A DNA stretch of 64,000 nucleotides, taken from assembly GCA_016187395.1 (NCBI GenBank), contig JACPJV010000033.1, positions 2,151 through 66,150 of the forward strand, in the 5' to 3' direction. Within the stretch, counting starts at the first letter, position 1; every line of letters begins with the position of its first letter. Positions 1 through 64,000 of this stretch are shown in pieces. Made by a program: the position numbers and the translations under genes. Origin of the DNA: Candidatus Aenigmatarchaeota archaeon (GTDB taxonomy: Archaea; Aenigmatarchaeota; Aenigmatarchaeia; GW2011-AR5; JACRAC01). Below the pieces are notes generated by a model. The model searched no databases. It worked only from the letters and a program-made list of their open reading frames with translations, and was not told the DNA's origin.

Positions 1-110
1 CGAAAGAACTCCAATTAAAACCTCTGACGTTAGTCAGAGGATAAAAATACTGAGTTCTTTCGAGATGCTTTGCTTCAAGACCCAGCAGGCCTTCGGCCTG
101 CGTGGCATAT
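1..110 (+). repeat. S2 structured element, copy A (nested stems plus second hairpin; 5' end may be cut by the window edge)
   Basis: A 10-bp outer stem gaaagaactc(2-11)/gagttctttc(52-61) encloses the hairpin cctctgac-gtta-gtcagagg. The conserved linker gagatgctttgcttcaaga follows, then a second hairpin at about 82-105. The same architecture occurs at 14521-14621(-), 21909-22016 and 43522-43628. Confidence 0.6.
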
Positions 111-224
111 GGAAGCAAATCATTTACGACGAAGCCCCCACTTGACATCTTCCTTTATTGCTTCAGCAACTCTTTTAGCTCTAGAAGTTTTGGATTTCAT
201 GTTATTACAAATATGGCATAAATT

Positions 225-424
225 TATAGTGAAACCACAAATGAAACGGAACATGACATTTGTGCTTTCCCATACAAGGAGGAACGAAGTTCCTCCTGTA
301 CATGATGAACCGAAGGTTCATCAGTACTGGAAAACTTTCAGTTTTCCATGTACAGCAGAAGCTTCGCTTCTGCTTGTATAGCAAACCACCTATGATGTAC
401 CGTTTATTTAGTTGGTTTGCTATA
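225..424 (+). mobile_element. TA-bracketed double-hairpin (MITE-like) element, copy 1, with a nested 104-nt hairpin array at 275-378
   Basis: The termini tatagtgaaacc...ggtttgctata match the copies at 20120-20216(-), 53017-53112 and 61609-61704(-). In this copy the two halves are separated by four consecutive 8-13 bp hairpins. Confidence 0.55.
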
Positions 425-446
425 AAGTAGTAAAAAAGTTTGAAGT

Positions 447-1205
447 TCATTTATTCGCATCTTCAAAATCCCCAGGTGGTATGCACGAGCATTCTACGAC
501 ATCTTTCACAGGGCTTTTCATCTCATACGGCATGATAAGCCTCTGGCACAAATAAATGACAAAATGGTGCATGTCCTGCCTAGCCACCTGGCAATAATCA
601 TCGCACTCATCCCGCCATGTAGCAAGCAGCCTGTCTTTGTCGTCAAACCTAATTTCAACTACCCGCCTGCTTATTATCCTGTTCCTCTTTAGCGCATCCA
701 CCCACTCAAGCTCAAGCTTCCGCCTCTTTTCGTAAGGCAGATGGTCAAGAGCCCTATGCATCCTTTCATGGTCATGGATAAGTTCAGACCTGCCTGATTC
801 AGACATGATAATATGATCGTCTCCTGTAAGAATGCCAGTCAGGCGCTCCGCTGACCCCATCGAATAGTTTTCCAAATAGGTTAATTCCTCAAAAATTCTT
901 CTGCTCCATTCAAAATAATCGCCGTCCCAGACACGAACATCAGGATTATAATAAGCCACTGCGTTTGCAGGGAAATTGGGATTTTTGTGTTTGAAGACCT
1001 CCCTGTAATTCCCTGTGGATATCTCGAAAATTTCGTCAGGAACCACAAAGTCCCTTTCGCCCACCTGCACAAAGCCCTTTTTCTGAACCTCGTTTCTCAA
1101 GTACGCTTCGTATATTGAATGCAGAAACGGCGCCTGCGCATGGGCAGGCATAGAGATGGCAGAAGCAAGAAAGAGCGGCAGAGCAAGCCTGCGAATCCAC
1201 ACCAT
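447..1205 (-). CDS. secreted hypothetical protein
   Basis: 252-aa ORF with an N-terminal signal-like segment (LALPLFLASAISMPAHA). No family recognised. Confidence 0.6.
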   Translation of the reverse strand: MVWIRRLALPLFLASAISMPAHAQAPFLHSIYEAYLRNEVQKKGFVQVGERDFVVPDEIFEISTGNYREVFKHKNPNFPANAVAYYNPDVRVWDGDYFEWSRRIFEELTYLENYSMGSAERLTGILTGDDHIIMSESGRSELIHDHERMHRALDHLPYEKRRKLELEWVDALKRNRIISRRVVEIRFDDKDRLLATWRDECDDYCQVARQDMHHFVIYLCQRLIMPYEMKSPVKDVVECSCIPPGDFEDANK

Positions 1206-1297
1206 GTCATATTATATGAATGCAAGGATAAATTTCTGACAGCAAGAACGCTTCAACACACTTATATTTTTCAGGCGCGAATTAGGGAGGTGGTTTT

Positions 1298-1759
1298 ATG
1301 GGGATTTTCGATGAAGTCGAGTTCAGGAGATACTGCCCAAAATGCGAGGCAGTCACCGCATGGACAGCCCAGTTCAAGTGGGAGCACAACTGCCTTCATA
1401 GATTCAAAGAAGGCGATAGATTGCAGAAGGCATTCAGGCACATGAAGAAAGCCTTCAGGGACAGGTATGGAAGTCTGGGAAGAATGTCATTTGTTTATAA
1501 CAAAGCCCCGGCTTCCTGCACCATTTGCGAAAAGAAATTCCGTGCCGTTATGGAAACTGTGGCAGGGAAATGGCTGAAAGGAAATGAAGACTTGGCAAAG
1601 AGAGTGGATAGCATTGACAGGATAATGGAATCGCTGCACCTTACTCACAAGAACCTTGTGAAGTGGGACGTAGATGTAATCGTGAGAAAAGGCAGGATAA
1701 AGGTCAGTTACAAGGAAATACCAAAATCCTGGCGAAAGAGAATCGAAGGAGCGGAATGA
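1298..1759 (+). CDS. hypothetical protein with two CxxC pairs
   Basis: 153-aa ORF with CPKC and CTIC motifs, which suggest a zinc-binding module. Confidence 0.5.
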   Translation: MGIFDEVEFRRYCPKCEAVTAWTAQFKWEHNCLHRFKEGDRLQKAFRHMKKAFRDRYGSLGRMSFVYNKAPASCTICEKKFRAVMETVAGKWLKGNEDLAKRVDSIDRIMESLHLTHKNLVKWDVDVIVRKGRIKVSYKEIPKSWRKRIEGAE

Positions 1760-1966
1760 GGGAGTGAACAAAGGTTATACATTTAGCTAACCCAGGTTTA
1801 TCATGAAAATACCGCTTGCTTTGAGGCCGAAAACATCCAGGCACAGGGAGATAGCGAAAGCCCAGCTATAGGTTCAGTTCTCTATGTTCTCTTATTTAAA
1901 TAATTAAGAGAACACGCGATTCGAAACCTTTAAAAGCTTTTTGCCACTATTTAGTAGGGATAAAAG

Positions 1967-2377
1967 GTGACATTTGTGAAAGGAATTAAGAGATTGTTGG
2001 CAGCAGCGGCATTGCCGCTGGTTCTGGCTGGATGCGGGAGAGAACCAATGGAAGTAAGAACTTTTACTCAGGGTCCAGGTATATTTGACATTGAAAAGGT
2101 TGAACGTTATGAAGATAGAATAGAGGTAGTAAGAACAGGTCCGGGTTTAACATTCGATGCACAATGCGAAACTCACGATACTCACACTTTTTATCCATGT
2201 GACAGAAGATGGATAGATAAAAAACCCTATGGTTCATTGGATTATTGGAAAACAGAATGTCCGCTTGATTATGGTGCTTATGAGAGGAGTGGACAGGCAG
2301 ATAGCTATATGCAAGGAAAATACGAAGAAGATATAGCTCTTCTAAAGGCACAAGGCTGGAATTTTCCAGGTGAATAA
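1967..2377 (+). CDS. putative lipoprotein (paralog 1)
   Basis: Lipobox-like LPLVLAGC near the N-terminus. The track start is GTG; a GTG at 1976 is an alternative. The protein ends in FPGE. Confidence 0.6.
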   Translation: MTFVKGIKRLLAAAALPLVLAGCGREPMEVRTFTQGPGIFDIEKVERYEDRIEVVRTGPGLTFDAQCETHDTHTFYPCDRRWIDKKPYGSLDYWKTECPLDYGAYERSGQADSYMQGKYEEDIALLKAQGWNFPGE

Positions 2378-2378
2378 T

Positions 2379-2759
2379 ATGAGAAAAATATTAGCGACTT
2401 TGGCATTGCCACTTGTTTTGGCAGGATGCGGAGGAACACAGAAGCAGGATATTGTACGAACTGAATATTTCGGAAATATGGAAGTAACTAGATATTCCGA
2501 CCGCATAGAAATCCGTGCCCCTATTATTGTAAGACCGTTGGGAGGGGAGGAAAGAGTAAGCGGCTACACTATTTTGAGTGATACGCGACCTTTCGGGCGG
2601 TACAACCCTGAAGACAAGGGGTGGTTCGTGTGGACGGAAGGGACTTCCAGAGAAACGGCTAAAGTTGAAGACGAGCTTGACAGCAAAACGGTTGAGGAAG
2701 GTATGGAAAGTACAGTTCGTATCTTAAGGTCAAACGGTTACGACTATCCAGGTGAATAA
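2379..2759 (+). CDS. putative lipoprotein (paralog 2)
   Basis: MRKILATLALPLVLAGCGG carries the same lipobox as the upstream gene, and the protein ends in YPGE. The ATG at 2379 sits just after the upstream stop and is preceded by aggtga. Confidence 0.6.
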   Translation: MRKILATLALPLVLAGCGGTQKQDIVRTEYFGNMEVTRYSDRIEIRAPIIVRPLGGEERVSGYTILSDTRPFGRYNPEDKGWFVWTEGTSRETAKVEDELDSKTVEEGMESTVRILRSNGYDYPGE

Positions 2760-2761
2760 TC

Positions 2762-3886
2762 ATGGCAGAAAGCGAATTCATGTACGGCCTTGTCGGAGGC
2801 TTGATGATTTTAGGACTGCTTCTGCTCGTATTCAACACGACATGGGCGATGTCCTTTGATGGAGATGGTAATGACGCTGGAGAGGCGCAAAAAGGGCTTG
2901 TAGTGGTTATAAACGGCAGACCTGTGCTTATTCCTGCCGGGGATGATCAGCGTGTTGTAGCTGTTGCGCCAGGCGACAATGAAGTAGGCACACGCTTTGA
3001 AGATTCTTCTATATTCTCAATTCTAGGCAGCTTTGACATAAGCTCAGAGCCTGAAATGCTCAGCTTTCCGGGAGGCACGCTGAAGAACGGCTTGCTGTTC
3101 GGTGAGGAAAGCATGCGCTTTGTTGCAGAGAATCCAAGAAAGATTCGCGTCTTTATAACAAACGAGAATGATATAGGAGATTTTATAATGCTTGTAAATG
3201 GCAATGTTTTTGTGAAAGAGCGGCTTGCAGCAGGAATCCATGAATTTTTGCTTTCAGAGAGCGGTGAAACGCAGATAGAGCTGCGTGCAGAGTCAAGCGA
3301 ATGGAAGATATGGGCGCCTACGCTCTACGAAATAGCAAGCGTAGAAATTCAGAACACAAAAAGCGCAGATTATTTCACATTCAGCGCAGACCCGGAAAGA
3401 TTTCACAGAGGCACGCTGGAGTTTGATTTTTCAGAGAACTCGGGCACTATTGACGTAGAGCTGAACGGCCAGGCTGTGTACAGAGGAGCAACAGGCCAGA
3501 GGCTTGTCGTGCCTCTGAACAGTGTACCGGCGCAGAATACCGCGGTGATAAGGGCTCTGGACGGAGAATTCAGGGGCACAGCTTCTGCTTTGGAGATCGA
3601 CAGGGACAAGTTTGTGAAAACCTTCGACATCGAATACAGCGTAGAAGATAAGGCAAGAATGCCGGGATGGATAGCCTTTGATCTTATAGTATTGCAGCCA
3701 GGATCCCTGGTTGTAAGAAATATTCACAAAAACGGAGAATCCCTCATAACAGCAGAAGCCGCAACCAGCGGCTTTCACCTGTTGCAGTTGCGTGGAGAGC
3801 ACGTATCTGAAGGCGTAAACAAGCTTGTTTTCGAAGGCGCTGGGGATGGCTTATTCTTAATCAGAGATCTGCACGTTGTGGATTAG
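2762..3886 (+). CDS. membrane-anchored hypothetical protein
   Basis: 374-aa ORF with one N-terminal hydrophobic helix (LVGGLMILGLLLLVF). Its start is preceded by the same ccaggtgaataat junction found between the two lipoprotein genes. Confidence 0.65.
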   Translation: MAESEFMYGLVGGLMILGLLLLVFNTTWAMSFDGDGNDAGEAQKGLVVVINGRPVLIPAGDDQRVVAVAPGDNEVGTRFEDSSIFSILGSFDISSEPEMLSFPGGTLKNGLLFGEESMRFVAENPRKIRVFITNENDIGDFIMLVNGNVFVKERLAAGIHEFLLSESGETQIELRAESSEWKIWAPTLYEIASVEIQNTKSADYFTFSADPERFHRGTLEFDFSENSGTIDVELNGQAVYRGATGQRLVVPLNSVPAQNTAVIRALDGEFRGTASALEIDRDKFVKTFDIEYSVEDKARMPGWIAFDLIVLQPGSLVVRNIHKNGESLITAEAATSGFHLLQLRGEHVSEGVNKLVFEGAGDGLFLIRDLHVVD

Positions 3887-3963
3887 GTGATTTTACGGAC
3901 ACTTATCAGAACAATTATTGGAAGCTTGTAGAACTGGAAAGAAAAGCAAATTCATCAGACGAA

Positions 3964-4278
3964 GTGCCTAGCGAAACAACGTTGGCATGGCATTGCGGCC
4001 TTGATCAAGAAAGAGCAGAATTAGTGAGAGAACACGTAGAATATTGTGCAAAAAGATTCAGGAGTATCGGAAACGGAGTGATAAATGTTCTTCCAGTGCT
4101 TGGAGCAATTGCAGGGGTGTCCTTTGCAGAAAATCCGGTTGTTGGAGCGCTTTCAGGTTTTGGAATCGGCATTGTGGCTAGATCATTTCTGGGAGCAATT
4201 ATCTACACCTCCTCTACAAGACAAAGCAGAAACAGCACTTTAAACAAAATACCATATGAGATGAAAAGCCTGATTTGA
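3964..4278 (+). CDS. small membrane protein, hypothetical
   Basis: 104-aa ORF with a GTG start and Gly/Ala-rich hydrophobic segments. Confidence 0.4.
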   Translation: MPSETTLAWHCGLDQERAELVREHVEYCAKRFRSIGNGVINVLPVLGAIAGVSFAENPVVGALSGFGIGIVARSFLGAIIYTSSTRQSRNSTLNKIPYEMKSLI

Positions 4279-4286
4279 TACTGATG

Positions 4287-5288
4287 CTATTTCGCAAATC
4301 CCTTCAGAAATTCCCCGAGATTTCCCAGGCCAGGTATTTCTATCCTGTTTAAGTTAGTTCCCTGAGGAATGTATTTCATTCCAAGGAATACTCCCAGCGC
4401 CTGGGCTCTTTGATCCTGAGTAAGCTTGTCGCCAACGCCCTCCAGAAATCTCTCAACGTTTTCTTTTACGCCCTTTGCATCAGCTTCTGCTTTGGTGAAA
4501 GCAGTATATGCATCTGCATCGGCCAGAACCCTCCTGGCAGCAGCCTCCTGCTCAGCCTGGAACCTTCTTGACAGCGCTGCCTCGTCTTCCTCTGCAAGGT
4601 TGATTATTATTCTTGGAGCCTCTATGCGCAGGTTCAATTCTCTTGCCAGTTCTCTGTTCAGCTCAGGGAGTTTCTCTCTCACTTCCCTGGGTAGTTGTTC
4701 CTTCCCGTCCATAACGTCGTAATTCTTCGCCATTGCATTCACATGTTCAATGAACCTGTCTTCAGCAGAAGGAACAGCCTGCGATTCTCCGGTTTCCGTC
4801 TCTCCAAAATCCCTTGTAAAGCCCACCAGGAATCGCTGCAAGTCAGGATCGTCATCAATCACGTCTCTCGGAATGTCAGTAAGATTATAGACCTCTTTTG
4901 CACTGTCCCTCGCATACGCCTGATATCGGGGATTGCCTCTAAGAACTTTTCGCGCATCAAGGCGCAGGAACAGGCTTATGTCCATAGTAGCCCTTCCCAA
5001 TCCCTTGAACTCCACCTCTGCATCCTGCTTCTCTCTCCTTGCAGCCGCAAGATTCACTATGTAACCTGTGTCATTGATTGTTTTTACATAGATAATCTTC
5101 CCTCTGGAAGCTGCCGAGTATCGCTTTGTCCATGAATTATAAGATATAGCCACGTGCGTATCAGGAACCTCTCTGATTCCTACCCACTCTACCATGCCCC
5201 TGGCTTTGCTTCGCTGTCCATTTACTTCATCCAGCCTATATTTAGTAACAATCTGGTCTTCTTTCAGCACACCCAGCCTATGAACCAT
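4287..5288 (-). CDS. hypothetical protein with an Ala/Glu-rich coiled-coil C-terminal half
   Basis: 333-aa ORF. The C-terminal AEQEAAARRVLADADAYTAFTKAEADAKG stretch is faintly reminiscent of SPFH/flotillin tails. The family is not established. Confidence 0.6.
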   Translation of the reverse strand: MVHRLGVLKEDQIVTKYRLDEVNGQRSKARGMVEWVGIREVPDTHVAISYNSWTKRYSAASRGKIIYVKTINDTGYIVNLAAARREKQDAEVEFKGLGRATMDISLFLRLDARKVLRGNPRYQAYARDSAKEVYNLTDIPRDVIDDDPDLQRFLVGFTRDFGETETGESQAVPSAEDRFIEHVNAMAKNYDVMDGKEQLPREVREKLPELNRELARELNLRIEAPRIIINLAEEDEAALSRRFQAEQEAAARRVLADADAYTAFTKAEADAKGVKENVERFLEGVGDKLTQDQRAQALGVFLGMKYIPQGTNLNRIEIPGLGNLGEFLKGFAK

Positions 5289-5784
5289 TGTAACTACCTT
5301 TCAGTATTAACAATAGCAAAGTATTAAAGCCTTTGCATAGCTCACGTTTCTGTCATCCCGGCGGTGTGCCAAAACTAACCTTTCTATATTTTACAAAACA
5401 TTAAGGCGGAAAATCGAAGCCTTCTGCGTGTTTGTCAAATCTTGGTATGCTAACAAACGCATTTGACACCGTTTCTAAATAGGAATAGAAGGCTTTTTAC
5501 ATAGTCTGCTACTGAATGTATCTTTCGAGGTATATCCCGTAATCTAATGATTTCTCTCCAGACCGAATCGAAGCTGTTCATTTTTCCCGAACGTTACGTT
5601 TATGAAAAGTGAACAAGAACAAGCTGGCAAATGCACGGGAAGAGAACATCAGGAACAGAGCGAAGCTGAGAAGAAACGGCATGCTGATTGCAGACCTAAG
5701 TTCATACCCTCGAAAGGGCACCGGCTTTGCTGTGACATAGAAACGTATTAATACATTCTGGAGAAAATAGCAGTAGGTGTTCAG

Positions 5785-6006
5785 ATGCGAATGAATTCAA
5801 GGTTGGATGCAGTTGAAAAGAAAATAGAAGGACTTAAGATAAGCTCGGTGAAAGAAGGAGCAAGAAATAATTTTATCAAGGCTGCCGGAAGCTGGAAGGA
5901 TGTTGACACAGAAAAGCTGAAAAGGGACATTTACGAATCAAGGAAAAAAGCTTTTAATAATGTTGTCCATAATGATGCATATGAAACATGGAAGAAAGTT
6001 GTTTGA
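5785..6006 (+). CDS. small charged protein, possible antitoxin-like
   Basis: 73-aa ORF with an AGSWKDVDTEKLKRDIYESRKK motif resembling small archaeal antitoxin tails. It is convergent with the PIN gene, so it is not an operon partner. Confidence 0.35.
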   Translation: MRMNSRLDAVEKKIEGLKISSVKEGARNNFIKAAGSWKDVDTEKLKRDIYESRKKAFNNVVHNDAYETWKKVV

Positions 6007-6079
6007 CGATCCCGAATTGGACAAGTTAGTGAAAGAAATCAGGCGCAGGCATATAGTGGATAAGGTTAATTACAAGAAA

Positions 6080-6520
6080 CTATAAATCTCCAGGGTGTAT
6101 TATTTTTACCTTGAATTCGTTCTCCAGTCTCACATTTTCGAGCAATTTTTTGTCGAAGGTTACAAACGTATCCCCATTGTCTTGGATGCAGTTCGCAAGA
6201 TGAATCGCATCTGTATCTTCGACTCTGGAATCCGTCTCTTTTATTCCGTCGACTAATCTGATGCTGTCATGCCTTAAGGCGGAAAATCTTATTTTTCTCC
6301 TTTTTATCAGATTGTCCATAAAACTGAAGAGAAGATGCCTTTCTTCAGATTTTTCTACATCCCTAAATGTCACCATGAAGAACTCTCCTATTACTGAAAG
6401 CGGTGCTATACCTCTATACTTATACCCGACTCTGTTCAGGTAATCTGAGCACTGATTCCCCAATCCGGTGTCTTTGTTGGCTTCAAAAAGTATGCCTGTA
6501 TCGATAAAATGCAGCGGCAA
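6080..6520 (-). CDS. PIN-domain protein (VapC-like)
   Basis: TTG start preceded by aggaggt. The acidic positions fit a PIN fold (FIDTGIL, ..E.., DTDAIHLA, TFD). Confidence 0.7.
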   Translation of the reverse strand: MPLHFIDTGILFEANKDTGLGNQCSDYLNRVGYKYRGIAPLSVIGEFFMVTFRDVEKSEERHLLFSFMDNLIKRRKIRFSALRHDSIRLVDGIKETDSRVEDTDAIHLANCIQDNGDTFVTFDKKLLENVRLENEFKVKIIHPGDL

Positions 6521-6658
6521 CCTTTCGAACCTCCTTTATATCTTTTCCATGATTTTTGGTTTCATTGAAATATGTTATTTTATGCGGGTTAAAAAGTAGT
6601 GGACAAACCTTGCATTCTTTTTCTAACCTATTTATTGCGCCTTTCGTCTAATTAATTG

Positions 6659-9600
6659 ATGGCGACAACGGGAGACAAAGATAGAGAGCGCTCTCGACTT
6701 TTGGCTGAATTGCATAAAAAATTCCCTCACCTGAAAGAGGAGATTAACAAGGCAAAAAATGCAATATTCCGCGCCCATGCGCTTGCAAAAAGGCACAGAA
6801 AAAACCCGCACAGGGCGCGGCACGAAATCGGCTACATGGTCCAGTCAGGCCTTCTGCCCGCGCAGATAGCCAGGCATTTTTTAGAGATGTTATTAGAACC
6901 TTGGGAACCTGCCGGCGAGAATATAGATGTAGAACTTCCTTTGAAGGCAACGAGGCAGGCAAGGGAAGGCGGAGGTGGCGGGAGCAGGCTTGGAACATCA
7001 GAACAGGAAATAGAAAATGTATGGAACAGACTCCTTCCGCTCAGAGGCGAAGATATAGTTAAAAAAGAGTTGAGAAGGCTAAAAAGAGACTACCACCCTG
7101 ATGGATACCCGAACCCGGCAGACAAAATTATCGGAGAGATTGTATTCAAGGAAATCGGAAGAATAGAAAGTCTTCTCAAGTCTTTATTATGGGTGCCTAC
7201 AGTTGCGTATTCTAAATATTACAATTTCACAAGAAGTCCGTTTGGCGCAACCGAGCCTTCTCCTGAAGAAGCCGAAGAACCACAGGCTGCTCCTGCAGCC
7301 GCAGCAGCTGGCGCAGGAACTGGTGGTGGCGCAGGCGCCCCGCCACAACCACCGCCAGGCCCAGCCGCTGCCGGCGGAGGGGCAGGCGGCGGACGCAGGA
7401 GATGGAAATGGGGATTTGGAAGGCGGGCTGCGGCAGCCGCCGGTGCTGCCGCCGCAGGCGCTGCTGCCGGCGCTGCAGCAGGCGGCACCGCAGGAGGAGC
7501 AGCAGGAGCAGGCGGCGCAGGCCAGCAGGCGCCACCTCCAGGCAGGTCCAATTTCAGTGGCATTGTCTATGTAAGATCGCCGCGCTGGGCGACCAGAGAG
7601 GCAGGGAAAGGATACCCTGAGCAGGCGCCAGCTGCTCGCACGAGGCGCTTTGCATTCGGAACAAGAAGGCTTCCGGGCGCATCTGTGGAATGCAAGGGAA
7701 GACGCGCAGAGACAAATGTATTGGGACAGTTTGCATTCTATAATCTTCCGCCCGGCGCAGCAGAAGCAAAGATAAAATACGGAGACTACGAGAAAAGTTT
7801 CAGCGTAACCCTGACTCCTGGAGAGAACTTCAGGGAATTTGTTCTGGACATGTCTCCGGAATATGCCGAGGCAGGGCTGAAGATAGAAAGGTCCAGGAAA
7901 TTCATGAAGGCGCGCAGCAAGCTTGCACCGCGAATGCCCATTGCAGTTTTTGCCTCGCGAATAAGAAAGGCATTGTTCGCAGAAGGAAAAAAATTTTATT
8001 TAGACAAGAAAAAAGAGCTTGACAGCCTGATAAAGCAGGAAAAAGACGACAAAGATATGCTCGAAGGAGCCCTTGACGCAATGGATGCAGAGATAGAAGG
8101 CGAAAATAGAGAAAAATTCAGACAAAACAGGGAAAAGATAATGTCAGGGGCAATAGGCGCAGCAGCCGGCGCAGGCGAAGAAGGAGCTGCAGTCGGCAAA
8201 CTTTTAGAGGCTCTTTCCAAGGTGTCGCAGAACAGGGAGAATAGAGCAAAAACCCAAAGGCTTATAAACAACGTAGAATTCTGGCAGAAAACACTTCTTC
8301 AGAGAAGAAAAGGGATAGAAGGAATTGCAGACAAATTCGAGGACCAGGTAGAGAAGCACCTTAATGAATTCATGGAAGGGCTTGTGGGAGAGGTTGCAGG
8401 AGAGTACGGCAGGGAATACAATCCACAGGACGTTGAGAATTTGAAATTATGGATGAAGAAGTATGTCGCACTATACTCAAGGCATTACACAAAGCTTTTC
8501 AAGACAGGCAAGGGAATGCTGCGTTTCAAGGCTTTCGCTGGCCAGGGATTTCTTGGCGCAGGTGCCTACGGCATGGGCGCTCGTGAAATGCTCAATACGA
8601 TCGTCAAGGACTGGTGGGGCGTCTGGTTGTGGCCTCTGCTTAACTTATTCGTCCCTCCGCTTGGCTGGATCGTTCTTATCATATGGGCGATAATGAAGAT
8701 ACCTCTTGCGTCATCAGTGGTAGTGCTGTGGCTGCAGGTCGGCTTCCTTGTCGGCGGCACCATATTGGGATTAGCCTCGCTGCCGGGTTATACAGCAGCA
8801 GCCACGCTGACGCAGCTGCTGATTTTAGGGTTCATAGGAGGCGTGCTCAACTGGATTCTTAACATGCGGACGCAGGTTTCAGTAGGCCCTCTTTTTGAGG
8901 GCACACCATTCGGGACAATACTGCAGCAGTTTAGCCACATCACCGCAGGCGCCATGATATTCATTGGAGTCGGCATCTTCACAATGAGCCTGCAGCTTGG
9001 CCTTCCTGGCGTGGAGGGAATAGCGCTTATGGCAGGTGTTATATTATTATTCGCATTCCTCCTGCCGCCTGAGTATCTCTCTATGCTCATCATCGTTTTC
9101 ATAGTAATGGCAGGATTTTTCCCTGCGCTCGGCGGCGCAGCTACTGCAGTCTATGGAATCTTCGTAATAATGGGCATGACAAACTTCTATCCTGTGAGCG
9201 GTCTCGGCGGCATGAACGTAATTGCGCTTGCGGTTCTTGTTTTTGGTTATTTTGCACTTGGTCCTTACAGCGCCTTTGTGATAGATGCAATGAGCCAGAT
9301 CAAAGCGCCTATAACCTTTGCAGTAAACCAGGCAAAGGTCGCATTTAGTGACGTCTGGCTTTTGCTAACAAATCCTACAGCTTATTATCAGTCCCAGCAG
9401 TTCCGGCAGGTGAGGGCAGAGAGGCCTATCAGCTTTCCAGAAGGCGTGGAGATCACGCGTCTGGACGCAGTGCCGGACGGCACCGTGCCTGCAGGACAAC
9501 CCTTTGTCGTTTTTGCAGTCGTTGAAAACAGGGGAGACCAGGTTGCAGAGAACGTGCGGGTAACCGCGCAGTGCTCGCCAGGAACTCCTGCAAGCGCCAA

Positions 9601-10891
9601 GTGCAGTGTCTTGGACAGGAATGGCAATCCGGTTCTGATAGAAGGAAGAAAACTGGGAAGCCTTGGTCCCCGTGAGGTGAAGAGCATTGAGTTCAGGTTT
9701 GCTGCAAACCACAGGATAGACGATCCAAACCGCATAGCAGAAACCGTCTTCAACAGGGTTAACGTGAGCGTTGCTTATAATTATGATACTTCATCGCGCC
9801 TGCAGGTGGAAGTCGCGACAGAACAGGAAGTGCAAAGAAGGCAGCTGAATAACGAGCCTGTCTTTGTTCCTATTCCGGCAGTAGGCAAGGTAGGGCCTGC
9901 GCAGCTTTCTGTTTACGTGGGTCCTCAGCCGCTTTTGTTTGGTCAGACTGCAGAAGAAGAAACAATCCAGCAGGAAAAGCTGATTGTTGCAGCTATCTCC
10001 AATGCGCGGCCTGACGCAGAGATTGTCGTGTGGAAGGGAATCGAATGGAACATAACACTTTCAGAAGGGCTGGGCACAAACCTGCGCTGTTCAGAAGTAT
10101 CCTGCTCGATAATAGACACAAGAAAAGTCCAGTGCACGTTCAGCAGGGAAGATACGATAGCAAGCCGCAAAGCTGAACAAGAGGAAGAAGCCTTGAGAAG
10201 CGCGAGCAGAAGCGAAATATTCTTTGAAAAGGCCGGAGATGTGGTCGAATATCTGATGTATCTTGGAAACCAGCCTGAGCAGCAGACCGGCGATGTTCAT
10301 GTCATCAGGCCCTATGAATTCAAAGATTATTGGGTGCAGGTCTGTGAATTCACGCCAGATGCTGTTCTTGAAAACTCAAGGACAGGGATAATCACATCCA
10401 CGCTTGAAGACTATATTGTTCACCTGAACAAGGAAAAGAGCGTTGCAGTAGGCCCGCCTCTTGGGATAATCGGCGAGGAAGTCAAGCCAGAAGCGCCGAC
10501 ACTAGACCTGACCGTTGATATTTTGGCAACAGGGGAAAAGATGGTCAAGCTGGAGTGGACAGACAACAGCGACAATGAGAAAGGATTCAGGATATACAGG
10601 CAGAAGGAAGGCGAAGGCTACATACAGCTGCTGGAGATGCAGCCAGGCAACACCAGATTTGTAGACGATTCTTTCGCAAAAAGATTTCTGCAGGTTAAAG
10701 GGCAGCCGTACATACCTGGAACGATTCTTGCCTCGGAGTTTCCGAAAAAATACAAATACCAGGTGCGATCATTCAATTCCGCAGGCGAAGCCTCTTCCAT
10801 AGAGAAGAACATCGAAGTCATTCTTATTACGCAGAGAAATGCGCAGGGAGCGGATATAGTCCAGGATATGGACATAATAATTATTCCATGA
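6659..10891 (+). CDS. giant multidomain membrane protein: J-like domain, A/G/P-rich linker, polytopic membrane core, CARDB-like and FN3-like C-terminal domains
   Basis: ~1410-aa ORF. It contains LRRLKRDYHPDGYP (HPD at 7094-7102), a low-complexity tract at 7270-7545, and about 10 hydrophobic helices at ~8610-9380. It also has a CARDB-like PFVVFAVVENRGDQVAENVRV stretch and an FN3-like stretch (KLEWTDNSDNEKGFRIYRQ...YKYQVRSFNSAGEAS). Confidence 0.85.
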   Translation: MATTGDKDRERSRLLAELHKKFPHLKEEINKAKNAIFRAHALAKRHRKNPHRARHEIGYMVQSGLLPAQIARHFLEMLLEPWEPAGENIDVELPLKATRQAREGGGGGSRLGTSEQEIENVWNRLLPLRGEDIVKKELRRLKRDYHPDGYPNPADKIIGEIVFKEIGRIESLLKSLLWVPTVAYSKYYNFTRSPFGATEPSPEEAEEPQAAPAAAAAGAGTGGGAGAPPQPPPGPAAAGGGAGGGRRRWKWGFGRRAAAAAGAAAAGAAAGAAAGGTAGGAAGAGGAGQQAPPPGRSNFSGIVYVRSPRWATREAGKGYPEQAPAARTRRFAFGTRRLPGASVECKGRRAETNVLGQFAFYNLPPGAAEAKIKYGDYEKSFSVTLTPGENFREFVLDMSPEYAEAGLKIERSRKFMKARSKLAPRMPIAVFASRIRKALFAEGKKFYLDKKKELDSLIKQEKDDKDMLEGALDAMDAEIEGENREKFRQNREKIMSGAIGAAAGAGEEGAAVGKLLEALSKVSQNRENRAKTQRLINNVEFWQKTLLQRRKGIEGIADKFEDQVEKHLNEFMEGLVGEVAGEYGREYNPQDVENLKLWMKKYVALYSRHYTKLFKTGKGMLRFKAFAGQGFLGAGAYGMGAREMLNTIVKDWWGVWLWPLLNLFVPPLGWIVLIIWAIMKIPLASSVVVLWLQVGFLVGGTILGLASLPGYTAAATLTQLLILGFIGGVLNWILNMRTQVSVGPLFEGTPFGTILQQFSHITAGAMIFIGVGIFTMSLQLGLPGVEGIALMAGVILLFAFLLPPEYLSMLIIVFIVMAGFFPALGGAATAVYGIFVIMGMTNFYPVSGLGGMNVIALAVLVFGYFALGPYSAFVIDAMSQIKAPITFAVNQAKVAFSDVWLLLTNPTAYYQSQQFRQVRAERPISFPEGVEITRLDAVPDGTVPAGQPFVVFAVVENRGDQVAENVRVTAQCSPGTPASAKCSVLDRNGNPVLIEGRKLGSLGPREVKSIEFRFAANHRIDDPNRIAETVFNRVNVSVAYNYDTSSRLQVEVATEQEVQRRQLNNEPVFVPIPAVGKVGPAQLSVYVGPQPLLFGQTAEEETIQQEKLIVAAISNARPDAEIVVWKGIEWNITLSEGLGTNLRCSEVSCSIIDTRKVQCTFSREDTIASRKAEQEEEALRSASRSEIFFEKAGDVVEYLMYLGNQPEQQTGDVHVIRPYEFKDYWVQVCEFTPDAVLENSRTGIITSTLEDYIVHLNKEKSVAVGPPLGIIGEEVKPEAPTLDLTVDILATGEKMVKLEWTDNSDNEKGFRIYRQKEGEGYIQLLEMQPGNTRFVDDSFAKRFLQVKGQPYIPGTILASEFPKKYKYQVRSFNSAGEASSIEKNIEVILITQRNAQGADIVQDMDIIIIP
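7270..7545 (+). repeat. GC-rich low-complexity Ala/Gly/Pro-coding tract inside the giant ORF
   Basis: Runs of gcagc/gccgc/ggcgg units are open in several frames on both strands (track ORFs 7203-7574, 7219-7563, 7227-7535, 7402-7620). Confidence 0.8.
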
Positions 10892-10929
10892 CGTGAAAAA
10901 CATCAGCAGCCTTTGCATGCTAAAAACAA

Positions 10930-11067
10930 TCACAGCTTCTCCAGAATCTTCAGCATCTCTTTGTCTTCCTTCAGCAGCTGCCTTATCTGCCTCATCGCCT
11001 CTGCTCTAGGCACCTTCATAGTCTTTATGCCTTCCTCTGTCAGTACTTCTCTTATGATATATTTCAT
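10930..11067 (-). CDS. 45-aa helical ORF translationally coupled to the Doc gene (ATGA overlap)
   Basis: Hand translation gives MKYIIREVLTEEGIKTMKVPRAEAMRQIRQLLKEDKEMLKILEKL. Its ATG (11065-11067) overlaps the Doc TGA (11064-11066). It falls below the track's length cutoff. Confidence 0.4.
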   Translation of the reverse strand: MKYIIREVLTEEGIKTMKVPRAEAMRQIRQLLKEDKEMLKILEKL

Positions 11068-11378
11068 TTTTTCACCTCACGAATCCTTCCGTGTAACCAT
11101 GAAACTACTTCAGGATATTTCATATCCCCGTTTGCTATTTTCAGCGAAATATATATAAGCCCGTTATAGGGCGCTTCTATCTCAACTCCGTTCATTTTCA
11201 GGAAAAGTTTCATGGTTTCGGTCGCCGTTCTTTTGTTGCCGTCAGTGAAAACGTGATTGCGTATGATTTCGCACCAATAGATAGAGGCGATGGATGCAAC
11301 ATCCTTTTTCCTATTGCCCGTAAACCTTTTCGATTCTACTCTGGATATAATAAAATGCAGCTTGCCTTTGTCAGCCAC
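11064..11378 (-). CDS. doc: Doc/Fic-family toxin (death-on-curing)
   Basis: Fic motif HVFTDGNKRTA. The frame stays open upstream to 11474 and encodes Doc-like LLLSEEEIIEINRRQNGG, but there is no ATG/GTG/TTG before the GTG at 11378. Confidence 0.75.
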   Translation of the reverse strand: MADKGKLHFIISRVESKRFTGNRKKDVASIASIYWCEIIRNHVFTDGNKRTATETMKLFLKMNGVEIEAPYNGLIYISLKIANGDMKYPEVVSWLHGRIREVKK

Positions 11379-11486
11379 GCCTCCATTCTGCCTCCTGTTT
11401 ATCTCAATTATTTCCTCTTCTGAAAGAAGAAGTATGCCGTCGATAATATCACCTGAAAATATAGCGACCAGAAGCTAATAAAAAGG

Positions 11487-12326
11487 CTAAACCCCAATCA
11501 CCAGCCTTATGATATTCCTCAGCCCTGGCGCAAAGCCCACTATGAATACAGCAATTTTCAGAAACCCACGCAACTGTTTTTCTTCATCTTTGCGCAATTC
11601 TTTGTCAAGAACCCACAGCACAAGCGGCACGACTATGAGTTTGAGCAAAAACTGGCCTGCAGGGCCAAGAAAGCCGATCAGAAAATTGCTCAGCACGTGC
11701 TGCTCGAAGTAGCCTTGGCTTGCATAGAACTGCAAGGCGGTGAAGGTGGTAGATGCATCAAACATGTGCGTGAAAAGCAGAAGAGAATTTTCCTTTGTCA
11801 TCCACGCCAGCTGCCTTATTTTTTCCCTGTATCTGTATCCTGCGTATATCACAACGCCCCATGCAGCCGTGATGCCAGCTGCAATCAGAAGCGCCCCAGG
11901 ATTCTGGCTGCCTGCAGGAATGAGCAGCACTAGGGCAAAAAGCGCAAAGACCCAGCCAATAATCATCCAAGGCTTCCAGTATCTTTGCGCATCCTTCATC
12001 ACATACCTTGCTATGGCGAGCGCAGCGCCAAGCCCTGCTAATGCAACAAGAAAGATGACAAAATAAATTACAGGCGAGACGAGCAGATAAGTCGTGTAAA
12101 GGTTCGTGTCCTGAAGGACGCGCAGCAGGCTGCCGAAAAGGATGAAGGGGAATATGCCTAAGAAGAATTTTTTATCAATATTAATCTGCAATCTTCTCAA
12201 AAGTCTGTATATGCCAAACACCGCCAATGCAAAGACGATGGCGTATGCTGCGGTATTGACTGCATTATAACCCGTGTTCTCGATTATCGGGCGGATGAAG
12301 TAATCATTGAAGAAGTCCAGAGCCAT
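11487..12326 (-). CDS. polytopic membrane protein (DUF63-like by recollection)
   Basis: 279-aa ORF with 7-8 hydrophobic helices. The N-terminus FIRPIIENTGYNAVNTAAYA resembles the archaeal DUF63 family. Confidence 0.7.
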   Translation of the reverse strand: MALDFFNDYFIRPIIENTGYNAVNTAAYAIVFALAVFGIYRLLRRLQINIDKKFFLGIFPFILFGSLLRVLQDTNLYTTYLLVSPVIYFVIFLVALAGLGAALAIARYVMKDAQRYWKPWMIIGWVFALFALVLLIPAGSQNPGALLIAAGITAAWGVVIYAGYRYREKIRQLAWMTKENSLLLFTHMFDASTTFTALQFYASQGYFEQHVLSNFLIGFLGPAGQFLLKLIVVPLVLWVLDKELRKDEEKQLRGFLKIAVFIVGFAPGLRNIIRLVIGV

Positions 12327-12408
12327 AGCAACATATCTAGGAAAAAGCCTTATAAAAGAAACCTTTTAGACCAGAAATACTTTTAATTCACAGAACCCAA
12401 ACTATATC

Positions 12409-13761
12409 ATGCCCCTGCAGAAAGTGCTTGCAAGAATAAAGCCGTCGCAGAAAGAAATTGATGAAGTCCATAAATTCCTCGGCCGCCTTGAGGACGAAAC
12501 AAGAAAGCTGGGCTGCGAAGGCCTTGCTGCCGGAAGCATCGGCAAGCACACGTGGCTGAAAGGCGACCACGACATAGACTGGTTTTTGATGTTTCCAAAA
12601 GAAACCAGCCGCGAACTTCTTGAAAAAGAAGGTCTGGCTATCGGAAGAAAGCTCGCGAAGGCGTTGCGCGGAAAAATCCAGATAAAATACGCAGAGCATC
12701 CGTATACGAGGATATTGTTCAAAAAATATCACATCGATGTCGTTCCTTGCTACAAGATCGAGAAAGGCGAGCGTATCATAAGCGCCGTTGATAGGTCTCC
12801 TTTGCACCTTGCTTTTATAAATGAAAAAATGCCCGCAAAGGCGCAGGATGACGTGCGCCTTCTAAAACAATTCTTGAAAGGCACGCATGTGTATGGCAGC
12901 GACCTGAGGCGCAGCGGCTTTTCTGGATACATAGCAGAGCTGTTGGTAATTAAATATGGCTCTTTTGCTGATACAATCAAGAATGCGGCAAAATGGAAAC
13001 CCGGTCTTGTCATAAACATGGGAGCATCCAGGATATCGAAGTTGGAGAAAGTGCCTCTTACGATAATAGACCCGGTGGATGAGAAGCGAAATGTGGCTGC
13101 CGCCCTGAACGAAGAGAACTTTCTCCGCTTTGTGTCGGTATGCAACCAGTTTTTGAAGAAACCCTCCTTGGATCATTTCTTCCCGAAGGATCTTGCATTG
13201 AAGGGGGTGGAAATCAAAAATTTGCAGTCACGCGGCACTTACTGGTTTGCGTTTGTTGGAAAAGCGCCGGATGTCATAGATGACATCCTCTGGCCCCAGA
13301 TGCGCCGCGCCTCCGAACGCATCGGAAACCTTCTGAAGAAAAATGATTTTGAAATATACACAAAGGGCGTTTTTGCAGGCAAAAAAATGACCCTATGGTT
13401 TGAGCTGGAGGAAGGGCAGAAGCCGCATGCGGAAAAAATGACAGGCCCTCCTATATACGCGAAAAACAATTTCACGCAGTTCCTGGAAAAATATTCGGAT
13501 TCAGAGTTCGGCATAGCAGTCGAAGAAGACAAGGTAGTGGCGTATAGAAGAAGGCCGATGCAAAAGGCATCAGAAATAAAAACGATATCTAAAAAGCCGC
13601 TCGAATGGATGCAGCAGAACGGAATTCCCGGCAACATAGCGTCTTCGCTCAGGAAAGGAAGATTTACAGAGCAGAAAAAATTCTGGAGATTTGTGAGAAA
13701 AAACAAGGAACTTTCAAGATATATGAGAAGAAAATATTTTGAGACGGCTTTGTCATTATGA
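12409..13761 (+). CDS. cca: CCA-adding enzyme (archaeal class I tRNA nucleotidyltransferase)
   Basis: GSIGKHTWLKGDHDIDWFLMFP nucleotidyltransferase motif, with length and layout typical of archaeal Cca. Confidence 0.9.
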   Translation: MPLQKVLARIKPSQKEIDEVHKFLGRLEDETRKLGCEGLAAGSIGKHTWLKGDHDIDWFLMFPKETSRELLEKEGLAIGRKLAKALRGKIQIKYAEHPYTRILFKKYHIDVVPCYKIEKGERIISAVDRSPLHLAFINEKMPAKAQDDVRLLKQFLKGTHVYGSDLRRSGFSGYIAELLVIKYGSFADTIKNAAKWKPGLVINMGASRISKLEKVPLTIIDPVDEKRNVAAALNEENFLRFVSVCNQFLKKPSLDHFFPKDLALKGVEIKNLQSRGTYWFAFVGKAPDVIDDILWPQMRRASERIGNLLKKNDFEIYTKGVFAGKKMTLWFELEEGQKPHAEKMTGPPIYAKNNFTQFLEKYSDSEFGIAVEEDKVVAYRRRPMQKASEIKTISKKPLEWMQQNGIPGNIASSLRKGRFTEQKKFWRFVRKNKELSRYMRRKYFETALSL

Positions 13762-13765
13762 ATTT

Positions 13766-14125
13766 TTATTCGTCGGCATATTCATCAGACGGATCAAATC
13801 CGGGAATTGTCAGAAGCATAGCTCTGAGGGCACATCCGTCAGGCGGGATAATCTTATGCCTCTTTCTGGGAGGTACGTAAATAAAGCTGCCTTCCTCTAT
13901 TTCGAATTCCCGGCCTTCGAAAACAAATCTTCCACTGTCATAAAACCTGAAGACTTCCGTGGTCTTTTCGTGATGGTGAAGATGCGTTGGTATGGAGAAG
14001 CAGATAGCAACATATGTGACATCAAGCTCCCTCGAAAGTTCATCAGATAGCAATGGACGGATAGAAATTCCCGGAGCTACTTGAGTCATGCCGGAAGGTT
14101 CGAAGACACTCAGGTAACGGCTCAT
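13766..14125 (-). CDS. cupin-domain protein
   Basis: PTHLHHHEKTTEVF...GSFIYVPPRKRHKI matches the two cupin motifs. Confidence 0.7.
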   Translation of the reverse strand: MSRYLSVFEPSGMTQVAPGISIRPLLSDELSRELDVTYVAICFSIPTHLHHHEKTTEVFRFYDSGRFVFEGREFEIEEGSFIYVPPRKRHKIIPPDGCALRAMLLTIPGFDPSDEYADE

Positions 14126-14162
14126 GCTGCCATGAATGCAGAAATCCTTAAAAACTCGAAAC

Positions 14163-14471
14163 TCATCTCATTATTTTCGCAATCGAAGGGCTCACAATAA
14201 TCCAGTCGTCGCCTGCCCCCACGATCTCGCCTCCTATTGCCTCTGTTGTGCGCCTTATTCGCTCTACCGCGCGCTTCAGTTCATTGATGTTCTTGTCCTT
14301 CAATTCCCTCACCTTAACCAGCATGATTGCGCCCTCGCGCACCTTTCTCTGAATCCGGTCACTGTCAGCGTATTCTGAAATCTTATCGACCTGTATAGGT
14401 ATTTTATGCAGCCGCTCGTCCTCTGCCTCGATTTCCATGTATTCCCCTTCTCCAAAGATCTTCATGTGCAT
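14163..14471 (-). CDS. sepF: SepF-like cell-division protein
   Basis: ~100 aa. IQRKVREGAIMLVKVRELKDKNINELKRAVERIRRTTEAIGGEIVGAGDDWIIVSP fits the SepF/DUF552 pattern. The true start may be at 14465. Confidence 0.75.
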   Translation of the reverse strand: MHMKIFGEGEYMEIEAEDERLHKIPIQVDKISEYADSDRIQRKVREGAIMLVKVRELKDKNINELKRAVERIRRTTEAIGGEIVGAGDDWIIVSPSIAKIMR

Positions 14472-14520
14472 ATTAGGAAAACAAAATATAAATAGGCTTG
14501 AGAAATGACATGCTTCTTAT

Positions 14521-14621
14521 ATGAACCGCTGGCTAAAGCCAGTGGTTTCCTGAAGCATGGCATGCCAAAGAACTTCGGTATCTTACTCCTCACTGAAGTG
14601 AGGAGTTTGCGAAGTTCTTTG
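14521..14621 (-). repeat. S2 structured element, copy D (between UPF0147 and sepF, same strand)
   Basis: The minus strand reads, in order: outer stem 5' half aaagaacttcg; caaa; hairpin ctcctcac-ttca-gtgaggag; taagatac; outer stem 3' half cgaagttcttt; linker ggcatgccatgcttcaggaa; hairpin accactggc-ttta-gccagcggt; tcat. Confidence 0.6.
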
Positions 14622-14625
14622 TGCA

Positions 14626-14961
14626 TCATCTTCCATTCTTTATTTTGACTTCGTTGTTTATCGTTTCCAGCATCGACAAAGCATTCCATATCTGCGTCCT
14701 TGAATAAGGCGGCAGATTTATGTCGTTGGCAACCTCGTCGAGAACAGATATAGCGGAATTAACGCGAAATTCCAGCTCAAGCTTTTCATTGGAAAGAAAC
14801 TCCATGGCCTTTACAATAGAGCTCTTTACGTTCTTCGGCACCGACCTGTCGTTGCCAATCTCCTCCAGAACGTTGATTACTAAATTTACTTCCATATGAT
14901 CACCCGTTGCACTTTCAAAATCCATTTGCGTCTGAATCATATCACCCTGCTTGCTTTCCAC
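14626..14961 (-). CDS. UPF0147 family protein
   Basis: GNDRSVPKNVKSS...ANDINLPPYSRTQIWNALSMLE matches the duplicated UPF0147 motif. Confidence 0.8.
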   Translation of the reverse strand: MESKQGDMIQTQMDFESATGDHMEVNLVINVLEEIGNDRSVPKNVKSSIVKAMEFLSNEKLELEFRVNSAISVLDEVANDINLPPYSRTQIWNALSMLETINNEVKIKNGR

Positions 14962-15292
14962 TGCCAGGTTTTATCATATTCTGAAGTTCATCCTGGGATT
15001 CTTTCATCATAGCTTCAAGCCTTTTTTCTTGCTTTTCAAGCCCCTTGATTTTCATGTCTATCTGCATCACGATCTCTTCCAGCTCTTCTTTCAGTTTTTC
15101 TTTCGTGCTTTTTAAGAGAACAGGCCCGACAGACTTGAATATGTCCCCTTTTGCATTAGCCACCTCCTCCAATGCCCTTTCTATTTCAATTTTTTGCATT
15201 GACAAAGACTGCTTCTGCATGACTACATTTTGCAGATGCTGGTTCTGTTCCTGGGCCCTGCCGAGTATTTCCTGAATCTCTTCATTCGCCAT
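14942..15292 (-). CDS. pfdB: prefoldin subunit beta
   Basis: Coiled-coil/beta-hairpin layout (QKQSLSMQKIEIERALEEV...DIFKSVGPVLLKSTKEK...LEKQEKRLE). The start was chosen at MANEEIQ, preceded by gtgaggt. Confidence 0.85.
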   Translation of the reverse strand: MANEEIQEILGRAQEQNQHLQNVVMQKQSLSMQKIEIERALEEVANAKGDIFKSVGPVLLKSTKEKLKEELEEIVMQIDMKIKGLEKQEKRLEAMMKESQDELQNMIKPGSGKQAG

Positions 15293-15469
15293 CGCAATCA
15301 ACCTCACGATTGCTCGCAAGCAATCGTGCATTCACCTTACACCTCTCGTTTCGCCGCGGCGACGGAAGCAAATGACATTTTCTGCAGAAAATGTCCATTC
15401 ACTCGCTGCATTCACTTTCAACCCCACGTTTTCCCGCAGGAAAACGTGCATTCACTTACACACCCGCCG
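15293..15469 (-). repeat. leader-hairpin array L1a (between rpoP and pfdB)
   Basis: Hairpins cacgattgct-cgca-agcaatcgtg (15305-15328), gacattttc-tgca-gaaaatgtc (15374-15395) and cacgttttcc-cgca-ggaaaacgtg (15425-15448) are joined by tgcattcac/cctcac linkers. Confidence 0.75.
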
Positions 15470-15595
15470 CTACACAGCCTTGACGCGCCTTACAACTTCA
15501 GGCCTTGCCTTTACTAATATGCGAAAACCGCAGTAGCTGCAGCGCACCTTGTCTTCTATTTCAACCTCCTTCTTGCACGAAAAACATCTATACAT
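15470..15595 (-). CDS. rpoP: DNA-directed RNA polymerase subunit P (Rpo12)
   Basis: Hand translation gives MYRCFSCKKEVEIEDKVRCSYCGFRILVKARPEVVRRVKAV, a zinc ribbon of typical RpoP size. It lies between rpl37ae and pfdB, as in many archaea. Confidence 0.8.
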   Translation of the reverse strand: MYRCFSCKKEVEIEDKVRCSYCGFRILVKARPEVVRRVKAV

Positions 15596-15690
15596 CGTTG
15601 ACACACCTCACATTTCGCTGCAGCGAAATGTGCATTCACATTCGACCTCACGTTTTCCCGCAGCAAAACGTGCATTCACCTTTCACACTA
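15596..15690 (-). repeat. leader-hairpin array L1b (between rpl37ae and rpoP)
   Basis: Hairpins cacatttcgc-tgca-gcgaaatgtg (15609-15632) and cacgttttcc-cgca-gcaaaacgtg (15649-15672). On the minus strand the array ends in gtgaggtgtgtcaacg directly before the rpoP ATG. Confidence 0.75.
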
Positions 15691-15921
15691 TCAGGCTTTT
15701 GCAACCCTTCCAAAATCGTATGCGCCTGAGGCAAATTTGACGTTGCATTTTGAGCATTTCCATATGCCTGTTGATATGCGCCTTACAGATGTCCGGGAGC
15801 ATGAAGGGCATTTTTTCTCCCCGGCATACCTGCTCTCAGCTGCCAGAACAGCAGCCCTTATGCGCTTTCCATATCTTGCACCGAACCTTGCATTAACCTT
15901 CTTTTTCACCATAAGCAACAC
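15691..15921 (-). CDS. rpl37ae: 50S ribosomal protein L37Ae (eL43)
   Basis: RFGARYGKRIR...CPSC...GIWKCSKCNVKFASGAY zinc-ribbon signature. The start may be at 15912 (MVKKK). Confidence 0.9.
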   Translation of the reverse strand: MLLMVKKKVNARFGARYGKRIRAAVLAAESRYAGEKKCPSCSRTSVRRISTGIWKCSKCNVKFASGAYDFGRVAKA

Positions 15922-16040
15922 AGAATTCTAAATACTTCAACAGAATGTATATAAGGCTTTTGGAGGATTGCATCTTAAGGTATCGGACATAAAGAGCATC
16001 AAAATGGATATAAGAACTTTCCCGTTATGCTATTTTCTTT

Positions 16041-16316
16041 ATGGAACAATTGAGGTCGTATTTATCAAGAGAGGGTTGGATAGAAGACTGGAGAAAAACG
16101 CGCGAAGACGTTCGCGATGAATATCGCAGCGTCAAGAGAACATTCGGAAATGAAAACGGAAGTTGCGGCGTTATTCTTGCCGCTGCCGTTGTTGCCACGC
16201 CAGTATGCGCCTATGCAGGAAGCTATTTTGGAGAAGGGGCAGGATATGTAGTAGGTCAAATTATTGATTTTTTGCCCGGAGTTAACAGGGTAGCCCCGTG
16301 GCTGGCTGAAATCTAG
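16041..16316 (+). CDS. small hypothetical protein with a Gly/Ala-rich hydrophobic segment
   Basis: 91-aa ORF. No family recognised. Confidence 0.45.
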   Translation: MEQLRSYLSREGWIEDWRKTREDVRDEYRSVKRTFGNENGSCGVILAAAVVATPVCAYAGSYFGEGAGYVVGQIIDFLPGVNRVAPWLAEI

Positions 16317-16445
16317 CATTCCGCCAGTCTGTGACTGGTGGTAAGGCGGAATGCGGATGTAAAAAACTCCGATATGATATTTGGAGGCATCTATTTAGAT
16401 ACTTTTATCATAAGATGCCTCCGGTCTGTGACCGGAGGTTTTTCA
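16316..16445 (+). repeat. S4 four-hairpin element, copy 1
   Basis: ~130 nt running gcattccgccagtctgtgactggtggtaaggcggaatgc...ctccggtctgtgaccggaggtttttcac. It is homologous to 31129-31258(-), with compensatory changes between the copies. Confidence 0.6.
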
Positions 16446-16496
16446 CAGATGCGGAGACCTGGGGCAAGGCCTTGACAGGCATGAGTTGAACGTTGA

Positions 16497-16592
16497 ATAT
16501 AGTGCTGCAAGGAATAAATCATGATATAATAATTCCTTGCGCACTATATGTGAACCAAATCCAAGTCGGTGTTATTAATTTGGTTCACTATA
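16497..16592 (+). repeat. S5 double-hairpin element, copy 1
   Basis: tatagtgctgcaaggaat...attccttgcgcactata followed by gtgaaccaaat...atttggttcactata. The second copy is at 56436-56530. Confidence 0.6.
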
Positions 16593-16680
16593 TTACCAAA
16601 CAGCAGGTGCAGTTGGCGGCTTCTGGGGAGGATTGGGGTTTCCTTGGTGGGCTTTAAACAAGCTAGTTCGTTGACCAAAC

Positions 16681-18549
16681 CTATCTCAATCTTACACATT
16701 CAATCAGCTTTGGAGCAGACGTTTCTACCCTCAGTTCGCTGTGAGCCAGCCGTGCAAACGCGCCTGAAACAGAGCTCTCTCCGTGGTTGCATATGATCCT
16801 CTTTGGAGTGGCTTTCAGGTGCCTTATCCAGTCAAGAAGCTGGCTTTTTCCGCTATGGCCGCTGAGGCCCTTTATAGTTCTGATTTCTAATTTTAATTCC
16901 AGCCCCCTGTCATCGCCTTCCATAGGAACAAATTTCCACCCTTTCTGTATCCTTCTGCCTAAGGTCGCTTCAGCCTGGTATCCTACGAACAAGAGCATGT
17001 TTTTAGGGTCGCCGGAAAATTCCTTCGTATACTCTACAATCGGTCCGCCCTGCATCATGCCTGATGTCGCAAGTATGACGGCAGGCCCAGATATATTCAG
17101 AACCTCCCTTCTTTCCTTGCCCGATCCTATCCCTTTGAGACGCGGATCCACGAAAGGATTCTTCCTCTGTTTCAGAATGCGCAATTGCATTTCCTTTGAC
17201 ATGAATTCGGGATAGGCGGTGTGGATGGCAGTAGCGTCCCACAGCATTCCGTCTAAGATTATTGGCACGTCAAGCCCTGCGTCTATGAGCATCACTATTA
17301 CATCCTGCGCACGCCCCACCGCAAACGTCGGTATAAGCACCTTTCCTCCGCGTTCTATAGCCTCCTTTACTGACGCGATGAGGTCATGCTCTCCCTGTAT
17401 GTGTGAAGGGACATCCTCGTCTCCGTAAGTGCTCTCTATTATCAGTCCTTCCACCCTCGCATAGTCTGTGTAAGTAGGGTTGAACATCTTTGTCTTCTCG
17501 TATTTTATATCTCCTGAGTAGAGAAGGTTGTACAGGCCGTTTCCTATGTTAAAATGGCACGTGCTTGCCCCTATGATGTGGCCTGAGTTTTCCAGGGTAA
17601 GCCTTATGTCTGCAGTTATGTCAGTTACCTGGCCATATTCCAGACTCACGCAGTGTTTCACCATCTCTTCTATCCCCTTTGATGAATAGGGAGCCTTCCC
17701 TCCTTCTTTCTGCGCAACTCCTATGTAGTCCAGCTGCAGTAAAATCGAGAGATCGCGCGTAGGTCTTGTGCAGAACAAAGGGCCTCTGAACCCGTATTCA
17801 TACAGGTACGGAATCAGGCCGACGTGGTCCAGGTGTGCATGCGATGCGACTATCGCATCAAGCCTTTGTATGTCAAATTCAGGGACGTCCAGGTAAGGAA
17901 ACTGGCGGCTACCAAATGCGACCCCACAGTCTAAAAGCACGCGTGATTGCGGCGTCTGCAAAAGCAGGGCGCTCCTCCCTACCTCACGGAATGAGCCCAG
18001 CCCGGTCACGCGTATCCATTCCACAGGCTTGCTTTCTCCGTATATCTTCAACCCGAGATTGTGCAAGAATTTTTTTCTATACCCGGCTTCTTTATGCAGC
18101 ATCCTTCTTACCGTTGCGATGATCTCGCTGTCTATGGCAGGCGTACGCTTGATCTCAGGCGTCCAGAACGTGTTTTTCTTTATGTTTTGTAGCGTAAGGC
18201 CAGCCTTGCCTATGGCCATGCCGGGTTTTTCCGCATGTATAATAACCTTTGCAAACTCCGGTTCAAAGTAAATATCCCTGACGCCGGCATCTGCCGATAT
18301 CTTTTCTCTTATCAGTTTTTCCGTTGTCTCCTCGTCTGCAAGTATGCTTGCATGTGCCCTTACCTCAACCCTCTTTTTTACCTCGCTTACTATGCTTTTT
18401 ACAAGAGGCATGGAATTTTGAGCAAATTCCTTGTTGGAAGTGTAGAGAATAATGTCAGGCCCTTCGTAGACTATTTCCTCTATTTCCGCATCCTTCGGTA
18501 TCTTGCCCTTCACCTGTTCAATAATTCCTACATTTCCTGCGTTGCTCAC
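16681..18549 (-). CDS. aCPSF1: aCPSF1/FttA-type beta-CASP ribonuclease with N-terminal KH domains
   Basis: 622 aa with a GTG start after gaggtgat. Metallo-beta-lactamase motif HAHLDHVG, beta-CASP region and an N-terminal KH-like region. Confidence 0.9.
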   Translation of the reverse strand: MSNAGNVGIIEQVKGKIPKDAEIEEIVYEGPDIILYTSNKEFAQNSMPLVKSIVSEVKKRVEVRAHASILADEETTEKLIREKISADAGVRDIYFEPEFAKVIIHAEKPGMAIGKAGLTLQNIKKNTFWTPEIKRTPAIDSEIIATVRRMLHKEAGYRKKFLHNLGLKIYGESKPVEWIRVTGLGSFREVGRSALLLQTPQSRVLLDCGVAFGSRQFPYLDVPEFDIQRLDAIVASHAHLDHVGLIPYLYEYGFRGPLFCTRPTRDLSILLQLDYIGVAQKEGGKAPYSSKGIEEMVKHCVSLEYGQVTDITADIRLTLENSGHIIGASTCHFNIGNGLYNLLYSGDIKYEKTKMFNPTYTDYARVEGLIIESTYGDEDVPSHIQGEHDLIASVKEAIERGGKVLIPTFAVGRAQDVIVMLIDAGLDVPIILDGMLWDATAIHTAYPEFMSKEMQLRILKQRKNPFVDPRLKGIGSGKERREVLNISGPAVILATSGMMQGGPIVEYTKEFSGDPKNMLLFVGYQAEATLGRRIQKGWKFVPMEGDDRGLELKLEIRTIKGLSGHSGKSQLLDWIRHLKATPKRIICNHGESSVSGAFARLAHSELRVETSAPKLIECVRLR

Positions 18550-18668
18550 TATATCACCTCATAGGACTAATAGGGAGAAGAAACCGCCATCAGTTCTCTA
18601 TGCAGACAGCCTCATCTCCCCTTCTGCTTTGTTTATCATTCGTCCAACCTACTCTCCTTGCAGAAAAT

Positions 18669-19313
18669 TTAATTTCCAGACCTTACAGATTTGTATATGT
18701 TATCTATCTCACTGCGCGACAGATGCCCTATGCCGTCCTTTGTTATAATTGCAACCACAATCTCCCCTCCGGATCCTATGTCGCGCTCTCTGGCTGCGTG
18801 CACTGCCTTTATCGCAGCGCGCACAGCATCGTCTCTGCTCATATTCTCCCTGTATTCATTCTCCAGAACGCCGTATGCAAACGGCGATCCGCTTCCTGTC
18901 GAAGAATAGTTGTCAGGTTCAGAGCCGCCAAGCGGGTCCACGGAATAAAGATGAAAACCGCTGCTGTCATGCCCGCCTACGAGAAGCATCGCCATAAGCG
19001 GGTAATATCTGCTCGATTGCAGGATATTGGACAGCAACGCTGCCGCAGCCCTGACGGTAAATTCCGAGCGTCTTGTGGTCTTATACAGCGCGATCTCGGC
19101 CTTCATCATGCGCACTATGCTCTGCGTGTCGCCAACGCCCCCTGCTGTTGTAATTGCGATTTTATCGTCTATCTCGTATATCTTCTGCGCAGTCTTGCTT
19201 GCAACCAGGTAACCCATCGTGCTTTTTGATTCTGTTGCCAGAACAAGGCAGTCCCTGCATACGATACCGAGTGTTGTAGTGCCTGTTTCCTTCATTTCTG
19301 ATCTTGGATACAT
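18669..19313 (-). CDS. psmB: proteasome subunit beta
   Basis: A propeptide is followed by TTTLGIVCRDCLVLATE. Length is typical for this Ntn hydrolase. Confidence 0.9.
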   Translation of the reverse strand: MYPRSEMKETGTTTLGIVCRDCLVLATESKSTMGYLVASKTAQKIYEIDDKIAITTAGGVGDTQSIVRMMKAEIALYKTTRRSEFTVRAAAALLSNILQSSRYYPLMAMLLVGGHDSSGFHLYSVDPLGGSEPDNYSSTGSGSPFAYGVLENEYRENMSRDDAVRAAIKAVHAARERDIGSGGEIVVAIITKDGIGHLSRSEIDNIYKSVRSGN

Positions 19314-19380
19314 CTAGACACACCTCACGTTTTGCGAAGCAAAACGTGCATACACCTTCAACCTCACGATTCATCTTCAC
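19314..19380 (-). repeat. leader-hairpin unit L2 upstream of psmB
   Basis: cacgttttgc-gaa-gcaaaacgtg (19326-19348) flanked by cacctcac and tgcatacacc. The minus strand ends in gtgaggtgtgtctag directly before the ATG. Confidence 0.7.
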
Positions 19381-19500
19381 AGAATTCTGCGTCTATTAAC
19401 AAAGCGAAGTATTTAAATGTTAACGTATGCCGAGGGGTTGTCGGATAATTCGTTCTTCGCCATAGGCGTATCAATTTAAGCCCGGATACGCCGTAAACAT

Positions 19501-19980
19501 ATGGGAATCTTGCCAGGCAGACTCATAGGAAAACCCCAGCATCATATAGATGCTGCTATTGTTATAGGGGTATTCTTCACAAGAGATGAGAAAATAAAAG
19601 ACGCCTGTATAGCTTACTGCAATTCTCTTGGTTACAAATACGCCGGCAACATCTCCCTCGTATCTCTGGGCGAGATAACCAAAAAATTCGGAGCAATCAA
19701 GTATAAATTGGCACGAGAAGAGGCTATGGTATTTTTGGGAGATTTTCTGCGAAAGAAAAGCGTTAAAATATGTTATCTGGAGGAAGCAGACATAGATTTA
19801 ACAAAGGAGCTAAAAAGGATGAACTACAGATGTGACATCCCAGAACTGCTTTCTCTCGCAGTTGCTATTAGATCGAAAGCAACGGTATTTATGACTCTGG
19901 ATGATTGTATGCTTGAAAGCGAGAAGTTCATAGCAGAAATCAGGAATAAATATGGGATATCTGTTCAAAAGCCACGCTAG
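19501..19980 (+). CDS. PIN-like domain protein (paralog of 6080-6520)
   Basis: HIDAAIV, LGYKYAGNISLVSLGE (compare VGYKYRGIAPLSVIGE in the other gene) and FMTLDD. Confidence 0.55.
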   Translation: MGILPGRLIGKPQHHIDAAIVIGVFFTRDEKIKDACIAYCNSLGYKYAGNISLVSLGEITKKFGAIKYKLAREEAMVFLGDFLRKKSVKICYLEEADIDLTKELKRMNYRCDIPELLSLAVAIRSKATVFMTLDDCMLESEKFIAEIRNKYGISVQKPR

Positions 19981-20119
19981 TCCAAATCTATTCGGGTGCC
20001 GCTCTTCTTTATGGATTTCCACGCCCTTTGATAAGCCTCTTCCAGTTCGTGGTCTGCGAATTTGGGCTTTGGTTTCATGCTATCATCTTATGTTATTGGT
20101 TCAACATTCTTTATAAGCT

Positions 20120-20216
20120 TATAGCAAGCCAACTTAATGAAAGGCATACCAAAAGTTGGTTTGCTATATGGGAAAGCACAAATGTCATGTTCCATTTCAT
20201 TTGTGGTTTCACTATA
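20120..20216 (-). mobile_element. TA-bracketed double-hairpin (MITE-like) element, copy 2
   Basis: The reverse complement aligns end to end with 53017-53112, about nine-tenths identical by eye. Confidence 0.6.
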
Positions 20217-20256
20217 TCTTTAGCGGCTATAAATTGTTTTTATCAAGAAATCAGGC

Positions 20257-20691
20257 ATGGAGCACATCGCGATAATGAAGAAATCTTGGGGACTGACAGA
20301 AAAGATACTTACCGGTCAGAAGAAAATAGAGTCAAGATGGTATATGGTGAAACAAGTGCCGTGGAACAGGATACGCGAAGGAGATGTTATTTATTTTAAA
20401 AATTCCGGCGAACCAGTTACAATTAGAGCTGAGGCTGAGAAGATAGTCCAATTTCAAGACCTTAATCCACAAAAGGTTGTGGAGATTCTGGAGGAATATG
20501 GAAGTCTGGATGGATTGGAGAAAGCACAAATTCCGAAATTCTTCAGCCTTTTCAAAGACAAGAAATACTGCACCCTGGTTTTTCTGAAAAATACACGGAG
20601 AACAGAGCCATTTGAAATAGACAAGAGCGGATTTGGTTCGATGTCAGCGTGGATCACCATAGACAGCGTGGAAAAATTAAGGAAGAAATGA
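20257..20691 (+). CDS. ASCH/PUA-like domain protein
   Basis: MKKSWGLTEKILTGQKKIESRW...IREGDVIYFK fits the ASCH pattern (recollection only). Confidence 0.55.
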   Translation: MEHIAIMKKSWGLTEKILTGQKKIESRWYMVKQVPWNRIREGDVIYFKNSGEPVTIRAEAEKIVQFQDLNPQKVVEILEEYGSLDGLEKAQIPKFFSLFKDKKYCTLVFLKNTRRTEPFEIDKSGFGSMSAWITIDSVEKLRKK

Positions 20692-20707
20692 GGTTTTATG
20701 ACATATC

Positions 20708-20872
20708 TCAATCTTCTACAGGATAAGGTCTGCCGTTAATATGAGGATTGAAACCATCGTCAAGAAAATAAAAAGGTCTTGCATCATTCCACTCAGTTCT
20801 TTCAGAACCTCTCCTTAAACCTTCAAGATCAAAGCTGCCTACATAAGGATTTAGCAGTTCATCGTTCATCAT
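20708..20872 (-). CDS. possible 54-aa ORF
   Basis: Hand translation gives MMNDELLNPYVGSFDLEGLRRGSERTEWNDARPFYFLDDGFNPHINGRPYPVED. It fills an otherwise empty spacer. No family recognised. Confidence 0.25.
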   Translation of the reverse strand: MMNDELLNPYVGSFDLEGLRRGSERTEWNDARPFYFLDDGFNPHINGRPYPVED

Positions 20873-20933
20873 GTGAAAAACTAGCGCGAAAACTATTTAA
20901 GCAATTTTTATCTTTTGCGGGATTACTCATTCC

Positions 20934-21617
20934 ATGCACTCCCCGGATTTCTACAATGCCACCGCACAAAGCTATGACTTGAGGCAGCAGAATCCATGGA
21001 CAGAAATACTGAGAGAAAAGGAAAAAGAGCTGATCAAAAAATACGCAAAGGGCAGAATACTCGATGTAGGCTGCGGCACTGGCTTTCACTTGAAGTATCT
21101 GGAGGAAAAGGGATTTTCAGAAATAACGGGCATCGATTCATCAGAAGAAATGCTAAAGCTTGCGCGAAAAAACACAAAGGCAGAATTATTGGTAGCGGAT
21201 GCGGAAAAGCTCCCGTTTGCTGATGAAAGCTTTGTCACGGTTTTGTGCCTTTTCACCGTTCTAAATTTGTGCGATGCAGAAAAAGCGCTGGGCGAAATTA
21301 ACAGGGCTTTGAAGAAAGGCTCTTATGCAATTTTCTCTGTGGCATCGGTATTTGATAATAAAGGAAGGAAAAGGAAGAAAATACATGTTGATGGCAATCC
21401 TGCGGTTTTCCGCCTTTTCTCAAAAGATGAACTGGAATTATTGCTGAAGAAAACAGGCTTTTCCTTGATTCATTTTGATTCCTTATTCCGCTCCCTGCGG
21501 CCAAAGTGGGGGAACTGGTCGCCGCTGACTGCGCGTGAGAAAGAAGCAATCAGAAACGAGGCAAATACCCCTGTGGAGAAGGGCGCAATCTACTTGGCCG
21601 TTGCTGCGAAAACATAA
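20934..21617 (+). CDS. class I SAM-dependent methyltransferase
   Basis: Motif I ILDVGCGTGFH and an acidic loop LVADAEKLPF. Confidence 0.85.
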   Translation: MHSPDFYNATAQSYDLRQQNPWTEILREKEKELIKKYAKGRILDVGCGTGFHLKYLEEKGFSEITGIDSSEEMLKLARKNTKAELLVADAEKLPFADESFVTVLCLFTVLNLCDAEKALGEINRALKKGSYAIFSVASVFDNKGRKRKKIHVDGNPAVFRLFSKDELELLLKKTGFSLIHFDSLFRSLRPKWGNWSPLTAREKEAIRNEANTPVEKGAIYLAVAAKT

Positions 21618-21642
21618 ATATCTTTCGGTAGCATCTATATCA

Positions 21643-21882
21643 ATGGAGGTAAAGTACATAGATGTGCCAGAGCCGACAAGCACGCTCGGAACAAGGTCGC
21701 TCATGCTCGCAGTATACATCATGGAAAGATGCCGAAACGGAAGGAGAACAACGGATCATCTGCTTGCAGCTGCGCAGAATCTGAGGCTCGCAAGAGAAGA
21801 GGGCTTGGATATTTATCCGAAAGATGAAAGATTCTTACGCTTGGCAGAAAGATATCTCAACGGAAACGGAACGCATCAGTGA
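21643..21882 (+). CDS. small hypothetical protein
   Basis: An internal ATG in track ORF 21535-21882 was chosen because the 5' part overlaps the methyltransferase gene. Confidence 0.4.
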   Translation: MEVKYIDVPEPTSTLGTRSLMLAVYIMERCRNGRRTTDHLLAAAQNLRLAREEGLDIYPKDERFLRLAERYLNGNGTHQ

Positions 21883-21908
21883 ACCAGACGAATCTTCTGT
21901 TTTATCTT

Positions 21909-22016
21909 CGGAAGCCTCCTCCTAAAACCTCTGGCTTTAGCCAGAGGATAAGGATACAGGAGGCTTCCGAGATGCTTTGCTTCAAGAAACCGCAGGCTTT
22001 AGCCTGCGGTTCATAG
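21909..22016 (+). repeat. S2 structured element, copy B
   Basis: In order: outer stem 5' half tcggaagcctcc; ..taaaa; hairpin cctctggc-ttta-gccagagg; ataaggatac; outer stem 3' half aggaggcttccga; linker gatgctttgcttcaagaa; hairpin accgcaggc-ttta-gcctgcggt; tcata. Confidence 0.65.
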
Positions 22017-22034
22017 ATGCGCAGTTTCCAAAGG

Positions 22035-22826
22035 CTAGTAAACCCTGAAGTCAATGCGATACTTGAAAATCCTTGGCCCCCATGGAAGCACTTTCTGTAC
22101 CTGCAAAAAATTTATCCTCCTTTTTATTGAATTTCTAATCTTAGCCTTTTCCGCTTTTATTTCGTCCTCCCTGCAGAAACAGTAGTAGTGAATTAGTGCA
22201 TTTTTCTTCGCGCATTTTTCTGCGCTATTTAAAAATTCTTTTGCCTTCTCTGGAAGGGGCATTATTATCCTGTCAAATTCACCCCTGTATTTTGTCGCAA
22301 GCTTTTTCACGTCGCCTCTTTCAATCTCCACCATATCTTCCACCTTATTCAATGTCGCATTTTTCCTGAAATATTTCACAGCTGAAGGATTCAACTCTAT
22401 GCCGGTGACTTTCGCAGGCTTCGCTTTCTTTGCAATCACTATTGCAAATGGTCCTACGCCTGCAAAGAATACAGCAACTTTTTCGCCCGGCTTTACCTTT
22501 TCAGCTATTCTCATCCTTTCAGTAGATTCACGTGGGGAGAAATATGCCTTTCTCACATCCAACAGAAACCTGCACCCGCTTTCTGCATGCACAACCTCTG
22601 TATTCTTGCTTCCTGCTATTATGCGATAAGCACGCTTTCTATATTTACCCTTTCTCGGCCCTGCCTTCATCAGGACGCTTTTCACGTTCTTGTGCCTTGC
22701 CATGATTTCTTTTGCAGCTCCCTTGGCATTCCTCGCTTTTTCCATTATAGCCACGGCGCCCTCGCGGGAACCTATTATTTCAAATGCAGGGAGTTTTGAC
22801 ATTATAAGTCTTTGGGTTTCATACAT
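22035..22826 (-). CDS. Trm5/Taw22-type (Met-10+ like) tRNA methyltransferase
   Basis: FLLDVRKAYFSPRESTER, VAVFFAGVGPFAI and TGIELNP match the TRM5/TYW2 family. Confidence 0.8.
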   Translation of the reverse strand: MYETQRLIMSKLPAFEIIGSREGAVAIMEKARNAKGAAKEIMARHKNVKSVLMKAGPRKGKYRKRAYRIIAGSKNTEVVHAESGCRFLLDVRKAYFSPRESTERMRIAEKVKPGEKVAVFFAGVGPFAIVIAKKAKPAKVTGIELNPSAVKYFRKNATLNKVEDMVEIERGDVKKLATKYRGEFDRIIMPLPEKAKEFLNSAEKCAKKNALIHYYCFCREDEIKAEKAKIRNSIKRRINFLQVQKVLPWGPRIFKYRIDFRVY

Positions 22827-22833
22827 TTTTATC
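22826..22833 (+). promoter_or_regulatory. TATA-like box for tRNA-Pro
   Basis: tttttatc lies 25-32 nt upstream of the predicted tRNA 5' end. Confidence 0.45.
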
Positions 22834-22857
22834 CTGCCTAAGAACTACCTTCATCAG

Positions 22858-22969
22858 GGGCCTGTGGTGTAGCTTGGTTATCATTCGAGCCTTGGGACAG
22901 ACTGACGCTTCGAAGAAGCGTCTTTTTGCATCATAGCTCGCGACGCCAGTTCAAATCTGGCCAGGCCCA
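22858..22969 (+). tRNA. tRNA-Pro (anticodon UGG) with a 38-nt intron at 37/38 (22897-22934)
   Basis: Acceptor GGGCCTG/CAGGCCC, U8, A14, G18G19, anticodon stem CGAGC/GCTCG, loop CTTGGG..A, T-arm GCCAG-TTCAAAT-CTGGC, discriminator A, no encoded CCA. The intron contains the hairpin gacgcttc-gaa-gaagcgtc. Confidence 0.85.
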
Positions 22970-23079
22970 TTATGAGGATGATGCATGCAAAACTATGGAT
23001 AAAGAAATAAGAAAGATTAGCAAGAAAATTCTAGGCTGGCAAAGCCGGGAAGGCAAATGCCTTCAAAATGGAAGCAAAC

Positions 23080-23310
23080 CTACTCTAAGAGGTAACGCCT
23101 CAAAGCTTCGATGTCAGGCAGAACGGCTATCCTGTGCATCGTGTCCGCATCCGCAACAACAACCTGGCCGCAGCCTGCCGTGCACTTCCGCACGAAATAT
23201 GCAACCATTCCTTCATCGCGCATGCCAAACGATACCATAGGCCCTTTGTCTGATGTTCTGAAAGGACTTGCAAGATAGCCAGCCATTCTTTTCAAAAATT
23301 CCATAAACAC
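23080..23310 (-). CDS. hypothetical protein
   Basis: 76-aa ORF. No family recognised. Confidence 0.35.
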   Translation of the reverse strand: MFMEFLKRMAGYLASPFRTSDKGPMVSFGMRDEGMVAYFVRKCTAGCGQVVVADADTMHRIAVLPDIEALRRYLLE

Positions 23311-23355
23311 TTATGCACCGAAATCTTAATATGCGGAAGGAAGGCAAGAAAAAAC

Positions 23356-23679
23356 ATGGGTGGGATGCAAGGGGAAGGAGTAACCATACATGTCGTACTT
23401 GGAGTTTATGACAGGATTAGGCAAACTGTTCAGCCAGAAGGTTATGGAAATTACAGAACACAGAGATATGGAGATTCTTCGGTTCAGATGCCTTTCAAGG
23501 ATGGAGAAAGAGTTGTTGTAATGTCATGGGCAGAATATCACACGCTCATGGGTGACGGTTCCAGATTGCTCGCTCCTCACATGGAAAATCAGTCACGGCA
23601 CGAAGAAATACCACGCCGCGAAGACCCAAAATATCTGGAAGATCTGGAAAAGGAAATGGCACTTGCTGAAGCGCCTTAG
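23356..23679 (+). CDS. hypothetical protein
   Basis: 107-aa ORF. No family recognised. Confidence 0.4.
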   Translation: MGGMQGEGVTIHVVLGVYDRIRQTVQPEGYGNYRTQRYGDSSVQMPFKDGERVVVMSWAEYHTLMGDGSRLLAPHMENQSRHEEIPRREDPKYLEDLEKEMALAEAP

Positions 23680-24248
23680 TCAAATCCCGTCTTCTCGAGA
23701 AGCTTGTCTATCTGCTTATGCAGCTCTTCCAGCGTGCCGTTGTTTGTTACCTTATAGTCCACGAGTTTTAAGGTATCTTTGAAATCAAAAGCCTTTGCCT
23801 CTGCATTTTCCTGCCTCCTGAATTCCCCGAATGTTTTCGGATCTCCAACACGCCCCCTCTTCGACATCCTTTCGAACCTTATTTTAGGGTCTGCATCAAC
23901 CTGGAGAAGAATCATGCTTTTGCCAAAACGCTGCTTGGGCACAGACGCATCAACAGGCCTTCTGATGCCGTTTATGATTACCTTATCAAAACCACCTTTC
24001 TCTATCCGCTTCACAACTTCCTTAGCAAAGTAGTCTATTCCATGCTTTTTCGTGTATTCCCTTTGTATTGCAAGCAGGTTGTCTCTGTTCGGCTCTTTGT
24101 TCATTTTCTTTGCGATTTCCCTTACAATATCGCCAAAATGCACGAGCCTGTAATCGTACTGTTCCATGATATATTCATTGGCTGAATCCTTGCCAGCGCC
24201 TATAAGTCCGATAACTCCTATGACTTTCAAAAAACCCCCTTCACTCAA
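23676..24248 (-). CDS. P-loop nucleotide kinase (UPF0200 / dephospho-CoA-kinase-like)
   Basis: Walker A GLIGAGKDS, NGIRRPVD and RMSKRGRVGDP resemble the archaeal UPF0200 family. Confidence 0.65.
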   Translation of the reverse strand: MSEGGFLKVIGVIGLIGAGKDSANEYIMEQYDYRLVHFGDIVREIAKKMNKEPNRDNLLAIQREYTKKHGIDYFAKEVVKRIEKGGFDKVIINGIRRPVDASVPKQRFGKSMILLQVDADPKIRFERMSKRGRVGDPKTFGEFRRQENAEAKAFDFKDTLKLVDYKVTNNGTLEELHKQIDKLLEKTGFD

Positions 24249-24330
24249 TGAAATGAATTGGAACTATTAAATAGTTGGACATTTTCCATTTTATTCCATT
24301 CAAGATCCCTTTATTAATTTTTCGCCGTCT

Positions 24331-25125
24331 GTGTTTACCATGGCGCAGGAATATCACGAGGCGCATGGCTCTTATCTTGGCATGAACTGGGCATACGTAT
24401 CAGACAGAGGTTCACGGCGCGAAAACAACGAAGACCGCGCTCTCGTCAGGGAGATGCCGGGGAGGTTGTTTGCAGTAGTTGCAGACGGCATGGGAGGGCA
24501 TGCAAACGGCGAGTTCGCATCAGGGGTTGTGACAGAAGCACTCGGAGATTATTTCTCTGCCAACGCGCATGGCACAACCGCCGATTCAGCGGCATATGCA
24601 AACAGGGTTCTCGCAGAAAAAATCGGAAGTATGGAAGGAAGGCCTGGAGCAGTCGCGGTCTGGTGCGTTGCAAGGCGCGAAAGCGGCGTTTATACCGCAG
24701 AATTGGGCAACGTAGGAGATACAAGGGCGTACAGGATAAGCCCCGATTCCATCACACAGCTTACAGAAGACCAGAGCGCTGTCAGAGAGCTTCGAAAGCA
24801 GGGTAAATGGAATCAGATGGGTCCTGCTGAAAGGAAGAGGATGGCACACGTAGTTACTAACGCATTCTGCAATGAGTTCAGGCCTGAAGAGGTTCAGGCC
24901 ATAAGACTGGAGCTCGCGCCAGGAGATTATCTTGCGCTTTTCTCAGACGGCGTGCACGGAGAGGATGAAGGCAGTGATTTCCGCCGCTTCCTCAGCGACG
25001 ACGAAATAGCGGCAGTTGTCCGCTCCCAGGACGACCTTATGCAAAGATGCAGTAGCGTGGTTCATAGTGCCATAGAGCGCGGTTCAAGGGATAACGCCAG
25101 CGGCCTGCTTCTTTATTTTACATGA
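24331..25125 (+). CDS. PP2C-family Ser/Thr phosphatase
   Basis: RRENNEDRALV, VADGMGGHANGEFAS and SRDNAS motifs. Confidence 0.85.
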   Translation: MFTMAQEYHEAHGSYLGMNWAYVSDRGSRRENNEDRALVREMPGRLFAVVADGMGGHANGEFASGVVTEALGDYFSANAHGTTADSAAYANRVLAEKIGSMEGRPGAVAVWCVARRESGVYTAELGNVGDTRAYRISPDSITQLTEDQSAVRELRKQGKWNQMGPAERKRMAHVVTNAFCNEFRPEEVQAIRLELAPGDYLALFSDGVHGEDEGSDFRRFLSDDEIAAVVRSQDDLMQRCSSVVHSAIERGSRDNASGLLLYFT

Positions 25126-25325
25126 TTGGCAAATCCAAGGGTTGTCGAGTAATTCGTTTTTCTTCGCCTTCTGGAGTGAAGCGAAGAAAAACCCATCTGG
25201 TTTCCCAGAAGCAGTTTTTTCTGCCTTCATTTTTAGGGGCTGAAAAAATTGCCTCATACCTATTTATTAGGCAACCCCGCAAATCCACACATACCTTTTT
25301 ATCATTCACAACCAAAAATTGTTCT

Positions 25326-26798
25326 ATGGATGAAAGTCAGGGACAAAAAACCAGGGAAAACAGGAGAGAGCTGGGCATAACAGCCTCCAGGGAGAAGGAT
25401 TTCAGCGAGTGGTATTCGCAGGTCATACTGAAGTCAGAGCTTGCAGATTATACGGCAGTAAGCGGATGCATAGTTTTCAGGCCTTACTCCTATACTATAT
25501 GGGAAATTATCCAAAAGCATCTTGATTCAAGGCTGAAAAAAGCAGGGGTAAAGAATGCATATTTTCCCTTGTTCATACCGGAAAGCCTTCTTGCAAAGGA
25601 GAAGCAGCACGTGCAGGGATTCAACCCAGAGGTTGCCTGGGTCACGCATGCAGGAGAAACCAAGCTCGGAGAAAGGCTTGCAATAAGGCCTACATCCGAG
25701 ACAATCATGTACGATTCCTATGCAAAGTGGATACGCTCTTATAACGACCTGCCTCTTCGCATAAACCAGTGGAACAATTCAGTGAGATGGGAGTTCAAGC
25801 ATCCCGTGCCTTTTCTGCGCACACGCGAGTTCTTGTGGCAGGAAGGACATTCTGTCTTCGCAACGCAAAATGAAGCAGAAAAGGAGGTGCTGCAGATGCT
25901 TGGTTTGTACGCAGAGGTTTATGAAAAATTACTGGCCGTTCCTGTTGTAAAAGGCAGGAAAACCGGGAGGGAGAAGTTTGCAGGCGCAGAATATTCGACA
26001 AGCATCGAGACATTCCTGCCAATAGGCAAGGCCATACAGTGCGCCACATCTCACTTTCTCGGCCAGAACTTTTCAAGGACATTTGAAATAACCTATCTTG
26101 ACAAAAGCGGCAAAAGCTTGCACCCCTGGCAGAACTCGTGGGGTATTTCAACCCGTAGCATCGGAATCGCAATAATAATGCACGGCGATAACAAAGGATT
26201 AGTTCTCCCGCCAAAAGTCGCCCCTATCCAGATCGTGGTAGTACCCATAGTTTTCGAGAAAAACAAAGACCTTGTAATCAAAAAGGCCGGGGAAATCGCG
26301 AAAAAACTGTCAAAATTCAGGGTGCATTTAGACGACAGAGACAATTATACGCCCGGCTGGAAATTCAACGAATGGGAGCTTAAGGGAGTTCCGTTGAGGA
26401 TTGAAATCGGGCCCAAAGACATGGAGAAAAAACAGGTTGTTGTCGTGCGCAGGGATACAGGAGAAAAAATGTCTGTCCCGTTTGAATCTGTTGGCAAAAA
26501 AATCGCTTCGCTGCTCGACGATATCCAGGAAAACCTGTACAGAAGGGCAAAAGACCGCATGGAAAAAAGCACGGTTGAAGCGAAAAGCTGGCAGGAGTTT
26601 CTGAAGAACGCAGATTCCAGGAGATGGGTAAAAGCCCTGCATTGCGGCGATCCAAAATGCGAGGAAGAAATACAGGAGAAGACGCAAGGAGTGAAGGCAA
26701 ATTGCATTCCTTTTGACCAGCCGAAAAAGACCAGGGACAGATGCGTCCACTGCAATAAGCCTGCGAAATATGAGGTTCTCTTTGCGAAGAGCTACTGA
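25326..26798 (+). CDS. proS: prolyl-tRNA synthetase (archaeal type)
   Basis: Class II motifs and FSEWYSQVILKSELADY at the N-terminus. The start was set at MDESQ rather than at the track's upstream extension. Confidence 0.9.
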   Translation: MDESQGQKTRENRRELGITASREKDFSEWYSQVILKSELADYTAVSGCIVFRPYSYTIWEIIQKHLDSRLKKAGVKNAYFPLFIPESLLAKEKQHVQGFNPEVAWVTHAGETKLGERLAIRPTSETIMYDSYAKWIRSYNDLPLRINQWNNSVRWEFKHPVPFLRTREFLWQEGHSVFATQNEAEKEVLQMLGLYAEVYEKLLAVPVVKGRKTGREKFAGAEYSTSIETFLPIGKAIQCATSHFLGQNFSRTFEITYLDKSGKSLHPWQNSWGISTRSIGIAIIMHGDNKGLVLPPKVAPIQIVVVPIVFEKNKDLVIKKAGEIAKKLSKFRVHLDDRDNYTPGWKFNEWELKGVPLRIEIGPKDMEKKQVVVVRRDTGEKMSVPFESVGKKIASLLDDIQENLYRRAKDRMEKSTVEAKSWQEFLKNADSRRWVKALHCGDPKCEEEIQEKTQGVKANCIPFDQPKKTRDRCVHCNKPAKYEVLFAKSY

Positions 26799-27241
26799 AT
26801 CTTCCTGTCCATCCAGATATATTTCTTGCCGGTTTTGAAGCCATGATTGACCAGAAATTTCTGTATCGGGGCGCTATGCGCATTAGCCCATGCGTAGACA
26901 TGGGTAATTCCCAGAGTCTTCAGACGTGCGATACAGGCATCGAAGAGCTTTTTTGCTATGCCCCGCTTCCTGTAACTCGGGATCACAACCAGATAAATTA
27001 TGCAGGCATACCTGTGCCGCAATGGTCTATCTGCATCGTTGCCATCTGCGAGGACATACCCAACAATTTTCCCCTTGTCTTCTGCCAAAAGAAACACGTT
27101 ATGCCTGTCTCTTATCCTTAGCCTGAAGTCATCTTTGTCCATGAAAGGTTCATCGGAACTCACACTCAATTCAGGTGTCTTCAGACCGATTTCGTAAAGC
27201 TCCTCGAAATCGCTGGGAACAGCTTTCCTGATTTTAATCAT
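26792..27241 (-). CDS. GNAT-family N-acetyltransferase
   Basis: VVIPSYRKRGIAKKLF acetyl-CoA motif. The start was set at MIKIRKAVPSDFEE. Confidence 0.8.
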   Translation of the reverse strand: MIKIRKAVPSDFEELYEIGLKTPELSVSSDEPFMDKDDFRLRIRDRHNVFLLAEDKGKIVGYVLADGNDADRPLRHRYACIIYLVVIPSYRKRGIAKKLFDACIARLKTLGITHVYAWANAHSAPIQKFLVNHGFKTGKKYIWMDRKIQ

Positions 27242-27304
27242 AAATAGCCTCTGAAAGGAGTGAATCACGTTACCTTTATATAACTCCAAAAAGATATTCT
27301 TACA

Positions 27305-27625
27305 ATGGCGCAGAAAGGCATTTCCCTGCCTATCGAAATGATAATCGTCATAGCCGTGGCAGTACTAGTTCTCATAGTGATAGCCGCTTTCTTCATCAGC
27401 GGAGGCGGCAGCGGCATAGGCAGGATAACCGATGACGCAGCATTCAGCCAGGGCTGCGTGACCTTGAGATTCACGTACAACTGCGCAAGATCTGCAAACC
27501 AGGTAACAATCCCCGACTATCAGCTGCCGGGCGGCCAGTCAGGCACGCTGCTTGACGCATGCCAGAGAAAGCTTGGCGTCACAATGGACGACACCCAGTG
27601 CAAGATCGCCTGCGGGTGCAGGTAA
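27305..27625 (+). CDS. pilin-like protein with a class III (type IV prepilin-like) signal peptide, Cys-rich
   Basis: MAQKGISLPIEMIIVIAVAVLVLIVIAAFF. The C-terminal part has several Cys residues. Confidence 0.7.
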   Translation: MAQKGISLPIEMIIVIAVAVLVLIVIAAFFISGGGSGIGRITDDAAFSQGCVTLRFTYNCARSANQVTIPDYQLPGGQSGTLLDACQRKLGVTMDDTQCKIACGCR

Positions 27626-27667
27626 GTCTTTAAAGTCTTTATCTTCTGCTCTTTTGAATTAATCCCT

Positions 27668-28015
27668 ATGAAAGGCATTTCTCTTCCCATAGAAATGATT
27701 GTCGTCATTGCAGTTGCAGTCCTCGTCCTGGTAGTCATAGCAGCTGTTTTTCTCGGCCAGAGCAGCAGGAATTATACATACATAGATCATCAGCGCGCCC
27801 TTACGCAGGGATGCAGCCTGCTCTCTTTTAATTATGAATGTGACGCTTCCAGATTAAGCGAAATAAAGGTGCCTGATTATGATCACTCCTGCAACGGCGC
27901 AGAAAAAGGCACTCTGGAAGCAGCCTGTTGCGCCTTGAAATACGAATATTCAGATTTGCAAAATTCAAACCACTGCGCCTATGTTGCGTGCAAGTGCCCC
28001 CAGCCACTGTCGTAG
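27668..28015 (+). CDS. pilin-like protein with a class III signal peptide, Cys-rich (tandem paralog)
   Basis: MKGISLPIEMIVVIAVAVLVLVVIAAVF, nearly identical to the neighbouring gene's N-terminus. Confidence 0.7.
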   Translation: MKGISLPIEMIVVIAVAVLVLVVIAAVFLGQSSRNYTYIDHQRALTQGCSLLSFNYECDASRLSEIKVPDYDHSCNGAEKGTLEAACCALKYEYSDLQNSNHCAYVACKCPQPLS

Positions 28016-28131
28016 CAGGAATTCAGCCTGCCGACAGGGCCTCCAGCACAGCCTGGCTGCAGTCCGTAAGAAATATTTAGAAATGCACCCAAAAATCTCG
28101 GATTTTAATAGATTTTGCATGCATTCGATTT

Positions 28132-28869
28132 ATGGATTACAGGGAGCTTTTGGCAAAGCCGTTTGAGTTTGTGGCTGAGAAGCTGAGTCCTGTAGATGTT
28201 GCGGCAATTTTCTGCGACGCTGACGTTAGTGTGACAGAGGTAAGAAAACCTAACTATGTAGGAATCATCAACTACGACTTTAGAAGAGCAACCCTGGTTT
28301 CAAACAAGCCATTGAAAGGCTACAGGCAGGATAGCGGGGTATTTCTCAAAGAGCCTTCGAGGCACGACCTGCGCAGGCACGCTGACGCCTTGGGTCATTG
28401 GATACGCAGAGGCCCTACTTACCGGCAGTTCAGCGAGAATCATCATGAAGGCTATAAGTTTATGGAAAGGGAACTGCTGGGTCTGGGCGAAGATTACGCC
28501 TTTGTTCCGTCAAACGCCTCGATGAAAGAGGCCAATCCGGATTATCCGTTTCGTTTCATACCGGAAGATTCTATTCTCGTTCATGAGATAACGCACGCAT
28601 GGCTTGACAAAGGAAAAAGGAATCTTCGGGAGATTCACAGGGATCGCGATATCGCTAACGAGGCCGTTTGCATGCTGCTTGAATTGTCCCATCTTTCCGC
28701 AGTTCATCCTGATAAGCTTGAAAGAAGGGTTGGCAGGCTGAAAACACTAAGGAGAACACGGACACCACCCATTTACCTTTATACCCATACCCACGCCTCC
28801 GACCTTGCCCTGGAAATCTGGGAATCCGGAAAGGCAGAGGAAGTTTTTGCACGCCTGAGGCAGCAGTAA
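28132..28869 (+). CDS. hypothetical protein with an HExxH motif (putative metallopeptidase)
   Basis: ILVHEITHAWLD. No other family evidence. Confidence 0.5.
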   Translation: MDYRELLAKPFEFVAEKLSPVDVAAIFCDADVSVTEVRKPNYVGIINYDFRRATLVSNKPLKGYRQDSGVFLKEPSRHDLRRHADALGHWIRRGPTYRQFSENHHEGYKFMERELLGLGEDYAFVPSNASMKEANPDYPFRFIPEDSILVHEITHAWLDKGKRNLREIHRDRDIANEAVCMLLELSHLSAVHPDKLERRVGRLKTLRRTRTPPIYLYTHTHASDLALEIWESGKAEEVFARLRQQ

Positions 28870-29874
28870 TCACGCAAACCGTTTCAGCCCCCCGCTTTCC
28901 TTTTCTTTCAGGCGTTTCAGCGCATTGTTCACGCGCTCCTCTGAGAACTCATGCCTGTCACAAAGGATTTTCCTGATTTTTCCCGCATCCAGTCCGGGAA
29001 ATTCTATCTTGTACTTTCCTTCCGGAGGATTGCGAAAGAAATCCATTATATCCTCAGCTGAATATTCAAACGACCACTCTACTTCCCTGAATATCTCATC
29101 AATTTTTTTCTTCTTCACAAGATCCAGGGCTTTCTTAGGACCTATTCCACGTATGCCTTTGGGATTGTAATCCGTGCCTACAAGCAGCCCTATCACGCGC
29201 AACTGTTCTATGTTGATGTCAAGCTCTTTCAAAACTTTTTGCAGTTCCAACAGCTCAGGATTGACAAGAACAAAATCACCTTTACCATATTTGCGCCTTC
29301 CGCTTATCGATAAATTACGCACAATCCGCGGGCTGCCAAAAAGAAGAGCGTCATAATCCTGGGTGGCTATAGCCCAGGCATCCTTATTTTTAACCATCTG
29401 CGAGCACAAGGCCTCTCCTTCGCTTGGCGCCTGCACAACTGCTATTCCCATCGCCAGAAGCAACTCCTTCGCCCCCTCTATCATCTCTTCATCCAGATGA
29501 ACAGTCCTCATCGCATATTTGCGCATTGCTTTCAGGTCTCCGGCTTCTTTTGCCTTTTCAAATTCCAGGGCAGCTTCCTGCTTGGACCTGCGTCTCCTTT
29601 CCTGTTCCTCTGCCTTGAACTCAGGCGGTTTTCCGTCAAATACGTAGATTAGTTTGATCCCCGCTTCCAGCAGGTTGACCCCCCGGTAGAAAACCCCGGA
29701 CAGGTGCGATGTTATTCGCCCTTTCGAATCCTTTAGAGGTTCACCATCCACCCCGCGAATTATGCTCAGGAATTGGTAAAGCCAGTTAAATGCATCAACA
29801 GCAAGTATTTTTCCAGAAAGTTTCTGCAGCGAAATCTCCTCTGCGCTTATCAGAGGCGCGATCTGTGTCCCCAT
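28870..29874 (-). CDS. fen: flap endonuclease 1
   Basis: The XPG N/I domains are recognisable (AVDAFNWLYQFLS, YVFDGKPPEFK, ATQDYDALLFG, GTDYNP.GIRGIGPKKA). Confidence 0.92.
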   Translation of the reverse strand: MGTQIAPLISAEEISLQKLSGKILAVDAFNWLYQFLSIIRGVDGEPLKDSKGRITSHLSGVFYRGVNLLEAGIKLIYVFDGKPPEFKAEEQERRRRSKQEAALEFEKAKEAGDLKAMRKYAMRTVHLDEEMIEGAKELLLAMGIAVVQAPSEGEALCSQMVKNKDAWAIATQDYDALLFGSPRIVRNLSISGRRKYGKGDFVLVNPELLELQKVLKELDINIEQLRVIGLLVGTDYNPKGIRGIGPKKALDLVKKKKIDEIFREVEWSFEYSAEDIMDFFRNPPEGKYKIEFPGLDAGKIRKILCDRHEFSEERVNNALKRLKEKESGGLKRFA

Positions 29875-29911
29875 GATATCATTTCGTATATGGATTCAGA
29901 TTATTAAAGAA

Positions 29912-30361
29912 TCATTCAACAGAACCTCCATGGTAAAAGAGAATGTAAAGATCCTTTCGCTTGCTCCGGCTTCTGATCTTTTCAGTGCCCCTGAAATCTT
30001 CTATGCTGCCAACCGGCCTATTGGCGTATTCAAGATCGCCTTTTCTGAACATCCTGGGTCCTCTGAAAGGCTTAGCTTCCTCAACTTTCATGAGCGCTTC
30101 TTTCAGAAAATCGTAAATTTCTTCAGGGCTTGCATCAGGAGAAACAACCCAGCCACGGTAATTCATTGCCCATACAACCCTTCCATCATGCCAGACAACC
30201 TCCTCTCCAGAAAACGGGTTAGAGCCGAAATAACGATCTCTATATTTGAATCCATCCTTTTCAAAAACAAGCTCCCTGCTCCCATCCTCTAACCTTTTCT
30301 CTTCTCCGCCGCCTGCATAAGTATTCCTTTTTGCCTTTACAAGAAATCTTGCCAATTCCAT
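29912..30361 (-). CDS. conserved hypothetical protein (DUF5680-like by recollection)
   Basis: FLVKAKRNTYAGGG...DRYFGSNPFSGEEVVW. Confidence 0.5.
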   Translation of the reverse strand: MELARFLVKAKRNTYAGGGEEKRLEDGSRELVFEKDGFKYRDRYFGSNPFSGEEVVWHDGRVVWAMNYRGWVVSPDASPEEIYDFLKEALMKVEEAKPFRGPRMFRKGDLEYANRPVGSIEDFRGTEKIRSRSKRKDLYILFYHGGSVE

Positions 30362-30411
30362 CGTTCAGTTGTCAAGGAAAAGCTTTTAAACAATGGCTGG
30401 ATATTCCAGTC

Positions 30412-30855
30412 ATGGAAAGCGAGATTGAGGAAAAACTGTACGGGGTTTTTTCTTCTGTCGCAACCTCTTTGGGCTATAGCGACGTGCACGGCAGGATAAT
30501 AGCAGCTCTCATATCATCGAAAGAGCCCCTGAGCCTTCAGGAGACAGCAAAAAAGACCGGATACTCGCTGGCAGCTGTTTCCCTATCCCTGGATCTTCTT
30601 GAAATCATAGGAATGATAAAGAAAATAAAGAATCCTAATGACCGCAAGCTCTACGCAAGAATAGAGGGAGATATATTGGAAGGAATGCGCAACGCCTTTC
30701 TTGCCAGAATACATCTCTCCATAAACTCCACATTAAGCGAGCTGGAAAGCTACAAGGGAGGAAAGAACGCCGAAACCATAAGGATACTGGAAAAGGAAAT
30801 AAACCGCCTGAGGAGGTACGTGGAAGAACTGGCAAAAGTGAATGTGCCTAAATGA
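30412..30855 (+). CDS. winged-helix transcriptional regulator (GbsR/MarR-like)
   Basis: GYSDVHGRIIAALISSKEPLSLQETAKKTGYSLAAVSLSLDLLEIIGMIKK. Confidence 0.7.
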   Translation: MESEIEEKLYGVFSSVATSLGYSDVHGRIIAALISSKEPLSLQETAKKTGYSLAAVSLSLDLLEIIGMIKKIKNPNDRKLYARIEGDILEGMRNAFLARIHLSINSTLSELESYKGGKNAETIRILEKEINRLRRYVEELAKVNVPK

Positions 30856-30893
30856 AAAATAAAGGCGTTGCATGACAGCTGGTAAATGCAATT

Positions 30894-31160
30894 TTAATTG
30901 CTTAGTATGTACGCTAAGACATCAAAACCAGGATCAAAGAATTCAATCATCTCATATTCAGATCGTTCAATGAGTCTCAAGTTCTCCGTGTGTTTGGTAA
31001 GATTCTCATTCTTAAATTTTTTATAATTTTTGACCTTAAAATCACCACATCCGACCTGCATTCGATATGGATCTGGTTGTCGAATACGTAAATGTCTGAT
31101 TTCATGGCTGTCTACTTCAATTGGTTCTGTGAAAAACCTCCGGTCACAGACCGGAGGCAT
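30894..31160 (-). CDS. hypothetical ORF (N-terminus lies inside an S4 repeat)
   Basis: 88-aa ORF. The first ~11 codons are repeat sequence, so the start is doubtful. Confidence 0.3.
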   Translation of the reverse strand: MPPVCDRRFFTEPIEVDSHEIRHLRIRQPDPYRMQVGCGDFKVKNYKKFKNENLTKHTENLRLIERSEYEMIEFFDPGFDVLAYILSN

Positions 31161-31258
31161 CTTGATATAAACGAAACAATAAGATGTCTCCGAATAATAT
31201 ACCGGAGTTTTTTACATCCCGCATTCCACCTACCACCAGTCAAAGACTGGTGGAATGC
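31129..31258 (-). repeat. S4 four-hairpin element, copy 2
   Basis: The reverse complement aligns with 16316-16445 and shows compensatory pairs (cattccAcc...ggTggaatg versus cattccGcc...ggCggaatg). Confidence 0.6.
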
Positions 31259-31496
31259 AAGATTTCAAAGCAACACGAACTCCATTATTAGCAGCACTAG
31301 TTTCGCCCATGTCATGCAAAATTTTAATCAGTTTTTCGTATTCATCGCGGTGATGAGAAAAGATAGTTATATACCCTATAGGCAATTTTTCACCGATAAT
31401 TTTATTGCAAAGTTCTGCTATCTGGACGGCAACATATTTCACTGCTTCCATAAGTTCCTCTTTACTTTGAATCGGACTGAAGCGATAGAGTTTCAT
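31230..31496 (-). CDS. hypothetical protein
   Basis: 88-aa ORF. Its last codons run into the S4 repeat. Confidence 0.45.
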   Translation of the reverse strand: MKLYRFSPIQSKEELMEAVKYVAVQIAELCNKIIGEKLPIGYITIFSHHRDEYEKLIKILHDMGETSAANNGVRVALKSCIPPVFDWW

Positions 31497-31556
31497 GCAT
31501 CATCACTGCAAATAGTAGATTGTGAATTCTTTTATATAACGAATCAAAATAATCAT

Positions 31557-32147
31557 ATGGAAGGAGGTTTTGACAAACAGGGAAAAAGCCACACTAAACA
31601 GCTTGTTGTATTCGGAGTTGCGGCGGTGATAGTCGCACTGGCTGCAGCAGTCGTCTTTCAATCCTTAGTGCCCCAGCAGCAGGCAAAATTGGAAGGATTT
31701 TCTGAAAAATACTGCCTTTCCTTGCTGGAAAAACACTATCCTGACGTCGCAGATGTGTCCTTCGCCTCAGCCTCTCCAGGAAATCCCTATAATTCAAAAA
31801 CTTCCTCGCTTTTAGACGCGCCTATAGAGATTACTGTATATGGCACGCAGGACAACCGCGTTGCCGGCTGTAAAGCAGAAGCAAGCATGAAAACTTCTGC
31901 GCCTGTAGAATTTGAAGATGAGTATGATTGCAGCGGAATAACAGTAAGATACAAGGCAGAAGAGAACAGCAGATATTTGTCCATTTTTGTAGAAAATGAA
32001 TTGGCAGAAGAGATTTCCACAGACGATTTCGTTGCAATAGATTCTAAAAATCTTCTTCGCTTCATTCAGACCGCGGAATATTTCAATCCTACCGAATTCA
32101 ATACATGGGAAGATCTTCTTGCAAAATTAAGAAGAAACGAGTGCTGA
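31557..32147 (+). CDS. membrane-anchored hypothetical protein
   Basis: An internal ATG of track ORF 31092-32147 gives MEGGFDKQGKSHTKQLVVFGVAAVIVALAAAVVF (an N-terminal anchor). The upstream part overlaps opposite-strand genes and a repeat. Confidence 0.55.
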   Translation: MEGGFDKQGKSHTKQLVVFGVAAVIVALAAAVVFQSLVPQQQAKLEGFSEKYCLSLLEKHYPDVADVSFASASPGNPYNSKTSSLLDAPIEITVYGTQDNRVAGCKAEASMKTSAPVEFEDEYDCSGITVRYKAEENSRYLSIFVENELAEEISTDDFVAIDSKNLLRFIQTAEYFNPTEFNTWEDLLAKLRRNEC

Positions 32148-32157
32148 TGCGAAAAAA

Positions 32158-32334
32158 TCAATCCTTTCCGCCGCGCGATGTATGACCGACAAATAGCACG
32201 ATAAAAACAAATATCAGCGCTACAACGCCCAGCACTATCAAAAAAGCACCGCCTGAGTTATTTGCGTTAATGAGCAGCCCGATAATTATAGCAAGAATGC
32301 CCAGCAAAGCCAGTACGTTAATCACATTTGCCAT
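32158..32334 (-). CDS. 58-aa two-helix membrane protein
   Basis: Hand translation gives MANVINVLALLGILAIIIGLLINANNSGGAFLIVLGVVALIFVFIVLFVGHTSRGGKD. It falls below the track cutoff. Confidence 0.5.
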   Translation of the reverse strand: MANVINVLALLGILAIIIGLLINANNSGGAFLIVLGVVALIFVFIVLFVGHTSRGGKD

Positions 32335-32366
32335 GTATATTTATGCTCAAAGAAGTTCTAAAAGAA

Positions 32367-34076
32367 TTACTCCCCGGCCGCCCGCAAAAATTCCACGAAC
32401 AGCGGCGCCGGATCCGTGAGCGAGGACTTAAATTCCGGGTGCGCCTGAGTGCCTGCGAAAAACCTCAATTTCGGCAGTTCTATAAATTCCATCAGTTTTT
32501 CCCCGTTTCTTACATGCCACCCTGAGAACACAATGCCTTCTTTGGACAGGGCTTCTGTATACTTCGGATTCACCTCATACCTGTGCCTGTGGCGTTCAAT
32601 AATACAGTCCCCGCTTATATCGCCTATGCGAAAGGCATTTCCGGGATCATTTTTCAGTTTTTCAATAAGCCTCATGTCCCGCTCCATCCGCCCTGTTTTC
32701 TTGTAAGAATGCCATACAAGTGAATTCTTCATGAGGCTCGCGGCATAAGCTCCCAGGCGCATGCTGGCTCCGTATTTTGATTTTTTTATGAGGGCAACCT
32801 GGCTTTTCTGTACGTCAATTACAGGATGCGGTGTTTGAGGATCTATCTCCGTTGAATTCGCGCCCATAAGGCCGCATACGTTCCGCGCATATTCCACGAC
32901 AGCTAATTGCAATCCCAGGCACAATCCAAGGTAAGGGATGTCATTGTCCCTGCAGTATTTTATCGCGGCTATTTTGCCTTCTATGCCGCTGGAGCCAAAA
33001 CCGCCCGGTACGATAACACCATGAAATCCTGACAGCTCTTTTGCAATGTCTGTGCCTATTTTTTCCAGTCGTGTTGAATCAACCCATGTTATCTCTGCCC
33101 CAATGTCAAGGGTCGCAGCTGCATGCTCCAATGCCTGATTAATGCTTATGTAGGAATCAGTCAGCTCGAAATCACCGCTTGTGATGTACTTTCCGATCAT
33201 TGCTATCCGCAGTTTTCTGGAGGGGCTCTTTATTCTTGCAACCATCTGGTTCCATTCCGTCCAGTCCGGCTTTTTTATCTGCTGCAAGCCGAATCTGTGG
33301 AGAATTTTCTCTCCCATTCTTTCATTTTCCAGCTGCAGAGGCACTTCGTATACCGTGTCAACGTCAGGCGCGCTTATGACATTCTCAGATCCTATATTAG
33401 CATATGTTTCAATCTTCTGTTTTCGCACAGAATCTATAGGCATTGAAGCCCTCGCTATCACGAAATCAGGGAATATGCCTGATTCATTCAGCATGCGAAT
33501 AGCCTGTTGCGTCGGCTTTGTCTTCATTTCGCCCAGATGCTCGGGCACAGGCATGTAGCTTACAAGAACGTATACAACGTTATTCCTTCCCAATTCCACT
33601 TCGAAAGATCTCATGGCAAACAAGAAAGGCAGGTTCTCATAATCGCCTACAACACCCCCTATCTCCACTATGACAAAATCATAGCCTGCGCCCGCCTCCG
33701 CGATCCTCCTCTTGATCTCGTTTGGTATATGGGGGATGAACTGCACAGTCTTGCCTAGGTACCTGCCTTTTCTTTCATTCCTTATCACATGCCAGTAGAC
33801 CTGGCCGGTTGTAATATTATTTCCTTTTGGCAGCGATATGCCAAGAAATCTCTCGTAATTGCCAAGATCCTGGTCTATCTCGCCTCCGTCATCCGTAACC
33901 CACACTTCGCCATGCTCTGTAGGCCGCATCGTGCCTGCATCAAAATTTATGTAGGGATCTATTTTCACCGCAGTCACGCTGTAGCCGTATTCCTTCAGGA
34001 TTCTGCCGATAGAAGCAGCAACTATGCCCTTTCCAATGCCGGAAAAAATACCGCCAAGAACCACAATTATGCGCAT
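32367..34076 (-). CDS. pyrG: CTP synthase
   Basis: N-terminal GGIFSGIGKGIVAASIG and the glutaminase domain GLCLGLQ...HRHRYEVN. Confidence 0.93.
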   Translation of the reverse strand: MRIIVVLGGIFSGIGKGIVAASIGRILKEYGYSVTAVKIDPYINFDAGTMRPTEHGEVWVTDDGGEIDQDLGNYERFLGISLPKGNNITTGQVYWHVIRNERKGRYLGKTVQFIPHIPNEIKRRIAEAGAGYDFVIVEIGGVVGDYENLPFLFAMRSFEVELGRNNVVYVLVSYMPVPEHLGEMKTKPTQQAIRMLNESGIFPDFVIARASMPIDSVRKQKIETYANIGSENVISAPDVDTVYEVPLQLENERMGEKILHRFGLQQIKKPDWTEWNQMVARIKSPSRKLRIAMIGKYITSGDFELTDSYISINQALEHAAATLDIGAEITWVDSTRLEKIGTDIAKELSGFHGVIVPGGFGSSGIEGKIAAIKYCRDNDIPYLGLCLGLQLAVVEYARNVCGLMGANSTEIDPQTPHPVIDVQKSQVALIKKSKYGASMRLGAYAASLMKNSLVWHSYKKTGRMERDMRLIEKLKNDPGNAFRIGDISGDCIIERHRHRYEVNPKYTEALSKEGIVFSGWHVRNGEKLMEFIELPKLRFFAGTQAHPEFKSSLTDPAPLFVEFLRAAGE

Positions 34077-34119
34077 ACGTTATTTGGCTTGCAAAAGTAT
34101 AAATTGATTGATGCTTTGC

Positions 34120-34320
34120 TTACCCCTCCACATCCCTCTTCAAAGGCATCAGGTCGTTGTGCGGAATCCTGTAGAAGCACACGGGAGTCCTGCCCCCGTC
34201 CAGTTCTTTGATGCTATAGAGCCATTCCCCGCCTTCACGCTCCCTGTCGGTTATGATGTATTCTCCGCCATGAAAATCAACTTCCATCCCCTTCCTGTAA
34301 GGCTCTGTCATAGAAATCAC
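34120..34320 (-). CDS. small hypothetical protein
   Basis: 66-aa ORF in a co-directional trio of small genes. Confidence 0.4.
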   Translation of the reverse strand: MISMTEPYRKGMEVDFHGGEYIITDREREGGEWLYSIKELDGGRTPVCFYRIPHNDLMPLKRDVEG

Positions 34321-34329
34321 GCGAAAGAA

Positions 34330-34587
34330 TTAAGCGCTTCTCCCTTCCGGAACTCTGTTAAGAGGCGCATACGATCTCACGAATTCATCCAGGGAAACCC
34401 TTCCAGCAACGTCGGTTTTGTTCTGTCTGTAACGGAATTGCACGAAAATGACTCCTCTTTCCTCCACGGTTCCAAAAGCGAAGACACTCCTTCCATTTGC
34501 CCGATTCACGTAAGTTGTTTGCAATCTAACTCTCTCATCAGGCATCATGTCACCTACATCAGAATAATCCTTCCGCAATGGGGGCAC
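34330..34587 (-). CDS. small hypothetical protein
   Basis: 85-aa ORF. Confidence 0.4.
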   Translation of the reverse strand: MPPLRKDYSDVGDMMPDERVRLQTTYVNRANGRSVFAFGTVEERGVIFVQFRYRQNKTDVAGRVSLDEFVRSYAPLNRVPEGRSA

Positions 34588-34609
34588 TTGTATATCATAA
34601 TTTTCACCG

Positions 34610-34741
34610 TTAGTTTATCCTGAGCAGGCTGAGAGAAGTGCAGAGCGGGCATTTGAGTGTCTGATAGTACCAGACAAACTCGCAACTATTACACTTCCAC
34701 GTTTCTATCTGCACAGTGTCGTATTTCGGCTTTCTTGGCAT
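34610..34741 (-). CDS. 43-aa zinc-ribbon protein
   Basis: MPRKPKYDTVQIETWKCNSCEFVWYYQTLKCPLC. The start was set at the internal ATG because the upstream codons are hairpin-repeat sequence. Confidence 0.5.
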   Translation of the reverse strand: MPRKPKYDTVQIETWKCNSCEFVWYYQTLKCPLCTSLSLLRIN

Positions 34742-34850
34742 CGAAATCAAACCCCGCGATTTGCTTCGGCAAATCGCGAATGCACCCGCACACCTCACGT
34801 TTTGCCGAAGCAAAACGTGCATTCACCTTACCAGCCTCACATTCGCCTCT
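34742..34850 (-). repeat. leader-hairpin array L3
   Basis: The array contains cgcgatttgc-ttcg-gcaaatcgcg and cacgttttgc-cgaa-gcaaaacgtg with tgcattcacc/cacctcac linkers. The minus strand ends in ggggtttgatttcg directly before the ATG. Confidence 0.7.
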
Positions 34851-35139
34851 CAGTCGTGCATAGCTTAATTGTTCTTTATCGAAAATTCCAGGGATTCTGC
34901 AAGCTTGTTGTCAACAGGGCATCCTGCTTCCTGCAGGATGTCGTGCAAAGACCTGCGCTTCGGCATTTTTTTCATGACAAAGTGCAATCGTGACTCATCA
35001 ACGTGGATAGCATGTCTTCTGAGAAACAAGCTCAGCTTGCGTACGTGCATTTACTAGCTTTGTCCTTCTGGGAATAAATTCCCAAAGTTAATAGGAATTT
35101 AACCAAACGGTTAAATACTTATGCCCCTTCTAGAATACT

Positions 35140-36699
35140 ATGGAGACAAAGCTCGCTTCTATCATAGACGTTTTTGATGAAAGCAGCGTCAGAGGGCTTA
35201 TTTTACGCACCCTTGCGCAGGAATGGCCGCTTACTGCGCGGAAGCTTCATTCAAAGATTTCCCAAAAAAAGCAGCTCGGATACCACGCAATATACAAGTC
35301 TATTAACCAGATGGTAAAGGAGGGCATCCTGAAAAAAGAGGAAAACGGGTATTTAGTTAATATAGAATGGCTGGAAAAGGTCGATTCTGTATTCAGCCGG
35401 ATGCGGGGGCAGATAGGAACAAAACCCATGTACATACCAAGGCTTTCTGATATAAAGCAGGAGGGAGAAAACCATTCCTTTGTCTTTGAGAATCTCGCAG
35501 AAGCTGACAGGTACAGGAAAAAATTGCAGTCAGAATATCTGGAATCAAAAGAAAGCAAGAAGCCATACGTAGGCTTAAGTTATCATATGAGGAGCCCTCT
35601 TGTTTATGCAGAAAAATCAGCAAAAACAACAGACGTTGTTTCTAAGCAGAGAATACCGGTCTTCCTTCTGATCGAAGGAAACACGCCCGTTGATGAGTGG
35701 TGCGCAGACTACTATAGATTCCTATCGCTGAAAGTTCGCACAGGAATGAAAGGAACTGTTCATAACTGCGAAATAATGGTAGTAGGAGACCACATAGTTC
35801 AGATGTTTCTTCCAAAAAAGACCAACGAATATATAGATTCCTTGTACGGAAGAATGAGTCATGCATCGGAAATATCAATACCGGAGTTCTATTCAAAGGT
35901 CTTTCTGGAAAAATCAGACGTCAAAATAGTTGTAACCAAGAACAGCGCCCTGGCAGAACAGATAAGGCAGAACGCAATAAGCAAATTCGCAACCGACCGC
36001 GTTGCTGTCTTTAGTGTTCTTGGCACCTTTGTAGATTACTCCCTTTACTATGAGATTGCAAAAAACCTCGATGAAAAGGGTCTTTTAAACACGGATGAGG
36101 GAAAAGAACTTCTGAAGCTTGGGGAAAGCTGGAAGAAGGGAAAAATAAAGCAAGACACGTACCTGGAAAGTTATGTTAGTCATTATGCAAATGCCGTTAA
36201 AGGAAGGAGCACCTCTGATATTGAGGAAGCAATAAAATCCGTTGTAGATGATAACATCACAAATATTCTGTTAAAAAATGCCGCAAAACTCATGAGTTTC
36301 GCCTGTTCTTACACGGATACTGCGGCAATAACCAGGATGCCTCTTGAATTTGTCAAGGGACTGGAGCCTTACGTTATATTCAACCACATTATTGCAACTG
36401 CTTTGGAAGCAAAGAAAGGGGTATATACCGGAAAAATTTTGCATAATTTAATTTCTCAGAAAGCAAAGGAAAAAGCATTCTTGCAATGGTCAAAAAACAG
36501 GAACATGAAAGGGTCTCTGGGTTTTGGAAACAGAAGCAGCGATCTGGGATTTCTAAAGCACGTTGAAATTCCTATACTGGTGAATCCAAGCGGAAGGATG
36601 CAATCCTATGCAAAAAAACATAAGTGGAAATCTTATGGGAAAAAAGAGATTGGATATCTGGTAGAATACGTCAAGGAAGAGCTGCGTAGCGATGCGTGA
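35140..36699 (+). CDS. wHTH + central domain + degenerate HAD-IB-like domain protein (paralog 1)
   Basis: An N-terminal winged helix (ILRTLAQEWPLTARKL...GYHAIYKSINQMVKEGIL). The HAD motif I position reads FSVLGTF (no Asp) and motif III reads GFGNRSSD. Confidence 0.8.
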   Translation: METKLASIIDVFDESSVRGLILRTLAQEWPLTARKLHSKISQKKQLGYHAIYKSINQMVKEGILKKEENGYLVNIEWLEKVDSVFSRMRGQIGTKPMYIPRLSDIKQEGENHSFVFENLAEADRYRKKLQSEYLESKESKKPYVGLSYHMRSPLVYAEKSAKTTDVVSKQRIPVFLLIEGNTPVDEWCADYYRFLSLKVRTGMKGTVHNCEIMVVGDHIVQMFLPKKTNEYIDSLYGRMSHASEISIPEFYSKVFLEKSDVKIVVTKNSALAEQIRQNAISKFATDRVAVFSVLGTFVDYSLYYEIAKNLDEKGLLNTDEGKELLKLGESWKKGKIKQDTYLESYVSHYANAVKGRSTSDIEEAIKSVVDDNITNILLKNAAKLMSFACSYTDTAAITRMPLEFVKGLEPYVIFNHIIATALEAKKGVYTGKILHNLISQKAKEKAFLQWSKNRNMKGSLGFGNRSSDLGFLKHVEIPILVNPSGRMQSYAKKHKWKSYGKKEIGYLVEYVKEELRSDA

Positions 36700-36863
36700 G
36701 TGTATGTACATGAGTGAATGGACGTTTCTCTGCAGAGAAACGTCAGTTTGCCTCCGCTGCAGAGAAATGTGAGGTGTGAATGAATGCAGCGAGTGAATGG
36801 ACATTTTCTGCAGAAAATGTCATTTGCTTCCGTCGCCGCGGCGAAACGAGAGGTGTGTTTACG
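36697..36863 (+). repeat. leader-hairpin array L4 (plus-strand orientation)
   Basis: Contains gacgtttctc-tgca-gagaaacgtc and gacattttc-tgca-gaaaatgtc. 36781-36856 is the perfect reverse complement of 15339-15414. The array ends in gagaggtgtgtttacg directly before the ATG. Confidence 0.8.
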
Positions 36864-38387
36864 ATGGCAGAAGAGAATAGCGTAAAGAATATAGTGCTTT
36901 ATGAGCTTGCAAGAAAGTGGCCTGAAAACGTGCATCAGCTTCATGAAAGAGTACTGGCAAAAAGGCCCGGGATAACGTACCATGCTGTTCATAAGGCTGT
37001 CTCGCAATTAACCAGACACGGTGTTCTCAAAAAGGACAGCAATTCATACTACATATCTCCTGACTGGACAGAAGGAGTGTCAGCACTTCTTGAAAACATA
37101 AAAAACAGCTATATCTATACAAAACCCGCATTCCTCCCGGGATTGAAAGATTTCGTACAGGAGGGAGAAACAAAAGCCTTGATTTTTGACAATCTGGAAA
37201 AAGCAGATGACTATAAAAAGCGTCTCCAGTGGGAGTATCTGATAGCAACAGGAGAAAGAAAACCTTATTGCTCTATGATGCAACACCTGCGTTCTCCGAT
37301 TATAGCCAGTGAAAAGGCGCTTAACATACTGACAATGGCACAGCAGGCAAAGTCAGAGGCATTTGTTTTGGTAGCAGGAAATACTCCATTAGACGGCTGG
37401 TGCGCAGATTACTATAGAAACGAGTTTGTTAAGGTGCAGACTGACATCAAGTGTGCAGAAACATGCGAAACTGCGGTTTTGGGCGACATAGTTATACAGG
37501 TGTATATACCAGATGACCTGCAAAAGGCTCTTGATGCGGTATACAGCCGCTCCCAGCACGTCGCTGACATTAGCATGCCTGAATTCTACAGCATTTACAG
37601 AAGATCTGCCAACATCAAGTTTGCAGTAATGAAAAATGCGGAGATTGCGCAGCAGCTGCGAAACCAGATACTCGAAAACTTTAAGCGCAGCAGGATAGCC
37701 GCCTTTGATATAAACGGAACACTGGTGGAGGGTTTTCTGGTAAAAAGATTTTTGATGTATCTGACAGCGCTCGGAGTTGTGGAAGACAAATATCTGGAAA
37801 AGGCAAACCTGTTGAAGGAAATGGAGTCTGCAGGAAACATTATGCATAAAAAACATATAGAAAAAACAATGGAACTGTATGCCAGGGCACTTAAGGGAAA
37901 GAAGAGGGAAGAAATAGAGATATTGGCAGATAAGTTTATTGCAGAAGGAATGCACAGCCTGTATGAGCTTTTTCCCTTCGCAACAAGATTCTTTTTCCGC
38001 GCCAATTCCTATTTCCGGACATTAGCGATAACAAAAACAACCTCGGAAATAATGAACGCCTTTTTGCATATATTGCCTTTCGACTTTGCGATCACCTCAG
38101 AGTTAGAAGTGAAAAACGGCGTATACACAGGAAGATACACCAGAAATATGGCAGGCTACAATGCCAAGAAAAGAGCCCTCAAACAGTGGCTGGAAAAAAA
38201 CGGGGAGAGAAATATCTACATAGGTTTTGGAAACAGGCCTGAAGATCTGGCATTTTTGGAAAAATCCTCTAGAATAGTCATTGTAAAATCCGAAGAAAGC
38301 GGTTTTTGGGACAAGAAGAAGATGAAAAAGGTAATCCTGATAGACCCAAAGGAATACAGCAAGGACATCCTTGATGCGATAAAGTAA
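36864..38387 (+). CDS. wHTH + central domain + HAD-IB-like domain protein (paralog 2)
   Basis: Same layout as 35140-36699. Motif I is FDINGTL (second Asp replaced by Asn) and motif III is GFGNRPED. Confidence 0.8.
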   Translation: MAEENSVKNIVLYELARKWPENVHQLHERVLAKRPGITYHAVHKAVSQLTRHGVLKKDSNSYYISPDWTEGVSALLENIKNSYIYTKPAFLPGLKDFVQEGETKALIFDNLEKADDYKKRLQWEYLIATGERKPYCSMMQHLRSPIIASEKALNILTMAQQAKSEAFVLVAGNTPLDGWCADYYRNEFVKVQTDIKCAETCETAVLGDIVIQVYIPDDLQKALDAVYSRSQHVADISMPEFYSIYRRSANIKFAVMKNAEIAQQLRNQILENFKRSRIAAFDINGTLVEGFLVKRFLMYLTALGVVEDKYLEKANLLKEMESAGNIMHKKHIEKTMELYARALKGKKREEIEILADKFIAEGMHSLYELFPFATRFFFRANSYFRTLAITKTTSEIMNAFLHILPFDFAITSELEVKNGVYTGRYTRNMAGYNAKKRALKQWLEKNGERNIYIGFGNRPEDLAFLEKSSRIVIVKSEESGFWDKKKMKKVILIDPKEYSKDILDAIK

Positions 38388-38504
38388 GCTTAAGAATTTA
38401 ACCCATCTATTAGTAGTCCCTTTTGTGCCAACTAAAATTGTCCTGAAAGGCAAAGGGTAGACTTAAAAAGTGTATTAAAAACAATAAAAAGGGGTGTGCG
38501 TTGG

Positions 38505-39809
38505 ATGAGCGAGGCTGCTGTTTTAGCGAAAGGTTTGGACGGAGGAGAGCACTCCAGGGAAGGTATTAGCAATGTCGGATTCGCAGACGTAGACAGGACC
38601 CTCGCCAGAGGGCGGACTTTAAGGATTGGCAGGGAGCCTGGCATAGCTGGTCTTTTAAGAGGAACGAGATTGGAAGAAGGTTATATACTTCCATCATGGA
38701 CAGAGTACCTTGCTGAAAGAAAACGAGAAATCAGGGAACACGCTGATAGAATGAGAAGGGTGGAAGAAGATATACACAAAGGCGCATTCTCTTTTTTGGA
38801 GGGAGCATCCAAAATTTTTGACATATATCTGGCAGCCGTTCATGGAATGAGCTTTGATGAGGCTGTTCAATATGCCGAAGAGTTTGCAGATCAAGTAGAG
38901 ACGTATCCGCACACAAAAGAGCTATTTGGAACAATGAGCGAACATGAATTCAGAATGTACTCGTTGACTGCAAACCCTGAAGAACTTATGCGCGGAATCG
39001 CAAGACGCTGGGAAAGGGAAGGAATAAACCTTAGCATAGGAATAACTACGAAAATCCGGCGGGACGCGCAGGGAAGATTCAACGGCAAGATATTGTGGAG
39101 ACCCCTGACCGGACTTGAAAAAAGATTTATGCTAAGCAAATTTGCACGTGATAACGGAATAGACTTGTCACGCTCAATTTGTTTTGGAGACTCCCCGTTC
39201 AGCGACGGTGCTTCCCTTGCCCTGGTTGGGAAAGGATATCTGGTTTCAGCAAATGGAGAGAGTGAACCGGACAAATTATGGGGGATAGAGCCTTACGGCA
39301 GAGAGGCATTAATTTCACACCTGGAAAGAAAAGAAGAAACAACTCAGGATAGAGTTAGGGATGAACCAAGAATACGAAGGGTAAAGACCGGAGACGTAAG
39401 AAGATTTGCACAGAGGTACGTGGATGCAACAGATTTGGTGAGCCTTCTGCAGATTGCTGCACAAGCACCCTTTAGTGAGGATGTGAGAGAAAAACTTCTG
39501 GCAGAGGCCAATGACATGGCAGATGCCCTTCTCGAAAGGGGCGATTACAGAAAAAAGGGCCTTAGGGACAGAGTATCCTATATGGCTTCAAGATTCCAGG
39601 AAGCGCTTAGAGGATTGCCACCAGATGTCTATATGAAAGAGATGAGAACAGGATCTTCAGGTATTACGCACAGGGGGACACCGCTTTCATCAGTCGTAGG
39701 CAGAATGTATCCCTTCCCCTATAGATCAGGAGGGCTATACAATTTCGTTGATAGAGCGGTGAATAATTTCCATCCAAACAGAGGCAGAACAGAAAGGAGA
39801 ATATCTTAA
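38505..39809 (+). CDS. HAD-IB family hydrolase-like protein with a C-terminal extension
   Basis: Intact motifs FADVDRTL, SLTANP and CFGDSPFSD. There is no wHTH. The track start is the GTG at 38496. Confidence 0.75.
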   Translation: MSEAAVLAKGLDGGEHSREGISNVGFADVDRTLARGRTLRIGREPGIAGLLRGTRLEEGYILPSWTEYLAERKREIREHADRMRRVEEDIHKGAFSFLEGASKIFDIYLAAVHGMSFDEAVQYAEEFADQVETYPHTKELFGTMSEHEFRMYSLTANPEELMRGIARRWEREGINLSIGITTKIRRDAQGRFNGKILWRPLTGLEKRFMLSKFARDNGIDLSRSICFGDSPFSDGASLALVGKGYLVSANGESEPDKLWGIEPYGREALISHLERKEETTQDRVRDEPRIRRVKTGDVRRFAQRYVDATDLVSLLQIAAQAPFSEDVREKLLAEANDMADALLERGDYRKKGLRDRVSYMASRFQEALRGLPPDVYMKEMRTGSSGITHRGTPLSSVVGRMYPFPYRSGGLYNFVDRAVNNFHPNRGRTERRIS

Positions 39810-39843
39810 TTCAAATTAATACTTTCCAACCTTCATCTTTTCT

Positions 39844-40488
39844 ATGCAGGAACAAAAAATCAAAAAAATGATATCGCTTCTCTCAAAAGGTCAGGGCAAA
39901 ACCATGCTTGGCTCTATTGGAGAAAAGAAAAACGCATTCAAAGTTCTCATATCCACAGTCCTAAGCGCGCGCACAAAAGATTCCACGACCATTCCTATAG
40001 CGCAAAAGCTGTTCAGGAAATATAAAAATCCAGAAGACTTTTTGAAAGCGCCATTGAAGCAGCTGGAAAAAGAAATCTATGGCATCGGCTTCTACCGCGT
40101 GAAAGCAAGCCGGTTGAAACAATTATGCAAGATACTTATTGAAAAATATCATGGAATTGTTCCGCAAACAATGGAACAGCTTTTAGAGCTGCCAGGCGTT
40201 GGAAGAAAAACAGCTAATTGTGTTTTAGTCTATGCCTTCCGCAAGCCGGCTATACCAGTAGATGTGCACGTGCATCGCATCAGCAACCGCCTTGGCCTGG
40301 TGAAAACAGAAAAGCCAGAAGAAACAGAAATGCGGCTAATGGAAATTGTGCCAAGAAAATACTGGATTGATGTTAACGAACTTCTAGTAAGGCACGGCCA
40401 GACTATATGCCTTCCGCAGTCGCCGTTCTGCAGCAGGTGCCCTGTTTTTGACCTGTGCGATAGAAATGGCGTTACAAGAAGCAGATGA
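39844..40488 (+). CDS. nth: endonuclease III
   Basis: HhH-GPD motif LPGVGRKTANCVL, a catalytic Asp region and the C-terminal 4Fe-4S cluster CLPQSPFCSRCPVFDLC. Confidence 0.9.
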   Translation: MQEQKIKKMISLLSKGQGKTMLGSIGEKKNAFKVLISTVLSARTKDSTTIPIAQKLFRKYKNPEDFLKAPLKQLEKEIYGIGFYRVKASRLKQLCKILIEKYHGIVPQTMEQLLELPGVGRKTANCVLVYAFRKPAIPVDVHVHRISNRLGLVKTEKPEETEMRLMEIVPRKYWIDVNELLVRHGQTICLPQSPFCSRCPVFDLCDRNGVTRSR

Positions 40489-40500
40489 ACAACTTGGGAT

Positions 40501-41100
40501 TCAACCAAAGGATTTGGCGAGTTTTCGCTTCTCTAGTTTATTTCTAGAATAGGCATGCCTCTTTTCCACAATGTATTGAAGAACTATTGAAGCAGAAGAG
40601 CTAAGGTTCATGCTTTCAATAATACCATACATAGGTATTTGGATACAGAAATCGCAGGCGTCTAAGGCTTCTTGTGATAAACCACGGGTTTCATTCCCGA
40701 ACCATACGGCCAGATGATGCTGGATATACTTCCCTTCCGAAAGAGGAACGTTCTTTTTCCCTATCGGATGCGAAGATGTTCCTACATTGATAAAATTTTT
40801 TTTAGCCAAGTACTGTAAGCATTCAGCTGTAGAAGAAAATTTCTTCACATATAGCCATTTAATTCCAGAAGCGCTTAAGTTAAGCAATTTAGGATCCTCA
40901 CGCATATTCTGCCAATCTTTCGGAAGTTTCAACCTGCCATCATCAATTATGTATACTTTACCAACGCTCAACGCTTCCGCTGTTCTGATTATTCCCGTCA
41001 AATTGTTGATGTATTTGGGATTTTCGACAACACAAACCAACGTTCTGGACCTGAAGACCGAAGCCCTGTCGGCCTTTTCTCGCAGAGATGCTCGCGACAT
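40501..41100 (-). CDS. SpoU/TrmH-family RNA 2'-O-methyltransferase
   Basis: VWFGNETRGLS and IPMYGIIESMNLSSSASIVL motifs. Confidence 0.8.
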   Translation of the reverse strand: MSRASLREKADRASVFRSRTLVCVVENPKYINNLTGIIRTAEALSVGKVYIIDDGRLKLPKDWQNMREDPKLLNLSASGIKWLYVKKFSSTAECLQYLAKKNFINVGTSSHPIGKKNVPLSEGKYIQHHLAVWFGNETRGLSQEALDACDFCIQIPMYGIIESMNLSSSASIVLQYIVEKRHAYSRNKLEKRKLAKSFG

Positions 41101-41196
41101 TCTCGACCCCCCAAATCATTCAAATTTCCTGACCCCTTCCATATCATCACTTCTTCTTCCCGACCTCCCGGAAGAATCCTTCCATAAATAATCCCG

Positions 41197-42240
41197 CTAT
41201 TCATATTCCGGCTCTCCTGTTTCTTCGTTCCAGAAATACACATCCTTTTTCTCCTTTCTTTCATCCTTATCTTTGCCTTTTGGCTTAGGATTCCTCTCTT
41301 TTGTTTCTTCCTTGGACTTCCTTTCACCGTGATTTTTCTCTGCCTTCGGAACTTCTTTCCTCCCTGCTTCCTTATCTTTTCCCACCATCTTCTTTTCATG
41401 TTTGGCCATATGCCTTTTGCCCTTAGCCCAGGTCAACCTGTTGGTTCTTCCTTTCTTCTTCTTCTCCACGATCCCCTTTTCAGCAAGCTTTTGCACTATG
41501 CGGGTCATCTTAGCCCTCGAAAAATGGAACTCTTTCTCGATGTTGTTTTGATAAGCAATTTTATTTTTCTTCACGAATTCTATTACCTTTGCTTCGTCCT
41601 CGCTAAAGCCCTGGAGGAACTCCTTGTACGATCTTTTCCTATAATAAAAAATCCCTAGCAACGCAACAACAACAGCTATAAATCCTATAAGTATAGGAAA
41701 CATACTGAGCTCCTCTGCCTTTCTGAATCTCACAGATATCAAGGCAGATCTGGGGTTTTCAAAATCCCATGTCAGAATAATTCTGCTGCCATCGGATATT
41801 ATTTCAGCTCCTCTAGGAAAGTGGGAGTCAGTTATATAGCCTACCGGCAGTTTCACCACTATCTGCATCTGCTTCACTGAAAATTCCAAGGAAAGGTCAG
41901 CCAAAAACTGCTTTATATCGCCGCTTGTGAATATGAATTTCTCTGATGAGAATTCCAGGAAAAATTTTGCATCTCTCAGGAAAACCTGGGTTATAGTACT
42001 ATCAGAAGTTTCGTTTATCTTGTACTCGAGAGGTCCCTTGCTGTCATAAACCCGGAATCCTAAGAGCTCGTCTGTTCTGAAGTTCATGGATTTTATCCCA
42101 GAATCCCCAACATCTATCTCCAAGAGCACATGAGCTTCGTTCTCGCTCAGTGTAAAACTCATTTTATAACTCTCAACTTCTTGAGCAAAAGCTATGCCAG
42201 ATATAATTGTTATGAACAGCAAGACCAGTGATATTTTCAT
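41197..42240 (-). CDS. membrane-anchored winged-helix protein with a Lys/Glu-rich tail
   Basis: Signal peptide, ectodomain, one TM helix (FPILIGFIAVVVALLGIFYY), then the wHTH VIEFVKKNKIAYQNNIEKEFHFSRAKMTRIVQKLAEKGIV. Confidence 0.7.
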   Translation of the reverse strand: MKISLVLLFITIISGIAFAQEVESYKMSFTLSENEAHVLLEIDVGDSGIKSMNFRTDELLGFRVYDSKGPLEYKINETSDSTITQVFLRDAKFFLEFSSEKFIFTSGDIKQFLADLSLEFSVKQMQIVVKLPVGYITDSHFPRGAEIISDGSRIILTWDFENPRSALISVRFRKAEELSMFPILIGFIAVVVALLGIFYYRKRSYKEFLQGFSEDEAKVIEFVKKNKIAYQNNIEKEFHFSRAKMTRIVQKLAEKGIVEKKKKGRTNRLTWAKGKRHMAKHEKKMVGKDKEAGRKEVPKAEKNHGERKSKEETKERNPKPKGKDKDERKEKKDVYFWNEETGEPEYE

Positions 42241-42409
42241 AGATCTATTCTTACAGAAACGATTTTAAAGGATATTTTTGATGGAAGAATGCAAAAGTTC
42301 AACTGTTTCATATTGTTTCACGGCAATCTTATGTTTCTGAAACATACATATATAGCAATAGGAATGGTGCGACCGCGAAAGCGGGTTTCATCATCTTAGA
42401 GGTGTATGT

Positions 42410-43387
42410 ATGAAAGCAATTGCGGTTGCCATATTATTGGCGCTTGCATCGATTATGCCAGCATTGGCGCAGACAACAACCATAGAAACAAACGTAGACT
42501 TTGACTCGCCTGTTGTGACAGATGCTCAGATACAGTCTGTAGAAACAGAATTTTCAACAGCCACGGTACCAGGAGATTTCAGCTATCCTTTCAAACGCTT
42601 CGGCGAATGGGTACGTGATGTATTTACATTTGACAGGAAAGCTAAGGCAGAGCTGAAGGTTGAGTTTGCAAGGGAAAGGCTTGCAGAAGCCCGTCTTCTT
42701 GCAGAAGAAGGAGAGAGTGATCAGGCAGAAGACCTTGCTTTAGAATCCGAGGGTCAGGCTGAAGATGCACAGGAACTCATTTCAGAGGAGTCAGAAGAAA
42801 ACGGATTGGGTGAAGATGTAAGAGAAATAGCCCGAACAGCCGAAGATGTACTTCAAAAGAGCATCTTGGTGCTGCAGCTTGTAAGAGAAAAAGTTCCAGA
42901 GCAGGCACAGGAAAGGATAGACGCAGTAATAGGCAGAATGATAGGGCATAGAGCAGAAATCCGTGCCAGAATAGAAGCAAGACACAATGAGACAGAATCA
43001 GAAATGGAGGACCTGGTTGAGGAAAGACGCGAGGAAATAAGGATTAGGGTTGAGCAGAGATTCGAAAGTCTCTCAGAAAAACTTTTGCAGAGAACAGAAG
43101 AGAAAGTGGACGAACTAGAGGAGGAACTTGCAGAAGCCCAAGCTGAAGGAGACGAAGATAAATCAGCAGAGATAGCTGAAAAAATAGAATCCTTGCAGTC
43201 AAGAATCGAAAACCTCCAAGAAACCAGAGCTGAAATAGATCAGAGACCCGGAACAGGCATAGAGGTCGAGATAGAGGAAGAAACGGAGATCGAATCAGAA
43301 ACTGAGATGGAAGATGATAGCGATTCAGGCAATAGTGGAACAGGGTCTGCGAGTGCTGGAATGGGAATGCAAGAGTCTATGCAATAA
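42410..43387 (+). CDS. secreted Glu-rich coiled-coil protein (DUF5667-like N-terminus by recollection)
   Basis: Signal peptide, FKRFGEWVRDVFTF and long acidic helical repeats. Confidence 0.65.
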   Translation: MKAIAVAILLALASIMPALAQTTTIETNVDFDSPVVTDAQIQSVETEFSTATVPGDFSYPFKRFGEWVRDVFTFDRKAKAELKVEFARERLAEARLLAEEGESDQAEDLALESEGQAEDAQELISEESEENGLGEDVREIARTAEDVLQKSILVLQLVREKVPEQAQERIDAVIGRMIGHRAEIRARIEARHNETESEMEDLVEERREEIRIRVEQRFESLSEKLLQRTEEKVDELEEELAEAQAEGDEDKSAEIAEKIESLQSRIENLQETRAEIDQRPGTGIEVEIEEETEIESETEMEDDSDSGNSGTGSASAGMGMQESMQ

Positions 43388-43417
43388 GTAAGAGGATTTT
43401 TTGTTACCATATCATGA

Positions 43418-43517
43418 TCGCCTTAGTGCGTTGCGGCTTTTAATCGGCACCACACCCGATTAACAAGGCGAGCAGCGCGCCACAGCGGGCGATATGCTGC
43501 GTGGCGCGCCTTTTTTT
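43418..43517 (+). ncRNA. GC-rich double-hairpin segment ending in T7 (small RNA or terminator-like 3' structure)
   Basis: tcgcctt...aaggcga encloses ttaatcgg-caccacac-ccgattaa. It is followed by gcgcgccac...gtggcgcgc and ttttttt. The segment looks clearly more GC-rich than its flanks by eye. Confidence 0.35.
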
Positions 43518-43521
43518 ATCT

Positions 43522-43628
43522 TCGGAAGCCTCCTCTTAAAACCTCCACCTTCAGGTGGAGGATAAGATACGGAAGGCTTCCGAGATGCTTTGCTCTAGGA
43601 AACCCACACCTTTAGGTGTGGGAGTATA
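43522..43628 (+). repeat. S2 structured element, copy C
   Basis: In order: outer stem 5' half tcggaagcctcc; tcttaaaa; hairpin cctccacc-ttca-ggtggagg; ataagatac; outer stem 3' half ggaaggcttccga; linker gatgctttgctctaggaa; hairpin acccacacc-ttta-ggtgtggg. Confidence 0.65.
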
Positions 43629-43721
43629 CAGAGCAAATTATTCTTTGTTTTTCTTCATCTGACAGGAGCGCTGAAATAAATCTCCGGATTTCAGGATCCC
43701 TGATATCCTCTATTTCAGGGG

Positions 43722-43949
43722 TTACTGAAGCAGTCCGGCTCCTTTCTTTTCACTGATTGCGCCTGCATTTACCAGAGCTTTATAATGAACATCAAAAACA
43801 TCTCCTGAATCCCGGAGGCCAGCGTTTTTTCTGAAGTATTCCCATGGTATATCAACTCCGCCCCTGAATCTCAGTTTTTTGACATAATTCCCAATCATAA
43901 GATATTTCATCTTCAAGCCGCCGAAAACCTCTGCTCTGCGATCCAGCAT
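43722..43949 (-). CDS. hypothetical protein
   Basis: 75-aa ORF. No family recognised. Confidence 0.35.
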   Translation of the reverse strand: MLDRRAEVFGGLKMKYLMIGNYVKKLRFRGGVDIPWEYFRKNAGLRDSGDVFDVHYKALVNAGAISEKKGAGLLQ

Positions 43950-44005
43950 CTTTTCAATAAAGCATCCAAAATTCCCTATTAAAAATTTCGCTGCGCTCCT
44001 TTGGC

Positions 44006-45193
44006 ATGGAGAAATTTACATTCGCCCACATGAGCGATGTGCATCTTGGCGTATGGCATGCGCACCCCGAGCTGCGAAGCCTTGCGCTGCGCGCCTTCGA
44101 GCAGGTCATAGGCACGATAATAAACCAGCGCTGTTCTTTTGCGATAATAAGCGGGGATTTCTTTGACACATCCATGCCCGGCATAGATATCGTCAAGTTT
44201 GCAATAGAGCAGTTGTTGAAACTGCAGGACGCAGGCATTCCGGTCTACGCAATAGCAGGCTCGCATGATTATTCTCCCACAGGAAAAACCACACTTTCTG
44301 TTCTTGAAAGCGCGCGCCTCCTTACTAATGTCCATAACCGTCTTGTGGATGATTCAAGAACAGGAGCGCAGATCTTCGGCGTAGAAGGCCTGCGAGGTGG
44401 CTTGGATAAGCATTTTTTCGAATCCCTCGTAGTTGAGGCAACTGCAAAGACAGGATTCAAAATCTTCATGCTGCACGCAGCTATCCGTGAATTCGCAATA
44501 CCCCAGATGCGCGAGACGTCTGTTCCGATAGAGAACCTCCCAAAGGATTTCGATTATTACGCCAGCGGCCATATACATGAGCGGCGCGTGGAATTTTATG
44601 AAAAATCCCCGTTGGTATTTCCGGGCCCCGTCTTCCCCTGCGATTTTACAGAGCTTGAGAACCTCGGGCATGGAAGCTTTTCCATCGTGACCGTGAAAGA
44701 TTCAAAGCCGTCCGTGCATTCCGTGCACATAAACCTGGCAGAGACGGAGATTGTAGAGATAAGCGCAGACGGGAAAAGACCGGAGCAGGTGGAGCAGGAG
44801 TTTGGGAAGGCTCTGGACAAAAACGACCTGAAAGGCAAAATTCTCCTCCTGAAGTCAAAAGGAGTGCTGGTGTCAGGGAAAGGCTCTGATATAAACTGGA
44901 AGGGAATCGGGGATCTGGCTGTTTCAAGGGGCGCTCTTGCAGTCAAGAGTTCGCTGCATATAACCGCCAGGGAAATGGAAGGCGCGCCTGTCCAGACAGG
45001 CGCGACCATCCCTGAGATAGAAAGAGCGATAGTAGAGAGTCATTCAGGCAGAGGCACGATGAAAAAGGACGTTGAAGCAGGCATCGTGGAAAAGCTCATG
45101 CACTCCCTTTCCATTGACAGGGGAGAGGAGAACAGGACTGCCTTTGAGAACAAAATAAAATCCGAGGCTAAGAAGATACTCGATATCGCCTAA
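44006..45193 (+). CDS. mre11: DNA double-strand break repair nuclease Mre11
   Basis: Phosphoesterase motifs DVHLG, GDFFD, GSHD and GHIHE. Confidence 0.9.
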   Translation: MEKFTFAHMSDVHLGVWHAHPELRSLALRAFEQVIGTIINQRCSFAIISGDFFDTSMPGIDIVKFAIEQLLKLQDAGIPVYAIAGSHDYSPTGKTTLSVLESARLLTNVHNRLVDDSRTGAQIFGVEGLRGGLDKHFFESLVVEATAKTGFKIFMLHAAIREFAIPQMRETSVPIENLPKDFDYYASGHIHERRVEFYEKSPLVFPGPVFPCDFTELENLGHGSFSIVTVKDSKPSVHSVHINLAETEIVEISADGKRPEQVEQEFGKALDKNDLKGKILLLKSKGVLVSGKGSDINWKGIGDLAVSRGALAVKSSLHITAREMEGAPVQTGATIPEIERAIVESHSGRGTMKKDVEAGIVEKLMHSLSIDRGEENRTAFENKIKSEAKKILDIA

Positions 45194-45202
45194 GGTGAAA
45201 AT

Positions 45203-47227
45203 ATGTTGCTGCAATATCTTGAGATGGAGAACGTCCGGAGCTACGTGAAACAGAAGGTGGAGTTCCCTGGCGGAACCACGCTTCTGGCAGGTGACATAGG
45301 CGCGGGAAAATCCTCGGTTCTGCTGGCAATAGAATTCGCGCTTTTCGGCATACAGCGCGGCGAGCTTTCCGGTTCTGATATCCTGCGCCACGGAAAAGAC
45401 CATGGATACGTGGAGCTCGGCTTTGACATGAACGGAAAAAGCGTGTCCATTCGCCGCGCTCTCAGGAGAAACAAGAAAGGCGTGGAGCAGGAGGAAGGAT
45501 GGATTTTTACTGGAGGCAGAAAGCTCCACAAAACCCCCCAGGAGATGCGCGCCCTTGTGCTTGAGATGATCGGCTATCCGCAGGAATACGTGACAAAGAA
45601 CCCGATACTTTACCGTTACACGGTTTACACTCCCCAGGACCAGATGAAATCCATCGTGTTCGAAAAGCCCGAGGAGCGAATAGTCATTTTGCGAAAGCTC
45701 TTCGGCATAGACAAGTACGGCACGATAAGAAGCAATGCATTAATTGCGCTTGTAGAATTGCGCGCCCTGAAGAGGGAGAAAGAAGCTTACGCGAAAGATC
45801 TGGAAGAGAAGATAAGTGAGAGGAGCGAGAAACAGTTGGAATTCAATGAAGCGAAAAAAGAACTCCAAAGCGCCAGTAAAAAACTCCTCGAAAATGAAAA
45901 AAATGCAAGGGAAAGGGAGGTGAAGCTGCAGGCAGCAGCCGAGGAGCTCAAGGCGCTCTCGCATATGGAGAAGACAATCAGCATACTCGAAGACCAGGCA
46001 TCGCAATTGGCAGCGAGAAAAGAGGCGCGCCTGAAGGAACTGCACCAGCTTGCACAGAGGGAGTTGCAGCTGAAAAAAGAAACTGTCCTGCCCCAGCGCC
46101 CGACAGAATCGACAGAAGAGGAGCTGGTGAAGAGAAGCGAAGTGCTGAAGCAAAAGAGCAGAGAAGTCCTCTCCAGGAAGTCGGTGATAGAAAGCGAAAT
46201 CAGGCGGATAACAGGGATAATGGAGAGGGGAATGTGCGAATTCTGCGGCCAGATAGTCAAGGATAAGAATCATTTCCAGCAGGAAATGGATGCAAGAAAA
46301 GCCATGGCAGAAAACATTGCCGCAGATGCAGAACTTCTTGAAAAGGAAGCAAGGGACGCAGAGCTGTTGATCAGCAGCATGAAAGACTACAGGTATGCGC
46401 TTTTGAACTACCAGAAAACCCAGCAGGACCTGCGCGACGTTTGGTCAAGGAGGCAGGCTGCGGAAAAGGAAGCCCGCGAATCGGATATAGCACTCGCTAA
46501 TGCACGCTTTCAGTCAGACCAGCTCCGCACAGAGGCGCAAAAGCTCCCTGAGATAAGGGAAAAGGAAGGCAGGGCAAGGAAGGAGTTTGCAGAGGCGCAA
46601 GCGGCGCATTTAGAAGCAGCGAAATCCTATTCCCGTCTTGATGCATCCGCAAAAGCAATGGAGATGCAAATAGAACTCTACGAAAAAGATATCGCAGGCA
46701 AGGAGCGGGCGCGAAGCGAGTCGAAGAAAACAGGGGAAGTAATTTCCTGGGTTGAAACATTTTTCCTGCCGCTCATGGAAAAAATAGAGCAGGCTATCAT
46801 GCACACGCTCCAGCAGGAGTTTTGCAATTATTTTCAGGAATGGTTTTCAATATTGATGCAAAGCGAGAACATGAATGTTTCTGTAGACCGTGATTTTACT
46901 CCGCTGATAGAGCAGCAGGGATATTCAACAGAATACCAGAACCTCTCGGGCGGCGAGAAAACCTCTGTCGCGCTGGCATACCGTCTTGCCCTCAACAAGG
47001 TGATAAATTCATTAGTGGAAAGCATAATGACCAAGGATCTTATCATACTTGACGAGCCTACAGACGGCTTCAGCGCAGAGCAGATAGACCGCATCCGCGA
47101 CGTGCTCCTGAAACTGAATCTGCGCCAGATGATTGTAGTAAGCCACGAGCCGAAGATAGACACGTTTGTCGATCACGTAATAAGATTCTACAAGGAAGGG
47201 CACGTCTCAAGGGCAGTCGCTGGATAA
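45203..47227 (+). CDS. rad50: DNA repair ATPase Rad50 (short form)
   Basis: Walker A GDIGAGKSS, a coiled coil with the CEFCGQ zinc hook, the signature LSGGEKTSVALA and Walker B LIILDEPTDG. Confidence 0.9.
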   Translation: MLLQYLEMENVRSYVKQKVEFPGGTTLLAGDIGAGKSSVLLAIEFALFGIQRGELSGSDILRHGKDHGYVELGFDMNGKSVSIRRALRRNKKGVEQEEGWIFTGGRKLHKTPQEMRALVLEMIGYPQEYVTKNPILYRYTVYTPQDQMKSIVFEKPEERIVILRKLFGIDKYGTIRSNALIALVELRALKREKEAYAKDLEEKISERSEKQLEFNEAKKELQSASKKLLENEKNAREREVKLQAAAEELKALSHMEKTISILEDQASQLAARKEARLKELHQLAQRELQLKKETVLPQRPTESTEEELVKRSEVLKQKSREVLSRKSVIESEIRRITGIMERGMCEFCGQIVKDKNHFQQEMDARKAMAENIAADAELLEKEARDAELLISSMKDYRYALLNYQKTQQDLRDVWSRRQAAEKEARESDIALANARFQSDQLRTEAQKLPEIREKEGRARKEFAEAQAAHLEAAKSYSRLDASAKAMEMQIELYEKDIAGKERARSESKKTGEVISWVETFFLPLMEKIEQAIMHTLQQEFCNYFQEWFSILMQSENMNVSVDRDFTPLIEQQGYSTEYQNLSGGEKTSVALAYRLALNKVINSLVESIMTKDLIILDEPTDGFSAEQIDRIRDVLLKLNLRQMIVVSHEPKIDTFVDHVIRFYKEGHVSRAVAG

Positions 47228-47239
47228 GTAAGTGATAGA

Positions 47240-47449
47240 ATGAAAATATACATTAGCTACATAGGTCAGAGGTGGAGGGTAAATAGTGTCGAGCCTGCTA
47301 TAGGCGCATGTTTCAAGGAATACGAAGTTCCGAGGGATAGATTCACAGCGGCATTACTTACAGCCCGAGAAATAGCATCAGACTATAACGCACGCAGACA
47401 TCGGCTACCTAGAGATGTCGAGAGCGATCTGCCTGACAAGCTAGTCTAG
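47240..47449 (+). CDS. small hypothetical protein
   Basis: 69-aa ORF directly downstream of rad50. Confidence 0.4.
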   Translation: MKIYISYIGQRWRVNSVEPAIGACFKEYEVPRDRFTAALLTAREIASDYNARRHRLPRDVESDLPDKLV

Positions 47450-47814
47450 TTCTTATTCCTTTCATTTGATTTCATGGAATTTTCAGATCTCTTGTAAATT
47501 CTTTTATCAACTATGGCCTCTTTTGCCAGAAATTCCCTTTCTATGTCTATTCCTAATTTAATGCCGACGGCAAAAACCATATTAATCACATCCGTAATTT
47601 CTTCGCCGATTTTATTGTTAATTTCGCGGTTTTGATCCACGTTCATTCCCGTCACCTTTCTGCATGCATTTACTAATTCCCCGACTTCCTCTGTAAGCAA
47701 TAAAAGTCTCTCATGCACCGTTTCGTCTGCAAAACCCCTCTGGTCTATTTTGTGAGTTATATATTCTTGAATGTGTCTGAGTGTTCCTTCTCTAAGTTTA
47801 ATGTCGTTCTGCAT
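47446..47814 (-). CDS. MazG-like nucleotide pyrophosphohydrolase
   Basis: LTEEVGELVNA and GEEITDVINMVF (the EExxE...ExxD pattern). Confidence 0.7.
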   Translation of the reverse strand: MQNDIKLREGTLRHIQEYITHKIDQRGFADETVHERLLLLTEEVGELVNACRKVTGMNVDQNREINNKIGEEITDVINMVFAVGIKLGIDIEREFLAKEAIVDKRIYKRSENSMKSNERNKN

Positions 47815-47865
47815 AACCGTTATTTGCTAACAAACCTTTTAAGTTCTAGACACTCTTGCATATAC

Positions 47866-48261
47866 ATGCAAGTATTCTCAATCAATTCAGTGGATGACTT
47901 AGATAAACTAAGCCACAAGGTCAAATGGCAGTTTTTTGAGAAGCTTGTGGCTTTTGTCTTCGAGCAGAACGGTTTTGCAGTCAGGCAGAACGTTGTTTTG
48001 CAGTTAGGAGGGACAAAAAGACAGTTCGACGTTCTGGCAGAGCGCTTCGGCATTTTATTCGCCATCGAGTGCAAGAAACAGAAGAAGCTTGCTGTAAGCT
48101 CTGCCATTGATAAGCATTTAGAAAGATGCGAGATGCTTGCTGAAAATTTCGGAAAAGAGGCCATGCCCCTGATCGTAACGCTTCACGATGAAATGACTGG
48201 TTCTGGCATTCCCATCGTCCCTCTCCTGAAGCTCAACGCCTTTATAAATGAAATTCTGTAA
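47866..48261 (+). CDS. PD-(D/E)xK restriction-endonuclease-like protein (Mrr-cat-like)
   Basis: FEKLVAFVFEQNGF...QFDVLAE...FAIECKKQ. The start was set at the internal ATG MQVFSINS. Confidence 0.6.
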   Translation: MQVFSINSVDDLDKLSHKVKWQFFEKLVAFVFEQNGFAVRQNVVLQLGGTKRQFDVLAERFGILFAIECKKQKKLAVSSAIDKHLERCEMLAENFGKEAMPLIVTLHDEMTGSGIPIVPLLKLNAFINEIL

Positions 48262-48269
48262 TTCTTTCC

Positions 48270-49508
48270 ATGAACATCCTCGAGAAAGCCTGCCTCATAT
48301 TGCAAAAGCCCGTTTGTGATCACTGCCTGGGCAGGCAGTTCGGCCAGCTGCTCAGCGGCACGAACAACGAAGAAAGAGGTACGCTATTAAGAAATGCAGC
48401 AGCTATGAGCATAGACAAGGAGAAATTAAATGAGGAGGATAAGCGGCTGGATTTGTCGAATTTTTCCGGGATTAGATTTCATTATCTGAAGGAAAAGATG
48501 CAGCAAAAGCCGTGCAGCGTATGCAGCGGCATCTTTAATGAGATTGAAAAATACGCAGGCAAGATTGCGGAAAAAACCAAAGGCATTGATTTTTCCACCT
48601 TTCTCATAGGCACAAAGCTTTCTGCACAACTTTTAGAGAACGAGGAGCAGCTCTGGGAACGCATAGGAATAGACTGGGCAGAGCAGCTTAAGGCAGAGCT
48701 GAACAGGGAAATAGGCAGAACGATTGAGAAAGCGCTGAGGAAAAAATTCAATCCAAAGAATCCGGACATCGCTTTTTTGGTTGATATCTCAAAGGGAGCA
48801 GTTTCTATCAGTATTAACCCGTTGTTTATTTATGGAGAATACCAGAAGCTTGCGAGAGGCATACCGCAGACAAAATGGCCTTCCGGAAAATACAAGACGA
48901 GCGTGGAACAGATTATCGCAAAGCCGTTTATGAGAAGAACGAGAGGAAAAGCGCACTCATTTCATGGAATGGGCAGAGAGGATATAGATGCCCGCTGCCT
49001 TGCCTGGAGGCCGTTTGTTCTTGAGATAAAGGAGCCGCAAATAAGGCATATGGACCTGAAAAAAACAGAGAAAGAAGTGAAAAAGGACAGAAGGGTGAAG
49101 GTGAGAAAGATGCGCTGCTCCGATATGAATGAAGTCCGCATGATAAAGGAGACGAGAGCAGACAAGACATACCTTGCAATTATAGAATGCAGGAAAAAAA
49201 TAGACAAGCTTCTAATCCGAAAACTGCCTTCTCTGAAGACAGAGATAAGGCAGCGCACGCCTGAAAGGGTCTTGCACAGGCGCGCAAACCTGCTGAGAAG
49301 ACGGAATGTGAAGATGATAACAGCCAGGCTTCTAAGCGCGAAAAAAATGCAGCTTAAGGTGAAGACAGACGCAGGCCTTTACGTCAAAGAGCTTGTAAGC
49401 GGCGATGGAGGCCGTACAAAACCAAGCCTTTCAGAATTGCTTCAAAATGAATGCGTATGCAAGGAGTTGGATGTGATAAAGATCGAGATTCCGAAGAGGA
49501 AAAAATAA
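48270..49508 (+). CDS. pus10: tRNA pseudouridine synthase Pus10
   Basis: N-terminal CDHCLGRQFG zinc motif, GREDIDARCLAWRPFVLE and C-terminal RTPERVLHRR...GLYVKELVSGDGGRTKPS. Confidence 0.9.
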   Translation: MNILEKACLILQKPVCDHCLGRQFGQLLSGTNNEERGTLLRNAAAMSIDKEKLNEEDKRLDLSNFSGIRFHYLKEKMQQKPCSVCSGIFNEIEKYAGKIAEKTKGIDFSTFLIGTKLSAQLLENEEQLWERIGIDWAEQLKAELNREIGRTIEKALRKKFNPKNPDIAFLVDISKGAVSISINPLFIYGEYQKLARGIPQTKWPSGKYKTSVEQIIAKPFMRRTRGKAHSFHGMGREDIDARCLAWRPFVLEIKEPQIRHMDLKKTEKEVKKDRRVKVRKMRCSDMNEVRMIKETRADKTYLAIIECRKKIDKLLIRKLPSLKTEIRQRTPERVLHRRANLLRRRNVKMITARLLSAKKMQLKVKTDAGLYVKELVSGDGGRTKPSLSELLQNECVCKELDVIKIEIPKRKK

Positions 49509-49758
49509 TTCCCGGATTGCAGCACCATAATCTTCAATATTCATTAGGCAGACACATCGAAAATCAGGTTGCCTGAAGGGTGGCTGTTTCCAGTGATGAA
49601 TCAAATTCTTGAGATGAAACAATCTGTCCCTAAGCCTCACTGATTGGTAGGGCTTCCTACTGAAATATCTTGTATGCGATGTCTGAAAATGTTAGAAGAT
49701 AGCAATATTCACAGAATTACCAATAAGAATAAATACTTATTGGACTTGAAGTTCTAGT

Positions 49759-50529
49759 ATGAGGTTTCCAAGCTATACATTATATGTAACTGTGGTGATA
49801 GTGGTTCTTGCAGCTGCAGCAGGGATTTTTGCACTTTCAATTCCTGGAGGAATGACAGGAACAGGAGGAGTGGCTTCAAATACAGCAGAAGAAGCATCTG
49901 CAAGCAGTCCAGAACCAACTGCTATCGAAGAACAGGCAGAAACGCAAGAGAATACACCAGTCCAGGAAACAGAAACGCCTGAAGAAGAGTCGCAAATGGA
50001 TTCCTTATTCGTCCCTGTAAGCGATCAGCCTGATCTGGCTGTTCTGAGCATAGAATATAAACCCCAGCTTCCTAAAACAACCGAACAGGTTACATTCACT
50101 GCTTTGATTCAAAACATCGGAGGAAAGGCTGCGCAGGTAAGAAGGTACAAGCTTCTGCCGCTTGTTGAAACAGCATCTGAGATAAGCTCAGCAACAGTCG
50201 GAAAAGACATATTGCAGCCAGGAGAAACAACCGAAATAAAATCGATATGGGATATTGATGTCACAGGAATCATAACAGTTGTAGCATCTATAGATGTATT
50301 CGACGAGGTGGCAGAATTCGACGAGACTAATAACGAATTAAGGATAAAATTCAGAATGCAGCCTGCGAACGGCTTTGTAGGATGCAGCAGCTTGAAAACA
50401 AATGTATGCGATTCTGTTTTGGAAGTGGAGCCTGCTTATTTCGAAAATAATCCTCAGTGTGCGCAGATAACCTGCGACAACGGCCCTACAGTAATGTGCG
50501 ATTCTGCCTGCCCGCACCCGAGGGAATAG
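49759..50529 (+). CDS. secreted protein with a CARDB-like domain and a Cys-rich tail
   Basis: N-terminal anchor/signal sequence, an acidic linker and DLAVLSIEYKPQLPKTTEQVTFTALIQNIGG. Confidence 0.7.
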   Translation: MRFPSYTLYVTVVIVVLAAAAGIFALSIPGGMTGTGGVASNTAEEASASSPEPTAIEEQAETQENTPVQETETPEEESQMDSLFVPVSDQPDLAVLSIEYKPQLPKTTEQVTFTALIQNIGGKAAQVRRYKLLPLVETASEISSATVGKDILQPGETTEIKSIWDIDVTGIITVVASIDVFDEVAEFDETNNELRIKFRMQPANGFVGCSSLKTNVCDSVLEVEPAYFENNPQCAQITCDNGPTVMCDSACPHPRE

Positions 50530-50595
50530 TGAAAATCTTTCTATATCATCATTATGGAAAACAATCTTATAAGCAGGCAAAATGCTCATAGTCAT

Positions 50596-51295
50596 ATGAC
50601 ACGAATTTTAGGGATCGATGAAGCCGGCAGAAGGCGTTAGCTATGACTAATGCTTGCCGTTAGGCGCAATCATCGGCCCTCTTGTTTTGTGCGGCTTTCT
50701 GGTTGAGGAAGAGGAATCAGACCTCCTCAAAAAAATTGGCGTGAAGGACTCTAAACAACTAAGCCCGCGCAGGCGTTCTTTTCTCTACCAGAAGCTGAAG
50801 AAAACAGGGCATGCAAAGATTATCAAGCTTTCTGCCTCTGACATCGACAGGCTTCGCACAGAGCAGAATCTGAATAAAATAGAAATAAGCCATATGCAGC
50901 AGATTGTGAACGCACTAAAGCCGGACATTGTTTTTGTAGATTCCGTCGAATCCAACACGGAGAAATTCTGCCATAAGCTGCTTGCAAAAATTGATGATAA
51001 AGAAAAATACGAGTACGGCAATAATTTCATCTGCGAGAACAGGGCAGACGTAAATTATCCGGTAGTAGGTGCGGCTTCAATAATTGCAAAAGTCGTGCGT
51101 GACGCAGAAGTGAGCAAGCTGCATAAATACGGCTACTTTGGCAGCGGCTATCCAAGCGACCCGCGGACGATGGAATTTTTAAAAAAATGGCTGTCTGAGA
51201 AAGGATCCATGCCGTCGTTTGCAAGAAGCTCATGGATACCTGCAAAGCAGCTGAAGAAAGATCATGAGCAGAAAAGGCTCGGAGAGTTTGCCTGA
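50596..51295 (+). CDS. rnhB: ribonuclease HII, reading frame interrupted (segments 50596-50631 and 50663-51295)
   Basis: The first segment reads MTRILGIDEAGR. The second reads GAIIGPLVLCGFLVEE...DSKQLSP...VDS...AASIIAKV. Joined, they give the canonical RNase HII N-terminus. Confidence 0.8.
50632..50662 (+). other. 31-nt insert in rnhB with stops in all three frames and a BHB-like fold
   Basis: The insert is aggcgttagctatgactaatgcttgccgtta. It is bounded by aggcg direct repeats and has an internal 8-bp hairpin (50633-40/50647-54). Confidence 0.7.
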
Positions 51296-51326
51296 TTATT
51301 TATACTTTGCTTTTGAAAGATAGCCT

Positions 51327-51593
51327 ATGGAACTTAGGCAGAGAAGGATCAACACAGCCATATTTGCAATTATAGGAGCCGTGGTGGGATACTTGTCATT
51401 TCTGATAAACTCCCCCCCTCTTTCATTGCTTCTGGCGATTGCAGTGATGGTAATCTCGGTCTTTGCTGTCAAAAAGATCTTCTCAATAAGCGAGAAGAAG
51501 TGGTGGTCGAGCCCTGTTGTTCTCTACATAACAACGTGGATAGTCGTATGGGCTATATTCTTCAACATCTATATAGTGCAAGCCCCTGTTTAG
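51327..51593 (+). CDS. small three-helix membrane protein
   Basis: 88-aa hydrophobic ORF. Confidence 0.55.
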   Translation: MELRQRRINTAIFAIIGAVVGYLSFLINSPPLSLLLAIAVMVISVFAVKKIFSISEKKWWSSPVVLYITTWIVVWAIFFNIYIVQAPV

Positions 51594-51657
51594 AATTGAC
51601 CGGGGTTTTCTTGTAATACTTTAATATGTTTCAATTCAATATTCTCAAGGTTATACC

Positions 51658-52965
51658 ATGCGCACGCATATGGCTTCTGACATGGCAAAAGAGAAGGACG
51701 GATCCAAAGTCATATTAGGAGGCTGGGTAGATTCTGTGAGGGAGCACGGGAGCCTTGCTTTTTTGATTATCCGCGACAGCAGTGGAACTGCCCAGATAAC
51801 CGCAAAGAAAGGCGCTGTTGACGGGCTAATTTTGAAAACAATAAAGAGCCTTGTGAAGGAGTCTGTTGTTCTCGTGGAGGGCGTCGTGCACAGAACAGAA
51901 AGGACAGAGCGCGGCGTGGAGATTGTACCGAAGAGGATAGAGATTTTAAGCGTCTCCGAGAAGATTCTGCCTTTGGACCCGAACGTCGAATCTGAGTTGG
52001 ATACAAGGCTTGATTGGCGGCCTATTGATTTAAGGAAACCACAAAATTTAGCTATTTTCAAAATTCAGGCAAAAATTCTGGAAGGTTTCGAAGGATACTT
52101 AAGAAAAGAAGGATTCATCCAGATTTTCACCCCCTGTATATTAGGTGGCGCTTCTGAAGGCGGTGCCGAGATTTTCAAATTGAAATATTACAAGACTAAA
52201 GCCTTTTTAAGACAAGATCCGCAACTTCATAGACAGCTCACATTAATAGGTGGTTATGATAAAATCTTTGATATAGGACCAAGTTGGCGTGCTGAAGAAT
52301 CCAGAACTCCGCGCCATTTATCTGAACATAGAGGAGTTGCACCGGAAATTTCTTTCATTAAGGATGAAACTGATATAATGAGACTTGAGGAACAAATGAT
52401 CGTGAATGCAATGAAAAAGGTGAAAGAAGAATGCGAAAATGAATTGAAAATACTTGGTAAAGAAGTCAAATTGCCAAAACCGCCTTTTCCAGAACTGCGA
52501 TTTCCAAAAATCTATGAAATTCTAGAAAATTTAGGAAAAAAAATCCCTTTTGGAGAAGATTATGACAGGGAGTCTGAAAAACTCTTATACGATTATGTAA
52601 AGGAAAAATACAAAAGTGAATTCTTTTTTGTTAATAGATTTCCATTCGCAGCTAAACCATTCTATGTAATGAAGGTAGACGGAGAACCCCAATGGGCAAG
52701 AAGTGTTGATTTGATTTTTAAAGGTATAGAACAAAGTTCCGGAGGGCAACGGGAGCACAGGCATGAAAAACTGTTAGGGAATATTAAAGACAAGAAAATG
52801 AAAATGTCAGATATAGAATGGTTTGTTAAGCACTTCAAATACGGCGTACCACCGCACGGCGGTTTTTGCATAGGCATAGAAAGATTTACTATGCAGCTTT
52901 TAGATATAGAAAATATTAAGGAAGCGGTTTTATTTGCGAGGACCCCGGATAGACTCATACCTTAA
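51658..52965 (+). CDS. aspS: aspartyl-tRNA synthetase (archaeal type)
   Basis: N-terminal OB fold (GWVDSVREHGSLAFLIIRDSSG) and class II motifs (FRAEESRTPRHLSEH, GGFCIGIERF). Confidence 0.92.
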   Translation: MRTHMASDMAKEKDGSKVILGGWVDSVREHGSLAFLIIRDSSGTAQITAKKGAVDGLILKTIKSLVKESVVLVEGVVHRTERTERGVEIVPKRIEILSVSEKILPLDPNVESELDTRLDWRPIDLRKPQNLAIFKIQAKILEGFEGYLRKEGFIQIFTPCILGGASEGGAEIFKLKYYKTKAFLRQDPQLHRQLTLIGGYDKIFDIGPSWRAEESRTPRHLSEHRGVAPEISFIKDETDIMRLEEQMIVNAMKKVKEECENELKILGKEVKLPKPPFPELRFPKIYEILENLGKKIPFGEDYDRESEKLLYDYVKEKYKSEFFFVNRFPFAAKPFYVMKVDGEPQWARSVDLIFKGIEQSSGGQREHRHEKLLGNIKDKKMKMSDIEWFVKHFKYGVPPHGGFCIGIERFTMQLLDIENIKEAVLFARTPDRLIP

Positions 52966-53016
52966 AGTTTATAAAATACAAATTACATAAAACTCTGAAA
53001 GAAAAAATAATGGAGT

Positions 53017-53112
53017 TATAGTGAAACCACAAATGAAACGGAACATGACATTTGTGCTTTCCCATATAGCAAACCAACTTTGCTATGCGGTTTATTAAGT
53101 TGGTTTGCTATA
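53017..53112 (+). mobile_element. TA-bracketed double-hairpin (MITE-like) element, copy 3 (compact reference copy)
   Basis: tatagtgaaac-cacaaatg-aaacggaacatga-catttgtg-ctttcccata followed by tagcaaaccaactt-...-aagttggtttgctata. Confidence 0.65.
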
Positions 53113-53121
53113 ACGCCACAT

Positions 53122-53235
53122 ATGGTCAATCTAAGAAACGAAGGCTACTCATATGGCTATATCTCTGAAAAATTAGATTTGCCAATAGCTACAGTTTGGA
53201 GAAATTTGAATAAGGATCATGTCAAACAAAAATAA
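53122..53235 (+). CDS. possible 37-aa helix-turn-helix peptide
   Basis: Hand translation gives MVNLRNEGYSYGYISEKLDLPIATVWRNLNKDHVKQK, which looks like a resolvase/transposase-type HTH. It starts 10 nt after the MITE-like copy. Confidence 0.3.
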   Translation: MVNLRNEGYSYGYISEKLDLPIATVWRNLNKDHVKQK

Positions 53236-53282
53236 CAAAAATAAGTCGCAATGTTTCCGAGAGACAGAAGCAGGCTAGAGCC

Positions 53283-53660
53283 TTATCTTTTTCCAAGATA
53301 TTTCTCTCTTATCGAATAAGATATGCACATTCTGATTATTTCTGCGGTTTCAGCTTCATCGTTATCAGGGTCTCTTGTCTCTAATTCACCCTGATCGTAA
53401 TCTTTTTCTTCCATCACACCTCTGAGATATACAGAAATATCACCTTCAGGATTCATGTCTCCTGTCCTGCTGTCATAGAACACCCTTGCATCCATGACAT
53501 AAACCTTCCCACCAACACCGACACAGATTTGTTTCACCTCTTCTGTCGTTGCTTTTACTCCGGCAAACTCACCAAACCTGCCTTCATTCATCACTTTGCA
53601 TCCGTATCCCTCAAGTTTATGCCTTATCATTCTAGAATCCAAATAGCGCATATCATTCAA
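53283..53660 (-). CDS. hypothetical protein
   Basis: 125-aa ORF. No family recognised. Confidence 0.5.
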   Translation of the reverse strand: MNDMRYLDSRMIRHKLEGYGCKVMNEGRFGEFAGVKATTEEVKQICVGVGGKVYVMDARVFYDSRTGDMNPEGDISVYLRGVMEEKDYDQGELETRDPDNDEAETAEIIRMCISYSIREKYLGKR

Positions 53661-53679
53661 ATGAAGAAAATGTTTTAAT

Positions 53680-54288
53680 CTACATCCTTGTCAGCTCGAG
53701 ATCCTCACTGTCAGCTTCAGGAACAGGCTCTGGATATATGCCATAAACCAGCCTCAACGTTACAATATCCCTGTATTCAGCCGGATAAGCCATTCTGTTA
53801 ACAACCCCTCTTAATACAACCTCCTCCAGGGGATAAGGGTGTATAACATCTCCATCAGGAAATGTCTCAAAGGTAATAGGAACTACCCCTTCTTTTCTCC
53901 TTAGGAGGGTTTTTTCTATCGTTCTGTTTACCAATTCTTTATGCGTTTCACCGTCATCAGGGAAAGTTTTGTGATGATCCTCGAGAAAGTATCTGGGCAC
54001 GATTAAAGTCCTGTCCTTTGTGGTAATTCTCATAGTTTTTGCAGCCCGTATATGCGCATGATACCCTGATATGCCTTGTCTTCTTAATTCCCTGCGAAGG
54101 GCAATGTCACCAGGCCCCACATCGGTTCCTACCTTGACTACAGATCCCTCTGTTGTAGGAAGCCTTATCCTGCGTATAGGATTCCCGCCTCTTTCAGCCG
54201 GAAACCCTGCATTGCAGCATTCCGCATCTACTTCTACGTATCCCAGGGCGTTGACGCCTGGCGGCAGTTCAGGAGCTTTATATTGCAT
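53680..54288 (-). CDS. hypothetical protein
   Basis: 202-aa ORF. No family recognised. Confidence 0.55.
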   Translation of the reverse strand: MQYKAPELPPGVNALGYVEVDAECCNAGFPAERGGNPIRRIRLPTTEGSVVKVGTDVGPGDIALRRELRRQGISGYHAHIRAAKTMRITTKDRTLIVPRYFLEDHHKTFPDDGETHKELVNRTIEKTLLRRKEGVVPITFETFPDGDVIHPYPLEEVVLRGVVNRMAYPAEYRDIVTLRLVYGIYPEPVPEADSEDLELTRM

Positions 54289-54330
54289 GCGATCACATAA
54301 CTACTCAAGAGTAAACATATTTAAGCTTTG

Positions 54331-54915
54331 TTAAGCGCCTCCCCTGCTTTCGCCGGAAAGCCCGCCGGCAATAAGGTGCGCAACCCTCAGAGGCTCGGGT
54401 ATAAAGGATCTTGTGCTTGTCAGTGAAAGAAGCCTTTCGCAGAACTCTTTTGTGCACCCGGCCTTTTGGTAGTATATAGTCCCTTTCTGGCCTCTGAATT
54501 CAATAACCCTGCCGGTCTTTTCAACGATTCGCAGGCGTCTTCTATGATCTGCAAATATTTTCTTAATCGCATTTTTGAATTCACGCATGTTCGGTTTTCT
54601 TCTCTGCACAGCTATCACAGGTTTTTGCGTTATTTTACTGAGCGCATTAATATCCACTATGTTGAATCCGCCAAAGGTTATGCCGTCGGTCATGATGACG
54701 CTAAGCTGGTCGTAGTGCCTGGATTTTATAATTGCAGAAGCAATTGTTTCCGTGGAATCCACGCCGTCCACCTTTACTTTAGTTGTAAGCACGCCGTCCA
54801 CCCACTGCCCTCCCCGCATTATAACTCCTACCAGTTGCACGCTCTTTTGGTTTTTTGTATGTCTGGAGTCGTCCCAGCCTATGACGCGGATCTCGGGCTT
54901 TATGAATAGTGGCAT
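54331..54915 (-). CDS. UPF0215/DUF99 family protein (endonuclease V-like fold)
   Basis: IRVIGWDDS...LVGVIMRGGQWVDGVL...VDGVDSTE...MTDGITFGGFNIVDI...PVIAV. Confidence 0.75.
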   Translation of the reverse strand: MPLFIKPEIRVIGWDDSRHTKNQKSVQLVGVIMRGGQWVDGVLTTKVKVDGVDSTETIASAIIKSRHYDQLSVIMTDGITFGGFNIVDINALSKITQKPVIAVQRRKPNMREFKNAIKKIFADHRRRLRIVEKTGRVIEFRGQKGTIYYQKAGCTKEFCERLLSLTSTRSFIPEPLRVAHLIAGGLSGESRGGA

Positions 54916-55016
54916 GAGAGAAAAATATGAATCTATCTTAAAAAGGCGAGTGAAAAAGCGAAAAACATACTGCCTATTTAAATTTATATCGGAAAAACCA
55001 TCTACTGTTGATAATT

Positions 55017-55862
55017 ATGCTTGTAGAAACCCACGTGCACACGCGCTATTCAAAAGGCGAAAGAGTGCTGTTTGACGCCATAGACTCGCCGTCATCAATG
55101 GTAGAGGCGGCAATAAGGAACGGCATAGACGTTCTTAGCATAAGCGACCATGATACGACAAGGGGAGTCGCAGAAGCAAAGAAAGCAGCTGCAGGAAAGG
55201 ATATCATGATAGTGCAGGGCGAAGAGATTAGCAGCAGCGATGGCCATGTGCTTGCCTTCGGCATAAGCGAAAGAATTGCAGAAGGAAAAAGCGCAGAAGA
55301 GACCATCGACGCGATAAGAGAGCAGGCAGGCCTTGCAATAGCCCCCCATCCGTTCGACATCTACAAAAAGGGGGTCAAGTCAAAAGCACAGCTGTGCGAC
55401 GCTGTTGAAGTTTTTAATCCACTGAACATCGACAGGCTTTCCAACAGGAGAAGCCGGAAGTGGGTTAAAGATAAGAAGCTCGTAGCAGTCGCAGGAAGCG
55501 ATGCCCATTGCAAGGAAATGCTGGGTTTTGGATCGCTCATCCTGCCCGAGAGATACGACAGCATAGATTCGGTAATAAAGGCAATTAAGAACGGCAAAAG
55601 CACGCACAGGACGCAGTACAATCCATTGTCAACAACGCTCCGCTGGAATGTGCAGAGGATGCAGCTTTCCTACGACCAGGTTCTTGATCACATCATGAAG
55701 AACTACACAGGCCCGAAGAAGCACCTGAGCAAATGGCTTTTGAAGAGTACGAAACACAGCCCCGGGAAAATCGATTATTTCTACAAGCTTTTGGCATATA
55801 TAGGCATCAGCTCCTCCGTCATCTACAGCGCCACGAAGGGAAGAAGAATCATGGAGATGTAG
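55017..55862 (+). CDS. PHP-domain phosphoesterase
   Basis: ETHVHTRYS, ISDHD, HPFD and GSDAH metal-binding motifs. The track start is the TTG at 55008. Confidence 0.8.
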   Translation: MLVETHVHTRYSKGERVLFDAIDSPSSMVEAAIRNGIDVLSISDHDTTRGVAEAKKAAAGKDIMIVQGEEISSSDGHVLAFGISERIAEGKSAEETIDAIREQAGLAIAPHPFDIYKKGVKSKAQLCDAVEVFNPLNIDRLSNRRSRKWVKDKKLVAVAGSDAHCKEMLGFGSLILPERYDSIDSVIKAIKNGKSTHRTQYNPLSTTLRWNVQRMQLSYDQVLDHIMKNYTGPKKHLSKWLLKSTKHSPGKIDYFYKLLAYIGISSSVIYSATKGRRIMEM

Positions 55863-56094
55863 CATATCTTCTTGTGAATAGATTTGGCATTGCAGAAATA
55901 ACCCTGCCGGTTGTATATGAAATAATGCCAATAGCAGGCATCTCCCTCGTCCGCCTTCTGAACTCTTCCCTCCCAAAACGTTGGCTGTAGAATGAAGCCT
56001 GACGAAGGTTATCCAAAGCTATCGCAGCATCACCAAGCAAATACGACACTCCCAGAAGCGTCAGCGCAAGTTTGTTCACGCTGTCCATAATCAC
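55849..56094 (-). CDS. small hypothetical protein ending YATSP
   Basis: 81-aa ORF. Its C-terminal region resembles that of 56162-56410. Confidence 0.4.
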   Translation of the reverse strand: MIMDSVNKLALTLLGVSYLLGDAAIALDNLRQASFYSQRFGREEFRRRTREMPAIGIISYTTGRVISAMPNLFTRRYATSP

Positions 56095-56161
56095 TTATTG
56101 CTCATTAATATATTAATAAGTTTTCAGTCCTGCCCTAATTTTTATCCACCAGCAGAAGGAG

Positions 56162-56410
56162 TCATGGCGATGTAGGATATGATTTTCTTCCACACCATAG
56201 TCCTGCAGTTGCTATAAGCAATCCTTTACTTGCAAATGAAATAGGACCGAATGACTCATGATTCCTAATCATTTTTACTCTACATTGTTCTTTAGTCAGA
56301 CCATGGTGTCTGTAAAGAACGGCTAAATGAATTTGTTCAGCAGCAGTCATCAAATCTACAAATCCAATACCACCCAATAATACATAACTAGCAACTTCCT
56401 CTGGATACAT
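56162..56410 (-). CDS. small hypothetical protein ending YPTSP
   Basis: 82-aa ORF, a paralog-like neighbour of 55849-56094. Confidence 0.4.
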   Translation of the reverse strand: MYPEEVASYVLLGGIGFVDLMTAAEQIHLAVLYRHHGLTKEQCRVKMIRNHESFGPISFASKGLLIATAGLWCGRKSYPTSP

Positions 56411-56435
56411 AATTTTCTTTCTTATTCAAATCTTT

Positions 56436-56530
56436 TATAGTGCTACAAGGAATAAATCGGGATATAATAATTCCTTGTGCACTATACTGTGAAACAAGGA
56501 CATGTCGGTATTATTCCTTGTTTCACATTA
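56436..56530 (+). repeat. S5 double-hairpin element, copy 2
   Basis: tatagtgctacaaggaat...attccttgtgcactata followed by gtgaaacaagga...tccttgtttcac. The changes relative to copy 1 are compensatory. Confidence 0.6.
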
Positions 56531-56533
56531 AAG

Positions 56534-57076
56534 CTACCACGGCACCGTCTTCAGCTTTGCGTTGTAAGCGACAAAATTCGCTGCCCTGTGGATCACGTAA
56601 GTGATTGCAATCATGTACACAGCCATCGCAGGCGTTATCTGGATAAATGGATATGCAAAAATCATCGCAAATATTATGAAACCCAGCCTGTCAAGAAGAG
56701 GCTCCTTTCCTCCGCGTTCAATTCCCATCCGCCTCTTGAAAAAACTGCCGAGAATATCACCGCACATTGTGCCTGCGGCAATCGCCAGGGCTAGAGGCAG
56801 CGTTATCTGCGGCAATAGAACATTATATTGCGCTGCGTATCCCTGCAAAGCAGGCATCACGTAGTATTCCAGTGCACCAACAAGAAATCCTGCTGCTATG
56901 CCCAAAGCAGTGCCTTCTATAGTCTTGCCATCGCCTAATATACGGTTTTTTCCCAGGCCTTTTCCAAAATCCAGAGGCCTTTTGCCTCCGACCAGGACTG
57001 GAACGGCATTGGCCGCATACGCGGGAAACAAGATAAACCACACAAGTACAAAATCCACCCAGAGTTGGAGCGGCAT
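56534..57076 (-). CDS. carS: CDP-archaeol synthase
   Basis: ANAVPVLVGG..PLDFGK, ILGDGKTIEG, GDILGSFFKRRMGIERG and C-terminal KLKTVPW match CarS (DUF46). Confidence 0.88.
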   Translation of the reverse strand: MPLQLWVDFVLVWFILFPAYAANAVPVLVGGKRPLDFGKGLGKNRILGDGKTIEGTALGIAAGFLVGALEYYVMPALQGYAAQYNVLLPQITLPLALAIAAGTMCGDILGSFFKRRMGIERGGKEPLLDRLGFIIFAMIFAYPFIQITPAMAVYMIAITYVIHRAANFVAYNAKLKTVPW

Positions 57077-57127
57077 ATCTTTTATTGTGAATTACTAATT
57101 TAAAAAGCGTCGATGGAAATTAGCTGC

Positions 57128-58213
57128 ATGAAAATAGCCTTTTTCACAGATACGTACAAGCCGCAGGTGAACGGGGTTGTAACTTCTATAGAGCTTTTTT
57201 CGAGACAGCTGCAAAAAGAGGGGCACGAAGTGCATATATTTGCCCCTACCGGTTATGGCAAAAAGGTTCATAAAATGCCATCCTTTGGTTTCAGCCCGTA
57301 CCCAGGCTACAGGATAGGCATTCCACTGTCTGAAAAGCTCTTGTGGAAATTCAAAGAATTCAACTTCGACATAATCCACGTGCATACTCCAATATCCTTG
57401 GGAGCAGTGGGCATAGGAATGGCAAAGCACCTCGACATCCCTGTTGTCGGCACCTTTCACACAATGCTTCCTGAGTACATGCATTACCTGGGAAAGCTGA
57501 TGGGAATCAAGGGCATAAAAAGCGTTGCAAAGAAGGGAGCGTGGAAGTACTGCGCATGGTTTCATAACAGGCTCAATGCAGTCATGGCACCGTCAGAGCA
57601 GACAGCGCGCGTGCTGAAAAGGCACGGCGTAAAGAAGCCTGTTATTGTGGTCCCGACAGGAATCGACATGAGAAGAATAGGCAATGCAAAGAAAAAAAGA
57701 GAAAAGAGCATTCTCCACGTTGGAAGGATAACCAGGGAGAAGAGCATAGAAACAATCATAGACGCTCTGGCTGAGCTTCCCGAAGAAGTCACCCTTCGCA
57801 TCGCCTCAAGCGGCCCTCACGCCGCCGAGCTCAGGAAATATGTCATTGAGAAGGGCCTTAAAAAAAGGGTGAAATTCCTCGGGTATCTCTCCAATGAGGA
57901 GCTCGACAGGGAATACAAAAGCGCAGGTGTTTTCGTGATAGCCTCAAAAACAGAAACACAGGCACTGGTTCTTTTAGAAGCAGCGCTCAGAGGGCTCCCT
58001 GTTGTTGCGCTGGAGGCGCCGGTCACCGGTGATTTTGTCCGTGAAAATCAGATTGGAATAGTATCGAAAAAAGACGAACTGCCCAGGAATATAACGCAAA
58101 TCCTGCACAGAGGAAGCAAAAACTCATCGGATTTGCAGAGGCTCATGAGAAAATATGACATCAAAAACTGCACAAAAATGCTTCTGGAAGTCTACGAAAG
58201 TGTGATTAGTTGA
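57128..58213 (+). CDS. GT4-family glycosyltransferase
   Basis: MKIAFFTDTYKPQVNGV at the N-terminus and the E..G....EA motif (ETQALVLLEAALRGLPVV). Confidence 0.85.
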   Translation: MKIAFFTDTYKPQVNGVVTSIELFSRQLQKEGHEVHIFAPTGYGKKVHKMPSFGFSPYPGYRIGIPLSEKLLWKFKEFNFDIIHVHTPISLGAVGIGMAKHLDIPVVGTFHTMLPEYMHYLGKLMGIKGIKSVAKKGAWKYCAWFHNRLNAVMAPSEQTARVLKRHGVKKPVIVVPTGIDMRRIGNAKKKREKSILHVGRITREKSIETIIDALAELPEEVTLRIASSGPHAAELRKYVIEKGLKKRVKFLGYLSNEELDREYKSAGVFVIASKTETQALVLLEAALRGLPVVALEAPVTGDFVRENQIGIVSKKDELPRNITQILHRGSKNSSDLQRLMRKYDIKNCTKMLLEVYESVIS

Positions 58214-58245
58214 CATTAATAAACATAAGTCACGAAAAATAGAAT

Positions 58246-58698
58246 ATGACTCATTCTGTAAATGGAAATATAATTGTTCCCGGGAGATTCTCTGAATACG
58301 ACAGAAGATTAACTAATGGAATTGTTGAGGATTTCACAAGAAAATCTGGCAGGTATGCTGCAAGGTACGATCCAGACCATGGAATAACAACATATTCTAG
58401 GGATGGAGAAGTACAGCCATTCATTTCTGTGTTTGACAAACCAGCAGAATTATCTGAGTGGAAGCCGCATCTGGAGCCTTCCTTCAGAAGGGCACTGTAT
58501 CTTTTTGTCTGCGTTGAAAGTGGCAGCCACGTAGGTGTTCAGGATGCTGAATATGCAAAAGAGATTTATGATACTACGCTGAAACTTCGACGCTTGCTGA
58601 GGAGAGTATGTGAAAGCAAAATAGAGATTCTATTTGATGATGAGAAGAAGCTTTATCTGCCTTCTGATTTTAGAGATCTCATCAAGCAAGCCGCTTGA
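58246..58698 (+). CDS. hypothetical protein
   Basis: 150-aa ORF. No family recognised. Confidence 0.5.
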   Translation: MTHSVNGNIIVPGRFSEYDRRLTNGIVEDFTRKSGRYAARYDPDHGITTYSRDGEVQPFISVFDKPAELSEWKPHLEPSFRRALYLFVCVESGSHVGVQDAEYAKEIYDTTLKLRRLLRRVCESKIEILFDDEKKLYLPSDFRDLIKQAA

Positions 58699-58705
58699 AC
58701 ATTCT

Positions 58706-59404
58706 TTACTTATCCCAATACCACCTGAGCGTGCCCTTTCCAAAGAAGAACAACAAAGTGGATGCCAGATATACCATAGTACTCTTGAATAAGCCCCACT
58801 TTCTTACCCTGCGCATCGAAACTTCCACGGTGGCTCCTTCAAGAAAGACAAATCTCGCAATTTTATGCGCACGCACCGCCAGGTCGTGATCCTCGTTAGT
58901 CACCATGCTTTCATCAAAGCCGCCGGTTCTTTCAAAAACATTCTTCCTGTAAACAAAGCACGACCCTATGGTAAGCGGATGTCCAAGTGAAATGAAAAAG
59001 CGCGCCACAGAAACTGCTATATTATATGTGATAAAACCCTCCGAGCTTTCTGCATCATATGGTTTCAAGCTGAATATTCCGCCGCCTACCTTCCCGTCAA
59101 GATTTTTATCCAGTGTTGAAAAGAAATTTTTCGGAAGTCTTGAGTCTGCATCAAGAAAAACAAATACAGATCCCTTCGCCTTTTTTGCCCCAATGTTTCT
59201 CGCAGGCCCGGGTCCTCTTGGGCTCTGCCAGTAAACTCTTGCGCCCATCCTTTTCGCTATTTTCATAGTCCTGTCAGTTCCGCTGTCCACGACAATTATT
59301 TCCACATCGCGCCTTCCCTGCTTTTTGACAGAAGCTATGCATTTTCCTACATATGCAAGCTCATCCTTCGAAGGTATGACAACAGAATATTTTATTTTTT
59401 TCAT
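58706..59404 (-). CDS. GT2-family glycosyltransferase
   Basis: YSVVIPSKDE, IIVVDSGTDRT and FLDADS motifs. Confidence 0.85.
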   Translation of the reverse strand: MKKIKYSVVIPSKDELAYVGKCIASVKKQGRRDVEIIVVDSGTDRTMKIAKRMGARVYWQSPRGPGPARNIGAKKAKGSVFVFLDADSRLPKNFFSTLDKNLDGKVGGGIFSLKPYDAESSEGFITYNIAVSVARFFISLGHPLTIGSCFVYRKNVFERTGGFDESMVTNEDHDLAVRAHKIARFVFLEGATVEVSMRRVRKWGLFKSTMVYLASTLLFFFGKGTLRWYWDK

Positions 59405-59405
59405 T

Positions 59406-59795
59406 TTACCCCCTTTTTACAACGTTTACTGCAGACAAAATCAATGTCCCGGCAAAAATCATGACCATCGCCGCTATCTGAGGGGTTGTTATTGGTTCAC
59501 TCAGCAGATAGAAAGCCAGAAAGTTTGAGAATATAACCACTATGCCTGTAACCAATGGCACAACAGCACTTATATGCCACGTTCTGAATGCAAACTGCAT
59601 CGACAAGAATCCTGCAATTGCAAGTAATCCTGCGGCGAGTGCAAGCGGCGATATTAGAATTTCAAGTGATAATTTATCTAAAATCAGTCCCCTGGCTACA
59701 AGCGCTGCCAAGGCAATCAAAAATCCTGATAGCAGCGAAAATGCTATAGAGAGTACAGGATTATTCCTGCGCTTATCGATGCTACTGAAAGCCAT
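59406..59795 (-). CDS. small EamA/DMT-like 4-helix membrane protein
   Basis: 129-aa hydrophobic ORF. The start is uncertain because it overlaps the upstream gene by 52 nt. Confidence 0.55.
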   Translation of the reverse strand: MAFSSIDKRRNNPVLSIAFSLLSGFLIALAALVARGLILDKLSLEILISPLALAAGLLAIAGFLSMQFAFRTWHISAVVPLVTGIVVIFSNFLAFYLLSEPITTPQIAAMVMIFAGTLILSAVNVVKRG

Positions 59796-60082
59796 TCAAT
59801 CACCGACATTTTTTCCCTGAAAAAAAGAAAACCTGCAAGTATAGGAATTACAATAGTGGCTGAAAGAGATGTTTGTACGAATGAGAATGTTCCATACCGC
59901 AGGGCACCAAGATAGGCAATCGTGCCTAAAAGGCCAACAGCAAAAGAGAAGAGCCAGGTTTTATTCTTTAACAAAAGCTGTAAGGAAAATCTCCTCATCT
60001 TATTTATGGAATATTTCTGCAGGGTCGTGGCTGTGCCATACAGTATCACAGTAATTATCATCAGAAATATTTCTAAAGACAT
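59744..60082 (-). CDS. small EamA/DMT-like 4-helix membrane protein
   Basis: 112 aa. Paired half-size transporter genes next to a GT2 gene resemble ArnE/ArnF-type flippase pairs (inference). Confidence 0.6.
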   Translation of the reverse strand: MSLEIFLMIITVILYGTATTLQKYSINKMRRFSLQLLLKNKTWLFSFAVGLLGTIAYLGALRYGTFSFVQTSLSATIVIPILAGFLFFREKMSVIEWLSVASISAGIILYSL

Positions 60083-60132
60083 TAATAGAAGGAATCAAAC
60101 AGATTTAATAAAGCTTGTTTTGAGATAACAAC

Positions 60133-60360
60133 ATGGTTTCAGGCGCTCTTGACCAGGTAATGCTAATCCTGATAGGAATAGGTCACCCTGTAATTGCTGC
60201 GGCATCTATAGGATTAGGAATTTTAGTTCTGATTTTAGTGGGCCACAGTCTGGTTTTCAGAAGACACCGTTTCGAAGAAAAGACACTCATGATAGTTATC
60301 ATTGCTGCACTCTTGTTAATATTGATAGGCATATCAGGCTTTTATTTCTATGGGGTTTAA
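60133..60360 (+). CDS. small two-helix membrane protein
   Basis: 75-aa hydrophobic ORF. Confidence 0.45.
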   Translation: MVSGALDQVMLILIGIGHPVIAAASIGLGILVLILVGHSLVFRRHRFEEKTLMIVIIAALLLILIGISGFYFYGV

Positions 60361-60372
60361 TGGAAATTTGAT

Positions 60373-60702
60373 CTAGGCAATCCGTGCGCCTCCCAGGATC
60401 TCTGGCAGCTTCTTCGTGAACTCCGATTTTGACAAAACAAAAAAGCACCCCTCCCTTTTGGCTGCTTCCCTGAGCTCAACGTCAGCGTGAGACAGGTATC
60501 CGACTATTTTTGCTTCGGGATTTTTCTCTCTCAATCTGAATACAGCTTCAGAACCAAACTTATTCAAATCAAGCAGAATCAAGTCTGCGTCCTTGATCCC
60601 GAAAATATTGTTGAAAAACTGCACGTCCTTGCCAGTTTGTCTGGCTATTTCAGCTATCCTGCCTTTGAAAAATAAGTCAGATACGAGCGCGGCTGTCCTC
60701 AT
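60373..60702 (-). CDS. receiver-like (CheY-fold-like) small protein
   Basis: DLILLDLNK and KIVGYLSH resemble a response-regulator receiver domain, but the N-terminal acidic pair is not evident. Confidence 0.45.
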   Translation of the reverse strand: MRTAALVSDLFFKGRIAEIARQTGKDVQFFNNIFGIKDADLILLDLNKFGSEAVFRLREKNPEAKIVGYLSHADVELREAAKREGCFFVLSKSEFTKKLPEILGGARIA

Positions 60703-60731
60703 GAATATTTTTGTATCTAAAAAGATTAAAA

Positions 60732-61003
60732 TGCCCCCGCCGAGAGTTTCGCCAATCCCATTTCATATTACCGGAGCGAAGCTCCGAAAGTTCTTTTGGG
60801 GTTCTCCAAGACCTTTTCTTTCAAGAAAAGGGATTGGATTCGAACTCGGGTTTCAAGGTATCTGCAATTCAAATACCGCAACCTTGTGTCCTATTTGCTT
60901 CCAAGCGAAGTCTTCCGCGCGCAGCTGGTTCGCTGCGGTCGGCGTGTATTATTTCTCCCTTGCTCACGCACGCTGCGCTTGGACCAGGCTAGACTACGAG
61001 GGC
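60732..61003 (-). tRNA. tRNA-Arg (anticodon GCG) with three introns: 60895-60983 (D-loop), 60860-60875 (37/38), 60746-60838 (59/60)
   Basis: Acceptor GCCCTCG/CGGGGGC, U8, A14, G18G19, D-stem GTCT/GGAC, anticodon arm CAAGG-TTGCGG.A-CCTTG, T-arm CCGAG-TTCGAAT-CTCGG, discriminator A. Each intron sits in a helix-bulge-helix-bulge-helix fold. The spliced product is 74 nt. Confidence 0.85.
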
Positions 61004-61026
61004 TTTGTAGAAATATGGGAGCAATC

Positions 61027-61034
61027 ATTTAAAG
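61027..61034 (-). promoter_or_regulatory. TATA-like box for tRNA-Arg
   Basis: The minus strand reads tttaaat about 25-31 nt upstream of the tRNA 5' end. Confidence 0.45.
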
Positions 61035-61085
61035 TAATGCGAGAAAAGCATACGTTTTTAAGCTCTCGCCCCAAAACTAAGAGCC

Positions 61086-61241
61086 ATGAGATGCTCATCT
61101 TGCAATCTTGAATTAGAAACAGAGGAAAGGTGGACCCGGTTCAAGTGCCCTGCCTGCGGAGAAAATGAAATAAAACGCTGCGACACCTGCAGGAAGCGAG
61201 GCATCCTTTACAGGTGCGAGTGCGGCTTTGAAGGGCCGTAA
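61086..61241 (+). CDS. 51-aa double zinc-ribbon protein (the type often found next to EF-1beta)
   Basis: Hand translation gives MRCSSCNLELETEERWTRFKCPACGENEIKRCDTCRKRGILYRCECGFEGP. Confidence 0.7.
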   Translation: MRCSSCNLELETEERWTRFKCPACGENEIKRCDTCRKRGILYRCECGFEGP

Positions 61242-61301
61242 AAAATCCCGCTCTTTAGCGGAGTTTTTTCACAAAGTTAGAAAGGTCTTAGTGTATCCAC
61301 T

Positions 61302-61354
61302 GAAAAGTTCTTTTGGGGTTCACCAAGACCTTTTCTTTCAAGAAAAGGGATTGG
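61302..61354 (+). repeat. copy of the tRNA-Arg T-loop-intron segment, forming the EF-1beta leader
   Basis: gaaaagttcttttggggttcaccaagaccttttctttcaagaaaagggattgg compared with 60786-60837 shows one indel and one substitution. It contains the 9-bp palindrome ccttttctt-tca-agaaaagg. Confidence 0.8.
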
Positions 61355-61355
61355 T

Positions 61356-61601
61356 ATGGGAAAAGTTGCCATTACTTTCAAGGTAATGCCCGAATCTGCT
61401 GATGTGGATATAGAGGAAATAAAGGGTAAGATAGAACAGTTAGGTGCGAAGCAGATTCACACAGAAGAAATAGCCTTCGGGCTAAAAGCCCTGAAAGTCC
61501 TGTTTGTTGTCGAAGACAAGGAAGGACAGGATATGGAAGGCAGGCTCTCTTCAATAAGTGGAGTAGGGTCAATAGAAACAGAGGCAATAACCAGATTGTG
61601 A
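61356..61601 (+). CDS. translation elongation factor aEF-1 beta
   Basis: MGKVAITFKVMPESADVDIEEIKGKI...IAFGLKALKVLFVVEDKEG has typical aEF-1beta size and sequence. Confidence 0.9.
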   Translation: MGKVAITFKVMPESADVDIEEIKGKIEQLGAKQIHTEEIAFGLKALKVLFVVEDKEGQDMEGRLSSISGVGSIETEAITRL

Positions 61602-61608
61602 ATTTCAT

Positions 61609-61704
61609 TATAGCAAACCAACTTAATAAACGGCATGGCAAAGTTGGTTTGCTATGTGGGAAAGCACAAATGACATGTTCCGTTTCATTTGTGGTTTCAC
61701 TATA
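61609..61704 (-). mobile_element. TA-bracketed double-hairpin (MITE-like) element, copy 4
   Basis: The reverse complement is nearly identical to 53017-53112. It starts 8 nt after the EF-1beta stop. Confidence 0.65.
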
Positions 61705-61757
61705 AATAATGCCCCATTCGAAAAAACAATAATATACCCTGAATTACAAGTTCTAGT

Positions 61758-64000
61758 ATGCTCAGACTGCATCATGCACTTCTAGCCATATCTATAGTCG
61801 TCCTTGCATCTTCACTGGCAAGCGCCCAGGGCATTGAGGATATAGAGGATCTTAAATTTCAGGGCATAAACTGCTTTATCGATGGAAAACAGCTCGATCC
61901 TGTTCAGGACAAAAGCCTGTTCCAGGAGCTTGACAAGCTATGGAATCCTGTTCAGGAAGCGCAGCAGCTGCCTTCCAGGGGACCGAGGATAAAATTTGAA
62001 TGGGATTCAGAAGGATCAAAAAGCCTGTTCTCATGCGAGTTTGTCTTTGAAAGCATACAGCCGTGGCGTGCTGCCGCGATAGAATCGAAACGCGATATCG
62101 AAAGGATTGCCTTTAGAATTGAGGAAGAGAGCGGTCGCGTACATACGTATTTGCTTGACAACGTCCAGAAACTGCGCAACAGAAGGATAACATCGCCTGA
62201 TTACATAGGGGCAAAAAAGATTTCCATAGAAATGGTTGTTCCATGCGAAAACCAGACTGAAAGGCAAATCTGCAAACTGGACGTGGAGGAAATAACTCCA
62301 TTTGCACGCGTCCCTGAAATTACGTATGGAGCGAAGGACAGGGCCGTGCCGTTTGGAATTCTCCCCGCTTTTCTTCCAGGAGAGTCTGTTCTTCTTGCAG
62401 GCAATGTGGATCTTCGTTCTTTTGTGTGCCTGGGCAACCGCTATTATTGCTCATGGTCTGCATCTGCTGACTGCGCCTGCACAAAAAAAGTTCTTGGAGC
62501 CTGCGTAGACAAGGACTGCAAATATGACAGATGCCCCTCAACAGGAGAGTATTTTGAGAACAAGCTTTTCTACGACGTTCAGCGCTTTGATTCCGGAAGG
62601 TGCTCTGCCTTTCTGGAAAAATACTTTCCCCAGATCATAGGAATAGGCCTTACAATCTGGGCCATCGCACTTACAGCAGGCGCAGCGGCGCCATTAGTGG
62701 GTGCCCTGGAAGTCACAGCCATAGGAGCTGCAACAGCTGCAGGCACGGCAGCTATAGCCTCAACATTATACGTGGTAGGAGCAGTGTTCATGGCATATAA
62801 TCCGCAGATATCGTTTTCTGACCAGTGGTTTAACATAGCACTTGCAGCTGCGACCGCAGCAACAGCAGGCACTCCCCAATTCGACAGCTTTTCCCAGGCA
62901 ATTTTATGGGTCGGGGTGACAACAGCAGCCGGCTATGCTGCCAATTGGATCGTGGAAGAACTGGATTTGCAATTTTCCGGAATTATAGGATCCATAATAG
63001 GGTCGGCAATACAATCAGCCATAACAACAGCTGTTCAGCGTGCGGCACTTGCAGGAGTTGCGCACAGCTTTGACATAGACAGCGGGCCTTTTGCAGAGAT
63101 CAGGGAGATGAGTGTTGGAGAATTTGTGCGGTTAGGAACAGGGGATATGACTGAAATATGGCGCGAAATAGTCCGCGCCTCGATAACTTCTGCTGTTACA
63201 AATCTGGCTGCACGCGAGATATGCGATAGTTTCGAAGGCGCAGAGCAGAGCGTCTGCCAGATAGCCGCAGCCCGCGCCTCTTCATTCCTTACAAACTGGC
63301 TTGAACCTCATCTGACAGGCGCTTTGAACAATGAGATGCAGACAGAAATACGTACAGTAGGCGAGCTCACGCGGGAGCAAATAGAAGGATTGAAAGTGGC
63401 TTCAGAGCTGTATGCAGAAAAGGGGCAAGCAATGTCCTTTGGCGAGTTTCTAAGGCAGGACGAGACAGAAATTATAATAGATGAAACGCTTGGCGGAGAA
63501 TTTATTCCCCTGACATCAGACCAGATAACCAGGATAGAAGGCATATACGGAAGCAGCCCTCCAAACTTTCTCAACCGCATCGAGGCTCTGAGTGCCTCCC
63601 ACCAGATTCTTCAGTTAGAGCGCTCGACATCATCCCTTTTATTCTCAGTTCAGAGAGCAGTTTCCACAGCTATGCAGGGTGAGGAGACAGCTGAAGAGCT
63701 TGCAAGACAGCTGGAAATGAGCCTGAAACTCGCCAGATGCGCATGTTACGGCCAGGTAAGCCTTCGCATGGATCCGCAGTTTTTGAATGAGCCTGTAGAA
63801 TGCGAAAGCTTCAGCTATGCAAACAAGAACACAATCAGCGTCAAAGTCCCTGAGATAGGGCCCAGTGGTGTTCCGGAAAGCGGGTTTGGATGGTGTCGCG
63901 CCCCCATCGAATTCTATTCAAGGAAACAGGAAGGAGGCATCGTAACGGGGATTCTTCTGAAAGACGGATCTGTAAACGGCATGGCTGAAGGGCCGATAGA
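61758..64000 (+). CDS. large secreted/membrane protein, 3' end beyond the window
   Basis: A hand-checked frame stays open from the ATG at 61758 to the window end (more than 740 codons). It is absent from the track because no stop is reached. It has a signal peptide (LAISIVVLASSLASAQG), a Cys-rich region and Ala/Gly/Thr-rich hydrophobic segments. Confidence 0.75.
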   Translation, partial: MLRLHHALLAISIVVLASSLASAQGIEDIEDLKFQGINCFIDGKQLDPVQDKSLFQELDKLWNPVQEAQQLPSRGPRIKFEWDSEGSKSLFSCEFVFESIQPWRAAAIESKRDIERIAFRIEEESGRVHTYLLDNVQKLRNRRITSPDYIGAKKISIEMVVPCENQTERQICKLDVEEITPFARVPEITYGAKDRAVPFGILPAFLPGESVLLAGNVDLRSFVCLGNRYYCSWSASADCACTKKVLGACVDKDCKYDRCPSTGEYFENKLFYDVQRFDSGRCSAFLEKYFPQIIGIGLTIWAIALTAGAAAPLVGALEVTAIGAATAAGTAAIASTLYVVGAVFMAYNPQISFSDQWFNIALAAATAATAGTPQFDSFSQAILWVGVTTAAGYAANWIVEELDLQFSGIIGSIIGSAIQSAITTAVQRAALAGVAHSFDIDSGPFAEIREMSVGEFVRLGTGDMTEIWREIVRASITSAVTNLAAREICDSFEGAEQSVCQIAAARASSFLTNWLEPHLTGALNNEMQTEIRTVGELTREQIEGLKVASELYAEKGQAMSFGEFLRQDETEIIIDETLGGEFIPLTSDQITRIEGIYGSSPPNFLNRIEALSASHQILQLERSTSSLLFSVQRAVSTAMQGEETAEELARQLEMSLKLARCACYGQVSLRMDPQFLNEPVECESFSYANKNTISVKVPEIGPSGVPESGFGWCRAPIEFYSRKQEGGIVTGILLKDGSVNGMAEGPI

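Follow-up and report, generated by a model that had tools for sequence, protein, structure and literature searches.

A candidate bulge–helix–bulge intron within the RNase HII coding sequence of a Candidatus Aenigmarchaeota archaeon

The rnhB gene of a Candidatus Aenigmarchaeota archaeon, encoding RNase HII, very probably carries a functional bulge–helix–bulge (BHB) intron within its coding sequence. The gene is located in the 64-kb stretch of DNA that was analyzed here as a whole (64,000 nucleotides, hereafter the window). An mRNA intron had been one of three candidate explanations offered by the original prediction for an interruption of rnhB, the others being a pseudogene and an assembly artefact. 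It is now strongly supported by the recurrence of the insert at one position in 18 distinct sequences, by coding-like exons, and by compensatory changes in the hairpin of the insert. Splicing itself and the identity of the enzymes are what we infer from established knowledge of BHB splicing; cutting by the tRNA splicing endonuclease EndA and ligation by RtcB is the most likely mechanism.

The interruption was confirmed from the sequence. Translation from the ATG at 50596 gives MTRILGIDEAGRRR and then reaches a stop (TAG, 50638–40), while the rest of RNase HII is encoded in another frame by the ORF 50654–51295 (TTG start, MPLGAIIGPLV...). Deletion of 31 nt gives MTRILGIDEAGRGAIIGPLV..., in which the DEAGRG motif is regained. 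The recovery of the RNase HII N-terminus by this deletion, which had also been predicted, was borne out by the spliced protein, covering positions 1–197 of 199 in the Pfam profile RNase_HII (E = 3.6e-46). The first catalytic Asp-Glu of the enzyme is encoded by exon 1 and is lacking from the NCBI annotation of the gene, which comprises only a 213-aa ORF from the TTG at 50654 (protein P0001). Stops had been expected inside the insert in all three frames: frames 0 (TAG 50638, TGA 50644) and +1 (TAA 50648) do contain them, and the frame +2 stop (TAG 50661–63) spans the 3' boundary of the insert. The aggcg direct repeats, previously thought to bound the insert, are spaced by 30 nt, not 31, and show no conservation across the other loci; we consider them incidental. 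Coordinates of the gene parts and of the predicted RNA elements are given in Table 1.

Table 1. Parts of the interrupted rnhB gene and elements of the predicted BHB fold (positions in the window).
Feature	Position	Strand	Remarks
rnhB exon 1	50596..50630	+	ATG to AG (bases 1-2 of Arg codon); MTRILGIDEAG plus AG
BHB intron, 31 nt, preferred register	50631..50661	+	17 other sequences have a homologous insert here
rnhB exon 2	50662..51295	+	A (third base of Arg codon), then GAIIGPLV... to the stop codon
Outer exon–exon helices, 5' strand	50617..50624	+	Asp-Glu-Ala codons
Central helix, 5' strand, CGGC	50625..50628	+	Last base of Ala codon and Gly codon; pairs with 50656-59
5' bulge AGA	50629..50631	+	Predicted cut 50630/50631; also unpaired in the RNAalifold consensus
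Inner hairpin	50632..50655	+	9-bp stem 50632-40/50647-55, 6-nt loop 50641-46
Central helix, 3' strand, GCCG	50656..50659	+	Inside the intron
3' bulge UUA or UUAG	50660..50663	+	Predicted cut 50661/50662
Outer exon–exon helices, 3' strand	50663..50674	+	Gly-x-Val/Ile-Ile codons

Comparison of rnhB in relatives, a check suggested together with the original prediction, showed that a further 17 distinct sequences, all from independent assemblies (NCBI metagenome-assembled genomes, JGI and ENA metagenomes, and Logan), have an insert at this site. Together with the window, 18 distinct rnhB sequences carry an insert of 28–31 nt at the identical codon position; the RNase HII proteins that they encode share about 50–55% identity. 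The lengths of 28, 29, 30, and 31 nt represent all three reading phases, and an in-frame stop is present in each insert. Standard BHB cuts, placed after the second bulge nucleotide of each strand, restored both DEAG(R/K)G and the reading frame in 18 of 18 sequences; for one of them (L099), structure and cuts were read by hand. The exon 1 peptide (I/V)(L/C)GIDEAG(R/K) was kept in all 18, varying chiefly at third codon positions, and a start codon was present 3–5 codons upstream in 17 of them, in several cases preceded by a GAGGTG-like (Shine–Dalgarno-like) motif. Catalytic residues encoded by exon 2 were invariant. A scan of a genome collection with the single spliced protein gave no matches; with an alignment as the query, it gave 80 loci from many archaeal phyla, none of which had an insert at the rnhB site, and these loci served as controls only. 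The recurrence of the insert in 17 further sequences with compensatory changes places the feature far beyond chance.

The BHB motif, consisting of a 4-bp central helix, a 5' bulge, an inner hairpin, and a 3' bulge, fits all 18 sequences. All four positions of the central helix are paired in every one of them (17/17 aligned, 18/18 overall), with double changes at columns 21–55 (CG 16, UA 1) and 24–52 (UG 12, CG 4, AU 1) of A2, the alignment of 17 sequences used for covariation statistics. The 5' bulge comprises 3 nt in every model, including that of RNAalifold, and reads AGA in 15 sequences, AAA in two, and AAT in one. The 3' bulge occurs as TTA, TAA, TGA, AAG, or ATA, and its third base always finishes an Arg or Lys codon. 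In the window, this bulge has 3 nt (UUA) if C50624 pairs with G50663, the outer helix then being a single C-G pair, or 4 nt (UUAG) with a longer, better-supported covarying outer helix of 3–4 bp. The inner hairpin has 7–10 bp and is uninterrupted in 15 of the 18 sequences, with one mismatch each in L082, L085, and L096; seven of its nine pairs changed on both sides, and 96.7% of cells were paired. Pairing reached 92.4% in the outer exon–exon helices, and A2 columns 18–62 covaried (GC 9, AU 4). These helices are weakest in the window sequence itself and weak or ambiguous beside the 3' bulge.

Over alignment A2, 95.9% of cells were paired versus 81.8% in shuffles, and changes on both sides affected 10 pairs (46 cells); none of 500 shuffles matched these pairing and change values, and shifted-partner controls gave only 31–51% pairing. 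The minimum-free-energy fold of positions 50612–50678 had −25.4 kcal/mol (z = −2.49), and 4 of 200 shuffles were as stable. Such folds favor a 3-bp central helix by a mean of about 0.9 kcal/mol. The fold of the original prediction is identical to the minimum-free-energy fold of this segment; our model places the central helix one base pair further 5' (50625–28/50656–59). Synonymous sites of both exons are biased to pairing bases in intron-bearing genes and not in intron-less ones. Complete pairing of the distal helix GAYGA/TCATC was seen in 12 of 18 intron-bearing versus 4 of 39 intron-less sequences, the Val codon was GTC in 15/18 versus 10/37, and the Ile codon was ATC in 13/18 versus 6/37; the controls in these comparisons come mostly from other archaeal phyla, and lineage effects may contribute.

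The intron most likely occupies positions 50631–50661 rather than 50632–50662. Since A occupies both 50631 and 50662, deletion of either stretch results in an identical mRNA; the preferred register derives from a single locus, L089, with the compensatory central helix TGGA/TCCA. Standard cuts give Lys there, whereas the register of the original prediction, with its 5' cut at 50631/50632, gives Asn. Among 101 intact homologs, the residue at the Arg site was Arg in 90, Lys in 11, and Asn in none; cuts at 50632–50662 were rejected for this reason in favor of a 5' cut at 50630/50631. The shift of the central helix by one base pair in the 5' direction also dispels an earlier caveat, according to which the second bulge had 4 nt and a strict rule would excise 29 nt and leave a TAG: with the helix CGGC/GCCG, standard cuts would remove exactly 50631–50661. 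The relaxed-specificity endonuclease that had been proposed is not strictly needed, since both predicted cuts are at the canonical distance from the shifted 4-bp helix.

In the proposed mechanism, CGGC of exon 1 (50625–28) would pair with GCCG of the intron (50656–59) in the pre-mRNA, and this central helix would be flanked by the bulges AGA and UUA(G), with the 9-bp intron hairpin on one side and the exon–exon outer helices on the other. The archaeal tRNA splicing endonuclease would then cut at 50630/50631 and 50661/50662, after the second nucleotide of each bulge. The ligase RtcB would join the exons to GGC AGA GGC, re-forming the DEAGRG active-site motif, and would probably circularize the 31-nt intron. 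From the unspliced mRNA, only a 14-residue peptide or an enzyme devoid of the first two catalytic residues could be produced.

A tRNA-Pro with a BHB-type intron is encoded in the same window, which means that splicing machinery must exist in the organism. The cut rule of the original prediction was said to work for the tRNA introns; Rfam identified one intron-containing tRNA-Pro (22858–22969), its intron motif being less canonical than that of rnhB, and ARAGORN found tRNA nowhere in the window and 16 loci. A tblastn search with M. jannaschii EndA (query checked against PDB 1A79) found no EndA in the window or in the loci, and Pfam scans of 44 window ORFs identified neither EndA nor RtcB; neither enzyme is encoded in any of the fetched loci. 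These absences carry no information, given that the window represents just part of the genome. A generic strict-BHB scanner, applied to both window strands with a test of frame restoration, recovered the rnhB intron together with hundreds of chance hits. Its one striking hit (60779–60809) lies in an ORF-poor repeat region, outside any recognisable gene.

The in-frame stops after codon 14 and the NCBI annotation of a truncated ORF only could also indicate an insertion-inactivated, decaying rnhB. Decay is contradicted by the same-site insert in 18 distinct sequences at about 50–55% protein identity, by intact exons with invariant catalytic residues and a retained exon 1 start codon and peptide, and by compensatory changes in the hairpin; moreover, no second rnhB was found within the 64-kb window. 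Site conservation, signs of coding selection in both exons, and hairpin covariation thus effectively exclude the pseudogene of the original prediction, which we regard as very unlikely. The sole argument for an error of assembly or sequencing is that the window derives from a metagenome-assembled genome; homologous, non-identical inserts occur at the same site across projects and assemblers (NCBI, JGI, ENA, Logan), and the probability of an artefact, likewise effectively excluded by the 18 sequences from independent assemblies, is negligible.

Retention of the insert in the mRNA with ribosomes skipping over it, by bypassing as in T4 gene 60 or by other recoding, is suggested superficially by the stable hairpin and the nearby stop after Gly-Arg codons. 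This explanation is highly improbable: the take-off codon (AGA/AAA) does not match the triplets before exon 2 (TTA, TAA, TGA, AAG, ATA), and the conserved features are those of a BHB, with a 4-bp helix between the bulges and exon 1 paired with the 3' end of the insert. The codon split by the bulges (AG/A, AA/A, AG/G) fits cleavage and ligation, not hopping. Programmed frameshifting and readthrough are ruled out by the insert lengths of 28–31 nt, which span all phases, and by stops in the frames involved. A group I or group II self-splicing intron was rejected, its ribozyme core requiring hundreds of nucleotides versus the 28–31 nt of the insert, and no Rfam match was obtained for the rnhB locus, neither with the gathering threshold nor with E <= 1; an intein was also considered and rejected. 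Finally, the conserved RNA structure might mainly regulate RNase HII translation, splicing being partial, conditional, or performed by a different nuclease. The start codon lies 35 nt from the 5' cut, so that an initiating ribosome and the fold would have to compete, and two near-isoenergetic conformers exist. Against this, the frame-restoring geometry in 18 of 18 sequences points to removal as the selected outcome, and regulation, for which independent support is absent, is compatible with the splicing explanation rather than opposed to it; as the main role of the structure, we find it improbable.

According to recent papers, only two archaeal mRNAs are known as substrates of the tRNA splicing endonuclease, and of these, cbf5 alone has the interruption within the coding region (PMC7714728, PMC10485636); EndA cuts both cbf5 and HVO_1309 mRNAs (PMC2738675, PMC7714728, PMC10485636). 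The cbf5 intron (Watanabe 2002; Yoshinari 2006; Yokobori 2009; PMC2738675) resembles the candidate in rnhB in interrupting the coding region for a housekeeping enzyme that acts on nucleic acids, in being present in some lineages of its hosts and missing in relatives, and in causing mis-annotation. Its removal by the tRNA splicing endonuclease in Crenarchaeota was experimentally proven, whereas removal from rnhB is deduced from sequence. For cbf5, a relaxed motif has been described (PMC10485636); in rnhB, by contrast, the central helix and the two predicted cut positions are canonical. The rnhB intron further differs from that of cbf5 in its length of only 28–31 nt, in dividing both a catalytic motif and one codon, and in a far patchier distribution, which varies even between relatives with flanks 98–99% identical. 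The hosts differ as well: cbf5 in Crenarchaeota or Thaumarchaeota versus rnhB in the DPANN lineage Aenigmarchaeota. The rnhB intron is thus a case of its own, unrelated by homology to that of cbf5. HVO_1309 of Haloferax volcanii is an EndA mRNA substrate with a BHB motif, as proposed for rnhB; however, its intron is located in the 5'UTR, in one species, and has experimental support, whereas that of rnhB is in the coding sequence (PMC7714728).

With BHB introns of archaeal pre-tRNA and pre-rRNA, the rnhB intron shares the geometry of a 4-bp helix between bulges, the predicted cuts, and presumably EndA and RtcB; it differs in its mRNA host and in an outer helix formed by coding sequence. HAC1/XBP1 of eukaryotes (IRE1 plus RtcB or Trl1) is similar only by analogy, having a short coding-sequence intron, an endonuclease with a tRNA ligase, and a change of frame; unlike in rnhB, the nuclease is IRE1, the motif is a twin stem-loop, and splicing is a regulated stress switch. 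RNase HII and the bulge–helix–bulge motif were nowhere mentioned together in the literature searched. As far as this searchable literature goes, rnhB would be the second gene family with a BHB intron in the coding sequence and the first example from DPANN. The 18 natural variants provide structural support at the level of covariation and a panel of substrates for studying endonuclease specificity. In public annotation, such genes appear as N-terminally truncated RNase HII without two catalytic residues; gene callers thus systematically overlook introns of this type, and more may exist.

Throughout the gene tree, rnhB alleles with and without the intron are intermingled. In one such pair, L084 and L105, identity was 98–99% upstream, 80.7% over the 367 nt immediately 3' of the intron site, and 98.4% beyond, i.e., a recombination tract begins at the intron site. 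Protein-level scans of other intron-bearing/intron-less pairs gave no clear mosaic pattern. A LAGLIDADG gene was found directly upstream of rnhB in three intron-bearing lineages and in no intron-less locus; it was absent from the window itself, and its protein had no match among solved structures. A mobile mini-intron, gained and lost by recombination initiated at the site and in some lineages accompanied by an upstream free-standing LAGLIDADG homing endonuclease, is conceivable but rather doubtful. The enzyme would cleave alleles lacking the intron at the sequence that encodes DEAGRG, and the intron, devoid of an ORF, would protect its own host gene ("collaborative homing"). Such homing has reportedly been described for the psbA intron of cyanophages and the free-standing endonuclease F-CphI; we know of no description for an archaeal BHB intron or a protein-coding archaeal gene. 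The likeness consists in a LAGLIDADG gene adjoining the interrupted rnhB in three lineages and in an intron without an ORF; the psbA case concerns a phage-borne group I intron, and for rnhB, the likeness is only a lead. Intron presence differs between near-identical relatives, which makes the gain and loss of BHB introns testable in natural populations.

The rnhB gene, encoding RNase HII, was interrupted inside the DEAGRG motif, as stated in the original prediction: the frame opened by the ATG at 50596 read MTRILGIDEAGRRR and ended with a TAG at 50638, and the rest of RNase HII was encoded in a different frame by an ORF at 50654–51295. Removal of the predicted 31 nt indeed restored the gene, yielding a 222-aa product that matched positions 1–197 of the 199-position Pfam RNase_HII profile (E = 3.6e-46). 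The nearest database entry was a 213-aa ORF starting from TTG 50654 (P0001), labeled by NCBI as RNase HII of Candidatus Aenigmarchaeota archaeon; since this ORF is truncated, the public annotation lacks the catalytic Asp-Glu of DEAGRG.

Among the 120 best homologs, 19 had no recognizable DEAGRG near the N-terminus; most of these started just past the motif, and several opened with (M/L)PLG(P/C)V(I/V)GP, a peptide that results from translation of the insert's 3′ end. The annotation mis-call seen in P0001 also affected most of these 19 proteins. The DNA set comprised the loci of 11 truncated homologs fetched besides P0001, one metagenome pattern scan, and the window; 18 distinct sequences, including the window, shared an identical insert site between bases 2 and 3 of the Arg/Lys codon of DEAG(R/K)G. 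The presence of the insert at one site in sequences from NCBI MAGs, JGI and ENA metagenomes, and Logan assemblies ruled out an assembly artefact. Insert lengths of 28, 29, 30, or 31 nt represented all three phases, and an in-frame stop was found after every insert; both frameshifting and readthrough were therefore excluded. A decaying pseudogene was untenable as well: the exon 1 peptide (I/V)(L/C)GIDEAG(R/K) was constant in 18/18 sequences with varying third codon positions, ATG, GTG, or TTG was present 3–5 codons upstream in 17/18 (in several cases with a GAGGTG-like motif), the catalytic residues of exon 2 were invariant in an alignment including the interrupted genes, and no second rnhB was found within the window. 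Judged by these sequence comparisons, both exons appear to be maintained by selection for their coding function. In one intron-bearing rnhB (L082, ~325–363, and L083, ~741–779), no ATG, GTG, or TTG occurred in exon 1 from the upstream stop codon to ILGIDEAGK, and a GGTGAT motif was followed by ATT GTA; the start of this gene may be non-canonical (ATT?) or damaged.

One bulge-helix-bulge (BHB) architecture was common to all 18 sequences, of which one (L099) was read by hand. Its elements in the window are listed in the table together with the other features.

Coordinates of the rnhB intron and associated features (window positions unless a locus is named)
Feature	Position	Strand	Remarks
rnhB exon 1	50596–50630		
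rnhB intron, preferred register	50631–50661		31 nt
rnhB exon 2	50662–51295		
BHB central helix	50625–50628/50656–50659		CGGC/GCCG
BHB 5′ bulge	50629–50631		AGA
BHB inner stem	50632–50640/50647–50655		loop 50641–50646
BHB 3′ bulge	50660–50662		UUA
Exon–exon outer helices			flank motif
tRNA-Pro(UGG)	22858–22969	+	intron ~38–41 nt adjoining the anticodon; 46.9 bits in a permissive Rfam run
LAGLIDADG ORF, L089	1928–2944		
LAGLIDADG ORF, L090	1782–2801		same as in L102
LAGLIDADG ORF, L102	10776–11792	−	same as in L090
LAGLIDADG ORF, L083	1–747		
LAGLIDADG ORF, L082	2–331		
51-nt direct repeat	60787–60837 and 61304–61354		98% identical, 517 nt apart

In the best model for the insert alignment (17 sequences; window coordinate = 50604 + column), 95.9% of cells were paired vs. 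81.8% in shuffles, and only 31–51% when partners were slid by 1–3 columns. Ten pairs and 46 cells were changed on both sides, values reached by 0/500 shuffles in each case. The inner stems were essentially different sequences (e.g., AGGCGTTAG/CTAATGCTT, GAATTCAGC/GCTGAATTT, and AGATGATA/TATCATCT), with compensatory changes in 7/9 pairs, and the central helix was paired in every sequence, two of its pairs being compensatory. An outer pair joining base 3 of the Glu codon with base 1 of the Pro/Cys codon also covaried (GC 9, AU 4). An independent RNAalifold run agreed with this model in both the inner stem and the 3-nt 5′ bulge.

The originally proposed fold proved to be the minimum-free-energy fold of 50612–50678 (−25.4 kcal/mol, z = −2.49). 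It had a GGCA/TGCC helix and a 4-nt 3′ bulge, from which a caveat followed that strict cleavage would excise 29 nt and leave a TAG. A shift of the helix by one pair (C50625–G50659) dissolves this caveat: with standard cuts, i.e., after the second bulge nucleotide, 2 nt 3′ of the 4-bp helix on each strand, exactly 31 nt are removed. As 50631 and 50662 are both A, deletion of 50631–50661 or of 50632–50662, the register first proposed, yields an identical mRNA. The two registers are separated by L089, an intron-bearing locus with a double compensatory change in the central helix (TGGA/TCCA): the standard cuts give GGA AAA GGT (Lys), whereas the earlier register gives Asn, and the residue following DEAG in 101 intact homologs was Arg (90) or Lys (11) and nothing else. 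The size of the 3′ bulge depends on the outer helix next to it: 3 nt with a lone C–G pair, or 4 nt (UUAG) with the better-supported helix of 3–4 bp. Mean energies over the 17 sequences were −17.2 kcal/mol for the RNAalifold consensus (3-bp central helix, 4-nt 3′ bulge), −16.4 kcal/mol for a 4-bp central helix with a 4-nt 3′ bulge, −14.2 kcal/mol for the originally proposed fold, and −12.5 kcal/mol for the strict form (3-nt 3′ bulge, 1-bp outer helix). Thus, the modeled motif is canonical in the central helix, the 5′ bulge, and both predicted cut positions, and its outer 3′ side is apparently slightly relaxed, or dynamic.

Codon choice in the exons is seen to follow the RNA structure in comparison with intron-less genes, a control set mostly from other phyla: Ala was GCC in 17/18 intron-bearing vs. 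6/34 intron-less genes, Gly was GGY in 17/18 vs. 17/37, Arg was CGN in 0/16 vs. 12/33, Val was GTC in 15/18 vs. 10/37, and Ile was ATC in 13/18 vs. 6/37. The GAYGA/TCATC distal helix was completely paired in 12/18 intron-bearing vs. 4/39 intron-less genes. Two intron-less close relatives with available DNA had CGC for Arg and no TCATC complement.

The mechanism that we infer for the rnhB intron is ordinary: tRNA splicing endonuclease would cleave the pre-mRNA, and the ligase RtcB would join the exons. This is the best explanation by analogy with tRNA and rRNA introns and the cbf5 and HVO_1309 mRNAs, for which the same cleavage and ligation are established (PMC2738675, PMC7714728, PMC10485636). 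Neither endonuclease nor RtcB genes were found in the 64-kb window or the fetched loci. The window also encoded an intron-containing tRNA-Pro(UGG), missed by ARAGORN and by Rfam with default filters; its splice motif, a 3-bp helix between 2 × 2 internal loops, was less canonical than that of rnhB, so an endonuclease able to process such relaxed substrates should be present in this organism. Broadened-specificity endonucleases are documented in DPANN (PMC5829648). A Trm5-family methyltransferase gene (22035–22826) and, ~2 kb off, a ProRS gene (25122–26798) were neighbors of this tRNA gene.

In the full-text literature searched, we found no paper linking RNase HII or rnhB to BHB introns, and no description of mRNA introns of this type for Aenigmarchaeota or DPANN. 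In a paper from 2020 and a review from 2023, cbf5 and HVO_1309 are the only archaeal mRNAs named as spliced by the endonuclease (PMC7714728, PMC10485636), a 2025 structural paper cites the cbf5 work only, and a 2026 splicing review does not mention an archaeal mRNA intron. As a gene whose coding sequence is interrupted by an intron of this type, rnhB would be only the second; its wide yet patchy conservation and the possible mobility of the intron are also notable.

In a neighbor-joining tree of 160 RNase HII sequences, intron-bearing genes were single and scattered among intron-less sisters within an Aenigmarchaeota-type clade; one (L101) clustered with Woesearchaeota-like sequences, its placement being uncertain. 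The nearest relative of the window gene was intron-less (P0002, 68% identity). The closest pair consisted of L084, with a 28-nt intron, and the intron-less L105, both from Logan assemblies whose run accession numbers are adjacent (SRR22388040 and SRR22387835, respectively). They were 98–99% identical in the 5′ flank and exon 1, 80.7% identical over the first 367 nt past the intron site, and 98.4% identical over the remaining 371 nt (breakpoint likelihood-ratio statistic of 71.8). This mosaic pattern marks the divergent segment as a recombination tract bounded on one side by the insertion site. Inside it, the intron-less allele was somewhat closer to the next relative (0.86 vs. 0.80), which hints weakly that the intron arrived together with the tract in this single pair, other pairs being too divergent to judge. 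The gene order Pus10–(CARDB protein)–rnhB–EMC6-like membrane protein–AspRS (window 48270–52965) was common, fully or partially, to intron-bearing and intron-less relatives (L093, L103, L105, L085, L087). In L103, additional ORFs of 359 and 260 aa without Pfam matches flanked rnhB on either side.

An ORF of 338–339 aa was located directly upstream of rnhB in three intron-bearing lineages (L090/L102, L089, and L082/L083), overlapping the rnhB start codon in L090; it was present neither in any intron-less locus examined nor in the window. It contained two LAGLIDADG motifs (GLWIAEGD and GFFAGEGN) with the acidic residues kept, and Pfam LAGLIDADG_3 was above threshold in both full-length copies tested (L090, L089). 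The C-terminus of the L090 copy gave weak, below-threshold Pfam winged-helix matches. The arrangement is reminiscent of the pairing of a free-standing homing endonuclease with an ORF-less intron.

Elsewhere in the window, each copy of a 51-nt direct repeat contained a hairpin with 16-nt arms. The repeats lay in a region with few ORFs that surrounds a 51-aa zinc-ribbon-like ORF (61086–61241), and the second copy stopped 2 nt ahead of an 81-aa ORF (61356–61601), which we presume to resemble aEF-1beta (putative). Six ORFs tested at 447–10891, one of them of 1411 aa (6656–10891), had no Pfam match at E ≤ 1e-4. The remaining window encoded ordinary archaeal housekeeping functions: CCA-adding enzyme, FttA/aCPSF1, proteasome subunit, FEN1, CTP synthase, Mre11/Rad50-like proteins, and CDP-archaeol synthase.

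Follow-up and report, generated by a model that had tools for sequence, protein, structure and literature searches.

A tRNA-Arg(GCG) gene with three predicted bulge-helix-bulge introns in a Candidatus Aenigmarchaeota archaeon, and a repeat shared by its T-loop intron and a nearby intergenic spacer

Introduction

The bulge-helix-bulge (BHB) introns of archaeal tRNA genes, the endonuclease that cuts them out and the ligase that joins the exons are established biology, and tRNA genes with several such introns are a known, but uncommon, arrangement. Such genes were found in the Thermoproteales by SPLITS-type searches and may carry up to three BHB introns each, in the D-arm, the anticodon loop and the T-arm, including position 59/60 (Sugahara et al. 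2007/2008, cited in PMC4033280 and PMC3239211). For archaea, the highest number published is three introns in one tRNA gene (PMC3239211, PMC4033280), and archaeal tRNA introns at 37/38 and 59/60 are documented (PMC3239211). In the DPANN archaeon ARMAN-2 (Candidatus Micrarchaeum acidiphilum), which has introns at 59/60, two-intron tRNA genes occur, and the epsilon2 endonuclease of this organism cuts strict as well as relaxed BHB motifs in vitro (Fujishima et al. 2011, PMC3239211; Hirata et al. 2012, PMC3488258). As known at present, non-canonical or relaxed sites are cut only by endonucleases with extra loops, and in DPANN archaea loop-bearing alpha4 enzymes accompany increased tRNA disruption (PMC3239211, PMC5829648).

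Here we consider a locus in a stretch of 64,000 nucleotides of archaeal DNA (the window). From its sequence and comparative context, it is very probably a functional tRNA-Arg(GCG) gene of a Candidatus Aenigmarchaeota archaeon, with three protein-spliced BHB introns, the splicing being predicted. It resembles the Thermoproteales genes in having three BHB introns, in the same three arms and including 59/60, with removal by a splicing endonuclease (predicted here). Those genes belong to hyperthermophilic crenarchaea, whereas this one is in a MAG of mesophilic-type DPANN (Aenigmarchaeota), and the Thermoproteales enzyme is a heterotetramer, (alpha-beta)2, with a Crenarchaea-specific loop. An earlier note on this DNA had drawn a parallel with ARMAN-type archaea, and this was close: the host is a DPANN archaeon, and strict and relaxed BHB motifs occur together as in ARMAN-2, but the phylum is a different one and the window gene has three introns and a D-loop site after G19.

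The window and its host

The FttA protein encoded in the window matches, at 100% identity, an NCBI protein of a Candidatus Aenigmarchaeota MAG (the next relative is 69% identical), and by this sequence match the host is assigned to the Candidatus Aenigmarchaeota (DPANN), as a MAG. FttA, an archaeal CCA-adding enzyme and aEF1B are archaeal host markers in the window, and Pfam searches of about 64 ORFs depict an archaeal housekeeping region. Among the genes that Pfam identified are several for tRNA maturation:

12409-13761: CCA-adding enzyme gene
22035-22826: Trm5/TYW2
40501-41100: SpoU methylase
48270-49508: Pus10

Neither EndA (PF01974/PF02778) nor RtcB was found by Pfam among the approximately 64 window ORFs, so the proposal of a broad-specificity endonuclease in this organism rests on the literature.

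Anatomy of the gene

The gene and its surroundings are laid out as follows.

60732-61003, minus strand: tRNA-Arg(GCG) gene, 272 nt, four exons and three introns (sequence, ARAGORN on the 74-mer, excision scan)
61027-61033, minus strand: TATA-like box TTTAAAT, -30 to -24 from the first tRNA base (sequence; putative role)
60984-61003, minus strand: exon 1, 20 nt, GCCCTCGTAGTCTAGCCTGG; acceptor 5' strand, U8 A9, D-stem 5' strand, D-loop to G18 G19 (sequence, ARAGORN)
60895-60983, minus strand: intron 1, 89 nt, in the D-loop between G19 and A20 (BHB register)
60876-60894, minus strand: exon 2, 19 nt, ATAGGACACAAGGTTGCGG; A20-G37, that is the remainder of the D-loop, D-stem 3' strand, anticodon stem 5' strand and loop with GCG (sequence, ARAGORN)
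60860-60875, minus strand: intron 2, 16 nt, at the canonical position 37/38 (BHB register)
60839-60859, minus strand: exon 3, 21 nt, ACCTTGAAACCCGAGTTCGAA; A38-A59, that is anticodon stem 3' strand, 4-nt variable region, T-stem 5' strand and T-loop TTCGAA (sequence, ARAGORN)
60746-60838, minus strand: intron 3, 93 nt, at T-loop position 59/60 (strict BHB, RNAfold)
60732-60745, minus strand: exon 4, 14 nt, TCTCGGCGGGGGCA; U60, T-stem 3' strand, acceptor 3' strand and discriminator A73 (A60732), CCA not encoded (sequence, ARAGORN)
60719-60731, minus strand: T-rich tract TTTTAATCTTTTT right after the discriminator, a likely archaeal terminator (sequence; putative role)

The tRNA parts and junctions that the earlier note had placed on the minus strand between 60732 and 61003 are all present there. 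The acceptor stem, GCCCTCG (61003-60997) with CGGGGGC (60739-60733), has seven base pairs and a single wobble, U5.G68; the D-stem, GTCT/GGAC, has four, and the D-loop of the spliced product is AGCCUGGAUA. The anticodon arm, CAAGG-TTGCGG|A-CCTTG (the bar marking the interruption), gives a 5-bp stem with the loop UUGCGGA, and the T-arm, CCGAG-TTCGAA|T-CTCGG, becomes CCGAG-UUCGAAU-CUCGG on maturation. Cutting after the second nucleotide of each bulge places the splice junctions at 60984/60894, 60876/60859 and 60839/60745, and joining the exons in silico yields the 74-mer that the earlier note had claimed, which ARAGORN types as tRNA-Arg(gcg); the same program makes no call on the unspliced gene in a default scan of the window, so that the check with this program succeeded for the spliced form but not for the locus as it stands. 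The TATA-like box, which had been put at about -28, is also there.

The 74-mer folds into a canonical cloverleaf with the conserved nucleotides U8, A14, G18 G19, U33, the T-loop and G53-C61. The identity elements of tRNA-Arg are C35 and A20 in the D-loop. Both are present, C35 in the GCG anticodon and A20 as the first base of exon 2, in a type-I tRNA with a short variable region.

Searches of the unspliced sequence against Rfam gave no tRNA match at gathering score in the window or at E<=10 in 60500-61300, and the weak matches to SNORA5, BSnc120 and GHRLOS are noise. A split or permuted tRNA gene can be ruled out, the four exons being collinear inside 272 nt. C/D-box motifs were not found in the three introns.

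Splice motifs

All three introns are bounded by BHB motifs: strict in the T-loop, relaxed at 37/38 and with one mismatch in the D-loop. The register in each case follows the rule that the 5' bulge consists of two exon bases and one intron base, the central helix of four base pairs, and the 3' bulge of two intron bases and one exon base.

The T-loop motif, which the earlier note had called perfect, has the T-stem (5 bp) as its outer helix, a central helix of TTCG (60844-60841) with CGAA (60751-60748), bulges AAT and ACT, and an inner helix of 8 bp, CCAATCCC (60837-60830) with GGGATTGG (60759-60752). RNAfold, unprompted, gives exactly this BHB as the minimum-free-energy structure, both for the arm on its own and for the whole 272-nt precursor (-99.5 kcal/mol, z = -3.75).

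The intron 2 motif is in canonical register, as had been described, with the anticodon stem as its outer helix, a central helix of TTGC (60881-60878) with GCAG (60865-60862), and bulges GGT and ATA. Because the inner helix is almost absent, being essentially loop, we class this motif as relaxed.

At the D-loop intron, the central helix of GCCT (60989-60986) with AAGC (60900-60897) has three of four pairs and a C.A mismatch, the bulges are GGT and AAA, and the inner helix is the 7-bp CCAAGCG (60982-60976) with CGCTTGG (60907-60901). All of this had been noted before; a 4-bp outer helix, TCTA (60993-60990) with TAGG (60893-60890), one register off the mature D-stem, can now be added. Folding bore out the T-loop motif of the earlier note, but RNAfold did not predict the central helix at intron 1, and in the anticodon arm it favours a pairing of GGU with AUU. 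A tRNA-Pro gene in the same window also carries a non-classical splice motif.

A syntenic relative with a single intron

The strongest evidence for the gene model is a comparison of sequences at a syntenic locus. Homologues of aEF1B led to four syntenic contigs (L158-L161), in which the genes run PHP, CarS, GT2, two EamA, a 106-aa protein, a gap and aEF1B. In one of them (L158), whose aEF1B has 69% amino-acid identity to that of the window, ARAGORN finds, in the gap between the 106-aa gene and aEF1B, a tRNA-Arg(gcg) gene with a 41-nt intron at 37/38 as its sole interruption. When spliced, this tRNA is identical to the window 74-mer at 70 of 74 positions, and its D-loop, AGCCTGGATA, and T-loop, TTCGAAT, run without a break and match the junctions foreseen in the window gene. 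The four differences make up two compensatory acceptor pairs, 5-68 (U5.G68 in the window, G.U in the relative) and 6-67 (C6-G67 in the window, G-C in the relative). The tRNA-Arg gene is inverted in orientation between the two loci. About 30 nt upstream of the L158 gene is an A/T box comparable to the window's TTTAAAT. Adjoining tRNA-Arg genes were not found beside more distant aEF1B homologues.

tRNA-Arg genes in other DPANN genomes

With the 20-nt exon 1 as query and one genome per species, 37 further loci were recovered, nearly all from DPANN MAGs (Micrarchaeota, Woesearchaeota, Nanoarchaeota, and some labelled Methanosarcinales). All 37 start with the identical 5' exon, the majority resolve as tRNA-Arg(GCG) or (CCG), and most of those are interrupted by introns. 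A tblastn search with the neighbouring window proteins found no synteny between the window and the 37 genome loci. The matches listed in a metagenome scan with the 16-mer GGACACAAGGTTGCGG held no tRNA-Arg relatives, consisting of chance matches and an unrelated repeat family.

The three intron sites of the window gene recur in this set. An intron follows G19 in nine other DPANN loci (L005, L009, L013, L014, L019, L021, L025, L035 and L036), each with a perfect central helix and the identical 4-bp shifted outer helix; in three more (L006, L024 and L030) the D-loop intron is shifted two nucleotides 3'. Most of the 37 have an intron at 37/38, with the same central helix as the window gene in L013, L014, L020, L025 and L036, and 13 have one at 59/60. 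All three sites are occupied in L019, L025, L035 and L036 (for L035 by spliced alignment only, without an ARAGORN product). At the other extreme, three loci (L010, L031 and L032) are intronless, and their continuous sequence corresponds to the predicted exon junctions. The sequences and lengths of the introns are unrelated between loci; it is structure that is conserved rather than intron sequence. Members of this set, for example the Woesearchaeota/Nanoarchaeota loci L019, L025, L035 and L036 and the Micrarchaeota locus L024, share with the window gene the 5' exon, the three sites and the BHB register, with central helices built on GCCT, TTGC and TTCR; they differ from it in intron sequence and in their perfect D-loop central helix, where the window gene has its C.A mismatch.

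These assignments have their limits. A first spliced alignment misparsed L001, L012, the T-loop of L019, L023, L026-L028 and L034, part of which was corrected by enumerating BHB motifs together with ARAGORN. That enumeration left L001, L004 and L035 without an ARAGORN product and gave no credible tRNA-Arg product for L002, L005, L006, L007, L015, L017, L023, L024, L026 and L030.

Covariation was assessed on 21 distinct spliced or intronless sequences, picked with ARAGORN, a program that favours cloverleaves: pairing holds in 99.5% of the cells of this set, and 10 of the 21 pairs show two-sided change. None of 500 shuffles reached the observed level, and sliding the partners by 1-3 columns reduced pairing to 35-53%. 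Of the five T-stem pairs, whose two strands lie on either side of the 59/60 intron, four covary.

Might the gene be functional while not all of its introns leave by standard BHB cleavage, the D-loop intron for example taking another route, or being spliced so inefficiently as to limit the level of the tRNA? The C.A mismatch in the central helix of that motif, and the fact that the motif is not the minimum-free-energy structure, could be read in this way, as could the non-classical motif of the tRNA-Pro gene, from which it would follow that this organism's substrates are relaxed. Broad-specificity archaeal endonucleases, however, are documented to accept relaxed motifs as substrates (PMC3239211, PMC5829648), the G19 site carries a perfect BHB in nine other lineages, and introns of this kind have no other known mechanism of removal. 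We therefore consider a non-standard exit very improbable, and retain standard BHB cleavage as the predicted route for all three.

Controls for chance

Could the motifs, or the whole locus, be a chance resemblance, or part of a protein-coding region on the plus strand? Two plus-strand ORFs (60593-61111 and 60711-60992) do overlap the tRNA-Arg locus, and generic BHB-like patterns are not enriched over shuffled sequence (170 in the window, 102-170 in ten shuffles at equal thresholds), so we rejected stand-alone BHB patterns as evidence. Set against this, neither of the overlapping ORFs has a Pfam match, and the conjunction of BHB motifs with a tRNA is a different matter. When all relaxed BHB candidates on both strands were removed singly and in pairs, and the resulting 12,859 constructs were submitted to ARAGORN with its own anticodon-intron option, only two loci in the window were positive: the tRNA-Arg gene (exactly introns 60895-60983 and 60746-60838) and the tRNA-Pro gene. 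Five shuffled windows gave no positives in about 58,800 excisions. The conjunction at the tRNA-Arg locus is thus specific. Orthologous or homologous tRNA genes are present, moreover, at 38 other loci. Chance or coding origin, to which we would give next to no weight, is already refuted by the ortholog in L158, the covariation and the shuffle controls.

Two other ARAGORN calls were set aside: a tRNA-Tyr(ata) at 11280-11385 is spurious, not being reproduced on the isolated segment, and a tRNA-Phe(gaa) at the tRNA-Pro locus comes from folding the tRNA-Pro gene wrongly.

The earlier note's central claim, a tRNA-Arg(GCG) gene with three introns, two of them non-canonical, thus stands on the ARAGORN product, the excision scan, the junctions seen in L158 and the recurrence of the sites among DPANN loci.

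A repeat in intron 3 and its origin

Part of intron 3 recurs outside the gene, in the spacer upstream of aEF1B (repeat copies located by blastn, repeat family D10):

60787-60837, minus strand: repeat copy E' in intron 3 (intron nt 2-52), taking in the 5' strand of the inner BHB helix
61086-61241, plus strand: HVO_2753-like zinc-finger gene
61304-61354, minus strand: repeat copy E, in the spacer that separates the zinc-finger gene from the start codon of aEF1B
61356, plus strand: start codon of aEF1B

The two copies, 517 nt apart, are identical at 50 of 51 positions (98%, blastn), and they clearly share a recent origin. Intron 3 ends in GAAATGGGATTGG, an inverted copy (12 of 13) of its own start, with which it forms the inner BHB helix. 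No BHB was recognized by eye around the aEF1B-spacer copy on either strand. An independent Logan assembly (L173; 3,927 nt, no mismatches) begins inside the repeat at 60835 and includes the intron-specific variant of the repeat, the 3' half of intron 3 and exon 4; since it reproduces the arrangement of intron 3 and exon 4, this is not an assembly chimera.

In L158, which has no T-loop intron, the corresponding spacer contains a diverged E-like element, roughly two-thirds identical, in which both strands have changed in ways that keep the hairpin. The zinc-finger gene directly adjoins aEF1B in two further lineages. Short intergenic repeats are frequent in the window (17 direct families and 13 inverted pairs), and there is an enrichment of perfect hairpins that have a GAA or TTC triloop (seven, where about 0.1 would be expected). 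The introns of the tRNA-Arg and tRNA-Pro genes hold hairpins of this style.

From this we would suggest, tentatively and as something short of an even chance, that the 59/60 intron is a young acquisition from the hairpin-repeat material that fills the intergenic spacers of this genome. The repeat may either have created intron 3 or have overwritten an older intron by gene conversion. There is a partial parallel in Caldiarchaeum subterraneum, where heterogeneity at a tRNA-Thr(GGU) locus was attributed to intron gain via integration of a mobile element (Sugahara et al. 2012, PMC3293823): there too, close relatives differ in the intron content of a tRNA locus, and repeated DNA ties an intron to a second site. 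The Caldiarchaeum element, however, is 1.8 kb long and encodes a recombinase, whereas a 51-nt hairpin-bearing intergenic repeat is involved here, and no tRNA fragment is duplicated.

The same observations bear on whether the gene still works. Near-identity of part of intron 3 to the repeat implies that the event was recent, so intact exons alone do not prove continuing function. It is conceivable that the gene was inactivated not long ago, the repeat and hairpin insertions in its D-loop and T-loop now staying in place, with CGC and CGU read by another copy of tRNA-Arg elsewhere in the genome. The 98% match of part of intron 3 to the nearby intergenic repeat, which makes the event young, is compatible with this, as are the abundance of short repeat and hairpin families in the genome, the mismatch in the D-loop BHB and the fact that the nearest relative (L158) is without both non-canonical introns. 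But both insertions lie exactly at the intron sites of many other DPANN tRNA-Arg genes, and both are flanked by BHB geometry in a register that exactly restores the mature sequence. The 3' end of intron 3 (GGGATTGG-CGAA-AC) suits both the end of the repeat and the T-loop, which is not expected from random insertion. Exons, promoter-like box and terminator are intact, the acceptor stem changes since the split from L158 are compensatory, and no further tRNA-Arg was found within the 64-kb window. Inactivation thus seems unlikely, though less so than a non-standard exit of the introns, and we continue to regard a functional gene with three BHB introns as very probable.

Predicted expression and processing

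How, then, might such a gene be expressed? The following scheme is inferred. Transcription from the TATA-box promoter would give a precursor of about 272 nt, in which each pair of intron-exon boundaries would fold into a helix, a 3-nt bulge, a 4-bp helix, a 3-nt bulge and a further helix. The archaeal splicing endonuclease (EndA) would cleave after the second nucleotide of each bulge, and an RtcB-type ligase would join the four exons. RNase P and 3' processing would trim the ends of the tRNA, to which CCA would be added by the CCA-adding enzyme encoded at 12409-13761.

Significance

Multi-intron tRNA genes escape standard finders, so small DPANN genomes may seem to be without essential tRNAs, a point that has been raised for DPANN and Asgard archaea (PMC5829648) and for complete Nanobdellota genomes (bioRxiv 10.64898/2026.05.13.725050). 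If correctly read, the gene described here extends the three-intron maximum to an Aenigmarchaeota MAG. The reuse of its three sites across MAGs labelled as several DPANN phyla points, on comparison of the sequences, to introns that are old or to insertion sites that are strongly preferred.

Reviews of the field have called for "snapshots" of intron origin (PMC4033280), and the 51-nt repeat shared by intron and spacer is a concrete, testable lead in that direction and the aspect most worth following. If the suggested origin is true, the locus would show, in a rare snapshot, local repeat DNA, and not a large mobile element, giving birth to a non-canonical archaeal tRNA intron or remodelling one.

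A repeat shared by the T-loop intron and the aEF1B spacer

The 5′ half of the T-loop intron of the tRNA-Arg(GCG) gene has a near-perfect counterpart a short distance away, in front of the gene for aEF1B:

60787–60837, first copy of a 51-nt direct repeat, forming the 5′ half of the tRNA-Arg T-loop intron
61304–61354, second copy, directly upstream of the aEF1B start codon

In the window the two copies lie in direct orientation and are identical at 50 of 51 nt. The contig of a syntenic relative (L158) carries a diverged version of the repeat at the equivalent place upstream of aEF1B, and its tRNA-Arg lacks a T-loop intron. The repeat pair is possibly a trace of intron gain or remodelling. Compared with its counterpart in L158 (4607–4721), the window's tRNA-Arg gene (60732–61003) points the opposite way with respect to the genes on either side, which are themselves collinear between the two.

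Related loci in other genomes

Among tRNA-Arg loci of other, nearly all DPANN, genomes, found through their shared 20-nt exon 1, one (L027) has a non-canonical intron in the anticodon stem, about 31 nt into the gene, and three (L006, L024, L030) have a non-canonical D-loop intron displaced from the common site by two bases in the 3′ direction, with CTGG/CCAG as central helix. In Micrarchaeota (L011, L015, L022, L026, L029, L033, L037), the tRNA 3′ end (..GTCGAGGGCG) recurs at least once, 50–70 nt downstream of tRNA-Arg(CCG); these copies could be att duplications left behind by integration, or else a further processed extension. Among the matches listed from a 16-mer scan, GGACACAAGGTTGCGGGCGTAGGGATTGAACCAATCCCTCC falls within a repeated family present in environmental metagenome contigs (L052, L059, L065, L083, L099, L124, L143 and others); the family looks like a tRNA-derived, T-arm-like repeat of an unrelated organism.

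Interspersed repeats and hairpins

Many families of short interspersed repeats and hairpins, including palindromes with TATAG...CTATA borders, occupy intergenic spacers across the window. Examples are:

224–274, 20165–20215, 53016–53066 and 61653–61703, intergenic
15287–15680, intergenic
15339–15414 and 36781–36856, inverted repeat pair of 76 nt, 100% complementary, 21 kb apart

Perfect hairpins with a 7–10-bp stem and a GAA or TTC triloop (277–374, 19326–19348, 22904–22922 and 85–101) are strongly enriched, with seven in the window against about 0.1 in shuffles; four form an array at 277–374, which also gives rise to nested BHB-like patterns.

tRNA-Pro and genes of tRNA maturation

Default ARAGORN on the window missed a second tRNA gene besides tRNA-Arg:

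22858–22969, plus strand, tRNA-Pro(UGG), interrupted at 37/38 by an intron of 38 nt

The splice motif of this gene departs from the classical form (a 3-bp central helix with 2×2 internal loops), and the D-stem contains a U13.U22 mismatch.

Four genes of tRNA maturation or modification also lie within this 64 kb, neither EndA nor RtcB being among them:

12409–13761, CCA-adding enzyme
22035–22826, Trm5/TYW2
40501–41100, SpoU methylase
48270–49508, Pus10

FttA homologues with additional domains

Three Aenigmarchaeota-like homologues of the archaeal ribonuclease FttA/aCPSF1 (P0072, P0096, P0103) reach a length of about 1,050 aa and include the additional Pfam domains PF14528 and PF14890. We take these domains to be intein-related; their presence suggests that inteins have inserted into this essential ribonuclease.

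Follow-up and report, generated by a model that had tools for sequence, protein, structure and literature searches.

The window analysed here is a 64,000-nt stretch of DNA from a member of the Aenigmatarchaeota. One part of it holds a tRNA-Arg(GCG) gene on the minus strand and, on the plus strand, the gene for a small zinc-finger protein followed by the gene for EF-1beta. A short sequence occurs both in an intron of the tRNA gene and just before the start codon of EF-1beta. The features are:

60732-61003, minus strand: tRNA-Arg(GCG) gene with three introns (ARAGORN gives a 74-nt cloverleaf after removal of three BHB-type introns)
60746-60838, minus strand: T-loop intron of 93 nt at position 59/60, an intron-type element (strict hBHBh' motif)
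60791-60837, minus strand: module of ~47 nt in the tRNA (purine-tail) orientation (nhmmer family of ~24 loci, alignment, pair counts)
60859-60874, minus strand: canonical 37/38 intron of 16 nt (its removal with the other two gives the cloverleaf)
60895-60983, minus strand: D-loop intron of 89 nt, lacking the module (relaxed BHB candidate GCCT[GG|T]...AAGC[AA|A])
61086-61241, plus strand: small zinc-finger (Zn-ribbon) protein gene, HVO_2753-like (Pfam PF07754, E = 2e-14)
61248-61269, plus strand: terminator-like hairpin CCGCTCTTTAGCGG, then T6 (promoter/terminator scan)
61277-61303, plus strand: left arm of the leader-type element (AGAAAGGTCTTAGTG...), an inverted partial copy (inverted repeat; can pair with 61316-61333)
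61304-61354, plus strand: leader copy of the module, in the pyrimidine-strand orientation (repeat and pattern searches, fold)
61356-61601, plus strand: EF-1beta gene (Pfam EF1_GNE, E = 3e-16)

Neither ARAGORN nor Rfam at the gathering threshold identifies a tRNA or any other RNA in the unspliced window; no part of it matches any Rfam family at gathering score, and a relaxed Rfam scan of 60650-61450 gave only chance-level matches. The motif of the T-loop intron is CCGAG-TTCG-[AA|T]-CCAATCCC ... GGGATTGG-CGAA-[AC|T]-CTCGG, with a central helix of 4/4 pairs, an inner helix of 8 bp, an outer helix of 5 bp, and two 3-nt bulges. Within the intron, the module is followed by a second hairpin, GTAATAT, and the closing GGGATTGG. 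The predicted fold has two alternatives, with either the module hairpin or a terminal CCAAUCCC:GGGAUUGG helix. The genome also encodes the splicing endonuclease EndA (PF01974, 92 bits, G000:C2:5109-5387). With this motif, a restored tRNA, and an encoded endonuclease, the T-loop segment has the hallmarks of an archaeal BHB tRNA intron, and we predict that it is spliced. The cloverleaf also requires the removal of the D-loop intron. (Our BHB finder, which uses combinatorial splicing, resolved this tRNA and several others, but it is noisy for genes with multiple introns, so many tRNA contexts were read by eye.)

The two copies form an ungapped 51-nt direct repeat in our repeat search of the window (60787-60837 and 61304-61354) that is identical at 50 of 51 positions (98%); the sole mismatch is T/A at 60804/61321. 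A preliminary description of this region had reported one substitution and one indel. The repeat and the substitution stand, and the indel is needed only to extend the alignment leftwards by 2-3 nt. A pattern search that tolerates up to three mismatches matches these sites and no others in the window, and 100 shuffles put the chance expectation at 0. One copy sits within the 93-nt T-loop intron and the other ends at 61354, 1 nt before the EF-1beta ORF, which begins at 61356. As previously described, the copies are homologous and lie in opposite transcriptional senses, and the second of them ends 1 nt short of the EF-1beta ATG. Their flanks are unique, they differ by one base, and the module recurs on at least 14 contigs of this metagenome-assembled genome (MAG) and in ~25 other MAGs, so we can exclude the assembly duplication that had been considered possible.

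The Zn-ribbon gene is conserved as the upstream neighbour of EF-1beta: 8-25 nt separate its stop codon from the EF-1beta ATG in most relatives, and a comparison of orthologous loci, which had been suggested as a check, found no insert before EF-1beta in most relatives. In the window, the stop codon is directly followed by the terminator-like hairpin. This hairpin is the "aatccc" and hairpin (61245-61262) that had led to the view that 61244-61353 is a decayed or expanded homolog of the whole intron. That view is unsupported, and our BHB search of the plus strand found no strict motif enclosing the leader. The looser similarity reported upstream of the leader copy is real for an inverted partial copy at 61280-61298, which matches the leader-type left arm, but the remainder does not hold up. 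The left arm in the window aligns with the GAAGACAAGGTCT arm of the leader cassettes of other genomes; the AATAATA box of those cassettes is absent from the window.

A repeat family in two orientations

The 51-mer is no private duplication: it forms the core of a conserved ~48-nt module. The 0.98-Mb MAG has 14 copies that are detectable by BLAST and ~24 that are detectable with a profile (nhmmer). A search of other MAGs, along the lines that had been proposed, gave the ~25 with the module that are mentioned above. It is present in 18 of 41 relatives at 85-96% identity, whereas the EF-1beta proteins of those relatives are only 41-55% identical, and it is absent altogether from many genomes of the order. 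An exact 22-mer from the module occurs in 38 contigs, mostly labelled Aenigmatarchaeota. (We rejected a viral origin, as the exact 22-mer was not found in the viral contigs of IMG/VR.) The intron-type copies have terminal inverted repeats, CCAATCCC and GGGATTGG, and are multi-copy, as is typical of MITE- or REP-like elements.

In this genome ~17 of 24 copies are associated with tRNA introns, as are ~33 of the 47 from other MAGs, so other tRNA introns do carry the sequence, and the family is not a generic dispersed repeat without a link to introns, which would have contradicted the preliminary description. In the tRNA form, the module is the first part of a D-, anticodon- or T-loop intron, or it lies directly after the 3' end of the tRNA. 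Module-type introns in this genome are at the D-loop, 37/38, and 59/60 positions, in genes for Lys, Ile, Thr, Val, Cys, Glu, Trp, Arg, and Asp tRNAs. As with introns of the Thermoproteales type, then, highly similar introns are found in different tRNAs and at different positions. The 37/38 introns of tRNA-Cys genes from several genomes share the module but have different sequences in their remaining part. The CCAATCCC of the intron form would pair with GGGATTGG at the 3' end of the intron to make the inner helix of the splice motif, and the host's EndA would then excise the module-bearing intron. Insertions in tRNA genes may survive because EndA can remove them.

In the leader form, the module has the opposite orientation and ends 1-3 nt before an ATG. 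Of 70 genomes from the order, 16 contain the pattern AARGGGATTGG-N1-3-ATG, with 33 matches in all, and the reversed control has 1. The genes downstream are mostly for translation, with many for ribosomal proteins, and EF-1beta is among them in three genomes. Pfam confirmed the identity of downstream ORFs for EF-1beta, EF-1alpha, aIF5A, uS3, uS12, S4e, S6e, S17e, uL14, and uL15, as well as a class I aaRS, Rpo5, FEN1, and others. The consensus leader cassette usually has a conserved arm and a TATA-like AATAATA box further upstream, so it looks like a promoter and 5' leader before highly expressed genes. All of the ~50 tRNA-linked copies have one sense and the ~30 ATG-adjacent copies have the other. 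The leader copy in the window belongs to a separate leader-type class, which has its own left arm; because the TATA-like box is absent, it is only partly a cassette.

Two other roles for the leader form were considered and set aside. One was mimicry of a Shine-Dalgarno sequence by GGGATTGG: the 16S rRNA has GGATCACCTC at its 3' end, ORFs show no upstream enrichment of GGGAT, and GGTGAT is used in relatives. The other was that the T-tract of the hairpin is the TATA box of a leaderless transcript, but by our count its spacing to the ATG falls short by ~5 nt. For the intron copies, we considered whether they could be antisense promoters or leaders of divergent genes upstream, but 49% of random sites have an ORF start within 150 nt, so a test based on the distance to ORFs is uninformative.

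The module hairpin and its mirrored tract

The module consists of a hairpin of 13-15 bp (CCAA..CC-TTTTCTT / AAGAAAA-GG..TTGG), a linker of 14-16 nt, and a 7-nt tract that mirrors the purine arm of the hairpin. Read in the tRNA orientation, it is CCAATCCC-TTTTCTT-loop-AAGAAAA-GGTCTTGG-AGAACCCC-AAAAGAA. The leader copy has TTCTTTT at 61308-61314, followed by the linker and by the hairpin at 61323-61354. The 9-bp palindrome ccttttctt/aagaaaagg, which had been proposed as a protein- or DNA-level site, is the stem of this hairpin, and a structural hairpin with compensatory changes is a better fit.

Because the tract mirrors the purine arm, either strand could fold as an intrastrand triple helix. 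Across our alignment of the module, the hairpin columns are 99.2% paired, with both sides changed in 6 of 13 pairs, and the columns of the arm and the tail are 97.3% complementary in parallel register (76-78% when slid); these counts include related copies, and a few subfamilies, instead of many independent events, could explain part of the signal. There are at least five types of stem, each with a matching tail, and the triplex rules are satisfied by both strands. The arms and the downstream tract covary three ways in mirror symmetry, which is the signature of an intrastrand triple helix, and from this we infer that one forms. On the plus strand of the window, the triples would be U.A-U and C+.G-C. 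Known RNA triplexes with a stabilising role are likewise composed of U.A-U triples with one C+.G-C. In the intron orientation the triplex would be of the purine-motif type, for which stability in RNA is not expected, so conservation of the module there is not explained by it.

The copy before EF-1beta is most likely not spliced and is probably retained as a structured mRNA leader that abuts the AUG. If retained, it would influence the translation of EF-1beta or the stability of its mRNA. A stable hairpin 1-3 nt before the AUG would be expected to hinder initiation, an odd feature for genes with high expression unless their RNA undergoes processing.

Origin and possible functions of the module

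We estimate a probability of about 60% that the module is a dispersed and proliferating repeat family specific to the Aenigmatarchaeota (DPANN), and that the EF-1beta copy is a leader-type member of this family, not a spliced intron. The EF-1beta copy would then be the opposite-orientation form, without its TATA part, inserted between the Zn-ribbon gene and EF-1beta. Gain or loss is also visible at uS3: of the 11 sites compared within one genus, 8 lack the insert and 3 have it, each of the 3 with a different subtype. Four copies have flanking direct repeats (23 nt for C11, 21 nt for C13, 20 nt for C20, and 17 nt for L052). These four are in the tRNA orientation and outside introns; three are outside tRNA genes and one is just 3' of a tRNA. 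We found no convincing direct repeats around the leader-type or ATG-adjacent copies or the filled uS3 sites. The module is probably mobile, and it may have spread by recombination or gene conversion just as well as by transposition.

The preliminary description held that a fragment of this very T-loop intron had been copied 517 nt downstream, in a single event of local intron mobility. The two copies are indeed adjacent, and the intron copy (50/51) is the leader's best match in the genome, in a tie with C28:960 (47/48 positions). Yet with ~24 copies in ~1 Mb, we estimate that ~0.3 such close pairs are expected by chance; the leader's left arm is typical of the leader-type cassettes of other genomes; and the same junction between module and ATG precedes EF-1beta in G036 and in a MAG from Lac Pavin, as well as dozens of other genes. 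Also, within this genome, the EF-1beta, aIF5A, and C11 copies share the variant TTCACC, while the intron copies all have TTCTCC or TTCGCC. We therefore consider the local-copy explanation very unlikely, and its claim about the origin of the leader gives way to membership in the leader-type class. It is even harder to believe that, within the Zn-ribbon/EF-1beta mRNA, the leader copy serves as a BHB-type intron or as a site of EndA processing, and that its removal would restore the short spacer of relatives. There is a relaxed HBh' candidate at 61279-61340 with a central helix of 4/4 pairs and an inner helix of 8 bp, but its outer helix is just 1 bp, and no candidate combines proper bulges with an outer helix. 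With the best candidate excised, the ATG would be preceded by AGAAAAGGGATTGGT and not by a native-like spacer. AATCCC (61245-61250) could pair with GGGATT (61347-61352), but this segment lies within the terminator-like hairpin with its T6, and the other leader copies have no upstream partner for GGGATTGG.

The module might instead act as DNA, with its palindrome and mirror repeat forming H-DNA or a cruciform, or binding a regulator or recombinase, at a site that closely follows the transcription start in highly expressed genes, those for tRNAs and for translation alike. Homopurine/homopyrimidine mirror repeats define H-DNA, the triplex rules hold on both strands, the module occurs in both classes of genes, and multi-copy intrastrand triplex motifs in bacterial genomes have been linked to genome instability (PMC4666352). 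We still think this quite improbable: a folded single strand is indicated by the compensatory changes in CCAA/TTGG and the stem and by the purine-purine internal loops seen in one orientation; within tRNA genes, the module lies anywhere from +20 to past +150; and a symmetric DNA site would not need to have strictly opposite orientations to transcription in the two classes. A role in trans is fairly unlikely but has more to recommend it. Module RNAs that are freed by tRNA processing (introns by EndA and 3' trailers by RNase Z) could act as antisense RNAs on the leaders of translation-gene mRNAs, with ~48 nt of complementarity and pairing that starts at the TTCTTTTGGGG tract at the 5' end of the leader. 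This would couple tRNA output to the synthesis of ribosomal proteins and translation factors. Consistent with this, the orientation rule for the ~50 tRNA-linked and ~30 ATG-adjacent copies is strict; the module is always 1-3 nt from a processing site (the 5' splice site or the tRNA 3' end), which would give the RNA a defined end; the 37/38 introns of tRNA-Cys keep the module as the remainder diverges; translation functions dominate the set of leader-form genes; and freed tRNA introns of yeast repress mRNAs by base pairing (PMC13079951). But copies that share an origin are bound to be complementary in this way, and complementarity therefore does not argue for pairing. The module is missing from many genomes of the order, and the copies with flanking repeats of 17-23 nt (one of them beside a tRNA 3' end), as well as degenerate copies, look like selfish spread.

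Combining these ideas, we can also imagine a two-part RNA system, which is unlikely to be correct as a whole. A mobile promoter/leader cassette on translation mRNAs would bury the 5' end of the mRNA in a U.A-U/C+.G-C triple helix, as a mirror image of the ENE 3'-end clamp. The exact complement of the leader would arise in bulk as tRNA transcripts are processed, with EndA releasing the introns and RNase Z the trailers; it would pair with the third strand of the leader, open the triplex, and tune the stability or translation of the mRNA. The supply of tRNA would thus be coupled to the synthesis of ribosomes and translation factors, and the same module would be the vehicle that creates new tRNA introns.

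Comparison with known systems

The origin of archaeal tRNA introns is an acknowledged open question, and how they arrive remains open in a 2026 preprint on Asgard archaea. A dispersed family with this module bears on it, as the one family is found in four states: tRNA introns at several positions, tRNA trailers, intergenic insertions with long flanking duplications, and gene leaders. Because it can be traced in all four, and the leaders have both filled and empty orthologous sites in one genus, intron gain is directly testable. As far as we searched the literature, two observations are new: the three-way covariation with mirror symmetry, suggestive of a triple helix, and the strong bias of the reverse-oriented copies towards the position just ahead of the start codon in translation genes. 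Were they functional, the leader form would be a new kind of archaeal 5' leader, and in these minimal-genome organisms the processing of tRNAs could be tied to how strongly the translation apparatus is expressed.

The palindromic repeats of bacteria (REP/REPIN and MITE types) and the introners of eukaryotes are short, non-coding, structured, multi-copy elements, and introners are transposon-like and create introns upon insertion. The module resembles all of these in its subfamilies, its nested insertions, and its presence or absence between relatives. It differs from them in that putative target duplications, which are unusually long, flank only four copies, and in that its sites are highly specific (tRNA loops, tRNA 3' ends, or the base before an ATG). 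Unlike introners, it would be spliced by a protein endonuclease (EndA) and not by the spliceosome. MALAT1 and PAN contain ENE elements, which are major-groove triple helices of RNA. The third strand of the module, by contrast, is 5' of the hairpin and at the presumed 5' end of an mRNA, and it is not a clamp for a 3' A-tail. The intrastrand triplex motifs of prokaryotes (Holder et al. 2015, PMC4666352) likewise have three consecutive tracts that obey the rules for a hairpin and for Hoogsteen (mirror) pairing, and they are multi-copy and conserved. The module is A/T-rich instead of G/C-rich and is archaeal, and its putative triplex is suggested by covariation.

The free tRNA introns of yeast (PMC13079951) are also excised introns with extended complementarity to mRNAs, although excision is a prediction in our case. 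Their targets are coding sequences, the complementarity is short, and the effect was shown experimentally; the module is complementary to 5' leaders over ~48 nt, as a result of a shared repeat. The closest comparison within the Archaea is to the transposed tRNA introns of the Thermoproteales. According to the account of Fujishima et al. 2010 that is given in PMC4090602, those introns are all bounded by BHB motifs, which implies that they were gained at the DNA level. The module is from a DPANN phylum, and only its 48 nt at the 5' end are common to different introns, with the rest of each intron varying. It is also conserved across families, and it is found outside introns as well: in the 3' flanks of tRNAs, reversed before start codons, and in intergenic regions with direct repeats of 17-23 nt.

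The repeat pair and its two sites

A repeat search of the window found an ungapped direct repeat of 51 nt (60787-60837 and 61304-61354; 98% identical). A pattern search that allowed up to 3 mismatches placed the repeat at these two sites alone in the 64 kb, with no matches in 100 shuffles. The preliminary description had reported that a 52-nt piece of a tRNA intron is duplicated as the leader of the EF-1beta gene, and both searches agree with its coordinates and its description of the repeat. The one indel that it counted appears if the match is stretched 2-3 nt further, but there is none within the 51-nt repeat. The features at the two sites are:

60732-61003, minus strand: tRNA-Arg(GCG) gene with three introns (BHB scan and intron removal)
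60746-60838, minus strand: 93-nt T-loop intron (strict BHB motif)
ATG 1 nt after the second repeat copy: EF-1beta gene, 81 aa (Pfam EF1_GNE)
Upstream of EF-1beta: zinc-finger (Zn-ribbon) gene, 51 aa, HVO_2753-like (Pfam)

Neither ARAGORN nor Rfam identified a tRNA in the window, with the gene as it stands. In a scan for the bulge-helix-bulge (BHB) splice motif, which is cut by EndA, the 93-nt intron has the motif CCGAG-TTCG-[AA|T]-CCAATCCC ... GGGATTGG-CGAA-[AC|T]-CTCGG. Without this intron and two others, one of 89 nt in the D-loop and one of 16 nt at 37/38, the sequence forms a 74-nt tRNA-Arg(GCG) cloverleaf. The MAG that contains the window (G000; 0.98 Mb, 42 contigs, 79.6% complete) encodes EndA.

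Module copies in tRNA genes and before start codons

With the intron sequence as the query, 14 places in G000 matched, and a profile made from these matches identified ~24 loci, so the 51-mer is part of a family that extends beyond the pair. The 51-mer portion, and exactly that part, is present in 18 of 41 relatives at 85-96% identity; the EF-1beta proteins of the module-bearing relatives share only 41-55% identity with the window's. An exact 22-mer occurs on 38 contigs from ~25 MAGs, and we found none in IMG/VR contigs. That this is a dispersed, conserved module family that connects tRNA introns with gene leaders is well supported, and the family likely proliferates.

When each locus is read in the tRNA sense, ~17 of the ~24 copies in G000 lie within tRNA genes, so other tRNA introns do carry the repeat: in the D-loop (Lys-CUU, Ile-GAU, Thr-GGU, Thr-UGU, Val-CAC, and others), in the T-loop at 59/60 (Arg-GCG, Glu-UUC, Trp-CCA, and one more), and in the anticodon loop at 37/38, where the module is the 5' part of longer introns (Cys-GCA and Glu-UUC). 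Among 47 copies from other MAGs, whose contexts we assigned by eye, ~33 are at the extreme 5' end of tRNA introns, 5 are right after a tRNA 3' end, 7 are reversed and 1-3 nt before an ATG, and 2 are elsewhere. Across G000, ARAGORN in intron mode found only 9 tRNAs, every one interrupted, and the Rfam tRNA model gave 19 matches, many of them under the cut-off or less than full tRNA length. Almost all tRNA genes of G000 are interrupted; the sole apparently intact one that we saw is at C38:2444-2516. We also noticed a class II tRNA (C24:6780-6921, minus strand) whose intron is a tRNA-oriented module and a reversed half module, head-to-head, with the closing GGGATTGG helix provided by the half module. 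A weak module-like hairpin at C29:20019-20081, closed by GAGCTCCTTTTC/GAAAAGGAGTTC, is not in a tRNA but in a GC-rich, structured-looking non-coding stretch, where it may interrupt a different stable RNA as an intron.

As a strict rule, the ATG-adjacent copies have the opposite orientation to the tRNA-linked copies. The reversed layout is found at EF-1beta in the window (GGGATTGGtATG) and at aIF5A on contig C37 (GGGATTGGttATG), and a relative (G036) has GGGATTAGT immediately before the ATG of EF-1beta, which is a third EF-1beta case. Of the 70 genomes of the order that were searched, 16 contain the pattern AARGGGATTGG-N1-3-ATG, with 33 matches in all, versus one match for the reversed control. 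About 8 of the 33 matches are tRNA 3' ends read in antisense, and the remainder precede real ORFs. The genes downstream of leader copies are biased towards translation functions. Those confirmed by Pfam encode translation proteins (EF-1beta in G000 and a Lac Pavin MAG, EF-1alpha, aIF5A, and a class I aminoacyl-tRNA synthetase), ribosomal proteins (uS3, uS12, S4e, S6e, S17e, uL14, uL15), and others (Rpo5, FEN1, an OB-fold protein, PAC2, and ArsR- and AbrB-type proteins); uL2, uL6, L40e, GlyRS, and pilin-like proteins were assigned by eye only. In a 97%-complete MAG (G014), the majority of copies are leader-type.

In an alignment of 21 leader copies, the cassette consists of an A-rich stretch, AATAATA, ~32 nt that include GAAGACAAGGTCT, the module, 1-3 nt, and the ATG. 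We take the AATAATA after the A-rich stretch to resemble an archaeal TATA/BRE. The window's leader copy has the left arm (61280-61294) and no AATAATA box, which fits its position within a Zn-ribbon/EF-1beta operon. The leader might regulate expression, or the intron RNA might act in trans. Any given Shine-Dalgarno pentamer is upstream of only ~6% of the long ORFs, so many G000 genes may be leaderless; the 3' end of the 16S rRNA (C29:9869-9960) reads GGATCACCTC and then a T-run.

Covariation in the module and the EF-1beta copy

Across genomes, the conserved unit of ~47 nt is, in the tRNA sense, N-CCAATCCC-TTT(T)CTT-loop-AAG(A)AAA-GGTCTTGG-(A/T)GAACCCC-AAA(A)GAA, and the sequence after it varies between copies. 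In an alignment of 48 distinct copies, 99.2% of the cells of the hairpin are paired, and 6 of 13 pairs are changed on both sides, which no shuffle matched. Other leader copies have further variants of the outer helix (CAAA:TTTG, TAAA:TTTA, and TACA:TGTA). The 3' tail covaries with the stem, with mirror symmetry:

Stem types of the module (5' arm, 3' arm, tail)
TTTTCTT, AAGAAAA, AAAAGAA
TTTCTT, AAGAAA, AAAGAA
TTTCTTT, AAAGAAA, AAAGAAA
TTCTTTT, AAAAGAA, AAGAAAA
TTTTT, AAAAA, AAAAA

When the 5' arm and the tail are compared in parallel register, 97.3% of the cells are complementary, versus 76-78% if slid by one column, and both sides are changed at 3 of 4 positions. Because the copies are related, we count at least five independent covariation events rather than dozens. 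The parallel complement of a pyrimidine arm is the mirror of the purine arm, which is the third-strand rule for a triple helix, so from the mirror covariation we infer that the module would form an intrastrand triplex. In the window's plus-strand orientation, TTCTTTT (61308-61314) would be the third strand over the stem at 61329-61348, with predicted U.A-U triples and one C+.G-C, and a tandem GA/AG makes up the conserved 2x2 internal loop. A third strand of the purine-motif kind would be expected in the tRNA orientation.

We considered whether the EF-1beta copy is a spliced intron or a private duplicate of the adjacent intron, and we rejected both. No strict BHB motif encloses it, and the best relaxed candidate (61279-61340) has an outer helix of 1 bp. 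Over 48 module positions, it matches the neighbouring intron and C28:960 best (47/48 each), followed by C12 (46/48) and the aIF5A leader (45/48); its diagnostic variant TTCACC is shared only with non-intron copies, at aIF5A and on C11. We assign it to the leader-type class of the module family. The preliminary observation is confirmed and its interpretation is partly supported: the relationship between tRNA intron and leader holds, but the leader is not a private copy of the adjacent intron, and the "aatccc + hairpin" upstream, which had been read as part of an intron homolog, is a hairpin of terminator-like form followed by a T6 tail. In the plus-strand RNA fold (-18.8 kcal/mol, z = -2.4), the module hairpin stops 1 nt short of the AUG. 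As predicted from sequence, the copy is probably retained in the transcript, and we hypothesize that it affects EF-1beta expression. A separate inverted-repeat element lies directly downstream of the gene (61596-61704; arms 61596-61624 and 61641-61669, plus 61660-61698).

Gain, spread, and known systems

In most relatives, the spacer between the Zn-ribbon stop and the EF-1beta ATG is 8-25 nt with a GGTGAT Shine-Dalgarno, versus 114 nt in the window. AAAAATCCC is found in this spacer both in the window (61242-61250) and in G039 (L033), which is without the module there. Before its ATG, G039 carries GGTGATTAGTT in place of GGGATTAGT, the end of the module in G036; this could be microhomology or a remnant. 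In one genus, 8 of 11 uS3 genes directly follow uL22 (empty) and 3 of 11 have a cassette, of three different subtypes, which suggests that start codons are repeatedly targeted. The uS3 proteins of one filled and one empty genome are 94% identical. The filled site is the same in all three genomes (L132 in G039, L126 in G045, and L136 in G046), at the base before the uS3 ATG, in a ribosomal protein operon.

Three tRNA-oriented copies in G000 that are outside tRNA genes have flanking direct repeats: on C11 (23 nt, 19/23 identical), on C13 (21/21), and on C20 (18/20), where the repeat takes in a gene's ATG. The two copies of this 20-nt C20 repeat (ATGTCGTGGGGGGACCAGAT and ATGTCTTGGGGCGACCAGAT, at C20:3360-3475) differ at two third-codon positions only, both synonymous in the duplicated gene start. 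For a copy that follows a tRNA in another MAG, the flanking repeat is 17 nt long and duplicates the tRNA 3' end. We saw no flanking repeats at leader-type copies. Possibly, the tRNA-type copies spread by transposition with long staggered cuts and the leader-type copies by recombination or conversion; an RNA intermediate is another possibility. Several module copies have small inserts nested in the hairpin loop. These include a second repeat of ~30-45 nt, such as CAAACTGACGTTCCTGCGGGAACGTCCATTCGC with flanking GAATGCGAATGG (C37:20139-20185, C31:12600-12650, C11:13560-13640, and C25:29190-29240), and a different insert, TCCTCAAAAGACAAAGTCTTTTGGGAATTCAGGAAAGC..., that is common to three leader copies in one Lac Pavin MAG.

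No Rfam family matched the module in the window scan, and our literature search found no published description of it. Multi-copy intrastrand triplex motifs are known from bacterial genomes (PMC4666352). The closest described phenomenon to this Aenigmatarchaeota module family is found in Thermoproteales, where tRNA introns are reported to have been transposed by an unknown mechanism (PMC4090602).
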